From assembly GCA_001179505.1 (NCBI GenBank), contig CDMY01000314.1, forward strand, positions 1-64,000: DNA of 64,000 bases. The letters run 5' to 3'. Under the pieces are notes generated by a model that worked only from the letters and a program-made list of their open reading frames with translations, was not told the DNA's origin and ran no database searches. The DNA comes from Vitrella brassicaformis CCMP3155. Taxonomy: Eukaryota > Protista > Chromerida. The position numbers and the translations under genes are program-made. Below are positions 1 through 64,000 of the stretch, piece after piece. Positions within the stretch are counted from its first letter, which is position 1. Every line of letters begins with the position of its first letter.

Positions 1-2798
1 TGGCACACGACATTCGTCAGTGAGCTCAGCAAAGGCCAGCAGCTCATGCAGAAGGAACTCGGGGCCGCCACTACTAGGGGCCCCACAGACACCAACAGGT
101 GAGCCGGAGCGAGGTAAAAAAGGCGCCAGGTCGAGCGTCGTGCATTGTTTGCTGTCTTGCAGCGCGTCGGCCTTGCCGGCACCACTAGCACCTGCAGATG
201 AGAAGCGGCTGAAGGAGGACATGCTGGCCGCCACTGCAGCGCTGTGCCGCCACCCGTCGTCACGCCTCTTCCGGTGGCCCTACCCCCACCCGGAGTACAC
301 CCGTATGTCTCGAGAGGGTCGGGCTCTGTCGATCAGTGACCTGGAAATGATGGTACCTCTGTACGTCAAGAAGGTGAGCGGAGGGACTACACACGAATGT
401 TCAGCTATGTGTGTCGGTGTTGTTGCAATCGGTGCGTATCGTATCAGGGCTCAGCCATGGGATGGCTTCGTTGGTACGACTACATCGCGACGATCGCCCA
501 CAATGCGATCGATTTCACCAAGGCGGGCTCGGTATGTGCGCAGTGATCACCAAGCAACCGAACAAGCAGCCAGCCGTTCCACTCTGTTGTCCTCTCTCTA
601 CCAATGTGCAGGAGGTTGAGCAGGCTGCCAAAGCGCTGCTTTCTGTGGCCGCCCGCCTCGTCCGCCCCCACGACACACTCGTCGAGCTGTCGATCCGGAA
701 GGCGATCGGTTCACAGGCTGACGCGACCATCTACGACACGGGCTGTGCAGACGAGGATGTGCTCGACGGTCGCAGCGAGCTGACGTGTGTCGAGCTGGCC
801 GACGTATGGGACTCCTGCAGAAAAGAGCAGTATTTGCCCTGGGCCGAGGCATTTGAGGCCGAGATGGGCGGGGCGGCGCCACTGGCAGCCACCGACTCAG
901 CCAGGTGAGATCCATCCATCCATCAAGTAGCCCATTCACTCACAGACAAACACACACGAGGTGCGTCTGCATGGTCCTGTCTGCAGGGTGGGTCGCTCGC
1001 CGAGCCCCACGGGTGAGTCCTACCGCTCCGCCACGTCATCATCGCCCACACGAGTGCGGCCGGACCGATCGGCGAGCACCGGAGGCCCCAATGACACGGG
1101 CATGGAAGCAGCGGACAAGTGTGCCACACTGGACATCAACATCTTGGAGGCGTCGGACGGCAAGCTCGAGGCGGCATTGGACGCACACAGGGTGGAGAAG
1201 AATGAGCTCGACAGGACCATCAAACGTCTCCAAGACGATGTCAAAAAGTGACCAGAGAGGGAGAGAGGGAGGGAAGGAGTTGATTGGCTGCAATACACCC
1301 ACACGTGTTTATGTGGATGTGTGCGTCGGTGTGTAGGTTGACCGGTGAGTTGGATGCGTCGCGGGAGATGGCTGAGAAGGAGAGGAAGGCGGCCGACGCG
1401 CAGCGCAGTACTCTCGAGGACATCCTCAAAGACAAAGACAAACAAATCAAACAGGCGCAAAAGACGTAAGCACACCAGCACACACATGGAGACGCCCATC
1501 CACTATCCTCTCTGTCCCTCCCTCCCCCTCCCCATCTGGTGTGTGCAGTGCCGACGATCGTGTGCGTCGAGTGAGCCAGCAGGTGCGTGAGGAGGCCGAC
1601 AAGGTTGCCAAGACACACATGGTCACCGTCACCAAGCAGCACAAAGAGGAGCTGGACCGACTGCGTGGCGAGCACCGGTCGGCCTTTTTGGAACTGAGGG
1701 CGCAGCACCGGACGGCCATGGAGCAGCAGACAGAGATGCGTGTGGCGGCCGAGAGGGCCCTGGCCGACGGGACGCGCGAGAGGGACCAGCTGAGGCAGCG
1801 GCTGAGGGAAGAACGACTCAGGTCAGCCAGCCAGCCAAGCAGACAGAGAGAAGGAGGCCATCATCCGACAGATGCAGCTGGTCCGATGACATGTGTGTGT
1901 TGATGTGTGTGTGCAGGTCAGCGCGTGTAGATCAGGAGAGAGACGGCGAGTTGCGTCGGCTGCGCGAGGCGGAGGCGCCGCTGAGACGCGAGATACTCAC
2001 CCTCAAACAACAGCTGTCATCGGCACAACCACCACACAGGTCACCAGACACACACACCCCAACAGCAGCCGTGGACATGTCGTCTCGCCCTCACTGTGTG
2101 TGGTGCAGTCGTGTCAGTGCTGAAGGTGTGTCGTCTCTCGATTTGCCGTCGGTGCGTCGTTTGCTGGATGGCTTGACGTCTGAGCAGCACCGGCTGGCTC
2201 AGCTGCACCAGGCCGCCATCGAGCGACAGATCCAGCTACTACAGCACCGCCAGCAGCCCAACCAGACACCATCATCGGCGTCTTCGTCGGCTGCACCCTC
2301 CGCGCCCTCAATGCCCTTCTCCCTCACCATGGACGGCAGCAATGATCCGGAAGCATCATCAGCAGCACCAGCAGCCAACGGCAGCAGCAGCAGCAGCTCG
2401 GCGCACGCAAAGGGTCCGTGTGCCGCTGCAGCAGCTGCCAGTAGTTGTGATGGTGGTGGTGGTGTTGGGCCGGGAGAGAGCAAGTGCCAGCTGTGTCTCG
2501 AGAACCCGCCAGACATCATCCTGCTGCCCTGCGGACACCGAGTGAGTCCGAAGGCTTACACGGCTGCATGGGACAGAGAGAAAGAGCAATACGTTTCTGT
2601 GTGTCGTCTGTGTGTGTCTGTCAGGTAGTGTGTCAGGAGTGTTTTGAGAAGTGGATGGCCCCCATGCCGACCGAAGACAAACTCTGCCCCGAACACACGT
2701 AATCAACACAGACCAGATGAGCCAGCCAAGTGTATGTGTGTTGTGTGTTCTGTAGGTGTCGGCAGCGGTATTCCGAGGTCAGATACGTTTTCGCGTGA
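1..2798 (+). CDS. Multi-exon coiled-coil protein with C-terminal RING finger (probable E3 ligase); 5' end outside window
   Basis: About 10 exons bounded by GT..AG. Coiled-coil exons at 987-1820. Spliced C-terminus KCQLCLENPPDIILLPCGHR|VVCQECFEKWMAPMPTEDKLCPEHT|CRQRYSEVRYVFA* (TGA 2796-2798) fits a C3HC4 RING. That all upstream exons belong to one gene is inferred. Confidence 0.75.
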
Positions 2799-3727
2799 CT
2801 GACAGGCGGAAGGATGGATGGATGGGTGTGGCGGTGGTACGGCGACCTCGCCTTAGTTGATCAGTGCAAGGGAGGGAGGGAGGCAGTTTGTGCAGGATCG
2901 ATCGATCGATCCAGAGCCTTCCTTCATAATTCGTCCTGCCGCGGTGTGCATATATACACACGTACACACACACGTGTATATGCCTAGCATAGTGAACACG
3001 GATGCATGCAGTCTGATCGATGGACGACCATTGATTGATCGATGCGTCTCTCATTCTGGTCATTCATCAATGCATGATCGATCAGCGGCCGACGGAAACA
3101 CGGGAGGGACATGTAGCCAATCCATCCATTCATCCATGTAGCCAACTGACCCCCGCCCACTCTCCCGCCGCCATGGCCCTCCGTCATTAATGCATTCACG
3201 GCCGATCAAAACGCAACGTGTACCGACCACATACTGATGGGCCTGTCTGTCTTCTGTCTGTCTGTCTGTCTGTCTCTCTCCCACCACGCCATGCGTCCCC
3301 GATTGATTGGAAAAAGTAAGCCATCCGCTGGCTCTGGACATCACGTACGAGCCAGGCAGGCAGGCAAAGCTGAGCCATTCATTACATGTAGGAAGACAGC
3401 CAGCTAGAGAGCTAGCGCTAGACAGGCAGGCAGACATTCACACACCACACCCGCGTACACGCAACCATGCATATGCGTCGGTTTGTGTGTCGGTTGCACA
3501 CATCGCATGCACCGCATCCAGTACACGATTGCTGTCAGTATATATATACTGGGTAAGGGCAACCAGTCAGTCAGTCAGTGCAACACGCGCCCTGCGCCCA
3601 CTTCTCACTCAAAGACCAATAACAACGACAGGCAAGCCATCCAACGAAAAGGAGGCAGTGCCGCACCGATACGCATGGACAGCTGAGCCCAGCCGTCTCG
3701 TGGGGGCCTGCCTTGATTCAGAACTGA

Positions 3728-4811
3728 CTACACTTGAGTCTCCGTCTGTTGCTGCGGGCGCACCGGCACGTACGCCATCCCACCGTCGTAGGTAGCCAGC
3801 TGTGTCATGACCGGGACTGGCGGGCCGATGTCGTTCTTGAACCCACGGGCCCTCAACACATGTCTGAACACAGTAACACAGCGGAAGACCTACGGACGAC
3901 CTGTGCTTTGTGTCTGCCTTTTGCTGGCTTGCCTGTACTCCTGGCAGATGGTGCAGGGCCAACACCAGAACACGAGACAGCAGTCGCCAATGCCGTCGAC
4001 CGCCTTGATGTCGTATCGCCTGCATGACGGACGGACGGACCAACGAAATCACACACACATACAAACCCGCCCCGCCGATGGGTCTGCTATCTGTGACTAA
4101 CCTGCGGAGCTTGGTGCGGTAGATAAGACTGAGAACAAACCACACAACGACGATTGCCCTCATGGGCCAGAGCCACACGGGGTTGTACTCCGCCTGATAT
4201 ACGTAGCCGGAGAAGCGTCCGTCCGGGCTGTGCCAGGTGTGGGTGGACGAGCTGATGGGGTGTGTGGTCATCCAGATGTAGAAGCAAATGTAGGCCAGAC
4301 TGAGGCCGCCGAACACCAACGCAGCCACGCGAAACGACAGGATCTTCACCTGCGTCAATGGCCACGCCTGTGAGTGAACAGCCAGCCACCAGACGGAGAG
4401 AGGGGAATGAGAAAGCAGTCTTCGGCACCTCTGTTTCGCACTCAGCTCACCTTGAACCAGCACAAGATGGGCCACAAACAGAGGGTTCCAACGGTCCCCA
4501 GGAGGCAGCTGGGCAAGTCGGAGAAACAGCCGAACACGTCGTCACTCCAGCGACCTGGACGCCACACACACAAAACCGCACATGGTGGGCAGTGTCATCT
4601 CCGCGTTCTGCGTAGGCTGCGGCGGTGCGCCGCGGTGTTCACCTCGCCACATGTTCTCTGCCCCCTGCTCCTCTGTTGGTGGTCCCGCTGCTACCACAGG
4701 CATCGGCAGCGGTGCTGGCGGTCCAGCCGCTACCACAGGCATCAGCAGCTGTTGCGTCGAATCTGCTGGTGCAGCCATACCGTCCTCAGCAGCTGTTCTG
4801 CCGTGTGACAT
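3728..4811 (-). CDS. PLAC8 (DUF614) family Cys-rich membrane protein, 5 exons
   Basis: Spliced peptide contains RWSDDVFGCFSDLPSCLLG..LCLWPILCWFK, hydrophobic segments, and YRTKLR|RYDIKAVDGIGDCCLVFWCWPCTICQEYR|HVLRARG, the PLAC8 signature. ATG at 4811, TAG at 3728-3730. Confidence 0.85.
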
Positions 4812-5232
4812 AGAGGGGACAGATCGACAACTTGAGAGATCCGAGGAGAGGAGGGGATGCTGCGAGCTGAATGGAACCCCCGCGAACGCGGGTCGACGAA
4901 CGGGTACGAGGGGGTAGGGGTTGCCTCGTAACGGAAGGCGATCGGAAAGGGACACCTTACAAAACTGCCAGGATCGAAAAGGTCCACACTAACTTTTAGT
5001 TAGCTCGCATAGCTCGCACAGCTCGAGAGCACTTCTTAAAAGGCAGATGACCACCATCGTGTGAGGCGATTTGGCGGCCATTCCTGAAGACCTGGGGAAG
5101 CCGAATGAAGAGGTGCTTGCTCCGTGAATTACGATGCTGGCCGAGAAACTAAGAATCGGCTGCACTTGTATACGTGACTGAAGAGAGGGCGTAGACAGGA
5201 AAGGGAGGTGGCAATGTGGACGACGCAGTGTC

Positions 5233-5262
5233 GCCCCCTCCCCCTTGAATGGGGGAGGGGGC
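5233..5262. other. Perfect 12-bp GC hairpin (GCCCCCTCCCCC-ttgaat-GGGGGAGGGGGC), candidate transposon terminal stem-loop
   Basis: Perfect inverted repeat read directly. Function is inferred. Confidence 0.5.
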
Positions 5263-5330
5263 TGCAAAAGGTCAGCTTCTATGAGCCAATGGTCAGAAGC
5301 AGAAGAGAGCGCGTCGACCACGGATGGATT

Positions 5331-5640
5331 GAAGGTGATGATGGCTGTCGTGTAGGATTCCGGCACACAGATCTAGTCGTCTGAGCGCTCCTGCGTCTGC
5401 CTGCAGGTGTGTTGATGTTTCGTTGAGCCGCATTGCCGCCCTCTCTGTTGCCAGGTGAAGTGATGGCCGTCACGCAGGATTCTGGCACGCAGATCTACTC
5501 GTCTGAGTGCTCCTGTGTCTGTCTGGCAGGTGTGTTGATGTTTCGTTGACGCATTGTCGCCCTCTCTGTTGCCAGGTGAGGTTATGGCCGTCACGGAGGA
5601 TTCTGGCACGCAGATCTATTCGTCTGAGTGCTTTGTATGA
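5331..5640. repeat. Tandem repeat, ~121-bp unit, ~2.5 copies
   Basis: GGATTCYGGCACRCAGATCTA recurs at ~5356, 5478 and 5599. Confidence 0.9.
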
Positions 5641-5957
5641 CCGTTACCGTCTATCACAGGGGGTTGAGAAGGGAGCAAACGGCACAAGCAGGCTTACAGG
5701 TTGACGCTGCTGATCCTTACACTGCTTATCTCCAAGACATCAGACGAGGCAAGCACGTTTATCGGAACACATTGGAAAACATCCGGGCCACTTCTCGTGG
5801 TAAACTTACTTTCGGCGGGCGGGGCGTCCACAATGGAGGGTTAAAAAAGGACCAGGCAGCACAGGCGTGCTGAAAGTTTCACGCTGCTCGTCTTTACGAA
5901 ATCAGCACGCAAGCGCACCCATCGGAAAACATGTGGGAGCATGCGCATGCCTCTCAC
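5641..5957. repeat. ~320-bp direct repeat, copy 1 (copy 2 at 7010-7329)
   Basis: CCGTTACCGTC...GCATGCCTCTCAC is nearly identical at both positions. Confidence 0.95.
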
Positions 5958-6197
5958 ACTTCTAGCAAGCTGGTTTCCCAAATTGCTCCCACAAGATGAG
6001 GCACAAACACCGGTGTGCTTTCAGAAGACTGTGAAAGATAGACATACGAAGTTTCGCACGAAAATTCGGCCGTTTTTCCTTGCAAACCCGTCCCTTCCAA
6101 CAGCCGTTCGGGGCTTCTCTGGCGAGCTGCTCTCGTCAAATTGGTCCTACAGGATGGGCCACAAACATGCGTGTGCTCTCAAGAGACTGTGACAGAC

Positions 6198-6351
6198 GCA
6201 CATATCAAGTACATTCACGACGCGTCTTCTTCGGGCGCATGTTCCATGTCAGTGGCGTCCCACTAGTGGACATGGCGTCTATGGCATGGCAGTTGACGGA
6301 GCAGGTGAAAGTGGCGTGGGCGGAGCGTTGCAAGCGGCTGGCGGAGACGCT
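6198..6351 (+). repeat. Inverted copy of a Helitron A coding segment (matches 9773-9922 minus)
   Basis: Peptide VFFGRMFHVSGVPLVDMASMAWQLTEQVKVAWAERCKRLAETL versus VFFGRMFHVGGVPLVDMASMAWELTEQVKAA*AERRKRLAETL in A. Confidence 0.92.
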
Positions 6352-6375
6352 CGCTTAAAAGCGGTCGAACTTGCA

Positions 6376-6428
6376 ATGCTAGGTCTGTGAAAGATTTCAC
6401 AGAGGGCCGCTGTCAGCGATAGAGGCGG
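6376..6428 (-). mobile_element. Second copy of the Helitron B 3'-terminal motif (subterminal repeat plus stem-loop)
   Basis: ATGCTAGGTCTGTGAAAGATTTCACAGAGGGCCGCTGTCAGCGATAGAGGCG differs from 12083-12134 at 2 positions. It contains the same 9-bp stem TCTGTGAAA/TTTCACAGA (6384-6403). Confidence 0.8.
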
Positions 6429-6429
6429 T

Positions 6430-7010
6430 TTTGTCCTAATTTTCCAAGGTGCTAGTGTGAAGATACAATGGATTCGTTCGCGTTGCCCCGACAAACGGTC
6501 TTGTGTCTCTGAAAAGCAGCGCAATTCGCCGGCATCATACAGGTCGCCGGGAACCCATGCGGTGACCTCGTGTGACGGTGATGGTAGTCAACAGCCTGTC
6601 CTAATTTTCCAAGGTGTTACTGTGAGGCTACAATCGATTGGTTCGCGTTGCCCCGACAAACGGTCTTGTGTCTCCGAAAATCCACGTAGTTCGCCAGCGT
6701 CACTTCGCAGGCCGCCGGAGACTTATCTAGCGGCCTCGTGTGACGGTGATGGTAGTCAGCAGCCTGTCCTAATTTTCCAAGGTGCTCGCGTGAAGATACA
6801 ATCGATTGGTTCGCGTTGCCCCGAGAAACGATTTTGTGTCTCCGAAAATCCACGTAATTCGCCGGCGTCACTTCGCAGGCCGTTGGAGACTTATCTAGCG
6901 GCCTCGTGTGACGGTGATGGTAGTTAGCAGCCTGTCCTAATTTTCCAAGGTGCTCGCGTGAAGATACAATCGATTGGTTCGCGTTGCCCCGACAAACGGT
7001 CTTGTGCCTC
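6430..7010. repeat. Satellite array, 165-168-bp unit, ~3.5 copies, inverted relative to the array in Helitron B
   Basis: GTGAAGATACAAT-like anchor at ~6457, 6622, 6790 and 6958. The unit matches the reverse complement of 21790-21905. Confidence 0.92.
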
Positions 7011-7329
7011 CGTTACCGTCTATTACAGGGAGTTGAGAATAGAGCAAACAGCACAAGCAGGCTTACAGGTGGACGCTGCTGAGCTGATCCTTACACTGCT
7101 TATCTCCAAGACATCACGAGACAAGCACGTTTATCGGAACACATTGGAAAACATCCGGGCCGCTTCTCGTGGTAAACTTACTTTCGGCGGGCGGGGCGTC
7201 CACAATGGAGGGTGAAAAAAGGATCAGGCAGCACAGGCGTGCTGAAAGTTTCACGCTGCTCGTCTTTACGAAATCAGCACGCAAGCGTTGCCATCGGAAA
7301 ACATGTGGGAGCATGCGCATGCCTCTCAC
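7010..7329. repeat. ~320-bp direct repeat, copy 2
   Basis: Near-identical to 5641-5957. Confidence 0.95.
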
Positions 7330-7699
7330 TGAAAAATTTTGTATTGATCAAGGCCCTTACACTGTCGCTGCAAAGGGAGTGAAGCCAAAACTACCGTGAG
7401 CTGATTGTTGTCAAGTGAACTTGGCGTGTGATTGATAGACACATGGAGAGAAACAGACAAGCGCCAGATAAAAATGTGCTCTAGCATATCTCACGTTCCA
7501 CTCATATCATATCTCATATTCCACTCACCCTTCAGACGGCGCCGCGTCCACTCGCTTCGGCTCAACACACTCTACGCCAGTCAAACTGTGACACCAATCC
7601 GAGTGCTCATCCTTAAACCTCCCGATGAGCTCGTTCATTCGCAGCAGTATCTCATCAATCCCGGACACCCCTCGCAAAGGGCGCACGCGAGCGATTTTC

Positions 7700-7935
7700 A
7701 CCCAGTCCCACCTGCGTTCGAAGGCCTCGAACACTCGCCTGACCCGCGGGTCCGTCCCTGCTCCACCGAAGTTGGCCACATACCCAATCAGATACCACGG
7801 CCGCAGATGGATTCGCTGGGTGAATGGAGGGCCTCGACCGCCGTTGTGCTCAGCCAGCCGGTCGCGGAGACGGGCTGTGGACCCAATGTAGAACTCCGAT
7901 GGGTCTCGTGTGCTGCCGAGAGCATACGCATAGCC
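7700..7935 (-). CDS. SLX1-like GIY-YIG endonuclease domain at the C-terminus of Helitron A RepHel
   Basis: VGYAYALGSTRDPSEFYIGSTARLRDRLAEHNGGRGPPFTQRIHLRPWYLIGYVANF matches the GIY..YIG..R.R..HN.G..T...RPW..V..F pattern. It shares an open frame with PIF1 motif VI (ORF 7525-8718). Confidence 0.88.
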
Positions 7936-8159
7936 GACGTTGTCATTGGGGATGTCTATGGTCTTGCGGATGAACGGATAGTGGCTGTAGTCCACTACCG
8001 GAACCCTCGCACTGGTGACCCCTGCTTGAGTCGATGTGCAGTCCAGCCGCCTGACCTTCTCAATGCAGTTCTCCAGCCAGGCCGACCGCTGGCGTATGAG
8101 CAGCTCGAGACACCGCCTCACCTCCTGTCGCGTGTTGCGAAAATAGATGCCGTTCAGCC

Positions 8160-9530
8160 GGCGGGTGCGTGACAGCAGCACCACCAGCATCGCCTTCTCC
8201 CATACATGGTACGCAGAGTCCGCCAGGTCGGCGGGGGACAAGATGCGGGTCCTCATAACATCGAAGGTGTCCCCGATGGCCTTGTGGATGGTCAGCGCGC
8301 TGTGGTGGACGAGATGAAACATGTTTCGGCGCCCCATGGTCATCCGGGAATCCAGAACGTGCGGAGACGTGTCGATGCGGGGCACGCGAATCAGCGGCCA
8401 CTGCTGAATCACGGCTGACGTCGCGGCCTGAAGCTGGCCGATGTCCACATCCAAAGGTGCCACCCGTACCGCAATGTATGGGCTCTGCGGATCCGCACAG
8501 TGAGACGCGTCGCCGACAAAGCACAGGCGCCCATTGGAGATGCCTCGGTCGTTGAGGTTGCTGCTGAACCGCATGCACGCGCCGTCCCACACCGTGAGCT
8601 GATCCGGCTCACTAAGCTTCTTCGAAATGCGCTGCACTAACCGTCGATTGCGCGTCGGCTGCCACCTATATAATACCACCATCACACCCACAAACCCACG
8701 GGTCAAGGACAGACACACCTAGCGGTATCCAGATCATTCAAACGCATACCTGCCCGGCATGTTGGACGTCTCATCCACAGCGTGCACGGTGTGCATGATG
8801 ACACTGGCCGACGTCTGCTGTACACGCCTGATGTACCGCTGGACGGCCGCCTTCTCCGCCTCCTGCTTGCCAAACACCATGGTCGCAGCGTCCGGGATAT
8901 CGTCCCAGGTGTCCACGAAGTTGCAATTTTGCTCGACGATCTGCCACGCCTGAGCAATATCGGCGGGCGAGCTCTGCGGCTTCTCCATGAGACACACGAG
9001 CTCGTGGTGGTCCCGGTTCAGATAGCGGATGCTCTCCTTGAAGAGGGCCACGCGGAACGACGTGATGAGGAGGGTGGACGACCAGAAGGTGTCCCTATTC
9101 AGCTGTACCAGCTGCGGAACCGCCCCACTAGCCATCACAACCGCACCACCGAACGGCACCTGGTTGTCCCGGATGACTCGCAAGACGATGTCCATGGCGG
9201 CGATAGTCTGAGCACTGAGCAGCCCCACTTCCTCAATGAAAAAGCAGTGGGTGACCTGAAGCAGCGCCCACCGACCAGGCGCTTGGCTGAGCGAACTCAC
9301 GGCAGCCTTGGCCTGGATGTGCGGCGGCTGCTTCTCGTGGCGCGGGTCAAGGTTGAACAGCTTGTGCACGTGGACGCTACCGAACTGCAGGGCCTTCTTG
9401 GACTGCAGTGCCGTGTACTCGATGTCGAAGCCCAGGCCTATCGCGTACAGCGCCAGCTGACAGAGCACGTGCGTCTTGCCGCTGCCGGCCATGCCTACTA
9501 GCAGCAGCCCCGGCACCCATGAAGTCAGCC
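8160..9530 (-). CDS. PIF1-family SF1B helicase domain of Helitron A
   Basis: Walker A GMAGSGKT, Walker B FFIEEVG, PFGGAVVMASG..QL, HSALTIHKAIGDT, LLSRT. One intron at ~8670-8750. Confidence 0.9.
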
Positions 9531-11239
9531 CGCTCCTGGCCGCATCCAGGATTTCACACCACATCTCGTACACCTCGGTCTGCTCATTAAACGACGCCAC
9601 CGTCTGGCCGACTGATGCAGCACGACGAATGCTCGGCTCCCAAGCAGGTGGCCCCATGCCCTGCGGCTGGGCCCTCGCCGATAAGGGTAGGTAGGGCTGT
9701 CTCAATGTCGACCTCTTCAGCTCCTCCACCAACGGGCCCCTCTGCGCAGCGGAGATATTTACGCATCCCACAAGCGTCTCCGCCAGCCGCTTGCGACGCT
9801 CCGCTCAGGCGGCCTTCACCTGCTCCGTCAACTCCCATGCCATAGACGCCATGTCCACCAGTGGGACGCCACCGACGTGGAACATGCGCCCGAAGAAGAC
9901 GTCATGAGTGTACTCATGTGCGCGCTCCAGGGTGGTGTCGAAACCCTTGGTCGTGTATGACCCATTAAAGAGGTCCCGCCTCGCCCAGAGGCGCAGCAGC
10001 CGGTCCGCATCTCTGGCCGTAGCTTCCGGATCCTCATCGGGGCGCTCGTTGAGCAACCCCGCACGCGAGAAGCTCTCAGCCAGCGACGACACCGTGAACA
10101 GGTCCATGTCACAGACGAACCGACCGAACCGGTACAGCAAATGGATGAAGAACTTGTGGGGGTTGTCCGGCTTGACGGCGGAGAACACGATGACCACCTC
10201 TTTGGCGTTGTGCCTCGTTCGCGACTCCACGAACCGCTGTACAAAGGCCTCTTCGTTCTTGTTGACCACCGCTTGCTGCAGACGCTCGAGGAGAGCGATC
10301 ATGGCACCGTGAGACGCGTACGCGCCGCTCGAGCCGCAGCGCTGTCGACAGGCCTCTACCGCCTCCATGAGGTACCGCTGGCAAAACTTGACGGTCTGCA
10401 AGCCGCCGTCGGTTAGAGGTGTGGCGGTCAAGTCCTCAGCGACGTCGTACCGGTTGCGTCGCGCAGTCGGGGGCCGCTGCGACAGGACCATCCACCTGCA
10501 CCACACCACGCGTACACAAAGACACACCCATCCATCATCCATTGATTCATGCATCCATAAGTCACACCGTCTATCCTGCTTCGTCCCTCACTCACTTGAA
10601 GTACTCCTCGATAGAATCGATCCAGTGGAGCTCGGGTGGGCGGATGCCGAATACGCTGACCTGGTCCAACGGCTTCCACGTCAGGAACAGGTCGTAGATA
10701 ACCCTGTGCTGACCCTCCGTGAACTGCCGCCAAAGTGCGTTGGGAAGGACGCGCTGCCTCGCCTCTACTGGCACCGGCTGCGTGCCCGAGCGGAAGCCCT
10801 GCGGGTTGCCCGGGCGAGGCTGTGCCGGCGCGTTCTGAACGCTGTCGACTGACAGCTCGAGATTCTTGGCCCTCCAGCCGCACCGCAGCTCCGGAGGCAG
10901 GGACGCGACATGGATGCAGTCGACCGAGGACGTCACATACGGAAAGTCGTACAGCTGCCACAGCATCTCGGAATAGGAGATCCGCAGCGCCTGCCGGTGA
11001 CGCGTGTCTCGAGGCCTTCCCTTCGTCTTGCTGTCGCTAGCAGCTGGTCCGGGTGTGCCGTCCTGCGGTCCCTGTGGTGGTTGGCTATCACCACCAGCAG
11101 CAGCTGCTGCTGCCGCGCCTCCCTGACCCTGCGCCTGGCGCGCACGCGCTTGCACCCCGCCGATCTTCGTGTTCTGGATGCCGTAGCTGTTGACGCGAAC
11201 GTCGGTGAGCGCGCCCCTGTCGGACTCACGGGCCACACT

Positions 11240-12054
11240 CAGGCTGGCCGTCGCCTTCTCCTCAGCACCCGCCACATACCTGCAAACATTCAAACAACGC
11301 AAACAACAAGCAAGAACTTCATGAACGCCATCACAGAAACATGCAGAATATGATATGATATGCATCGTCAACCTCGCGGCCTTACTTTTCGAGGTAGGCC
11401 TTCACCGACTGGTAGTCGACGATCTGGACGTTCACCGAGCAGCACAAGAGAAAGGCCATGTCGGGAATGAACTGGGACATCATCTCGTCGCCCTTCACAC
11501 ACGGAGGGTAGTGGCGGCCGCCCTCCAGCTCGACCACCGGGCGCAGCAGCGGATAATCCTCGCCGTCTGGCGTCGGACTCCTGCCGTCCAGCCCGGCCAC
11601 ATATGCGATGCGGTCCTCCGACTCCTCGGTCAGCCCCAACTTCTCGAGGATCCGCAAGACCTTGGCTGAGTGGTTCGACTGCGCCCGCTCGTAGATGTGG
11701 GTGTCCGTCACTCGATTGGGAGTCCGCCGACAGATCTTTCTGATGTTGCCCTCCCCGTCTGTCACCTCCTTCATACAGCGGCCGCCCGACTTGCTGCAGT
11801 CGTGCCGCAAGTGCTCGTTCAAAAAGTCCTCCCTGTCGAGAAAGTCCGCCTTGTCCTTGACAATCTTGAGGTCCTCCGTGAAGCGCTCGAGCGGATACCG
11901 CTGTTTCTGCCCCACCTCAGTCGACCGCCGTGCGCCCACAAAGTCGGTCGACGCCACCACGCGGTCCGTCACTTGGCGAGAGAGCCGCTCCTCTAACGTG
12001 CCCAGCAGGCCGTGCAGATGCGGGAACTGCCCGACCTCAGTCTGGAACTCTCTT
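11240..12054 (-). CDS. Helitron A Rep, C-terminal half (HUH motif and catalytic Tyr motif)
   Basis: RREFQTEVGQFPHLHGLL; HDCSKSGGRC; AYLEK|YVAG across intron 11280-11385. Confidence 0.88.
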
Positions 12055-12184
12055 CTGCAGCGCATCAGACCCACACAAAGACATGCTAGATCTGTGAAAG
12101 ATTTCACAGAGGGCCGCTGCCAGCGATAGAGGCGCTTGCTGTACGGTGTGTCAACAGACAATACGCTGTCTAATGTCATCACCA

Positions 12185-12350
12185 TCTCGCGAGGCCCCTG
12201 TATGGGCTGTAGTTGACTGTGAAATCGACAACGATAACTGTAAATTACCAAGAGACGCTTGTTTGACCGGGCAACGCGTACCACTTAAATATGTGCCCAC
12301 ATCGAAGTGCACACATAATAAGGACACGCTGTTTCATATTCTCGCGAGGC
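12185..12350. repeat. Single unit of the Helitron B satellite near its 3' end
   Basis: ACATCGAAGTGCACACATAATAAGGACACGCTGTTT is shared with 21290-21780 in the same orientation. Confidence 0.85.
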
Positions 12351-12494
12351 AGCGAATGGCAGCTACCCGTAGAACTGACCGTCATAGCTAATTGTGCATG
12401 CATTGAAGCTTTGGCGGACAACTATTGATGACTGTATCTCTCATTATGCATGCGCGAGAGGGTCTACGATGGTTCCGTCTCTGGTTTCGATACC

Positions 12495-15400
12495 TCAAAT
12501 CGACCGAGCTCTTTTTCTAGACGGGCTAGCACGAGGCAGCGGGTATTTCTCTCTTGTTGCGCGACTCAACTTTGTCAGCCGCTCAATCTCGATCTTGAGA
12601 GTGGTCGGAAATTTCTTCTTCAAGTCTTGCCTCGAGTATTGCCGGAGAATCCCCAAGCCGTCCCCATCGGTCACCCGTGAGAACGCCACAAGCTGGCCGG
12701 GACGAATGTTTGTGTTGCTGACCCATGCGGCTGGCCTCAGATCGATAATCAGGCGCTCTTTCGTTGTGGACTGCAGCTTCCAGAAGGTCAATGCGCTGGC
12801 GCTGATTATCGGCAGCTGCGTTCGTCGGACGTTATATTTGTGCTTCGGAATTAGCTTCTCCTCGTCTGGTGACGCGGGGATTCGCGAGGGCATCTCGATA
12901 GTGAAGGTGTCGGTGTGAAGAAAGACCGGCGTGAGAGGCTTTCCGGACGGCGAAAACGGCACGCCATCGATAGGAGCGTGGTCCGCCTTCTCCACGTCCA
13001 TGAAGACGCACAGCGGTAGCTCGGTCGCGACAATGATGTCGACCGGCCGATCGGACACTGTTGCTGTGTGCTTGGAGAAGAACGCGGAGGGGCTGAAAGC
13101 GGCCGAGTGGAAGGTCGCCTGGCTTCCATTGTTGATGTGCAGCTCTGTCGCATCATTGCAGGTGAGCAAGTACTGCTGATCCCGGATGAGGGCCAAAACC
13201 TACGGCATGTTGCCGGTCTTGATCTCAGAAATCATGGACAGGTGCCTGTGGAGCTCGCGAGACGGCCGTTTCTTCTGGCTGCGTTCAGTGATGTCCATAT
13301 CGTCGGCCACGCACAAAAAAATCGGCTTCTGTTCTTTGTCGGCGGCACAGAGGGCATTCATCATCACTAGAGGGATCCGCAGCTCGGCCTCCCATACGCC
13401 AATGGGTGCGGTCTGCCATTTGGGGTCGGTCATGTCAATGGCGCTTCCAGTCCCGCCAATAACGCGTGTCTCCAGCCATCGATAGTCCTCTTCAGTGAGC
13501 TTCTCATTGCGGAACCGCTCGAAGAACGCCTGATACCTGCGGCCGCTCTCCGTCTGCTTGAATCGCATCCCATCCTCGAGAAGCACGACGGTATCGAAGA
13601 GGGTCTTGTACAGCCGCACACCTGCAAGACATCACCATGTCTCATCTGTCCCTGCTCTGTTCAATGCAGTGCTTTGTACCCTCGGAAGGCTTCATCGTCT
13701 TTGCATACAGCGCTGTCCCACCGATGGGCCCAAACTGTTTGACGTCTCCAGATAAGAGGATGCTCATGTTCTCGAACGGAGGCTGGTGCTCGGCATGCGG
13801 ATCTTCGGTGGCCCGCAGCTCATGCAGGCGAGCGTTCATCTTTTCGAACAAGCTGGCGTACAGCGTCGAGTACTCGTCCACCAACAGATACCACGTTTGC
13901 TGCCACAGGACCTGAAATGACAGCTCCTTCCGCATGTCGTCAGTAGTGGCACTCCCTCGACCGCGGCGGCGGTGCTCCTGCCTGTTTCTGGGCTTGTACA
14001 CCTCTATTTGGAGGGCCGAGTGTAGGGTCGAGCCTGAGATAGTAGAGGCAGCCACACCTGAGACAGGCAATCCGCACAAAGCGCAGCGCAGATACGCAGC
14101 CCAGGTGGGACAAATCAAACCAACAGCAAATGGAAATCAGTTCATCGTACCGGTCATCGCAGTCTTTCGAAACCAGAACGGCCGACCAATACCAGCGAAA
14201 TACAGGGCCAGCGCCTGCACTACCCACAATTTGCCGCATCCGGGGCCGCCCGCAACAACCATGTTGAGTGGCGACACAGCAGCAAAGTCCCCGCAGTCCA
14301 AGGCGGCAAAGTTGTCATTCACGTGCTTGGCGACGATACGGACGACCCGCTCTTGTTCGGAATTGAGCGTGAACTTCTCGATAGCCAACTTCGCTACTCT
14401 CACGCGGTCGCCATCCGTCATGGCTTCAAACTGCATCGATTGAAGCCACCGTGTATAGTCTAGCGCGCCCGCTGCACTGCTGTCGCTCGCCTCACACATC
14501 GCCAGCAGCTCGGCGTCCGACATTCCCTGGATGCTCCGTCGTTGAGGTATGCCACCGGTATCGCGCGCTGCGTGTACTGTGGTTGGCGTGCCATCATCGA
14601 CATCCATCTCTTCCGCGCCCTCTCCCAGCCCGGCCGCGGCGATGTCCGGCTGACCGCTCCTTCGTCGCTGCAGCATTGCAAAGAGGGTCTTCTGCATAGC
14701 CTTCACTGCTGCCAGGCCCTGGTTTCTCGCGACAATATCAGTCACTCCGGGATCTTGCAAAGAGACATATGCATGTATATCTCAGGCCTTTCTTTACATT
14801 AGTTCTGACTTGAGATGGCATATTGAGCGTGGCAGATGTGGACGGCTTATCGATGTGAACATTCAGCTGTGGCGTAGTCAGGCCGAAACGCTTGCAGACG
14901 GCGTCCATGCCCTCTCTCATGTGTTTCTGGCGGTCGGCGAGGAAGCGCTCAGGGACCGACAGACTGTAGTTAACACCCGCTATGCGATCCAGCTTCTTAA
15001 ACAGCTCCACATCCGACGACCTTGCAGGGCTCGTCAGCTTGTCCACCATCACCTGCGCCTCCTTTAGCAGCGCCTGGCGAGCGTCATCCTCCTCGCGAAG
15101 TGCCTCGTCCATCTGGTCCAGCAAGTCTCGCGCGTCGAACGTGGCATTCTGTTCCTCCTGCTCACTTCGAAACGCCTTGTCGATCTTCGCGTCGGCCTGC
15201 GTGCGATGAGCGCCCTCAATGTTGTCAATCAGTTCGACTGTCCAACGCGCCACGGGGTCGTCGATGGATGTGTCTGCCGCTCGCTGTCGATGCCACGTTT
15301 CGAACTCGTCCAGCGCGTCCTGCCACGTTCGACACAAGCCTTTCAGCTGCTTCACTAAATTGAAGCCGGTCCGATTGGGTCTCTCGGTGCACGCCGCATC

Positions 15401-18400
15401 CACCGAAACAATGGATCGCGGTGAGTGCCCTTCAGAGGGACACTTTGAGTCAGGTGAGACATCACCGTGGATCGGCAGCTGCGACTCCGCCTCAACATAT
15501 ACAGCACTACAGCTGGCGTCCACGTCCTGCAGCAGCTGATTCAGGTCCAGGTCGAGCTGACAGGGCCGCTCCTGAAAGCTGCTGCCTACAAAGGGCTTGA
15601 GCAGAAGCAACAGCTTTGTAGCGCGGTCCTTGATGGCCCCCGGCTGCTTTAAGTAGCGGCTCGGAATGGCCATACTCAAAAGGGGCACAGCCGATTTGTC
15701 CACATCCCTCTAAATACACACATACAAATACGGAGACACGGGTTTTTGGGGCAAATTTTAGTGATTCATCCACCCACCCACACCTGTCGCAGCTGGCACT
15801 TAGTGTGCAGTGGGTGTTGCGCTGTAAAGTAGAAGGCCCTGTCTTTTTCAGCCAGCAACTCAGCGGCATCGGCAGCGTGAGTGTAAGCCGACAAGCGGCG
15901 CACCTCGCTCGCCTCTGTGCTCTTGTATATGCGTTCGAACAGCTCGTGAAACAGTCAGACGGGGACCCGTGTATTAGCAGCTTCACCGAGTCGCCTTCTC
16001 TGGTACACATGACATCGGAAGGAACTCTGATCTCCACTCCCTCGGTCACTCGAAACAGATAGTCCTGCGCCTTACTAGACAGGACCGTCGACGCTTGTCC
16101 ATCGGCTTGGTGGACACGCATGAGCACCGTCTCATCGTTCTCCTCATCGTCGCTCACGTCGTCCTCTGTGAGACGCCCTTATCGCTCCTCGGCCGCCAAG
16201 AGCTTGAGGAAAGGGAGGGAGTGAAGGGGGTAGGTGGGGTGAGACATGTAGTAGTCTCCATCGTCTCCATAGCCCAGCAGATGCCACATGACCTGACACG
16301 CAGACATTTGGATGCGGGCGTTGAGGGAGTTGGTTATGCCGGTGATGAAAAGGCGATGCTGCTCGACGGCCTCCTCTGTATTTGCATAGCGCTCCAGGTA
16401 CTTCTTGCAGCCCACTGCGACGATCGACACCAAGTCGTGCAGCTTGATATCCATCTTGGAGCTGTAGTTGGTGAGCTGCAGGCAACACATATAGAGACAT
16501 GGCCCCAGGCAGAGAAAGTGAATAGCCCCAGAATCGGTCACTTACATAGTGCACCAATGCATACACCCGATCCGCAGTCAGGAGCAGGAACTTTATGTTG
16601 TTGTTCGACCGGATGGCGACCGTGACATGAAGAGAGTGGCCGGTCGTTCAGCGGTGGTGGCGACGAAAGCGAATGATGCCGCACTTGGTGATGGTGATAG
16701 TCATGTAGATCATCTTTTGCCATGCTCAGGCGGCACGGGATTAGGGTGCTCAGCTTGTTGGCCTCCTCCTTTAAATTGAGTGCCTCTCGACGAAGGGCGT
16801 CGTTGTTGGCCGTCTCGCCCTTCGCCAGGTCCCGCAGTCGACTGTTGTAGTCGCTCATGAGCCTCTTGGCTTTGCGCATCACCTGCTGCCACTTGAACTT
16901 GTTGCTCTTCTTGATGCACAACATGGTGTGCTTCTTGCAATGCAGCAGGCTGCGACATGCGACGGCCATAAACCGGCGGCTGAATTGGAGATTGAGGTAC
17001 TCGCTGTCTTTGCTGTCGGCCAAAAAGATGCGCCCAATGAATGTGGCCGGATCCACATACTCTTTGGACTGCTCGACGTCCAGCCACGGGTCAACATTCA
17101 TAGTGCTGTTGTCGCTGGTCTCGTGACCGGGGTAGTACAGCTTGGTGACCAGCTGTTTTTTCTGTGTCGTTGTCAGGGGTTCGAAGAGCCGTTTGGGGTC
17201 CGGATCGCTGAGGAAAGCGTCCTTCGCCTCGGCAGCCTTGGGAGCTACCTTTGGAAAGCCAAACAAGTCCTCAGCGTCTCTCGCACCTGCGTCGTCCTCC
17301 TCCATCACCTGCTCGTCATCGGCCGGCCCCACAAACTCGTCCATGGTCTCAAACGGGGCGAACGATGCGACGCATGAGCTCGCACTACCACAGGATTTTA
17401 CGCTGAGGGGCTCTCCCTCATCGTCCGACTCCAACTGAGGGGCCCAGAATTCATCGTCGCCCTCCACAGACACATCATCATCCACGCTTCGCATGTCCTC
17501 TTCCACGTGCAGAGACGGCACAGGGGCATTCTTGGCAACGTCGAGGAGACGCTCGACGTCCTCAAAGTGCATCTCAGAGCCGAGCGAGACGCGCCCGTAC
17601 CACGGCGACTTCACGTCCAGCACGGCATGCTGCTCGGGCGTCAGCTTTGCATGAAGCTCGAACTCATGCACGTCCTCGTGAATAGTGAAATCCAGCCACT
17701 ACTCCAGCTCGTGACAGAACTGTCGGTCAGTCATCTTCTTTCGTAGCTCCCGTGGAGAGGGCGCCCCCTTCAGGAAGTCCAGGTGGTGAAAGTGGAGGAT
17801 TCTACGCCCCTAGCTCTCTGAAGGGCCGATCGACGCCTTGCATTTGCCGCTGACACCAGGCCGAGGGTCTAAAGGGCGTCGCAATAGACATGCAAGGAAT
17901 GCCCGCACGCAGATGTTGAACATCTCTGCAGCCACCGCGGGGTTGCGGGCCGCCATCTGGCGGCAGCGCTGGATGTGCTTGTTAAGAGGTGGACATTCGT
18001 TCAAGTCAAACACCTACTCCTTGCTGAGCACGCCCAACTGCCAGAGAAGCGTGCTCTTGAGGTCGTAGAAGTTTTGAGTCGAGAACAGTACCAGCACGTC
18101 GAACTCTACAATGTAAGACAGGATCTGCCTGCGGGCGTACTCTTTAGTGCCGGGAGAGCCCGGGACCCCACGCGAGACCGTCTTTACTTATCAGGACAAC
18201 CACACAGAATACAAACAGTTCTCAGGTGAATCCTGAGTTTTTCTTTTTAACTTCTCACGTCGGCCATCCACGCCTGAAAGTCCGCGTCTTTCAAAGCGTA
18301 GGGCAGATTGATCGTCGCCAATTGCTGTGCTCGCTCCATCCATTTCTCGAGACTGGCAGGATGGATGTGCGAAAGCAGGCCATGCCGTGCCGGCTGCCGG

Positions 18401-21021
18401 ACACGCAGCGAGGCCGCTCGATTTATTTCCTGGCGCTGGAGCATGTTGAAGACCAGAAACTTAAACACTTTATGCTCGCGCACGTTAGGCTTCCACTGCT
18501 GCAGCAGCTACTTGACATGCTCCTTGAGAGACACGCGCTGGCTGCCTCTACAATGCCCCCCTCCCGGCGCACCCCGGTCGAACGGAAAGAAGTCGGGAAA
18601 GCAGTCGACAAAGAAGTCGGGGTTCTTGTACTCGATGAGGAGGCCGTCGATATGGTAGTTAGCAGGAATGAACAGATTTCTCTTTCTTCCTATATCCACA
18701 CACATGGCGATACTGTGTAGCAATCAAACTGCCAAGTTTTTATTGTTCTCTCTCTATGCGCATTCACACATAGCGATGTCGCCGTGAACTCATCGCGCCG
18801 TGCCGTTCCTGAGGCTGCTGGCTGCCCATCACTGACGGTGCTCAGCGTGTCGTCCATTGAGTAGCGATCGCCGTCCTCTTCTCGCTCTTGACGTCCCCCA
18901 AACCGTGTGAAGTGCTGCATAGCGCGGCGAGCCCGCTCCGATAGCGGGAGGTCGTCGTTTTTATTAGAGATCATCCCAGAGGTCGTCATACAGACCTCCT
19001 CGCGATTGTCCATCGACACATCGTAGATGTCTCTGTGTCGCCGATTGATGGTGTCGTCCTGCTTGAGGTTCTCTTCGAAGAGGTCCGACTCCTTCGCAAA
19101 CTCCAACCACGGCCTGGGCACCTTTTTATATGAGGCCGCATCCCTACCAAACGCCGCCGGCTGTGGCAGCTTGATCACGTGCTTGGGGTCGAGCCATACC
19201 TCGTCCTCAGCATACCGATAGCAATTCCTTTACAGGAACTCCATCAGCGGCGTTATCTTGCTGCCGTCAACACCCAGCATGTGCCGGGCGTGTCTTTTGA
19301 TGAAGTTGAAGTCCGCCTTCTCGTTCGGGCGTATATAGACAATACACATATACCGACTCATCTGATCAACGTCGCGAGGCAAGATTCTCTGAATCTCGTG
19401 GTGCAGCCGATCGATGTCCTGTGGGACGACAAATACAGTCCCAAACACTGCCAACTAGCGGTCTGCATCCGAGACGACGCCAGTACCGTCCCCCGCCGGG
19501 TACAGCTTGTAGATGCAGTGAAAGGGGATAGCCTTTGATACCAGTAACAGCTCACCCTCGGTCCGCTCGGTCACGATCTTGACCTCTTTGCAGTCCATCG
19601 GGCCACGCCATAGACCGTTAGCCAAACTGAGCCGCGGGCACGTCTTCACTGTGGGCCGCGTTAGGTGGCGCATGCACTCGATGCAGATGGTGACCATCTC
19701 GTCCTCCCACCGGATGGCGGCCAGTTGCAGTGGCGCTCCATCGAACTTGGCCATCACCGGGTGCTCGGGATACCGTTCGGAGTAGGTGAGCGCCTTCACA
19801 CAGAGCGCGTCTCGGAGATTTGCAGGGTCGGGGCGGTCCTCGTCGCGGAACTGCAGGAGGTGCGCAAAGTTGGCGAGCGCATGCAAATCGATGCGCCTGA
19901 CTTTGTCGGAAGAAATATCGTTCAGCGTATCCAATATGAACTGGGCTCGATCACGACGCTCCTTCTCACGCTGTGCAGCCACAATGTCTTTCAGCCTGAA
20001 GCGCTTATATCGCTGCCACTGCTGCTCGACCTCGCCTATGCACTGGCGCAGATCCGATTCGCCCAAGGATTTGCCCCTCTCGCTGAAGGTGCAGCGAAAG
20101 GCGCGACCGCACACCACACACGGGTGCTTGACGTGGCGGTAGTGGGCGGTGACTTCAGCGTACTGGTTGACACATCTACACAGCACCACCACACGAAAAG
20201 CGACACAATCTTCTTCTTTCGCACCATACCACAGTTCCTCATTGATTGAATACTCACATGCAGGCGTTGTCATGGGTGTACACCCATGGCGGGAACTGAG
20301 CATCTTCATCGCTCTGTGCCGCCTGCACAGTGTCGCGACTTCGCGCGGAGGGCTCAGAGGGAGAGAGCCCGAGTGTAGTAGCTCCCCACACCTCACCATC
20401 TTGCACCCCCTTCCCGACCTCCGGTTCCAGCCCTGCATCCCAGAATACGCCCTTGTCCCACAGAAAAGACCCCCATGGGAAGCGGTCGATGAACTCTTGA
20501 GACACCCTGTTGTTCTCCTTTATCTGCGCCAATCGCTTAATGACCCCTTCCATACACTCCCGCCTCTTGGCCTGTGTCGCGGTCTCGTGCTGCTTCACCC
20601 ACCCTTTTTTCCGCGCCTCGGACTGCTTCTGTTGTGGCTCCTCTCGTGTAAACCCTCTCTCCTGAGCGTCGCTCCGCCGAGTCTCCCACCCTGCCTTGGC
20701 AGCGGCGGAGCGGCGGGCCCGCTGCTTTCGCTGCTCCGCTTCAGTCAGAGTCACGTGTTGCGCGTTGTTCCGCCGGGTCTCCCATGCTGCCTTGGCAGCG
20801 GCGAGGCGGCGGACCCGCAGCTCATCCTCAGTGACTCCCGCCTGTTGCGCGTTCGCTTGCCGAGTCTTCCAGCCACGCCGTCCTTCCCCGCTGATTGCCG
20901 CCTGTCCTATCTCCTGGCGCCGGCGCTCATGTGCGGCTGCATTCGAAGCCGAGCGAGTCGCACTCTTCCTCCGCTTCCTGGCCCGGTCGGCAGGCAGGCT
21001 GACCGACCGCTCAGTTCGCAT
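12495..21021 (-). pseudogene. RepHel gene of Helitron B (basic repeats - DUF6570-like - Helitron_like_N - HUH Rep - PIF1), inactivated
   Basis: PRLSLANGLWRGP (DUF6570-like); HKVFKFLVFNMLQR; AARNPAVAAEMF; HUH ES*GRRILHFH; ALVHYV|TNYSSK; QMSACQVMWHLLGYGD. PIF1 motifs GGPGCGKL, AMT|GVAASTISGSTLHSAL, LLVDEYS, SGDVKQF, RRTQLPI, VAFSRV. About 10 in-frame stops and at least 2 frameshifts. Confidence 0.92.
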
Positions 21022-21269
21022 AGCTCTCTCGCCTAAAAGATATGCAATCAAATGCTCTCAAATTACGCGAAAACGAAAGAGATCCGAAAACGAAAGAGTT
21101 TCCGCGGTATTAGGGCATTTAATCCGTGAAACACTGATTTGGGCCAGTAGTGATTTGGGGCCACTACCGGCCTTGAATGAGAAAGAGAACAGTGGTGGAT
21201 CCTCTCATTCCTGCATGATGACATACACATCAATATATGTCAGCACCTCCATCCTGTGGGAGCCGCAGA

Positions 21270-21905
21270 CGACAACCGTATATCACCAAGAGACGCAGGA
21301 TTGTTTGTCAGGGCATCGCGTACTCATTGAGTGTGTGCCTACATCGAAGTGCACACATAATAAAGACACGCTGTTTAATATTATGACGGTCACACGAGGT
21401 CCCTGTATGTGCTGCAGTTGCCTGTGGCAGCCATAGTGACAACGGCGAATTACGGAGAGACGCAGGATTGTTTGTCAGGGCATCGCGTACCACTTGACTC
21501 TACGTTCACATCGAAGAGCACACATAAGAAGGACACGCTGTTTAATATTGTGACGGTCACACGATGTCCCTCTATGTGCTGCAGTTGCCTGTGGCAGCCA
21601 TAGTGACAACAGCGAATTACGCAGAGACGCAGTATTGTTTGTCAGGGCATCGCGTACCAGTTGACTGTACGTTCGCATCGAAGTACACACATAATAAGGA
21701 CACGCTGTTTAATATTATGACGGTCACACGAGGCCCTGTATGGACTGCAGTTGCCTATGAAAGCCATAGTGATAACGGCGAATTGCGCAGAGACGCAGGA
21801 TTGTTTGTCTGAGCAACGCGAACCAGTCGATTGTATCTTCACATCAGCACCTTGGAAAATTAGGACAGGCTGTTCACTACGACTACCATCACACGAGGCC
21901 GCCGC
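21270..21905. repeat. 167-bp tandem satellite (~4 units) in the 5' region of Helitron B
   Basis: GACGCAG anchor at 21292, 21459, 21626 and 21792 (periods 167, 167, 166). The fourth unit is diverged. Confidence 0.95.
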
Positions 21906-22282
21906 ATGGGCCGTGGGTGGCTCGTGAAACCTATAGTGACAACCGTAAATAATCACGAATAGGGCCGGTAGCAAATCGTTTTGCGAGGCGAACTCGCTTT
22001 GAGGCCCGGAAATGAGAGAGAGAACAGTGCTGAACCTTTAATATATGCATGATGATACATACTCATCAACAGTTGTCGGCACCGAAAGTGGTTCCCACAT
22101 AACCACCATATATTGCATGATCAGCTAAGGCGACCAGCCCTACAGCCAGCTGCCAGGCTTATAACCTGGGAATAGCCTAGGCTGGCAGCTGCACAAAGCA
22201 ACACAACAAGTATGTGTGTGCGCCTGCTCTCTGCTGTGTGGAGTGTGTTGTGTGTGTGGGTATATATCTATCAACGGCTTAC

Positions 22283-25200
22283 CGGACCCACTCTTTGATC
22301 ACCTCGCCGGCCACTCCGCTCTCCCGCATATACCGAATAATGTACTTCAGGACGCGGTTCCAGCACCGCAGCAGCATCGGCATGTACGACTGGATGGCGT
22401 CCTCGTCTTGGTTGCCCGCATCGTCAGTGAACCGCTCGAGAATCCTGTTGTACAGCACCGCAAAGCCTGATCGACACAGATAAACGCCTTCGTCCATTCA
22501 AACAACTACCCATCCACGCATCCATCCATTCATACCCCCAATCCCAGCGTACCGAACTGCCGCCGCATGTTGAGGGTGACCGTGTAGAAGTAGGTGGGCA
22601 GCTCTTTGCCGGTCACCAGGTCGTTCAGGAGCTCCTCACTGGAGATGCGCTCGTTGGTCACCCCACTCTCCACCTCCGTCCACGCCGACAGCTCCCGGAC
22701 GCGCCTTCGCGCCTCGCTCGCATCCATGGGCAGCGCCGTCTCGATGACTTCCCTAGTGCTGTCCTGCCGCTGCTTCATGTACTCGGTCCCTCGGTCCAGT
22801 ACGAGCGCCGAGTGTGTATGGCTGAGCTCCATGTTGATGTAGATGTTGTACATGAACCCAATATAGTTCTCGTTGGCTGCGGTTCGGAGGCAATGGTCGC
22901 GGATGCGCAGCTTGAAATGCTTCATTGCAGAGGCGATCCTGCGCTTGCCATTCTACGATGGGGAAGAGAGCATGGATGCGGGAAGGGCGCCGATGGAAGT
23001 GTGGTCCCTCTTGTCCACAAAAAAGAATGTCGGGGAACATGTCGGCCTCCGGGTGAGTGAGGCATGCACCGCGCGTCGAGTCCTTGGCCGTGAAGCTCTG
23101 CAAAAACCGCTGTGCCGACAGCTTTATCTTGCTGTCACCCTTCTTGAGACGCCGCAAAAGTCGAAAGCACGGATTGAACAGAAGGTGCGCCCAGATCCGG
23201 TCGCCATGTGGGCTGATGCTGTACAGAGGGAGCTGGCTGCTGTCCACGTCGAGAAGCCGGTCATCGGTCGCGTCCTCCGTGCCGAAGTCTGCGGGCCCCA
23301 CGTCCGTCACCGCATCGGCAACCACCTGCTCCCACGCGGCATGCTCCGCCCGGTCCGCAGCGTCCTGTGGGTCGACAGGCTCCTCATCCAACGCACAGTT
23401 CCTCAGACACTCACTGATGATGTCCCACTCTACCTCGGCATGCCAAGTGTCTTCCTCTGGCGCGCCGTCCTGATGGCCGCCGCCACCGTCACCATCGACG
23501 TTCATGTCAACATCAGCAGCTGCACCGGTTGCCATACCAACGGCATTCTCACTCTCGCACTGTCTCTGCGATGCCCCGAGTCGATAGCACAGCAGCCGAT
23601 AGCCGACGTCCTCCTCGCTCTCGGCCTCGCCGACCTCCCTGCTGACCTCGGCGAAATGTTTAGCACACAGACCCACCGGACAGCTTCACCTAACACGGCT
23701 TCCCCAGTGTGTCTTGAATGGGCAACAGTAGCGGACCACCTTCGCCTGGCATGTTGCGGGGCGCAGCTCGACGCTGTCCAGACTCGCATCGAACGGTGGA
23801 TAGCAGCACCCCACGGACTCTTGCAGCAGTGAAAGCGGTGAGAGGACGGTCAGATAGTGGTTGTCGTGCTGGTGACACCTGACAATCGACTGGCCGCTCG
23901 TCAGCTCCCGGAGACGGACCTGAGCGTCCGTTCGAATGCTCGCAGCACGTCGCGCAAACATCATGCTTGTCCAGCTTGTCAGCACTCGCAATGCGCACGA
24001 CTCGACTGCCTCGTTGGCCCTCAGACTCCATGCCCGTTGCGGTGCATGTCCATCAGATGCGAACCACCAGCCAGGATGGTCCGCTCCCCACCGCATCAGC
24101 GCGCAGGTTTGGTAGCTGTCAGCAGCATAGCGACGCTGCTGTCGCGAAAGCTGCACCGACGACTCACGTGGGAGCACCGATGCGATGCACACCAGGTCAT
24201 ACGCCTCGTCGAACAGGTCGAACGATGTAGCGATCTTTTCCAACATACCTACACCATCACGCACATCCATACAATACACATCAGCCCTTCCATGCCAGAC
24301 CTCTGGTTTTTGTCACAGGCCTGAATACCTGGATCGACGCCGTCCTCGCTCGGTTGGCTGTTATTCATCAGAATCACCACCTCCGGATGCCTCGCAAAGA
24401 CACAGCGCGCAAAAGCAGCCGTCGACCAATCGAAGGCCGCCCGGTCAGCCTCCGACAGGGCCGCGACACCTTGACTAAACGTCATGGCATGCCGCACGCC
24501 CTCCAGCGCGATCCCCCCTCGCCGAGCAAGCAGCCACGGCACGGTCAACACGCCGTCCCACGGGTGCATCCCACAAACGGCGAAGAGCATGTTTGACGAG
24601 AAAGCAGGGCGCGTCGAGAGCCCAGCGAACCACGATGTGAAGTTCGTGTAAGTCGCCCTCGCCTGCCGGCCGCGCCCATGACTGCGCTCCGTCCTTGTAG
24701 CACGCCGCTCAATCACGCCCACCGCAAAGTTGGCCGCGTCGGTGAGCCACGCCCGCTCTGCGGCATGGACGTCCATAACCTCATCCCCGTCGCCAGGATT
24801 GGCCGCACCAGATCCCACAGGCTCGTGCACCACCTTCAAACGCTCCATCATCAATCGCCACAACACCGGTGACACCGTGACCATACGACCAAAGAGCCAC
24901 AGGTCCCCAAACTGGTGGTTGGCTGGGCACGGCACTGCTGGCACCGTCGCCCCGTGTACGGTCGTCGGGTGCACCATGCACAGAGGGCGAATGCCGATCG
25001 GCCGCTGCGTCGGCGCGTGACGGCCACGAGCACCTCCACCACCACCGTCAGCACCAGCATCCTCACCACCATCATCGTCACCATCATCTTCACCACCACC
25101 ACCATTCGCAGTAGCACCACCGTCGTTGCCATCATTTGCGTCGCCCGCATCGACTCCACTCCCACCACCAGCTGCATCCCGACCACTGTTGCGCTGTGCA

Positions 25201-27449
25201 CTGTCCTGCCTCTGCCGCCCCTGACCGTCACCTGCGTCGATCGACTCAGTCGCCATGAAGGCCGCATAGCCATCCAGCGCATCGCTGAAGGATATGTACG
25301 TGCCACCACAGTCGTCAACACCGTGGAACGGCTGCTGAGCGGCACGAGCCGCCTCTGCTGGAAACTCACGCTCGTACCCAACGCACTCCTCCTCAACCCA
25401 GTGAACATGGTTGACGTCCTCGTCATGCAGGTGGTATTCACGCAGCCCATCATTGCAACACAGCATAGAGCCTTCCAGCTGGTACAGCCGGGGATCCTGG
25501 CGGTTGAAGCTGGAGCGCCTGGTCAAGCTGAAGTTGGAGATGCCATCGTACTCCACGTTGGCATACACCATGCCCATCGCTGCAGAGTTGTGCCCCAAAC
25601 GCCGCGGCTTAAACCGGTGTGGCTGCGTGTTGATGCGCGCAAGTCGGTCGGCATAGTTTAGGCATCAGTCGGCACGACAACACCGGGCACAAAAGGGTTG
25701 GTGGGCACATGCAGCCACAGAAGTGCGCCGTCTTTTTTCGGGTCGTGCTCCAAACACCCACAGTAGCCGAGGCCGGTCTCTCGGCTCCATGCAACAGCAG
25801 GCCCAGTACGCCACCCGAAGAAGTCGTCGTCCACATGAAGCAGCCAGTCCGTCCGAAAGCCGTCCGTCACTATGGTGTCGTCACCTGTATAGCTCGCGTC
25901 GATCAGGTGCCAGATCTGCCCGAATGGGTGCAGCGCAGTGTCCTCCAGGAACTCCCAATCACTAAATGGACACCGCACCTGCAATTAATGAATATATATA
26001 TTATATGCCACCTCCATATTGCTCCCTCCAGCCACCTGACGCACCTCGAGAGCGGCATGCCTGTCGAACACTGCAACGGCTCGCCAGACGGTTCGCTGAT
26101 TGATTGGACCGTATATGTCCTCAATGGCCCTCTCGCGCTCACAGGTGACATCCTTGAGTGCACTCCGGCGATCCATCTCATGCCTGTCGACCGGTCAATC
26201 AAACAATCAAACAAAAGCATGCCATCAAGCAATCCACCAAACACACATCTATCCTTTCTTGTCTGCTTGCCTGCTCAGTGTCCCCACGCAATAACGGGAT
26301 TTTCGAAAGAAGCACCGCGTCTCCATGGCACACGCTGTATGCGTTGAAGAACTGCGCTGCATTCGCCCAGAAGACCGTGACAGATGGGGGCAGCAGGCGC
26401 AGCACCTTCTCGGCCTCTGCCAGACTCGCACCGCCGATCGTGTCAGCAATCGCTGCTGCTCATGTGACACTCCAATGCTTGCAACTGACATGCGCCAACA
26501 GGCCGTCTGTCTTGTCCTTTGACAGATGACGTACACACTCGTCACAGAGCACGAACTCGGGCACGTCAATCTCTCGACCACTGCCAAACTTCCCGATGAA
26601 GCCTCTCAGCGATCGTCGGTCTCGGTTTGCGAAGCTCAGGCTCTCCCGCTGAACGGTCCAGAGGCTCATCGGAATGTGGTGGCCCTCCACCGGCGCCCGC
26701 CCACAGTTGTGACAGCAGCCGCTCGCAAACGCGTACGTCGCCAGCTCGCTGCTCACGCGGGCGTCGACTGACGGGGCTGCCCGGCGCCGCTCTCGACCTG
26801 ATTGTCGGTTTGCTTGACGATGCACTGCATACTCCGAGTAAGATGGACACCGCCTGCCCCTCGGGCACGTCTCCTCGCGACACTGCCGACACGCGTGAGG
26901 GCAGTTGCGACAATCGTGACCCTCTGCACCACAATTCGAGCACCGGCGCCTTCGTCGCGTGCCCTGCCGCGCTGCCGTTCCCTCCTGTTCCTCGGCCTCG
27001 TCACCGTCACTCTGCTGATTCACACCACCATCATGTCGCTGCTGGTTTGGGCGAGGCCGAGCCCTGAAGTGTGGACAGTGTCTGCCCCTTTCACACATCT
27101 CGTCACCGCACATCCGACACACTTCAGGGCAATTCCGGCAGTCGTGGTCCACCCCATCACAGTTGGAGCATCGCCGCCGCCTCCGAGTCCCCTCGCGCAC
27201 CATCGGCTCGTCCTCCATCGGCTCGTCCTCCTCGACTTCATCATCCCCATCGCCAATCCCACCATCATCGTCCTCACCCTCACTCGCATGACCCTCTTCA
27301 TCGTCAGACACACGAAACGATGCCTCAGAACCCACAAGATCCCCCAGATCTCCGACAAATGACTCGCTGTCGGCTGCATCATCATCACTGAACGCATGCA
27401 CGAAATCTCCACTCTCCAGTGACACCCCGTCGTCGTCGAACGCCTCCAT
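22283..27449 (-). pseudogene. Helitron A RepHel, N-terminal half
   Basis: Two C-x2-C-x4-H-x4-C knuckles (CSNCDGVDHDCRNC, CSNCGAEGHDCRNC); HPEADMFPDI; LPTYFYTVTLN..QFG; RCWNRVLKYIIRYMRESGVAGEVIKEWVR, which splices in phase to RREFQ at 12054. Confidence 0.87.
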
Positions 27450-28106
27450 TGAACACTCCGCGGACACCAAAATCTCTCCCAACGCAGATCACTCGCGCTC
27501 ACACTCCGATTCCTGATGCAAAGGCACACTACTCGAGATAACACGACAATGGCTGTTCTGTCTGCCTTCTGAACTTCGACAACTCTGAGCTGCTTGGAGT
27601 GGGGAAAACGGACCAAAGGGCAGAAAAAGCTTGCAAAGTGGGGGCACAACAAGCTCGCAAGATAAGCGTGAAACTCTCCCTCTCTAACTCTCTGCCAAAC
27701 CCAGAACCCCAGAAAGATACGTCGACTGATGGAGTACAGGGCATGTTGAGTTTGTGTGGAAAGGTTTGTTGGAGCCGGTCCTCGCTCTTGCTTGGGACCC
27801 ACCAGTGTAGTATTCATATTGTGTCTTCTTGGCCGTCCCTCCCTCTATCTCAATCTGTCTCCCTTCATGCTTTTCATCACGCCTCTCTTCCAATACGTCC
27901 CAAGTGGCAGGCCTTTTTTCAGACCATGGCATGTTACGATAAATGATGGGGGGGAGGGGGAAGATTGAGAGAAACAGAAGCTACCGTGTGTGAAAAAACC
28001 CTTCAAAAGCAGAGAAACCCCACGCGTTTCTCCTCGATGCCTATACAGACTCTAGGTCAGACGTACTGGTGAAGCCTGCCAGTGTTTGTGTTCCCCTTGT
28101 ACAAGA

Positions 28107-28701
28107 TGGAAGGAAGGAAGAACAAGGCGTGATGCGACGGATCTGCTGCAAGCAGCATCTGCCACTTCATCTGCGCACGGCAGCGAAGAGCCGGACGAAG
28201 AGGGTAGGCACGGAGAAAGGACGGCGGGAGGGCGAGGGAAGTCATTGCAATGACTGTTCATTGTGTTCTATCACACGTGTGTGTGGGTGCGGTGCGTGTC
28301 TGTGTGTGTGTCAATCAAAGCAAGAGGCGGGGTGCTGCGGGTGTGATCAACCGCGAGGATGTTGAGGATGCATGGCGACAGACGAGCACAGCAGCAGTCG
28401 ACACGAGGACAAGACCCGGTTCGGGGCCCTCAGGGAGGCGTCGTCACCACCCACAGATGTTGCCCAAGGATTCCCCTTGCGGATGCCTATCAAGGCCATC
28501 TTCGACGGCTTACCCTCGTCGCTGGTTACCCCACAAGGTCGCTTCGACAAGGCAATTCGGCTTGACATGGTGCGGGAGACAAAAGGGGTGGGCGGCTTGA
28601 CGTGGATGAGGGCTGTGCGTCAGACAGCTGAGTACCTGGCGTCCGAGGTGCATCTGGTGGGTCACCGCTGTGGGCAGCTCAAGGTGGGTGTGATGGGATA
28701 G
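28107..28701 (+). CDS. Hypothetical protein or gene fragment
   Basis: Exon-like ORF 28372-28701 with a probable upstream exon at ~28107-28200. No recognisable domain. Confidence 0.3.
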
Positions 28702-29489
28702 GTGTTCTACAGAGGGGCTCTTTCTGCCATGTCGATGTGCGTAGAGCTGCTCGCCCCTCTCTCGCCTGTGGACTGACTGAGTCTGAGTAGATTGATGGAC
28801 ACGATCTGTTGTGATGCGGAACGTGTGTTTCTGTGCTTGTGAGACTGGTGTGTTTGTGTGCTCATGCGCTACCTATCAGTCGTCATTTTGTGATGGACCG
28901 ACGAGTGGTCGATTTGGATTTCAAGAAGCCGTGTGATGTCTTTCTGTGTGCGCGCAGCTGAGACGGTGTGTGGGCTCATGCACATCAATCCCCTTGTGTG
29001 CTCCGGCAGGACAGCTTTATGAGAACGTTGCATGAGTCACGGGTTGGCAAGAGCACGTCACTCTTCTCAGCGCAAAACCGGCAAAACCGATGAGCGTAGA
29101 GGAATATACACCATCTCAGCTAATATAAAATGTAGACAGCGATGTTGGCCGCTCTCCTCCTCACCATTGCAATGCAGCCGAGCGACCAACACACACAGAC
29201 CGACCGCCACACACTCTCTCTCTCTCTGTCGATCTGATCTCACACACCGACACACTACAGCAGGACAGCCACACAAATGCCACAAATGCACCTACACTCA
29301 CGCAAATGGCACTCGGCAGGTCAGCCACACACACAAATGGCATTCTATCCCCTCCACACACAGACAGACGCTCTCCTCTCCACCCACATGACGCCAGCCA
29401 ACATGGAAAAAAGAAAGTCGTGTGCTACACCCTCCCCCCCACCACCACACACGCCCCTTAAGACACACACAAATCTCTCCCGCAGCCGC

Positions 29490-30139
29490 TTAGATGTGTG
29501 TGGGTGAGGTGCAGCTGCAGCCCCTTATCGCCCTCACCACCCCCTCCCACACGCCCACCATGCCGGCCCAGGCCTCCCGCAGCATGTTGGTGTTGGTGTT
29601 GGTGCTGCTGCTGTCGATGGTGTTGGTGGTGTTGGTGCTGGCCTTGTTGGTGTTGGGTGCGATGGCCGGCATGGCGGGGCCGCAGGCCTTGAAGTTGGGC
29701 ACCGGAGTGGGGCGAGGTCGGCTGATGGACGGCTCGTCCATGCTGGGTACATGGACGAACTTAGTCCTCAGCGACACGTCGAACTCCCACTCCGTCCGCA
29801 ACCTCTCGGCCTCGCGGATCATCTCCTGCACACGAAAATTGCAAACACACAGACGCACGCATCGGCCATGAGAACAGACGGACGAGCAAAGTGCTCTTTG
29901 CATCCCTCCTCCCCCCTCGGTGCACCGGTGACGTACCTCCTCCTTGGCCCAGCAGGTGTCGCAAACCCACTCTCCGCGCTTCTGGCAGGCCCTGTGGGGC
30001 TGGCAGGGGCCTGCCGGCTGCGCCCGGCCGTCCTCTTGCGACCGAACAGGCCGCGGCCCTTCGGTGAGGGGGTCCGACGGCCGGCGACGCAGCGGGGCTT
30101 GCGCAAATTGGCGAACGGGTTGAACCTCTCGACGGCCAT
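29490..30139 (-). CDS. Unknown small-protein family, copy 1 (divergent; 2 exons)
   Basis: MAVERFNPFANLRK...|EMIREAERLRTEWEF..PSMDEPSI..W..V..GCSCTSPTHI*. Intron 29826-29936. Confidence 0.7.
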
Positions 30140-30169
30140 CTTGAATGCGCTCAACAAACGACTGCCTCT

Positions 30170-30700
30170 CTTCTAAGCGCTCCTACTGGGATGAGCATGT
30201 CGAGGCAGCCCAACAGCTGCGGACGGCTTGGGTAGGGCTGCAGCAGACAGAAGGGGGCCGGGATCTCATTGATGCCTGTGTGAACCACACACAGACAGAC
30301 ACACACACAGGGACAGACAGACAGACAGACATGAACAGCTGCGTGCAGCTGTCGTGTGGGTGCATAGCATACCCTGCTTGTAGGAGCGGATCTCTGTGTG
30401 GCGCTTGGCACAGTAGTGGGCCAACACAGCCTTGAGGTCGTCCTGGGTGTCCTCAGCCTGGAAGAGCGCGTAGTCCTGCCGAGTGCGGCGGACGTCCTCC
30501 GCCATCAGCTGCGAACACAAACACAAACACACGAGTGGCCAGTCGACAGTGAAACAGCACGCACGAGGCAGCATCCCTTCAGTTTCTTACGTCGGCGTCT
30601 ACGGTTGGCATTATCTTCCAACCAGAGGTTCACCGAGGTGGCACCGAGAAGCCTTAGCCAGCCATCGATTAGATTCTGTTTTTAGTTCCTTTGCCCGACT
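30170..30700 (-). pseudogene. Truncated TBC/RabGAP fragment paralogous to the 41.8-42.2 kb exons
   Basis: QLMAEDVRRTRQDYALFQAEDTQDDLKAVLAHYCAKR..SYKQG|INEIPAPFCLLQPYPSRPQLLGCLDML, then stops. Confidence 0.7.
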
Positions 30701-30891
30701 TGAAGCGTTTGACTTGAACCCTTTACCTCTTCTACAGAAGCCGGTGAATATAAAACGAGGGCACCTCTTGTTTGTTGTGGTCATGGGTGTCCACAAAGCC
30801 GTCCGACAGCAGACAAACAGCTGCACACCAACATAGAGAAGAAGATGCACATAAAGATGTGTTCCTTCTGAAGCTGTGGTGATTGAATCGC

Positions 30892-31615
30892 TTACCAGTG
30901 GGCTGGTGGGTGGGCCGAATCCAACGAAGGCCAATTGCACGCTGACCGGCAGACAGGGGACCTGCAGGCAACGGACAGCACACAAACACACAAGGACTGC
31001 CATCCACTTCGTCGGAATCGCCCTTTGGCCCCCCCCCCCCCTTCCCACACGCCCACCACGCCCGTCCAGGACTCCTGCAGCAGGGTGGGGCAGCTCATGG
31101 TGCTGTTTGTGCTGGTCTTGTTGGTATGGGGTGGCGTAGGGGGGTTGATGGGGCGGGAGTTGGCCGGGGTGGTGAAGTGGGGCACACTGATGATGGTCGG
31201 CTCATCCATATCATGGAAGTGGATGAGCCGACCCTCAAAATTCCAGCGCAGCTCCTGCGATGCGCGGATGGCCTCCTGCACACACACATGCGCACACGGA
31301 TCGTGAGCACAAGCCACAGTCAGTGCATTGGCTTCGATTCCTTCCTCCCTCTCTCCCGGCACTCACGTCCTCTTTCGCCTCACACAACGCGCAAATGGCA
31401 TCGCGGCCGCCCTTGTCCTGGATGCACGCGAACAGCTCCCCTTCGCAAGGGCTGGCCCTGGCCGTCGTGGCAGCCGTGGTGGCCGCTGCAGCTGGCGGGG
31501 GCTTGCGGACGAATGGGCCGCGGCGGCGTTTGATCGTGGCGCCCTTCTTGCGGCCGGCGGTGGCGACACTCGCCGCGCGCAGCTTCTCGATGAGCCTCTT
31601 GACAGACAACGTCAT
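30892..31615 (-). CDS. Unknown small-protein family, copy 2 (divergent; 3' end uncertain)
   Basis: MTLSVKRLIEKLR..FACIQDKGGRDAICALCEAKED|EAIRASQELRWNFEG..MDEPTI..PHF..CPTLLQESW. Confidence 0.65.
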
Positions 31616-32109
31616 TGCTGCTGCGAGGGGGGCGCTAGATTGCTGCAAATCGCTTGTGCTGTGCCGACGACAGATTTTGACAGAACTTCTTTCTTTCTCA
31701 CCTGTCGCTTTGGCGAGATTCTCGCCCTCAGCGAGATAAGCTCGCAGGTCGACGCATGCCTTTGCTGTGAAAAGGCGATTGCCACTGCCAACCGGTGAGG
31801 TACCTGGCCATCCGTAAATTAGGGGGCGGTGCGAAGAAGCGAGCAGCAAGTACTGGTACCAGCCACACCAGCAGATCGGTGCACTAGTACTATCCGTGTG
31901 CACATTGCAGATCGGGTGAAGGTGCACCATGCCTTCCGTAAAGTGTAGAGAGGGAGAAGGGTGCTCATGCGCTGCCTGCCTGTCTGCCTGGCATATGGGG
32001 AATGAGTTTTTGTTGGGTGGGTTCCCCACCATTCCGTCCGAACGTAACATTGTCAGTCACTCAGAGGGTCGGTCGGTCAGGCAGGACGAAGCTAGGGGAG
32101 AGAGTACCA

Positions 32110-35100
32110 AGGCAGCCAGACGGACAGACAGAGAGTCGACATCCACACACATACGCCGCCAGCCAGATGAAGGACCCACACGCACACATAGAGGCCCCCG
32201 CCCCGCCACTCGGTCGACGTCTCTTCCCGTGAGTGAGTCCCTCTCATCCAAGAACACCCACCAGCCAGACACGTCACAGCCACACGCCACCACACACATC
32301 CCATCAGGGGGCAGCTCGGGGGGTGAGCTCATGACCGCAACACCACACACAACCAGTCAGGTGTGTTTACTGTAGTGAGAGAGAGGCGAGCGATCTGCGT
32401 GAGGGGGACACACACACATAGACACACGAAGAAAGAGTGGAAACTTGGGTGTACCATGTGGTGTGTGTGTGACTGACGCCCACACCCACCCACCTTAGGG
32501 TGGCGGCGGCGTGTGCAGAGTGCGGAAGGAACAGCGAGTAGCATATTGGCTTCGTTACACAGTGAGGAGTGAGGGAAACCTGCAACCAACCAGTGGCACA
32601 AACACACAGGAGGAGAGACTCGTAAAGGTGAGGGCATATTCAGCTGTGCGTGTGTGTGGCACTCGTACGCTGTGGATCGTTGATGGACGAAGAGGGCTGT
32701 CAGAATAGATCGGCTTCCTTACGCAGTGAGGAGCTGACCAGTGACCTGCAAGTCACACGACACACACACACACACACACGGGGAGATGTGCACCCGTCAC
32801 ATGCTCATGCACTCGTTCGTGTGAGAGTGATCGACTGACCTGACGATGGCCACAGTGCCGTTATTGAAGATCTCTTAGCCGATGGAGGGCGGGCGAGGGT
32901 GAGGTGACGATGGCGAAGGGCACCATGTGTGTGTGGGTGGGAGAGAGAGACGATCGTCGAAACGACTACGCCTCCCTCACACCACACACATCGCCTGAGC
33001 CATCCGTGATGGACGGGATACGGCCGAAGCGGCCTTCCCCCGCCCATCGTGGGCTGGCTCGGACGACTGACATGGTCCACCTGCCAAGGCACACACACAC
33101 GAGACACACACATAAGCCCGACGGTGGGCATTGCCTGGTGCCTCCAGGGCTCCCTCACATACCCTCTGAAGGTCGCACGAAGAGCAGCATCAGAGGCTGC
33201 CGATGGGGTGCAGCGCGGGGCTTCCTTACGCAATGGCCGGTGCTGACTGGCGGCCTGCTGCTGCTGCTGCTGCTGCTGCCGTAGTGGCGTGTACGCTGGC
33301 ACAAAGCCGTCCGACAGAGACGTGACCTTGGTGTGCAGCTAGATGGCCGACCAGTGAGCTGCACACCAACAGCACACAGAGAAGAAGATGCACACACAGA
33401 TGTGTTGCTGCTGAAGGTGTGGTCAACCAAATTTCTAACCGTCTGTGAGTTGGGGGTGGTGGCTGCGCCTGGACTTAGCCAAGTACACTCTGGCAGGCAG
33501 CTCGACGCATACAGGGGACCTGCAGACACATACATATGGACGGCTGAATGAATGAGTGTGTGTGCGCAGGCAATTGGTGACCACTAACACACACGTACCT
33601 GGTTGGTGTGTGGGGTGAGTGAGTGGAGAGGGACTATACGGACCAAATGGCTGGCAGCGGCACAAATGGAGTGCCGGCGACTTCTACTACAGCACAAAAT
33701 GGCGGAATGGCTGCACTACACCACTTAATCAGACCAGACGAAAACACGAAATGCCGCACAGCCCAAACGGCGGGAATGCGTGTGAGCTCTTCCAAACAAG
33801 CCAAGCTGAGGCACAAACCACACACACACACAGACAGACAGACAGACAGACAGATCCTCATCCATTAAGCTTTGGAGTGGCCCGTGCTGTGTGGTGCTGA
33901 CTGACCTGCCGGCTGCCCGTGGGTGGTAGGTGGGCTTCTAAGCGCCTCTTTGTGTCGGCCTTCTAATGGGCCTTCCTCTCTCTTTTTGCCTTCTTCTGGG
34001 GGCCTTCTCTTTCCCACACACACAGACACGCAGGCACTAAGTCTCTGTCCCCAACACACACTTGACACACACAGAGCTACACTGTGCCCCCCAAGACGCA
34101 CTCGACACACACAGAGCTACACTGTGCCCCCCAAGACACACTCGACACACACGCCCACACACACACACACACACAGGTGGCTGACGCCCTCAGAGTGGCG
34201 CACCCACCTCATTGGATCTGGCCGCTCGGCGTGCGACCAGCCCACAGCCCCCAAGCCACCAAATGACGTTAGGAATGACCCATTAGAAATGACTAAAAAG
34301 GATGCAATGACACTCACACAGACACACAGGGCAGACGAAATGAAATGAGAGGGACGGCCGAAAACACAACGCATCGACCATCAGCCACACGGATGTGAGA
34401 GGGGCGGAGCAGCCAGGCCATGAAGGGGAAAGGGCCACACATTCACGCAGTCATCACAAAAAGGTTTTCGAAGGGCACCATGGCCAGGCAGCCGGCCATG
34501 GCCCCTCCCAGCTTATCTTTTTTTGCGGTGGCCAGACGTATGTAAGCACGAAACACTTAACGCCCCTCTCACAGGGCACATCCACGCCCCGCCAGCCAGA
34601 CCACCAACAAAACACAGACAGACAAATCGTTGACGAACTAGGCAGAGGGCAGGCGGCCTTGTGTGGCAGGCCCGCCATGCCGGGAGGAGAGAGAGACAAG
34701 CGGTGCAGGAAGGCAGCCGGGCAGCCAGGCAGCAAACAAAACCCACCCCCACGAGCCCCACACATACAGGGGAATACAAAGCTTTTCGAGAGGCCGTGCT
34801 TAACACGAGCCCCCCCTTTTGTGCTTTTTTTGTACTATATGGTACAGCTGCCCCTGGCCTCCCTCCCCCTCCAATTCGGTAACTCTCGCTACGAACCACC
34901 ACGAACTGACGGAACCACACACACCCACATCATCCGCAAGGCAGCCAGACACACGACACACAGACGACACACGACAGACGACACACTACAGACGACAGAC
35001 GACAGTGCAAGGACGACAGCCACCGACACACTACAGCAGGGCAGCCACACAAATGCCACAAATGCACCTACACTCACGCAAATGGCACTCGGCAGGTCAG

Positions 35101-35820
35101 CCACACACATACAGACGCTCTCCTCTCCCTTCACATGAAGGCAGCCAGCATGGAAAAAGAAAAGAACACGGCTCCCTCCCTCCCCCTCTCCCTGTCTGTC
35201 TGGCAGCCGCCTCAGCAGATGTGTGTGGGGGTGGTGCAGCTGCAGCTCGCCCACACCTTGGCCATGGCGTCGCAGGCCATCTGCAGCATGGTGGGGCAGC
35301 TGCTGCTGGTGCTGCTGGCGGTGTGGGGCGGGCATGGCGGGTTGGTGGGGCGGGCCTTGGCGAACTTGGAGAAATGGGGGGTCCGGCCGATCGTGGGCTC
35401 GTCCATCGCTGGGGAATACAGGAGGGTGCCCTGCATGTAGAAGTCGAGCTCCTTGCGCATCTTGGCGGCCTTGTGGACCATCTCCTGCACACACAGACAC
35501 ACACACATGGCCATGTTTATCTGGACGCATCATGAAGGCGCTCCCCTCGGTCCCTCCCTCCCTCCCTCCCTCCCACCTCGCCCACCTGCTTCTTGGCGCT
35601 ACACACCTCACACAGGGCTCGGTCCCCCTTGCGGCAGTCCAGGAACTTGCCGCACGCGCCGCCCTTCTCCGCCGTGGTGCCCGTGCCGCCCGTGACCCCC
35701 CCGCTGCGGCTCTTGCTGCCCGTCGTGGCGGCGCCTTCGTTGGTGCGGCCCTTGGTGCGGCCGACAGCGGCGCTCGCCCTACGCATCTTATCAAGCAAGA
35801 ATTTCACCGACATGGCTGCA
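32110..35820. repeat. Left arm of a ~3.7-kb inverted segmental duplication (right arm 42540-46320)
   Basis: Identical translated ORFs on opposite strands (33333-33551+ equals 45052-45270-). Colinear inverted similarity with indels. Confidence 0.93.
35212..35813 (-). CDS. Unknown small-protein family, copy 3 (~165 aa, 2 exons)
   Basis: MSVKFLLDKMRR..GACGKFLDCRKGDRALCEVCSAKKQ|EMVHKAAKMRKELDFYMQGTLLYSPAMDEPTIGRTPHF..AKVWASCSCTTPTHIC*. Intact frame. Confidence 0.8.
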
Positions 35821-36584
35821 AACTGAACGGGAACGAGTGCTCTCAAACGTCGCAGGAACTGCAGCAAAGTGGTTGCGTTCTAGAGAACCCCGTTTCACGG
35901 AACATTTTACTGTAATTTCATAGCTATGAAATTACGCGGGTTTGCACTGTTTCAAAGGACAGTGAGCAGTTCGAAGGCAAGGCAAGCAGTACATAGCCGC
36001 AGGGAGGACAGTGCAGCACGCACGCACACTGACAGGGCCAAACCAGCCGCCACACAGAGCTGCACGGAAAGTTACTAACCACTCATCGACGCGCCTCGAC
36101 AAATGTGGCATACAAATGCATCACTCACTCACAGAGGGAACGCACCACTCTCTCTTTTCATATGTGTGGACTATTCCACTAACTCACAAAGGCTGTGTTG
36201 CCTGACGGTCGGTCAGACGGCCAAGTGAATGCATCTGCAGACACCACACAGCACAGGTGTGTCTGTGCTGTGCCGACTAGGCGAAAACCAAAAGCAGTAC
36301 GCATCGTACGGTACTGTACGAGTATGGATACATATACATGTGTACATGACCCTCAACACGCACCCATGTCAGTCAACACGCACGGGACGACCATGGTGGC
36401 CATGGTGGCCATGCCATGGGCAGCCATCTAAGCTATCCACACACACATGTTACACTTGGATACACACAGCCGTCCGTCACGTGTGTCCCTCCCACGCCAA
36501 GGCGTCATCCATCCATCCATCCACCGCCTGCACTGCATGGATCTATCTATCTATGTGTGTGTGTGTGTATGTTGTCTCAGTGAG

Positions 36585-38060
36585 CTACGTCGAGGGGATC
36601 TGCCCGCCGGCCTCCTCGAGCCAAGGGTGGCTGAGCGCCTGTGGGTATGCGCACACACACGTGGACGCGGACTGATGCATGTGTGTAGCATTCATTGTGT
36701 GTGTCGGCGGCTGCCCACCTGCTCTATGGATAGGCGCTTGTGCGGATCGTGCTGCAGGAGCTGGCTAAGTAGGTCCAACAGTTGGCCAGACACCGAGGCT
36801 CCCTTCTCGCCGGCAAGTCTGCGGAAGGTGGGCTTGAGCTGGCCGTTATCTACTGCAAGGAGGTGCGTCAGGCCCGCACGGTCACCCAAGACCAATTCAG
36901 CAATCGTCACACCTGAGCCAGAGGGAAGAATCGTGCATTTATGTGTGGGCTCTACCTCTACCTCTCCCTACCTGCGGTCCAGCTTGCACATTTCTTGTGG
37001 TCGGTATCTATGAGTCCGTTGCTCTCGCTGGCGCCGAGCAGCTCGGGGGCCGACGCATCGTCAAGCACGGAGGGCAGCAGTGTCTTGAGGCGTGACCTAT
37101 ATGTCCACATCACACACAGGCACACACACGGACGGGACGGGCGTGTGGTTGGGTATGCATAGCATAGCGTGTCTGGTCGTTCTTACGGATCGTCTCGAGT
37201 GCACGTGGCACCAAGGGGGAGGCGGATGGCATGCCTGAGGGCTTTTCCTTTGCCGCCGGGCAGGCTGGTCTCGACCGCCATGATGTCGTCGAGCGTCAAC
37301 TTCAGCAGCAACACGCCCCTGTGCCACACACACAAACCCGAAGATGTCGTGCGTGTTCCTACGGCTCTGTCTGTCCGTCTGTCGTGGGTACCTTCTGTCT
37401 ATGTCTGCTATCTGGATGACGACCTCGCGGGCTATCGGTGCCAAGGCGTCTTCGCCTCTTTCCTCCCCACCATCCCTGCACCCGACCATCCATCCAACCA
37501 TCCATAAAAAGCAGCCAGAGACACATACGGGCACATGGGCCCTGTTTCTCTCTCCCCCCTCCCTCTGTGCCCATCGTGGCTGGCCTGCTCACCGCAGGTG
37601 GCTGATGCTGCATGCTCCAGAGGGGATGGGCTCTACGGCGACCCAGACACTGCTGTCGTCGACAAAGACGTGCTTGACGGCAGGAATCACGGCAGGACAG
37701 CCTTCCATTCGCTGCATCACAGACGCCTCCGCCGCAGCCTGCAGACAGAAAGGGCACACAGACGTACATGCAGCGAGCCCTCCTTCCCTTGTCCTCTCTT
37801 CCCCCCCCACACACACAATGCACCTACCCGGTCAGGAAGACTCTCGACCAGCGCCTTCTCCTCGTCAGGAAGATCGTCGGGGACCGGCTGGCAGGCGGGA
37901 TGCCGAGGGTAGCGATACGCAATCATCGCCTGGTCCGAGTGGGCGCCTCTGCACCAGTAGCCGGGAGCCACTGGATGCAATACAGCAGGAATGGGCCTGC
38001 CGTCGCTCCACCGGCACTGTCATGGGTGCGAATGAGTAGGGCCACAGACACACACAAATG
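36585..38060 (-). CDS. Protein-kinase-like (pseudokinase) exons
   Basis: EASVMQRMEGCPAVIPAVKHVFVDDSSVWVAVE; RGVLLLKLTLDDIM replaces HRDLKPxN; SAPELLG; ASWTAG; LLDLLSQLLQHDPHKRLSIEQ|ALSHPWL; TAG at 36585-36587. Confidence 0.75.
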
Positions 38061-38199
38061 CAATGGATCGATCCATCCCATCCCCCTCTCGCGTGCTCAC
38101 CATCGGTGTCATCCTATCCAACAATGCTGCCGGGAAGTGCTCTTGGCACATCTGCAGACACATTCAGCATATAAGAAGATGACGTGATGGGTCTGTGAG

Positions 38200-41100
38200 T
38201 GACATTACATACCTGCCGCAATCTGTCGGCTTCGATCGACAGCCCCAGCAGCGCGTCCATGCCGCCTCTGAGCAACGCCACACCTAATCGGTGGATCGAC
38301 AAGCCAAAACACGTAGCCGACAGAACCAATGGATTGCTTGCGTCGAGTGAGCTGCCCTCACCTTTGACACCGTGTGCGACCAACGTGGTAACCAAACCCT
38401 CCAACTGCTCTGTAGTACTTCCCGTGTAGTGTTGGCAGTTGCGGTGATGCGGTTGAGAAGGTGATGGGATGGGGGTGTCGCTGTCGCCTGTGGGGGTCTC
38501 GTCGATGACAGTGCCGTCTTGGTTCGCCACCACCACCAGCGGCATCACGTGCGGCATCTCCTCGCAGAGGCCGCGCTGCACTTCCAGGGCGTGCCCGATC
38601 AGAGATTCTACCGACTGGTCGATGAAAGGGGCCCACGCATGCGGCACACAAACAAACAGAGAGGAGACAGACGGAGGGGCAGTTCGGGGGCTCACTCTCT
38701 CAGTGCCTGCACGCCTGCCCGCCTGTCTGTCTGTCTGTCTAACCTAGCTGTCTGGCATATCGACCTGGTGCACCACCACGCGCTCCTGCCACCCGCCCAT
38801 CGCACGTCCGTGTGGCTGAGGCTGATACATGTGCCAGCTGCTGCTGTGGGTCTGGTGGGGGAGAGCTGCCGGGGGCGGCGGCGGGGGCGGTGATGCGACG
38901 TCGATCACAGGCATCGAGACATCCATTTGGTCAGCAGAGGGGGGAAGGGAATAGGAGCACTTGGGTGCCGCCGCATCTGGCGAGAAGGGGAAGACTTTCT
39001 CACCCAGACGAGCGCCAGGAAGCACCGACAACACCATCGGCACGGCCTGCATTTCCATGATCGGCTGCTGCTGGGGTCCCCCCCCTTGCTGCTGCCCCTG
39101 CTGGTCAATGACGGCTGCCGGGTGTGTGTTGGAGTGATCAGTGGCGGAATAGATGGCCGCGATGACGTCACCACCTCCACCTCCAGATGGCTCCTCCTCC
39201 GGCAAGCCGTCGCACTGCACCGCTATCTCGCTGGTCGACCACAAGGCACCCACTGCACGCCCCTCCCCGCCCGGCCGGTGACACCCACAGCAGCTATGCC
39301 GACCCTTGCCCCCTCTCCATCCACCTCGTCACACCCCGTGGTCTGCCGGGTGTGGTCACAAACAGCCACAGCCTTCACCACTTCTGCCGCCGCTGTTGCA
39401 CCGCTCGCCAGATGGTGCTCTCCCTCCTCATTGCCCGGCATTGTGTCCCGCTGGTCCTCCTGGGTCTCATTTGCCGTCTGCCGCCGATCGGTGGTTGTGC
39501 GATTGCATTCGGTGGTCTTGTTGGAATGCGTGGGAAGGGGCGGGCAGTCCTCAGTCGACAGGGGGATGGGGTCCTCACTGTCAGCGAGAGATTGCGAGCC
39601 CGACCACGCCGCCTTGCTGTCCGATGGACGGCTGCCGGCGCCGCTGACCTCGCACCCTCGCGACCCTACCACAGCCGCACGCGACGCTCCTTTGTCTCGA
39701 GTGCTCTTGGGTCTGCTGCTGTTGTTGTACTGGGTGCTTTTGGTCCTGGTGTTGGTGCTGCTGTTGTTGGTGTGTGTGGTGGTGTGTGGGTAGGAGACCA
39801 CGGGGTGAGGGGTGGGCTTGAGGGTGCGGGGAGGGGGCAGGATGGTCGGCATGGGGACCGAAGGCGACTCACTGACAGAAGGACTGCATCAACCGGCCAC
39901 CGGCAACCAACAGATTCACAACAGACAAAACAAACATGCTTCATACGTGTGTTATGAGCCCCACTCGCTCACCCGTGCTGCCCCTGCTGGTCAATGACGG
40001 CTGCCGCTTGCTGCTGACTCACCGCCCTCGTGTCAGCAATCATCACACGCCAGGAGGGCGCTCTCACTTCGCACGGCTTCACGGCCGCCAAGATGTCCTC
40101 ACCGCCGACCAACAGACAGGACAGACGCGAGCGCTCGATCGCCACCCGTGGCATCGCCTTGGCGTCCGTGGTGTGGCTGGGAAGGGGGAGGGGGGACGGG
40201 GGAGTGACGCTGGCCAAAGCCACCTGGGGCTGCTGTTGGTGCTGGCGATGGTGGGGTGTGGTGACTGTGCTGCCGACATCCGCTGCCGGGTGTGGGCTGG
40301 GGTGATCAGTGGCCGGACGGATGGCCGCGATGGCCTCATGACCTCCGCCACCAGATGGCTCCTCCTCCGGCAAGCCGTCGCGCTGCACCGCTATCTCGCT
40401 GGTCGACGACAAGGCACCCACTGCACGCCCCCCTCCCGCCAGTCCAATGACACCCGCAGCCATGCCGATCCCCCCCTCTCCATCCACCTCATCACAAACA
40501 GCCACCACCTTCACCGCTGCTGCTGCCGCCGGTGCTCTGCCACCCACACGATGGCGCTCTCCCTCCTCATCTCCCCCCGGAGCATCCTGCTGTCCCCGTT
40601 GGTCTTCCTTGGGATCGGTGGTGGCTCTGCTCGTTGTGGTCAGTGTGGGGAGGGGCGGGATGACCTCCTCCGTCGAGAGGGGGTTGGCGTCGCCATCCGC
40701 ATCAGAGAGAGATTGTGAGCCAGACCACGCCGTCCTGACATCCGACGGACGGTTGCTGGCGCCGGTGAAATCGTGCCCACGAGACCGCGACACACCTTCC
40801 TTGGCAGTGCTGCTGCTGCCGCCGTCTGGGGGCCGTATGGTTGTGGTGGTCCTGCTCGTGGTGGTGGTGGCGACGGTCGTTGTTGCAGTCGTGGACGATG
40901 GACGGAGGCGAGAGGCCTGGCGATAGGCCGGGGCGGACGACTCCCTGAACGACAGCAAATCGGGCTTGGGATGGAAGTGCGTGCGGCTCAGTGAATGCCT
41001 ACCGTCCTGATGCGCCGCTGAGGAGGCTTAGGATCGACGAAGGAGTGGCGGCGCGGAGCCTCAGGGCCTCACAGATCAACTCATCCATCGGGAACGAGCG

Positions 41101-42422
41101 GCAAGCTGATGCACACACGCGCACACGCACACATCGACATCTCGCCGTGTGCGCCGTTTCGCCCCTCCCTTGCTCACCCTGTGTGTCATCGCGGGGGTCG
41201 GCATCAAAGTCCGCGAGAAGGAAGTCGTAGAGGCTATCGGAGTTCAACTTGTTGGCGATGAGCTGTTGTCGGTTCAGGGTCAGCCACCCGACCGCAACGA
41301 AGTAGAAGATCGTCTCTGCCGGCTGACACACAGACACAGACACAGACACCAGTGAAGGCAGTAGGAAGGAGGGCGGACTCGCTGTGAGTTCTTGTGTTGT
41401 GCTGTTGTTATTAGGTACCTTGTGGTGGAGGCAGAGTCGCCAGAGGGTCAGGAGTGTCTCAACGTTGCGGAAGACCTTCGCATACAGCGTCGAGAACCAT
41501 CTGCACGAACACAAGACACACACACGATCTCTGTCAGTGTGCGGGCGGGGAGAGAGGCTGCCAGTGTGTGGCTCACTTGGGAAGGTACATCTCTGGCTCG
41601 ATGCCATGGCCGTCGAAGATTGTGCTGACCTCCGGATCGTGGAACTTGAGCAGGAGCCTGTAACACAAACACACACACACACACACACAATCCGAGCAGC
41701 CTGCAGGAACATGGCCGTGACTGACTTCCCTTCTGCACCACCACACCCACCCTGTGAGTTTGTACATCCTAAGCTCGGCCACGAGGAGCCGACGCCCGGC
41801 GCGAGGGTGCGCAGGATCATGTCCAAACACCCGAGCAGCTGCGCCGGGCTCGGCCGAGGCTGAAGCGCATACAACGGTGCAACGATCTCGTTCAGCCCTG
41901 CACAAGCCGCACACAGCCAGCCCGCACCGACACGTACGCCCTATGTATGGCTAGTTGAGGCGTTGTGTGAGTACCCTGGGTGTAGCTTATTGACAGCATA
42001 GCACAGAACGACTGCAGCGCTACTTGCAGGTCGGCCTTAGTGCGCTCGTCACGATACAACGGGCACTCTTGGCGAGTGCGGGCCAGGTCGCCGGCGATCA
42101 ACTGCAAACAGACAACACGGACAGACAGACAGACAAACAGACAAATAGACAAACAAACAGACATCCCTGGCCCATCAAATTCTCAATTTCTCACCTCCGC
42201 ATTGGCCGCATCCTTCTGTGGAGATGTGCATGTGGTGGCCTGGTGCACTATCAGCCGGCAGTAGGCGGGGATGTCTGCCTTGAGGGTCGTCAGCCACTGG
42301 CTGAGGAGGCGATCTTCCTGTCCATCGCACGGAGGGTCTGTGCCTCCGGCTGCGGCTGCCAACGCTGCGCAAGATTTGCGCTTGCTTGCGGCTGCGGCTG
42401 GGGCTGGGGCATGCTCTTGCAT
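38200..42422 (-). CDS. TBC/RabGAP-domain gene (TBC1D23/TBCK-like), followed by a duplicated low-complexity region and a rhodanese-like segment; possibly continuous with the pseudokinase
   Basis: LIAGDLARTR..LQSFC..SYTQG|LNEIVAPL; RLLLKFHDPEVSTIFDGHGIEPEMYLPK|WFSTLY..LLTLW; YFVAVGWL. RLGVALLRGGMDALL resembles the end of a rhodanese domain. Frame is unclear at 38744 and ~39260. Confidence 0.7.
39090..40760. repeat. Intragenic tandem duplication (~39090-39700 versus ~39980-40760)
   Basis: EIAVQ(C/R)DGLPEEEPSGGGG and AAVIDQQGQ blocks occur twice, with matching DNA. Confidence 0.85.
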
Positions 42423-42548
42423 GGTTTCTTGAGCCGACTCCGTAAAACATTATTGCGCACGAACTCTGCGAAGATAGAAAGCCCTTTCGCTGCATTCTCG
42501 CATTCGAGCGTTCGCACCCCCGTAGAGCACATCAAAGGAGCTGCAGCC

Positions 42549-43182
42549 ATGTCGGTGAAGTTCTTTCTCGAAAAGATGCGTAGGGTGGCCGATGGGGTGG
42601 CTGCCTTCCCCCGCACCAAAGGCGCCGCCAAGACGGGCACCAAGGGCCGCATTCAGCCACCGGCCGCCAAGAGCCAGGCCAAGAGCACCACGAGCACTGC
42701 GGAGAAGGGCGGCGCGTGCGCCAAGTTCCAGGACTGCCGCATGAGGGGCAGAGCCCTGTGTGAGGTGTGTAGCGCCAAGAAGCAGGTGGGCGAGGTGGGA
42801 GGGACACAGTGGAGGGACTGGGGAGGGACGGGAGGGAGGCGTCCGAGGGGAGCGCCTTCATGATGCGTCCAGATAAACATGGCCATGTGTGTGTGATATG
42901 TGTGTGCAGGAGATGGTGCGCAAGGCCGCCAAGATGCGCCAGGAGCTCGACTTCTACATGCAGGGCACCCTCCTGTATTCCCCAGCGATGGACGAGCCCA
43001 CGATCGGCCGGACCCCCCACTTCAGCAAGTTCGCCAAGGCCCGCCCCATCAGCCCGCCGGAGCCGCCCCACACCGCCAGCAGCACCAGCACCAACTGCCC
43101 CACGGTGCTGCAGATGGCCTGCGACGCCGTGGCCAAGGTGTGGGCGAGCTGCAGCTGCACCACCCCCACACACATCTGCTGA
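42549..43182 (+). CDS. Unknown small-protein family, copy 4 (intact, 2 exons)
   Basis: MSVKFFLEKMRR..GACAKFQDCRMRGRALCEVCSAKKQ|EMVRKAAKMRQELDFY..CSCTTPTHIC*. Confidence 0.8.
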
Positions 43183-44280
43183 GGCGGCTGCCAGACAGAC
43201 AGGGAGGGGGGGAGGGAGGGAGCCGTGTTCTTTTCTTTTTCATGGTGGGCGGCTTCATGTGAAGGGAGAGGGGAGCGTCTGTGTGTGGAGTGGATTGTAT
43301 GCCATTTGTGTGTGTGTCAGACCTGCCGAGTGCCATCTGCCTGAGTGTCGGTGCATTTGTGGCATTTGTCTGGCTGCCCTGCTGTAGTGTGTCGGTGGCT
43401 GTCGTGCTGCATAGTCGTCCTTGCACTGTCGTCTGTCGTCTGTAGTGTGTCGTCTGTCGTGTGTCGTCTGTGTGTCGTGTGTCTGGCTGCCTTGCGGATG
43501 ATGTGGGTGTGTGTGGTTCCGTCAGTTCGTGGTGGTTCGTAGCGAGAGTCACCGAATTGGAGGGGGAGAGAGGCCAGGGGCAGCTGTACCATATAGTACA
43601 AAAAAAAACATAAAAGGGGGGGCTCGTGTCAAGCACGGCCTCTCGAAAAGCTTTGTGTGACCCTGTGTGTGGGGCTCGTGGGGGTGGGTTTTGTTTGCTG
43701 CCTGGCTGCCCGGCTGCCTTCCTGCACCGCTGGCCTCTCTCTCCTCCCGGCATGGCGGGCCTGCCGCACAAGGCCGCCTGCCCTCTGCGTAGTTCGTGTG
43801 TGTGAACGATTTGTCTGTCTGTGTTTTGATGTGGTCTGGCTGGCGGGGCGTGGATGTGCCCTGTGAGAGGGGCGTTAAGTGTTTCGTGCTTACATACGTC
43901 TGGCCACCGCAAAAAAAGATAAGCTGGGAGGGGCCATGGCCGGCTGCCTGGCGATGGCGCCCTTCGAAAACCTTTTTGTGATGACTGCGTGAATGTGTGG
44001 CCCTTTCCCCTTCATGGCCTGGCTGCTCCGCCCCTCTCACATCCGTGTGGCTGATGGTCGATGCGTTGTGTTTTCGGCCGTCCCTCTCATTTCATTTCGT
44101 CTGCCCTGTGTGTCTGTGTGAGTGTCGCTGCATTCTTTAGTCATTTCTAATGTGTCATTGTTACTGTCATTTGGCAGCTAGGGTGCTGTGGGCCGGCCGG
44201 ACGCCGAGCGGCCAGATCCAATAAGGTGAGTGCGCCACTCTGAGGGCGTCAGCCACCTGACAGTGTGTGTGTGTCTGGGC

Positions 44281-44545
44281 GTGTGTGTCGAGTGCGTCTT
44301 GGGGGGCACAGTGTAGCTCTGTGTGTGTCGAGTGTGTCTTGGGGGGCGCAGTGTAGCTCTGTGTGTGTCGAGTGCGTCTTGGGGGGCACAGTGTAGCTCT
44401 GTGTGTGTCGAGTGTGTCTTGGGGGGCACAGTGTAGCTCTGTGTGTGTCGAGTGTGTCTGGGGCGGCACAGTGTAGCTCTGTGTGTGTCGAGTGTGTCTT
44501 GGGGGGCACAGTGTAGCTCTGTGTGTGTCGAGTGTGTGTTGGGGA
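44281..44545. repeat. 40-bp minisatellite, 6 full units (only ~2 in the other arm, 34050-34150)
   Basis: GTGTGTGTCGAGTGYGTCTTGGGGGGCACAGTGTAGCTCT repeats with an exact 40-bp period. Confidence 0.95.
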
Positions 44546-46917
44546 CAGAGACTTAGTGCCTGCGTGTCTGTGTGTGTGGGAAAGAGAAGGCCCCCAGAAG
44601 AAGGCAAAAAGAGAGAGGAAGGCCCATTAGAAGGCCGACACAAAGAGGCGCTTAGAAGCCCACCTACCACCCACGGGCAGCCGGCAGGTCAGTCAGCACC
44701 ACACAGCACGGGCCACTCCAAAGCTTAATGGATGAGGATCTGTCTGTCTGTGTGTCTGTCTGTCTGTCTGTGTGTGTGTGTGTGCTCTGTGCTGCAGCTT
44801 GGCTTGTTTGGAAGAGCTCACACGCATTCCCGCCGTTTGGGCTGTGCGGCATTTCGTGTTTTCGTCTGTTCTGATTAAGTGGTGTAGTGCAGCCATTCCG
44901 CCATTTTGTGCTGTAGTAGAAGTCGCCGGCACTCCATTTGTGCCGCTGCCAGCCATTTGGTCCGTATAGTCCCTCTCCACTCACTCACCCCACACACCAA
45001 CCAGGTACGTGTGTGTTAGTGGTCACCAATTGCCTGCGCACACACACTCATTCATTCAGCCGTCCATATGTATGTGTCTGCAGGTCCCCTGTATGCGTCG
45101 AGCTGCCTGCCAGAGTGTACTTGGCTAAGTCCAGGCGCAGCCACCACCCCCAACTCACAGACGGTTAGAAATTTGGTTGACCACACCTTCAGCAGCAACA
45201 CATCTGTGTGTGCATCTTCTTCTCTGTGTGCTGTTGGTGTGCAGCTCACTGGTCGGCCATCTAGCTGCACACCAAGGCCACGTCTCTGTCGGACGGCTTT
45301 GTGTCAGCGCACACGCCACTACGGCAGCAGCAGCAGCAGCAAGCCGCCAGTCAGCACCGGCCATTGCGTAAGGAAGCCCCGCGATGCACCCCATCGGCAG
45401 CCTCTGATGCTGCTCTTCGTGCGACCTTCAGAGGGTACGTGAGGGAGCACTGGAGGCACCAGGCAATGCCCACCGTCGGGCTTACGTGTGTGTCTCGTGT
45501 GTGTGCCTTGGCAGGTGGACCATGTCAGTCGTCCGAGCCAGCCCACGATGGGCGGGGGAAGGCCGCTTCGGCCGTATCCCGTCCATCACCCGTGGGGGGG
45601 TCAGGCGATGTGTGTGGTGTGGGAGGGAGGCGTAGTCGTTTCGACGATCCTCTCGCCCACCCACACACACATGGTGCCCTTCGCCATCGTCACCCCACCC
45701 CCGCCCGCCCTCCATCGGCTAAGAGATCTTCAATAACGGCACCGTGGCCATCGTCAGGTCAGTCGATCACTCTCACACGAACGAGTGCATGAGCATGTGA
45801 CGGGTGCACATCTCCCCGTGTGTGTGTGTGTGTGTCGTGTCATGTGGCTTGCAGGTCACTCACTGTCAGATCCTCACTGCGTAAGGAAGCCGATCTATTC
45901 TGACAGCCCTCTTCGTCCATCAACGATCCACAACGTACGTGTGCCACACACACGCACAGCTGAATATGCCCTCACCTTTACGTGTCTCTCCTCCTGTGTG
46001 TTTGTGCCACTGGTTGTTTGCAGGTTTCCCTCACTCCTCACTGTGTAACGAAGCCAATATGCTACTCGCCGTCCCTTCCGCCCTCTGCACACGCCGCCGC
46101 CGCACTAAGGTAAAGGGGTGTGGGCGTCAGTCGCACACACATGCATGTACACCCAAGTACTGTACCTGCTCATCTGTCTACGCGTGTCTGTATCTGTGTC
46201 GCTCAGCAACCCGATCGCCTGCCTCCTCTTGCCGACAAGTCTCTGTCACACGCCAGACTGTTCATCTGGCTGGCGGCGTGTGTGCTTGTGTCGACTCTCT
46301 GTCTGTCCGTCTGCCATGTGGGGGCGTGCGAAAGTGCTGTGTGTGTTGACGGGCGTGTGCACATTCATCTGTGTGCGGAGCAGACTATATATGTGCGTTT
46401 TGCCGAAGCGGCCACACACACACACCCAGTGGCACGTCTGAGTGTGCACCTCATCTGAGCGTACACCCTCACATTTGACAGACGTATGTATGGCTACTGT
46501 GGTGCATACAGCGCTGTACAACTCCCGGGCACATTGGCGGCCTGCTGTGGGTACGAGTCCGCCAGCGGCAGTCAGAGCACTCAGCAAAGCCTTCATATAC
46601 GCGTGAGTCTGATCGACTGTCAGGCAGCCTCACGTGCGCAGTGGCCAGTTTGCGTGGAGTCTGTCATGCGGCCCTTTACGGATGGCCAGCTTTCATCTGG
46701 CGCCTCTGGCGCCAATAAGAAATTCTCGGCGAGATTTTGAGACAGGCCCACGGGAGACGAGAAAAGGGGAAAAACCCATTGTGTATCGATTTCGATTTTC
46801 TGCCGAGCGTACGCAAGAGAACTCGGCGAGTGCCGCTGTCGGCAGCTCCAAGAAAGCCAGCCGCATTGCCAAGCTGCCACTGGGGGTGCGTTTCGGCTTC
46901 GCATTCAGTTTGCAGCC

Positions 46918-47542
46918 ATGTCGGTGAAGTTCCTCCTTGATAAGATGCGCAGGGCGAACGTCGCTCTCGGCCGCACCAACAAAGCGCCACCAAGGGCCGC
47001 AGCCGGGGGGTCAAGGACAGCAAGGGCCGCATTCAGCCACCGGTCGCCAAGAGCACCACCAACACGGCGGAGAAGGGCAGTGCGTGCGGCAAGTATGTTC
47101 CAGGACTGCCGCGGGAGGGGCGGAGCCATGTGTGAGGTGTGCAGCGCCAAGAAGGAGGTGGGCGAGGTGGGAGGGATGGAAGGGAGGTGCCTCTGGGGAG
47201 GGCACTCGTGATGCATTGCATTGCGTCCAGATAAACATGGCCATGTGTGTGTGTCCGTGTGTGCAGGAGATCGTCCGCGAGGCTGCCAAGAAGCGCCAGG
47301 AATTCGACTTCTACGCCCAGGGCACGGTGCTGCACTTCCCCTCGATGGACGAGCCCACCATCGGCCGCACCCCCCACTTCAGCAACTTCGCCAAGGTCCG
47401 CCCCATCAACCCGCCGAACCCGCCCCACACCGCCAGCAGCACCAGCGTGAGCTGCTGCACAGTGCTGCAGATGGCCTCTGTGTGGGGGAAAGACAACGCC
47501 CCCAGAAGAAGGCAAACACAGAGAGACAGAAAGGCCCATTAG
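46918..47542 (+). CDS. Unknown small-protein family, copy 5 (compensated frameshifts, new C-terminus)
   Basis: A -1 shift near 46983 plus a TATG insertion at 47094-47097 restores the frame into FQDC..CEVCSAKKE. Exon 2 is fused to downstream sequence by a deletion. Confidence 0.6.
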
Positions 47543-48950
47543 AAGGCCGACACGAAGAGGCGATTAGAGGGCCACCTACCACATACGGGCAGCCCACCCA
47601 GCAGCCAGCAGGTCAGTCAGCACGACACAGCACGGGCCACTCCAAAGCTTCGTTGATGAATGAGGATCTGTCTGTCTCTGTGTCTGTCTGTCTGTGTGTC
47701 TGTCTGTGTGTGCTCTGCGCTGCAGCTTGGCTTATTTGGAAGAGCTCAGACGCATTCCCGCCGTTTGGGCCGTGCGGCATTTCGTGTTTTCGTCTGGTCT
47801 GATTAAGTGGTGTAGTGCAGCCATCCAGCCATTTTGTGCTGTAGTAGAAGTCGCCGGCACTCCATTTGTGCCGCTGCCAGCCATTTGGTCCGTATAGTCC
47901 CTCTCCACTCACCCCACACACCAACCAGGTACGTGTGTGTAAGTCGTCACCATGTGCCTGCGCAAACACACTCATTCACCGCTCCATCCATGTGTGTGTG
48001 CGTGTGTGTGGTCCGTTGCCTGCAGGTCCCCTTTATGCGTCGAGCTGCCTGCCAGCGTGTTCTTGATATTCGTTGCATTCGGCGCAGCCTCCACCCCCAA
48101 CTCACAGACGGTGAGAGATTTGGTAGACCACACCTGTCTTCGCTGCCCCGCGCCCCTCGTGTTATGTTCTTCGGTCCGCTTGTTGTCGGCGCAACCAAGA
48201 CGCGGCAGTTTCCGCCGCTCAGGGGGCTGACCGTGGCAGTTTTCGCCGTTGACCAACGACTGCGTGGGCAACTGTTCGACCAACCGGGCGACGCCACTAC
48301 TGCAGCAGAGGCCGTCAGTACTCTGAGTAAGGAAGCCGCTCTACAAGGTCTCCATCAACAACGCTCCACAAGGTGAGTGTGCTGGCGACACGCACAGCTG
48401 ATTACACATGCCTTGAGGTGTTTCTCTCCCTGTGTGTGTGCCACTGGTTGGCTGCAGTGCTCAGCCAGTGGGTAACGAAGCCGACACATTCACTCTTCAC
48501 TCCCTGCCACACGTCACCACCACCACCACCGTCACCACCATATTCAACACATAAGGTGGGTGCAGCTGGCCACCACACAGAAGAGACTCACTGCCTCATC
48601 TCTGTCTGTCTGTGTGTTGGATCGGTTGCCTGCAGTTGTCTGTTTGCGGATTGTGTACCGGTCGCTCGGCAAGTAAATTGATGACCTCTGCATATGCCAA
48701 AGAGGCAGGTGTGCTCATCTTTCAGCCACACAGAACACACCACGTGGTGCGCCCGAGCACTCCTCACTTTTCGTCGTGTGTCTGTCTGTCTGTCTGTTAG
48801 TGTCCGTCTCGCTCAGGCAGATCGCTCGCCTCTTTCCGCTCGCCAACCGACGCACAAGCCACACCGAGGCAAGCCATTGGCCATAAGAAAACACTTCGGC
48901 TGCATTCGAACGTTTGGGCACCAGTAAAGCACAGCAAAGGAGCTGCAGCC

Positions 48951-49545
48951 ATGTCGGTGGAGTTCCTCCTCGAGAAGATGCGTAGGGCGGCTGCCATCCC
49001 CCGCACCAAAGGCGCCGTCACGACGGGCACCAGGGGCCGCATTCAGCCACCGGTCGCCAAGAGCACCACCAACACGGCGGAGAAGGGCGGTGCGTGCGGC
49101 AAGTATGTTCCAGGACTGCCGCGGGAGGGGCGGAGCCATGTGTGAGGTGTGCAGCGCCAAGAAGGAGGTGGGCGAGGTGGGAGGGATGGAAGGGAGGTGC
49201 CTCTGGGGAGGGCACTCGTGATGCATTGCATTGCGTCCAGATAAACATGGCCATGTGTGTGTGTCCGTGTGTGCAGGAGATCGTCCGCGAGGCTGCCAAG
49301 AAGCGCCAGGAGCTCGACTTCTACATGAAGGCCCATCTCTGGTTGCCCCCGAGATGGACGAGCCAACCATCGGCCGGACCCCCCACTTTTCTAGATTCGC
49401 CAAGGCCCGCCCCATCAGCCCGCCATGCCCGCCCCACACCGCCAGCAGCACCAGCAGCAGCTGCCCCACGGTGCTGCATATGGCCTGCGACGCGATGGCC
49501 AAGGTATGGGCCAGCTGCAGCTGCAGCACCCCCACACACATCTAG
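48951..49545 (+). pseudogene. Unknown small-protein family, copy 6 (uncompensated 4-bp insertion)
   Basis: TATG at 49104-49107 shifts the frame to a stop at 49145. Exon 2 is otherwise intact (..CSCSTPTHI*). Confidence 0.7.
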
Positions 49546-50029
49546 GCGGCTGCCAGACACATGGGGGGAGGGGGTGGCCGGCCAACACCGCTGCCTACAT
49601 TTTATATTTGCTGACACTGGTGTTCATTCTTCTACGCTTATCGGTTTTGCCGGCTTCGCGCTGAGGAGAGTGACGTGCACTTGCCAACCACGTGACTCAG
49701 GCTGCCACCTGACCTGCCTGTGTGTGTTGACGGGTGTGGTCTTACGGCCGCAGTGGAGGGATATGAATGCGTGTGTGGGTGAGACGTACGAGAGACACGC
49801 TTGCTCCACACCGCTCAAACCTGACGCCATCAACCAAGTATGTCACCATACACAGGTCTGTTGGTCCTTTCCCTCCCCTCAGGAGTGAGTGAGCCAAATG
49901 AGCCAAATGCCCCGTGGACACACCGAGGGGTAAAGGTCAGGTCAATCGAGTGCATCACACACACACACTCACACACACCTCAGACACCTACTGCACAGAC
50001 CAGCTAGCTACAGCTGACCACCCCACCCA

Positions 50030-51811
50030 CTAGATCTTCTTGATGACAAACACGTTGTTCTTGATGCCCAGTGGGGCGTCCTTGTGCCCGTTGATCCGCA
50101 CCAACTCCTCCCTGAGTGTCACGTAGAACTGCTCAACCTTGGCTGCAACGCCATCCACACTATCAGCGGCATCGTGGTGGCCGCCTGCTTCTTGATGGTC
50201 GTCGACCATGAACGAGGTCACCATGCCCTCCGTCCAGCCACGAACCGACGACACAAGCTGCACACAGCAGATGCCGACCCCCCCACACACATGGATACAC
50301 ACATGGGTCTGTGCGTGCGTGTGGGTGTGATCACTCACGCACTCGCTCACCTTGTCGAAGTGCGCGTCGTCGGCTTCCTGATCGTCGTCGGATGTCTCGG
50401 TGTGTTGTTGAGCGGGATTGGTGTCCTCCGTCCAGACGGCCTCCAGCTGCAAAGGCAGCTCTCTGTGTGGAGCGGGGAGGGGCAGTGGGCCGCTCGTTGT
50501 GGGCCGGCCGTCGATGCCCTCCCACGGCTCCAGCAATGTGGCCATTGGGAGAAGTGTGGCCGGGAAGCAGGCCTTCTTCGCCGTCTCACGAGACACCCTA
50601 AAGAGATGCAGACATACACATACACACACACACACGTGTGCATACCTGCGTAAGTGGATGGTGCGTCTGTCCTTACCAGCCGTCGTCGGCCATGATGTTC
50701 ATGACGTTGTGGATGGCCTTGAACTTCCCGCCGCCCCCCTCCTCTGTTTCGACCCACGACACGACGATGCGGCCCCCCGGGACGAGCTCGGCACTGCGGA
50801 GGCGCAGAAACGTCTCCCACTCTCGCTGCTTGACCTAATAAAACCACACCAGACACCACCGCAGACAAAGAGATCTGACCGACTGGCACCGTGTGTGTGT
50901 GTGTGATGGGGACACACACGTACCTGCAGCCACGCTTGTGTGGCCTCCGTGTCTGTGGAGCACTGGAAGACCAGCCCATCGGACAGGGGCCTCGGCTGAT
51001 GGTCCATCCTACACGGGCGTCACAACCGAAACACACGTGGATGGACGAGTGGCTAGGCACCCTCAGATGATACATGTGGGGGTCATGTCAGTGGCACGTA
51101 AGTACCAGTGGATCGAGGTGAAGGCAACCACCAAGTGAAGGCTCTCGTCGGGCGCCTGACGCTCGTACTGCCACCAACACACACACAGTCGATCAATGCC
51201 GCCCGTGTTGCTTGCCCCTCCCCGTTCCTCACCATTGTCTTGCCGGACGCAAAGGCCATGGCTGTCGGCGGCCCCTCAGCGGCGTAGCCCCACGGCCCAT
51301 TGACTGTGTTGAAGAGCTCTGACCAGCGGTTGGATGGCAGGTCGTTGTGGATGACACACAAACACCGAAGATGGCCGCCGATCTCATCTCGGTGCTCTTG
51401 CATGGCATTCAGCACGGCCGCCATCATGGCTTCGGTCGCCGTGCCGTGACCACAGCTGCACGCAACCAATCGACACAAACAGGATTAACATAGAGTGCCA
51501 GATCTGCACGCTCGTCGCTGCCTGCGTCTTCTGTTCGCGCACCCGCAGTCAAGAGCCCACACGGGACCTTGGTTGCCTCTCTCCCTCTCTCCCTTGAGCG
51601 TCTTGATCATCCCCTCTGTCACCACTGAGTGCCATCGACGCGCCATACCCTGCAGCAGGCAAACCACAGACACAGCGAATGCCGAATGGAGAATAGGTAG
51701 GAGCAGTGAGTGGGCGTGGGTGTCCGCACGCACCTGCTGCCAGTGGGAGGCGTCATCGTACGACTCCCCCATCATGATGACGGGCTTCACGCGGGCGGGA
51801 TCAGGCGGCAT
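50030..51811 (-). CDS. SABATH-family (Methyltransf_7) SAM-dependent carboxyl methyltransferase, multi-exon
   Basis: MMGESYDDASHWQQ; WALDCG|CGHGT; VIHNDLPSNRWSELF; YERQAPDESLHLVVAFTSIHW; WETFLRLRSAELVPGGRIV; FVIKKI*. Confidence 0.88.
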
Positions 51812-52172
51812 CAGAAAGGAACAGTGTCAACTTGAAGCTCGACGCTGCTGACGAGCGAGAACCTCACAGATCTCAATGTCATCTCTGTCCCTTGACACAC
51901 AAGAAGCATGGAGAGAGCGCTGTTTCTCCAATTCTCCGATACGGAAGACCTCCCCTGATGCGAGCTCATTGTGAGCGATCGCCCTGCCCCAGCGATTTCA
52001 TTCATCCAAAGACTGCTATCGCATCCTAGCACGGAACAGTCACACGCAGACGATAGGGGCTACCGAGCGAATTGCAGCGCATATAAGGGACTCTGGCGCT
52101 GCAGACGCTTCTCGAGGCCAGGGGGTGAAACATATTGCAGCCCAGCTTCCCCATGGCTACACACACTAGTCA

Positions 52173-55100
52173 CTATGAGTGCTGTTCTGCGCGGACGATG
52201 TCGTCGAGTGAGAGAGACACAAACTCCTCGGGGAACCAGCCCTGCTGCCCCCTCTCCTCCACCCACCCATACGTCCACCCGTGAGAAGCCCGCTCAATCA
52301 CCTGACCACACACAGACAAAAACCCATCCACATCCACCCACAGCCTCAATGCGGCGTGCATTGTGCCGACGCTCATTTGACCCACCTGTATTTGGTCTTG
52401 CGGGTAGACGGTAAGCAGTTCGCTCCCACCGTATTCTCCTTTCTTGGCGCGCCAATACCTCGCCGCACTCAGCACTTCTGCTTCCTCGTCTTTCTCCTTC
52501 CCATTCTCGCTGCGACCCTCGCCGGGTCGATAGTCATGCTCAGCCTCTTTGCTGTCGTTTCTTGCCGGGCTGCTGTCGTCTTCTCTAGGTCTCAGTTCCT
52601 CGATGCTCTGTCTCAGCCGCTCCAGGAAAGATCCAGCGGCACTCGTGTTCTCGCGAGACGTTGATTCGGAAGCGGCCTCTGTGTCGGCTGTTGTCGTCCG
52701 CAGGCTGTCGGCCTGGAAGCAGGGCTGCTTGCGCTTGGCTGCCATGGCACTGTGTGGGGCCAGTGAAGGCACGCTGCTGCGGTGGCCGACGGATGTTTCC
52801 ATCTCTGCCGGTCTTGAGGAAGCCTCGCTCGCACTGCAGCTGGAGCCTTGCAAGTAAGGCAGTTCCAGAGAGATAATGCCGTCCTGCTGCTGCCTTGATA
52901 GAGAGAGCCCGCTTGCAAGCATTCCGTGTGCTGAGCATGTTTGTGAGCAGGTTTGTGGTGTCTTCCGTGTGGGCCTGTCATCGTGAGCATCGCGTCTCTT
53001 GGGAGATTTGGTTGGTTTCGCTGGGGTGCTTCCCAGCACCAACGCAGTCGCCCTCTTCAGTGGCGATACCGACCAGGATGCCGCCTCTTCTCTAGTCTCT
53101 TCCTCGAAGCTGCCGAGTGTGCTGCCCGCCGGATTGGCGATGGAGTTTTGTGGGTGCACCTCGTCTGCAGGTTGAGTTTCGGGTCGGCCAAGCCACAAGA
53201 TGGTCGCCGGGGTTTTGGCAGTGAGGCGCTGTCGCGACGAGTTTGACGCCTTCAGCAGGCTTCCAGGGCCCAATGCAAGTGTTCGCCCTTCATCAGATGA
53301 TTGGTTCATTAGGTAGCCCGATTCTGTCCGACGCAAACAGTGCAAAATGTGCATCGAAGGAGCAAGGCGTTCATGTCTCGTTTCGTTCTTACCGATTACG
53401 CCGGTAGGCGACCTGGATTGGCCATCCATAGAAGGGATTTCCACCTTCGCTCCTTCATGGTAGATCTCCATCCTTGCATTCGCGATGAGATCCTCAAGCA
53501 GGTGTATGTCTGGCTGCTCGTCATGAGCCATCAGAATCTTGTACAGCCACTGACGACGAGCAGCATGGAGCGTGTCTCCCTCTTTGCATGCCACAGCACC
53601 GGTCGGTTCCTTTGGGATGCATGTGGGTCCATCTGAATGCATCGTTTGTACCCACGCAGGCACCGCTGGCTTCTCAAAACCGTCGAGAGATGCTGTGAGT
53701 GAGGCGAAGGAAGCTTCGTGCTCTTTTGTGTCGACGACCTAAAGATTCGGAGAGGGATGACAGTTGCTGAAGCGTCTGGGCATCCCATCTGTATTCTACC
53801 TGGTCGCATGTGGGCAAGACAGCATCGATATTCTCGCTTCTCAGCTCATGCATTCGGATTGGCTGTCCACCTGAACCAAGAAGGTGCATTGCCATCCATC
53901 CAGCCTGCTGCCTTCTCGTTACTGTTCACTGCCCTCCTACCTGGTCTGAGCGGAGGAAGTGTCTCGCCGCTTGCAGAGCCATCATTTATCAGATCTCTCT
54001 TCTTCACATAATACTCGAGTGCACCCACCTGCAGACAGCGAGGAGCAGTCTGTGAAAGGGAGTGATTGGCAGGGAGCCATTGGATGTGGTTGTATACCTG
54101 AGACGATTGCAGGAAATGGAAACGGACGTCTTCGTGGATCTCCGCCAGGGCGCGGCGATGGCTGGCCACTGATGCCTCCAGCAACCTGACGACAGGCGAA
54201 AATGCGTTAAGTCTTCAATCAATGCACGACTAAATGAGAGCCACGTGGGTGAGAGTGACGCATACCTCAGCTTGTCTTCGTATGGAGAGCAGATGGCATC
54301 CGCATGCTGAACGAATGATGTATCGGCAAAGTCATGTCGAGACAGGCAGATCGCCTTGCACCATGCTCACCTGTTGCAGCTCTGCTTCCTTGGTACTGAT
54401 GTTTGTCCGCAGTGTCTGTGTGAAGGCGAAATGCAGCTGAATCTAGCTGTGCTGTCTAGCGTTTTGCGTTGATTCTGTACTTTGAATGTGTTCCGAATCC
54501 TATCCTTGAACGAGTGCAGCAGTCGTCGCATCTCCATCTGTGGTGAGACATATCAATTACGGAAACAGCAAAGTCATCAATCGGTAGTCTAAATACCCAT
54601 GCCGTCTGACCTTCTGCTGCTCTGCAAGAGAAACGATCCGCCTCAGCCGTGCCACGTACTCGTCCACCTGGCGGGCCTCACTCTCGAGCTGTGCACACAG
54701 CCACACACATGTAAGCAGGGCTCGACAACGCAGAGAAGCGCTGCTTCTCCTTTACCTTCTCTCTGTATCCTGTGCTTTGGCTCCCCTGCGCAGACGTAGA
54801 GGCGCCCACAGAGTCCCCACAGTGCTGAGATTGAAGTGCCGACGCCGAGGGCGCTACGTGTGCTTCATGTGACAGTTCTCGAGGCTGTCTTGGGCGCTGC
54901 ATATGGAGAGAAAAATGACAGCAAAGAAGAGACATCGTTCCTCAGATAACTGCACACTTGTGTCTGACTGACCTTTGCAGTGCTGCCAGCCAATGAGCGG
55001 AGCCAGGCGTCCTCGATAGCGGCCGAGCCGATGGTGTGGCCCTGCATGTCTGGGGCTTCATGCCGGAGGACGCAGCACTCACTGCAGAGGAACGAATCGC

Positions 55101-55315
55101 AGCTTCTGTGCACAAACACAACAGAGGAAAAAGCGGATGCACTCAAAAACTGTCTTTCCCCGTGTGTGTATGACGTACCTGCAGAACATCGTTGCCCTCA
55201 CCCGACCGCAGCTGCAAGTGCGCTGCGAGGATGCCATTAGAGAGTCCGTGAGTGTGAGCGAGGAACGACGTCCAGACGCGTTCGGCAACACCACAGACAC
55301 TGCGTCATCCATCAT
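52173..55315 (-). CDS. B-box zinc finger + coiled-coil + C-terminal SH3 protein, multi-exon
   Basis: CSCGRVRATMFCR|SCDSFLCSECCVLRH..GH (B-box); helical exons at 54350-54700; ELLTVYPQDQIQ|VIERASHGWTYG..GWFPEEFV (SH3). Single-gene linkage is inferred. Confidence 0.7.
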
Positions 55316-55431
55316 CCTATCCCTTCTTGCAGTGATTTCCTTCTGCAAACTCTGCGAGCTTTTCCCCTTCGAAAAGGAAAGGCATTCGAGACTGAAATGA
55401 CGTGGCTCAGTACGAGTGTGACGTTTCTTTG

Positions 55432-57793
<2,362 letters not shown>

Positions 57794-58329
57794 ACGGACT
57801 GGACGGATGCTAAGTGGAAGACTGAATGAGAGGAACCAAGGCTCTCATCAAGGCAGCCAGCGTGCGGTCCATGTAGAGGGAAGGAGGAGGCAGGGCGGGG
57901 CGGACGGCTGCCTTTTTGTGGCAGACACCTGTGTTGCGGTGGGGGTGATACTGTGGCGTGGCGGGTGATGTGTAGAGAAGGGGCGGGGCTTCCTTGGGTG
58001 GTGTGGTGTGTGGTGCGGTGTGTGCTGTGTGTATGTGGTGTGTTGGCTAATGTTTGTGTTGTGATCGCCTACCCTGTCATTCATGAGATCGATGAATGGA
58101 TATACCGAATTCACTCCACTGACGCGACGCATCATGATGGGCGTGCAGTGCAGCCGATGTCTGTCGACAGGAAGGGCAAGACGCCTGCCTCCGATTGACG
58201 ATGGTTGCCATGACACTGACATATGCGGCTGTGCCTCCTTGGTGTCTTTCTCTGGTCTCTGAGAAGGTTGGCGTTATCCTGGTGGCATTGCAAATGCTTG
58301 TTGCGGTGTCATCGGAATGACGGCAGCTT

Positions 58330-61300
58330 ATCAAGAGACCGAGAAACTCACGGAAGACGTCCATAAGGGAACTCCAGAATGTGTGCCTCAAACCTGCAGC
58401 TGAGCTCGCTCCAGCCGTACCCTTTTTTGTCGATCTCGCTTCAGATCTGCGCAGTGCCCGCACGCGTGAGGCCCTTGACTCACACCTCGCGTCGCTTGCG
58501 AGAATAATTAACATCGGCAGGTGAGCAACACACCGCCGTCAGTGACAGAGATCACATGCCCTCCAACCGCTGCTTGTGGTTTCTGTTGCAGCCAAGGGCG
58601 AGGCGCAGGTGTGCTGCTTGTCCCGCCTGTGTGAGCAGCAGCAGCAGCAGCAGCAGCAGAAGACGCCCCCTGTTGCTTCATCGGCATCAGCGCCGACCGG
58701 AGGTCGAAATGAACAAAACCGGAGCGCAGCGCCCATCAAAAGCCGAGAAGAAAAGAGCAAAAAAGGTGCGGTCCGATACGGAGGCACCACTCTCACTAGA
58801 TGGGTGACAGACAGGTGTGAGCACGTGTCCTTGTGCGTGTGGTGTGTGTGGTGCATGTGTGTCAGGCCAAGAGACGTAGTGCTGCGCTTGATGCGAGTCA
58901 GGATGGCCGTGAGGGTGACGCGACGTCGACTGCACCAGACAAGCCACCGGGGGAGTCCCGCACGTTAGCCGTGCACGAGTCGATACAGCTCGACATGTCC
59001 GCGTCCTTGGCCAAGCTCTTTGCGGATGCGCCTCGCACCAGCAGCCTCATCCAATCGTTAGATGCCGCTTGCCCCTTCAACATCAAGGACCTCTTCGACC
59101 TCTTCCGCCTACAGCTGGCAGCCGCCGCGCGTCGCTGCATCCCGTCTTGCCGCCTCCTGAGACGCCTAATGTGTATCTGCGTCTGCGGAGTGGTTGATCT
59201 TGACACGCTGCAGAAGGCCAGCAGGGAGGGAAGGCTCGACGCCTGCGTCAAGGCCGTCCGTCAGATGGCTGAGCAGATGGCGTCTGAGGCGCATCTGCAG
59301 AGGCTGCTGTCGGTCAAGATGTGGCGGTTTCTCGTCATCCTCATCGAGGACATCGCCGACCAGCTGGAGGTGAGCGAGGGAGCGAAAGGCAGGCAACGAG
59401 GCTTCACACATGCGGTGTCATCTTGCCGTGTCGGTCAGGCTGACTTTCCGCTGTTCATCGAAACCATCGAGTCACTGCGGCGGCCAGCTGTCGCTGAGTC
59501 ACTATCGACCACCACCGCCGCCGCCGCCGCCACTACCACCGCCCCAGGTAGTGTTCACCTGCCTGTCTTCCCCCCGGACATCGACCCCGTCCAGCTGGTG
59601 CTGCAGCACTCCCCATCAACCTACCACCGATTCGTCGAGGCCCGTCTGCTCCCCTCTGACCGCCTCACCCGGCTGCTGGAGCTCTTCAGAGTCGACAAGG
59701 GGCCCAGCGACATGAGGGACGATTCCTACACGTGGGACAGATTCCTCGACGAGTATGTGGCAGCTGACTGTGCACTGAGCGAGGGAGAGGGCCACAAGCG
59801 TCTCGGGTCCTTCACAGTGAGTGGCGCCTCTGGCTCACTCGCGGCCCTCAACGGCAGCTATGTTATCCGCCCCACAGAGGACGAGCAGGTGACGCTCGTG
59901 GCGTCGCCCGATGGCGCACTCGCCTATGTGGGCGAGAAAGTGGTCTTCGAGCGGCTGGTGTGTCCGACCAATGAGGCCGTATTCGACGAAACAAGAGTCG
60001 TGTGGGTAGCGTACGAGCCAGCGACAGCCCAGCAACCGACTCCTCGGCTGCTTGTCGTCGGTCTTGGCGACGCCGACATGCCAGGGGCGGCGTTTGCAGC
60101 GCACCCGGGCTTTTCGTCTCCGGCTTTCGAGACACACCAGTGGTACACTGTCGATGAGGGGGCACAGCTCGTTCCGGTCGATTTCAGCGTCTCGGCCGCC
60201 ATCCCCCTCGACTCATACGTCTGCCGCTCGACAATTGATCCGATGAGCCGTAAAGTGGTCGCGGACCTGCGTCACTTTCAGGCCGTATCGTTCATATGCA
60301 GGGCCATCAGCGATTCTGCCGACTCTCTCGTCGAAGGACCAGGCACACAGCTTGTGGCGTACTACGTATCCCCTTATGTCATGGAAAGTCTGCCCCCTTC
60401 CGCACACAACCCCGAGCCGCTCACCGGTGTGGCCTCAGAGCGGCGGCCCACTGCACGTCCGATGGGAGAGCGGCCCCTGAATTTGCGCGACAGTGAGAAG
60501 GCCATCCGCCAACTTGGCCTTATGCGCCTGTCGGACGAGTGGTCCACACGGCCCTTCGCCGAGTGGCCCCAAGCAGCATTATTGCAGTTTCTGGGGAATG
60601 GCGGGATGGTTGGGGGGCGCTTGGAGGGCGCCCGTGTTGCTGTCGTGCGGCCGGAGGTCCTCGTCAGCGGCAGGTGCGCCTTGTGTGACGTCCAGCCGCC
60701 CGTCAGCACACTCGGCGATATGCCCCTGTTGCACTCGCCATCACTTGTGTCGGCTCATCAAGACCTGGCATACTTGAGCACGGGGGGAGTGTGGACGCTG
60801 AGGGCCTTCTCACAGGAGCTGGTCTGCGGCAAATGCTCATGTGCAGAGGCCAAAGGCACCACAAGTCACGTGCTGGGCCTCCTCGCGGCGCTCTCTGAAG
60901 GGTACGCGCGGACGTCAGTCACACTGACTGCCTTCCTTGATGTTGTGGTGTTATGGATGTGTCTGTGGCTCGTGGTGTGCAGGGACGATGCCTCGGACGA
61001 CGGTGGTGCAACGGAGACACATCCAGCAGCGGCTGCTGCTCGGCCGTCTAGGCGAGACACGAGGCAAGGCAGAAGCCCACTGCTCACACTTGCCCTCTCA
61101 CATTGATCTGCTATCCGTCCTTCTTCCTCCCCGTTAGTGACATCATGGTGAGCCGCGACTTCCTTCTTGACATCCTCAGGCCCGCAAGCCCTTCTGCCGC
61201 GTCCGGCCAGGGCGACTCGGACCTAGAGGAGACCACTCGCGGCCAGGCAGCGACACCCGCTGGCACAGACGAGGAGTCCACAGGCACGCCTCAAGCCGCA

Positions 61301-64000
61301 GTGGCTGCTTCGGAGGCAAGTGGCTCTGTGAGCATCGAATGGGCCTTTGGCAGCACGCAGTACCTAAGGGGTCTGCTGGCGCGGGAGGGCCCATGGGAGT
61401 GCGGTGTAGACCTGCGAGCGCTCTTTGAAGGGCTCGCCCAGAAGCTCAAGGACCTTGACTTGGACATTGCCTTCGGGCCTCTCTTCAGACTCCGACGGAT
61501 TATCGTTCGCCAGGTCGGGGGGGGGGGGGGNNNNNNNNNNNNNNNNNNNNNNNNNNNNNNNNNNNNNNNNNNNNNNNNNNNNNNNNNNNNNNNNNNNNNN
61601 NNNNNNNNNNNNNNNNNNNNNNNNNNNNNNNNNNNNNNNNNNNNNNNNNNNNNNNNNNNNNNNNNNNNNNNNNNNNNNNNNNNNNNNNNNNNNNNNNNNN
61701 NNNNNNNNNNNNNNNNNNNNNNNNNNNNNNNNNNNNNNNNNNNNNNNNNNNNNNNNNNNNNNNNNNNNNNNNNNNNNNNNNNNNNNNNNNNNNNNNNNNN
61801 NNNNNNNNNNNNNNNNNNNNNNNNNNNNNNGGGGGGGGGGGGTGTGTGTGAGGGTCGGGTGCGCGACGCGGAATGGCTTCATTTCATTCCACATGTGTGT
61901 GTAAATGTGTGCAGGTGCTGGAGTGTCTGCAACTCGATCAGCTGTCTGAGGCACTGTCTAGGGGCGGCAGCAACAGGCCGCTGGAGGAAACGGCTGCCAG
62001 TCTGCACAGAGAGGCCAAGCTAATCAAGGGCGACGAGACGCGTCAGACACTCTGCTCGCGCTACTTGTGGTACACAATGGTGTATGCCCTTGAAGCCATT
62101 GTCAGGCAGATAGAGGTCCGTTTCATGCACAAGCGCGTACACACTTATCTGCAGGGCTGGCTGTCTGTCCTTACTCCGCCTGTCTGGCTGCCTCTATGCT
62201 GGTAGGCTGACGGTGTGGCTTTCGTCAGAACGATGCAAGACATCCGCCGCCGCATACAAGATCAGGACTTTTCGGGCGCAGCTGACGCCATTCTGCCGCC
62301 CCTGCCGTTCGCAGGCGACAGAACGGCAGGCGACAACTTCAATGACTTTGCCCGCCAGGTGGTGGTCGCTCTGGTGCAACAAGGGCCGCCCGACTTCTCA
62401 TACCTGGAGCCTCATCTGCAGACATATATGACCGGCTTCGCCCCAAGCGACCGGCTTCTAGACCTACAATGGTTCTTCCGTCTCCATCAAGGTCCCCTGA
62501 AGTCGCCGTCGCAACACGACACAGAGGACTCTTTTTACTTCGAATGGCATGTGACGTATCGCGACTACTTGCACCAGTGCGGCAGCACGGCCGCCACGGG
62601 CGGTCGGCGGCACGGCAGCTTCACTGTGAGTGGCGCGCCGGTCATCAACGGCACCTACCTGCTCCGCCCGACAGAGCAAGAGCAGGAGACGCTACTCTAT
62701 ATTCATCCGGAGGCTGTCGCGTATGTGGGCGAGGACCTGGCATTCGAGCGGCTGGTGTACCCGCAAGCGGATGGCAGCATGGGAGGCTTCTGGATCGCCT
62801 GCACTCCGGATTTTGGCGACACAATCGGGCCCCTCTGTGCCTTCGCCCCATTCAAGAATGACGCTGTGAGCGGCTATAATCCTCTGCTCAGCCACCCCGC
62901 TGCGGCCAACCCCGCCTTCGAGACCAGCGAGTGGTTCACTGCCGACCAAGAGGGACGCATCAGCAGACTGGATGGCGTCAAGATGTCTTCCACTCTCCCG
63001 CTGACCTTCGATGTCCCCCGATCCGTCATTCCAGGCGTATCGAAGGTGGAAGGCACGGTGGAGGTCGATGTGTATCCGCGGGCCGACACAGCTGAGCCGC
63101 TGGCGTGCGAGTCGCTGGATGACTACTACACCCATCATCTGGCCAAGCTGGAGGTCAGCAAGGGAGCCGCCTTTCCCATGGCCTTCTATCTCGACGCCAA
63201 CGTCATGGAGCAGCTGCCCCGATCGGCACGGCACACGGAGCGGCTCACGGGTGCAGGCCAGTCACCTGCAGGTTATACATCCGTGAGCACCGCCGAGACC
63301 ATGGTGATCAAGAGAGGAATGGTCCGCCTGGCGGAGGAGTACGTCACCAAAGCCTTTACCGAGTGGCCCTTTGCCGCCGTGGTTGCCCTGTTGGCGACCG
63401 GATGGGAGGCGGCAGGGGGGCTGGTGTGCGTCCTGCGGGCCGAGTCGAGGACACAGACATGTTCTCGGTGCGGCAAGCCGTGTGCGGGCAGCTCAGGGGG
63501 CCCCGTGGATACCATTCCTCTGGTGCACACGCTCACCTGTGATGACCTCATGGACGATGCCATGATCGAGGAACACAAAAAGTACATCCGCGGCGCCGGA
63601 GCGGAGCTGTGTGTGTGGGGCGCTGGTGGGAGACCGACGTGTGGTGCCTGCCAGCTGGATTGTGTCGAGTCGTTGGCGAAGGAGCCGTCGAGGTGAGGTG
63701 TGCGATATATGCAAACAGAAAGGCACCCACCCAGCCAGCCACGGACTCACATATGAATGAATGAATGGCCACTGTCATGTGTGTCTAGGCCTGCTACTCC
63801 GGCGGATGTGCTGGACGTTTTCTCACGCCTCATGTCGTCCCCTTCTGAGACGGAGGCAGTCCCCACGCCCCAACCCAAGAGCGCGTCGAGTAGCAGCACC
63901 CCCTCCCGAGCTTCCCCGGCTGCCCCTGGGAGCATCTTCCGCGGCATCTTCACGCCCAAGGACAAGACGACCAAACCCAAACCGCCCAAATCGACGCCCT
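58330..64000 (+). CDS. Large hypothetical protein with two tandem copies of an unknown ~600-700-aa module; start uncertain, runs off window
   Basis: GSFTVSGA..NG.Y..RPTE.EQ.TL..AYVGE...FERLV.P, PAFET..W.T.D.EG and A(F/Y)Y....VME.LP.SA...E.LTG occur in both 59430-60900 and 62215-63690. Each copy ends in a CxxC..CxxC pair. Confidence 0.7.
61531..61830. other. Assembly gap (300 N) flanked by poly-G inside an intron
   Basis: N run read directly, with G tracts on both sides. Confidence 0.99.

What the first reader, a model, noticed from the sequence alone, without database searches (positions are those of the whole stretch)
12055..22282. A 10-kb Helitron nested in the small intron that splits another Helitron's HUH catalytic motif
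Exon ...GEVIKEWV-CG|GTAAG (donor 22282) joins in phase 2 to CTGCAG|A-AGA-GAG-TTC-CAG (acceptor 12055), rebuilding WVRREFQTEVGQFPHLHGLL exactly. Removing B (12081-22191) leaves a ~110-117-bp intron typical of this genome. B is a different family but co-oriented, and it leaves A's splice sites intact, so A could in principle still have been spliced. This is a parasite-of-a-parasite arrangement. It raises the possibility that B targets introns of related elements, or that the composite (two Reps, two helicases, one nuclease) moved as a unit.
Basis: partly seen in the sequence, partly recalled or inferred. Interest (0 to 1): 0.85.

Follow-up and report, generated by a model that had tools for sequence, protein, structure and literature searches.

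The report
Helitron nested in another Helitron's intron
A 10.1-kb rolling-circle transposon really does sit inside a short, conserved intron of a second, unrelated rolling-circle transposon in the alga Vitrella brassicaformis, but both copies are dead, so this is an ordinary nested-transposon fossil and not a new parasitic strategy.

Summary
The window is the first 64 kb of Vitrella brassicaformis CCMP3155 contig CDMY01000013-series record CDMY01000314.1.

Element A lies on the minus strand, about 27.5 kb to 7.5 kb. It is a divergent Rep + PIF1 helicase + GIY-YIG element. Its exon ending at 22283 and its exon starting at 12054 are contiguous, gap-free and in phase 2 in spliced transcripts of a paralogue, A2 (about 60% aa identity). 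The A2 genomic locus carries a 54-nt GT..AG intron at exactly that codon.

Element B is window 22194 to 12083, 10,112 bp. Its ends are set by two other genomic copies and one extra 3' terminus. It has Helitron2/HLE2-type ends: a 5' hairpin, an 11/12 asymmetric inverted repeat, and a 3' hairpin 8 nt from the end. It has no target-site duplication. It encodes DUF6570 + Helitron_like_N + PIF1.

Removing B leaves a 116-nt intron. A's other introns are 66-106 nt.

The wider interpretation is not supported:
- The other two B copies are not in A-like DNA.
- No second A+B composite was found.
- A carries 3 nonsense codons and at least 2 frameshifts.
- B carries 6 Gln-to-stop codons.

Verdict: a real, old, ordinary nested insertion. 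The two element families themselves are the more interesting by-product.

The parts
26463..27488 (-). Element A, upstream acidic/CCHC-knuckle ORF
   Evidence: The translation shows two CxxC..HxxxxC knuckles. The same module lies upstream of the main ORF in the A2 transcript L001.
22283..26417 (-). Element A, 5' half of the Rep-helicase gene (exons 2-6, with short introns)
   Evidence: tblastn of the A2 protein gives 42-68% identity in order along this span. Rep motif I (PTYFYTVTLN) is at about 22.58 kb. Copy-specific stops are TGA 23686-23688 and TAG 22953-22955. Frameshifts lie at about 25660 and about 23030.
22195..22282 (-). 5' remnant (88 nt) of A's intron 6, starting with donor GTAAGC
12083..22194 (-). 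Element B, 10,112-bp Helitron2/HLE2-type element
   Evidence: Similarity to L004 (88.6%) runs 22194..12417 and 12133..12083. Similarity to L003 (92%) runs 20530..12083. Flanks differ in every copy.
22148..22194 (-). B 5' terminus: GTG + 5' asymmetric inverted repeat GCAGCTGCCAGC forming a 10-bp-stem hairpin
   Evidence: The repeat matches the reverse complement of the 3' subterminal GCTGGCAGCGGC at 11 of 12 positions.
21269..21943 (-). B subterminal array of about 167-nt tandem repeats
16541..20508 (-). B Rep region: DUF6570 at 19455-20438; HUH (H-F-H) codons at 17794-17786
   Evidence: Pfam DUF6570 E=3e-7 in the window. The paralogue P0003 has DUF6570 at 64 bits and Helitron_like_N at 40 bits, both above cut-off. 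Stops at 19455-57, 19230-32, 18014-16, 17810-12 and 17699-701 stand where paralogues have CAG/CAA.
12498..14781 (-). B PIF1-like helicase region
   Evidence: Pfam PIF1 E=3e-10. Stop at 13200-13202 versus CAG in both paralogues.
12083..12124 (-). B 3' terminus: 3' inverted repeat (12113-12124), 8-bp-stem hairpin (12091-12110), then TCTAGCAT
   Evidence: Four copies end identically at ...CTAGCAT and are followed by G, T, A and A. Fold.
12055..12082 (-). 3' remnant (28 nt) of A's intron 6, ending CTGCAG
11386..12054 (-). A exon 7 carrying the EFQ..FPHLHGLL block (H-L-H codons 12020-12012) and the Y motif AYLEK|Y at its 3' end
8734..9903 (-). A PIF1-like helicase core
   Evidence: Pfam PIF1 at 25.6 bits in the window and 28 bits in A2. 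TGA at 9805-9807 stands where L009 and the inverted fragment have TGG.
7774..7926 (-). A C-terminal GIY-YIG nuclease domain, in frame with the helicase C-terminus
   Evidence: Pfam GIY-YIG at 23.3 bits in the window and 33.1 bits in A2; cut-off 22.6.
6376..6430 (-). Second B-type 3' terminus, same orientation, 1.15 kb downstream of A's stop codon
   Evidence: 95% identical to 12083-12137. Its owner is unresolved.

Best explanation
An old nested transposon insertion. Element A is a copy of a divergent Helitron-like family of Vitrella brassicaformis. Its single long gene (Rep with HUH and Y motifs, PIF1-type helicase, C-terminal GIY-YIG nuclease) is broken by nine short spliceosomal introns. Element B belongs to an unrelated Helitron-like family with Helitron2/HLE2-type ends. 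B integrated by rolling-circle transposition, without a target-site duplication, into A's intron 6. It landed 88 nt after the donor and 28 nt before the acceptor, in the same orientation as A. Afterwards, and possibly partly before, both copies decayed by ordinary point mutation, mostly C:G to T:A. Neither can now make its protein.

Shown: the exon join, the conserved intron, B's exact ends, the absence of a duplication, the difference in family, and the inactivating mutations.

Inferred: the rolling-circle mechanism (from the family features), and that landing in an intron was chance or simply tolerated, not targeted.
For: - Exon continuity: spliced A2 transcripts L001 and L007 align gap-free across the junction.
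- Conserved intron: L005 5939-5992 is 54 nt, GT..AG, phase 2, at the same codon. All eight coding introns of A2 fall at A's intron positions.
- Intron size: the residue is 116 nt, against 66-106 nt for A's other introns and 52-112 nt for A2's. The genome-wide figures also imply introns of about 100 nt (16.41 Mb of intron, median 6 introns per gene, 22,817 genes).
- B's ends are fixed by independent copies with unrelated flanks.
- B's terminal architecture matches the published Helitron2 definition.
- B family domains: DUF6570 + Helitron_like_N + PIF1.
- A and B proteins are unrelated at BLAST and hhalign level.
- Decay of B: 6 Gln-to-stop codons, 276 copy-specific substitutions of which 64% are C>T or G>A, and several 1-2-nt indels.
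- Decay of A: 3 Trp-to-stop codons and 2 frameshifts.
- Nested Helitrons are already documented in maize.
Against: - No empty-site copy of A itself was recovered. The only close A copy, L009 (88% nt), stops 165 nt short of the junction.
- A's own termini were not found, so its status as a mobile Helitron rests on protein motifs, domain order and multiple copies. Its Pfam Helitron_like_N score is below the cut-off (15-18 bits against 28.9).
- B does not show the T|T insertion preference reported for HLE2. Its flanks are T|G and A|A.
Confidence: 0.9

Rival explanations
1. Intron homing: B-type elements preferentially integrate into introns of A-type or other Helitron genes, so that the host element stays expressible.
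For: Introns make up only about 7% of A's gene span (about 730 of about 9,850 nt), so an intron hit is mildly unexpected for a random insertion. B is co-oriented with A.
Against: This rests on a single case. The two other B copies in the genome have no A-like coding sequence within 10 kb and lie between annotated genes. The insertion-site flanks share no motif. B's own 5' end creates a nearer AG that a gene model uses, truncating A.
Confidence: 0.04
2. Composite unit: B plus the downstream half of A is, or was, mobilised together. B's 5' end initiates and replication reads through to the second B-type 3' terminus at 6376, making a 15.8-kb element with two 3' ends that carries A's helicase and GIY-YIG.
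For: A second B-type 3' terminus (95% identical over 55 nt) lies in the same orientation 5.7 kb downstream of B's own end. No B-type 5' end lies between them. Helitrons with several 3' termini arising from nested Helitrons are described in maize.
Against: No other copy of such a composite was found. The A' fragment L009 and the A2 locus are B-free as far as they reach. The stretch next to the 6376 terminus is made of B-family repeat units in inverted orientation, which looks like a rearranged B-family fragment.
Confidence: 0.05
3. Assembly artefact: the short-read assembly wrongly joined a B copy into A.
For: The assembly is a shotgun draft, and B is a repeat with at least three copies.
Against: Both joins fall exactly at B's biological termini as defined by other copies. 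The two flanks reconstitute one intron of normal size with the correct phase. The B copies are only 87-92% identical, so they should not collapse in assembly.
Confidence: 0.02
4. A is still functional and removes B as a 10.2-kb intron.
For: The donor GTAAGC and the acceptor CTGCAG are intact.
Against: There are three in-frame stops and two frameshifts in A's exons. The intron would be about 100 times the usual size. The public protein for this locus carries no MMETSP source tag, unlike A2's. The gene model ends inside B.
Confidence: 0.01

Closest known systems
Helitron2 / Helentron group (HLE2) of rolling-circle transposons (Bao & Jurka 2013, PMC3627910; Thomas et al. 2014, PMC4067079; HELIANO paper, PMC11417382)
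   Same: B has the defining end structure. A short inverted repeat starts 2-3 nt from the 5' end and folds into a 5' hairpin. Its partner lies directly upstream of a 3' hairpin, about 30 nt from the 3' end. B also has subterminal tandem repeats, no target-site duplication, and one Rep-helicase gene.
   Different: The insertion sites are not T|T. B's Rep carries DUF6570 and Helitron_like_N and has no endonuclease domain. Its phylogenetic placement among HLE1 and HLE2 Reps was not tested.
Helentron (Rep-helicase with a C-terminal AP endonuclease) and the Sphagnum HLE2 family HelenSM92 with a GIY-YIG domain (PMC11417382)
   Same: A and A2 have a nuclease domain fused in frame after the helicase. 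This is the same position as the Helentron endonuclease. The nuclease is GIY-YIG, as reported for HelenSM92.
   Different: The nuclease is GIY-YIG, not AP-type. A's Rep is so divergent that Pfam Helitron_like_N stays below threshold. A's termini are unknown, so HLE2 membership cannot be claimed.
Nested Helitrons and multi-terminus Helitrons of maize (PMC3288121)
   Same: One Helitron lies inside another, co-oriented, with a further compatible 3' terminus downstream.
   Different: Here the host position is a spliceosomal intron of the host element's own transposase gene. There is no evidence that the nest was re-mobilised.

Membership tests
Helitron2/HLE2 (element B) | Rep (HUH, Y motifs) followed by a PIF1-type helicase | tested here: met
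   Window: DUF6570 and PIF1; HUH as GRRILHFHHL and the Y motif YALVHY read directly. Paralogue P0003: Helitron_like_N at 40.4 bits, above the 28.9 cut-off. The neighbouring gene has PIF1.
Helitron2/HLE2 (element B) | 5' asymmetric inverted repeat 0-2 nt from the 5' end forming a 5' hairpin; its partner immediately upstream of a 3' hairpin 20-30 nt from the 3' end | tested here: met
   GCAGCTGCCAGC starts at nt 3 of B. The reverse complement of the 3' GCTGGCAGCGGC matches it at 11 of 12 positions. The 3' repeat lies 2 nt before the hairpin and 30 nt from the end. The 5' stem is 10 bp and the 3' stem is 8 bp.
Helitron2/HLE2 (element B) | No target-site duplication | tested here: met
   The flanks of the window copy and of L004 share nothing. 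The apparent CTTTGTG repeat includes B's own GTG.
Helitron2/HLE2 (element B) | Insertion between T and T | tested here: not met
   The flanks are T|G (window) and A|A (L004). The 3' flanks of the four termini are G, T, A and A. Only two 5' ends are available, so the 5' boundary is good to about 1-2 nt.
Helitron2/HLE2 (element B) | Rep-helicase clusters with HLE2 reference proteins | not tested
   No reference set (Repbase or HELIANO models) was available in the tools.
Canonical Helitron/HLE1 (element B) | 5' TC, 3' CTRR, insertion between A and T, no 5' hairpin | tested here: not met
   B starts (G)TGCAG and ends CTAGCAT, so its CTAG lies 3 nt inside the end. It has a 5' hairpin, and its flanks are not A|T.
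Helitron-like element (element A) | HUH Rep domain recognisable as Helitron-type | tested here: inconclusive
   The motifs are in the right order: PTYFYTVTLN, EFQ..FPHLHGLL, YLEKY. Pfam Helitron_like_N reaches only 15.5-18 bits against a 28.9 cut-off, although it aligns to the HUH end of the model. There was no PDB sequence hit, and the structure model was unusable at pLDDT 32.
Helitron-like element (element A) | PIF1-type helicase downstream of Rep in the same gene | tested here: met
   PIF1 scores 28 bits in A2, above the 25.9 cut-off. It lies in one reading frame with Rep in the spliced mRNA L007.
Helitron-like element (element A) | Defined termini and several copies in different contexts | tested here: inconclusive
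   Copies: the window A, L009 (88% nt), a 144-nt inverted fragment at 6208-6351, and A2. Termini were not found. No flank is conserved between A and A2.
Helentron (element A) | C-terminal apurinic/apyrimidinic endonuclease | tested here: not met
   The C-terminal nuclease is GIY-YIG (PF01541) in both A and A2.
Nested transposon insertion | Insert with complete ends; host sequence continuous once the insert is removed | tested here: met

The most novel reading that the evidence does not exclude
The locus is a frozen intermediate of Helitron chimerisation. B's 5' end, B's own 3' end and a second B-type 3' end at 6376 bracket A's helicase and GIY-YIG half. Read-through of the first terminator would therefore export a 15.8-kb composite and hand a nuclease module from one Helitron lineage to another. 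Landing in an intron of the host element's transposase gene would be what let such a nest persist.
Probability: 0.05. Interest if true: 0.55.

Novelty: new member of a known kind. Interest (0 to 1): 0.3.

Why it matters
As a nested insertion it matters little. Transposons land in each other all the time, and nested Helitrons are already described.

The by-products are more useful:
1. Vitrella, a photosynthetic relative of apicomplexan parasites with only about 2% transposons, has at least two deeply different Helitron-like lineages. The three B copies alone (about 29 kb) exceed the 18 kb of Helitron reported for the whole genome.
2. The A/A2 lineage has a GIY-YIG nuclease fused after the helicase and nine introns conserved across 60%-identical members. 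A2 is still transcribed and spliced. This gives a second, independent example of a nuclease-bearing Rep-helicase element besides the AP-endonuclease Helentrons and one moss family.
3. The public gene models at this locus are artefacts of the nest. One ends inside B, and it skips A's stop codons with invented introns.

Tried and rejected
- A scan of JGI metagenome contigs for A relatives gave 599 pattern matches but none was confirmed.
- PDB sequence searches with the B-family Rep and the A2 Rep found nothing.
- AlphaFold2 of the A2 Rep region with a 5-row alignment gave mean pLDDT 32, so it was unusable and no fold search was run.
- hhalign of the A-family against the B-family Rep gave no signal; the profiles are too thin.
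- A's own termini were sought in three ways: searching for B-like 5' ends, searching for the predicted partner of the 6376 terminus, and comparing A and A2 flanks. All were negative or at chance level.
- Independent Logan contigs across the A/B junctions were sought by exact-ORF look-up. They are not on record.
- A 7-bp target-site duplication (CTTTGTG) was considered and rejected.
- A RIP-like or editing-type hypermutation was considered because all nine nonsense codons come from C:G to T:A changes. It was rejected as unnecessary. The same bias, partly at CpG, is seen in all three B copies, and the number of Gln-to-stop changes is within about twofold of a rough neutral expectation that I estimated by hand from the substitution counts.
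- Stop-codon reassignment was considered and rejected. The paralogues have CAG or TGG at those sites, and frameshifts are also present.
Full report
**Source.** L002, fetched through the annotated protein P0002, is 100% identical to window 35577..12140. It comes from NCBI GCA_001179505.1, record CDMY01000314.1, positions 12140-35577. The window is therefore the first 64 kb of that contig of Vitrella brassicaformis CCMP3155, a chromerid alga. The published genome has 58% GC, a median of 6 introns per gene, 16.41 Mb of intron in 22,817 genes, 1.5 Mb of transposons and 18,147 bp annotated as Helitron.

**The observation.** On the minus strand an exon ends ...GAG TGG GTC CG and is followed by GTAAGC; the last exon base is 22283. 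The sequence CTGCAG is followed by A AGA GAG TTC CAG ...; the first exon base is 12054. The join is in phase 2 and reads ...GEVIKEWVRREFQTEVGQFPHLHGLL.

A protein search with the downstream exon found one relative, on JGI contig L001. Its long ORF aligns without a gap across the join, reading ...GEILKHWIRVEFQALMGHFPHLHGLL.

A later search found the genomic locus of that relative in the same genome (L005, CDMY01000013.1) and further assemblies. L001 and L007 are spliced copies of L005. L006 and L008 are unspliced. L005 has nine introns of about 52-112 nt. Intron 6 (L005 5939-5992, 54 nt, GT..AG) lies after the same CG of the same Arg codon...TGG ATA CG|gtaagg...tgcag|G GTA GAG TTT CAG.

All eight coding introns of this paralogue (A2, about 60% aa identity) fall where the window's element A has its interruptions. 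A's other introns are 66-106 nt. The exon join and the short ancestral intron are therefore confirmed with transcript evidence from a paralogue.

**Element B.** An exhaustive HMMER search with a B ORF found two proteins at 85-89% identity. They lead to two more B copies in the same genome:
- L004 is full length (88.6% nt identity).
- L003 is 5'-truncated or rearranged (92% nt identity).

Similarity to L004 starts at window 22194 (GTGCAGCTGCCAGCC...). Similarity to L003, to L004 and to a further terminus at window 6376 ends at 12083 (...TCTAGCAT). The flanks are unrelated in every copy. B is thus 22194..12083, 10,112 bp, and the intron remnant is 88 + 28 = 116 nt.

The heptamer CTTTGTG that seems to flank B is 4 nt of flank plus B's own GTG on the left. 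On the right it sits 2 nt beyond the end. It is not a duplication.

B's ends fit the published Helitron2 description:
- The 5' repeat GCAGCTGCCAGC starts at nt 3 and forms a 10-bp hairpin.
- It matches the reverse complement of GCTGGCAGCGGC at 11 of 12 positions.
- That 3' partner lies directly upstream of an 8-bp hairpin, which is followed by 8 nt.
- Subterminal 167-nt tandem repeats are present, as in many Helentron relatives.
- The T|T target preference of that group is not seen.

The B family encodes DUF6570, Helitron_like_N and PIF1.

**Element A.** A's gene runs from about 27.5 kb to 7.5 kb on the minus strand. In order it contains:
- an acidic/CCHC-knuckle ORF;
- a long N-terminal region;
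- Rep motifs (PTYFYTVTLN; EFQ..FPHLHGLL; YLEKY);
- a PIF1-type helicase;
- an in-frame C-terminal GIY-YIG domain.

Pfam Helitron_like_N stays below its cut-off. Calling A a Helitron therefore rests on motifs, domain order and copy number, not on a curated threshold. A GIY-YIG domain in an HLE2 family has one published precedent, in Sphagnum.

A and B proteins show no BLAST or profile similarity. 'Different family' is if anything an understatement.

**State of the copies.** Compared with its paralogues, the window's B has TAG or TAA in place of CAG or CAA at 19455-57, 19230-32, 18014-16, 17810-12, 17699-701 and 13200-02. The fourth of these lies two codons before the GRRILHFHH motif. The 17699-701 stop is also TAG in L004. 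B also has several 1-2-nt copy-specific indels.

Of B's 276 copy-specific substitutions, 64% are C>T or G>A. This bias is shared, less strongly, by the other copies.

A has TGA or TAG in place of TGG at 23686-88, 22953-55 and 9805-07. It also has frameshifts near 25660 and 23030.

A2, although transcribed and spliced, is one 2,618-codon frame with four internal stops. All these elements are fossils.

**The wider interpretation.**
- Neither of the other B copies has A-like coding sequence within 10 kb, and both sit between annotated genes.
- No other A+B composite appeared. The only close A copy (L009, 88% nt) covers window 11889-9635 and stops 165 nt short of the junction.
- Introns are about 7% of A's gene, so an intron hit is only mildly unexpected.
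- Correct splicing across B is doubtful. B lies 28 nt from the acceptor. B's first six bases, GTGCAG, supply an AG 94 nt from the donor, and the public gene model P0002 uses that AG before stopping 16 codons into B.
- Nested Helitrons, and Helitrons with several 3' ends derived from them, are known from maize.

**Unresolved.** A second B-type 3' terminus (6376-6430, 95% identical) lies in A's orientation 1.15 kb after A's stop codon. Next to it is a 168-nt tandem array related, in inverted orientation, to a repeat near B's 5' end. A2 has no such terminus. I think it is a rearranged B-family fragment and not A's own end. Near-identical termini shared by distinct Helentron families have been reported, and the composite reading cannot be fully excluded.

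**Verdict.** The finding is real and precisely described, but it is an ordinary nested insertion of two dead elements.

Noticed in passing
window 6376-7043: A second B-type 3' terminus (hairpin + CTAGCAT) abuts about 3.5 copies of a 168-nt repeat. That repeat matches, in inverted orientation, a unit near B's 5' end (21790-21910; L004 5666-5788). No matching B-type 5' end exists elsewhere in the window.
   Followed up: partly
window 6208-6351: A 144-nt inverted copy (90%) of the start of A's helicase exon (9773-9914). It keeps the TGG codon that is TGA in A at 9805-9807, so it is a remnant of another A-type copy.
   Followed up: partly
window 5641-5957 and 7010-7329; 5307-5632: A 320-nt direct repeat (94%) brackets the 6.0-7.0 kb segment, and a 121-nt tandem array follows it. 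The origin is unexplained.
   Followed up: no
L005 1086-10566 (A2 locus); L007 1065-8918: A2 is transcribed and all nine introns are spliced out, yet its 2,618-codon frame has four in-frame stops (codons 1610, 1864, 2228, 2356). A has sense codons at those sites, so A2 is an expressed pseudogene.
   Followed up: partly
window 22140-25577 (public protein P0002): The annotated 982-aa protein uses A's donor at 22283, splices to the AG in B's first six bases and ends 16 codons inside B. It also lacks the peptides around A's stop codons, so the model invents introns to skip them.
   Followed up: yes
L003 (protein P0003, residues about 668-676): The L003 copy of B reads GRGILYFHHL where the window copy has GRRILHFHHL. 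It has therefore lost the first His of the HUH motif even though its frame is open there.
   Followed up: no
window 32443-35820, 42500-49700: Another repeat family is present in several inverted copies (80-96% identical), with 40-nt tandem repeats at 44281-44544. It contains a 15-mer (GTGCCGCTGCCAGCC, 33647-33661 minus strand) that matches B's 5' end at 14 of 15 positions, but internally, not at a repeat boundary.
   Followed up: partly
window 58833-63696 (+): Three consecutive long ORFs (757, 306 and 493 aa) have no Pfam match. They may belong to a further mobile element.
   Followed up: no
L009 1-3209: The 3.2-kb contig with an A-type copy (88% nt) covers window 11263-10639 twice. This is either an internal duplication or a collapsed assembly of two copies.
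   Followed up: no
genome-wide (literature): The genome paper lists 18,147 bp of Helitron for Vitrella. The three B copies found here alone total about 29 kb, so these families were largely missed.
   Followed up: partly
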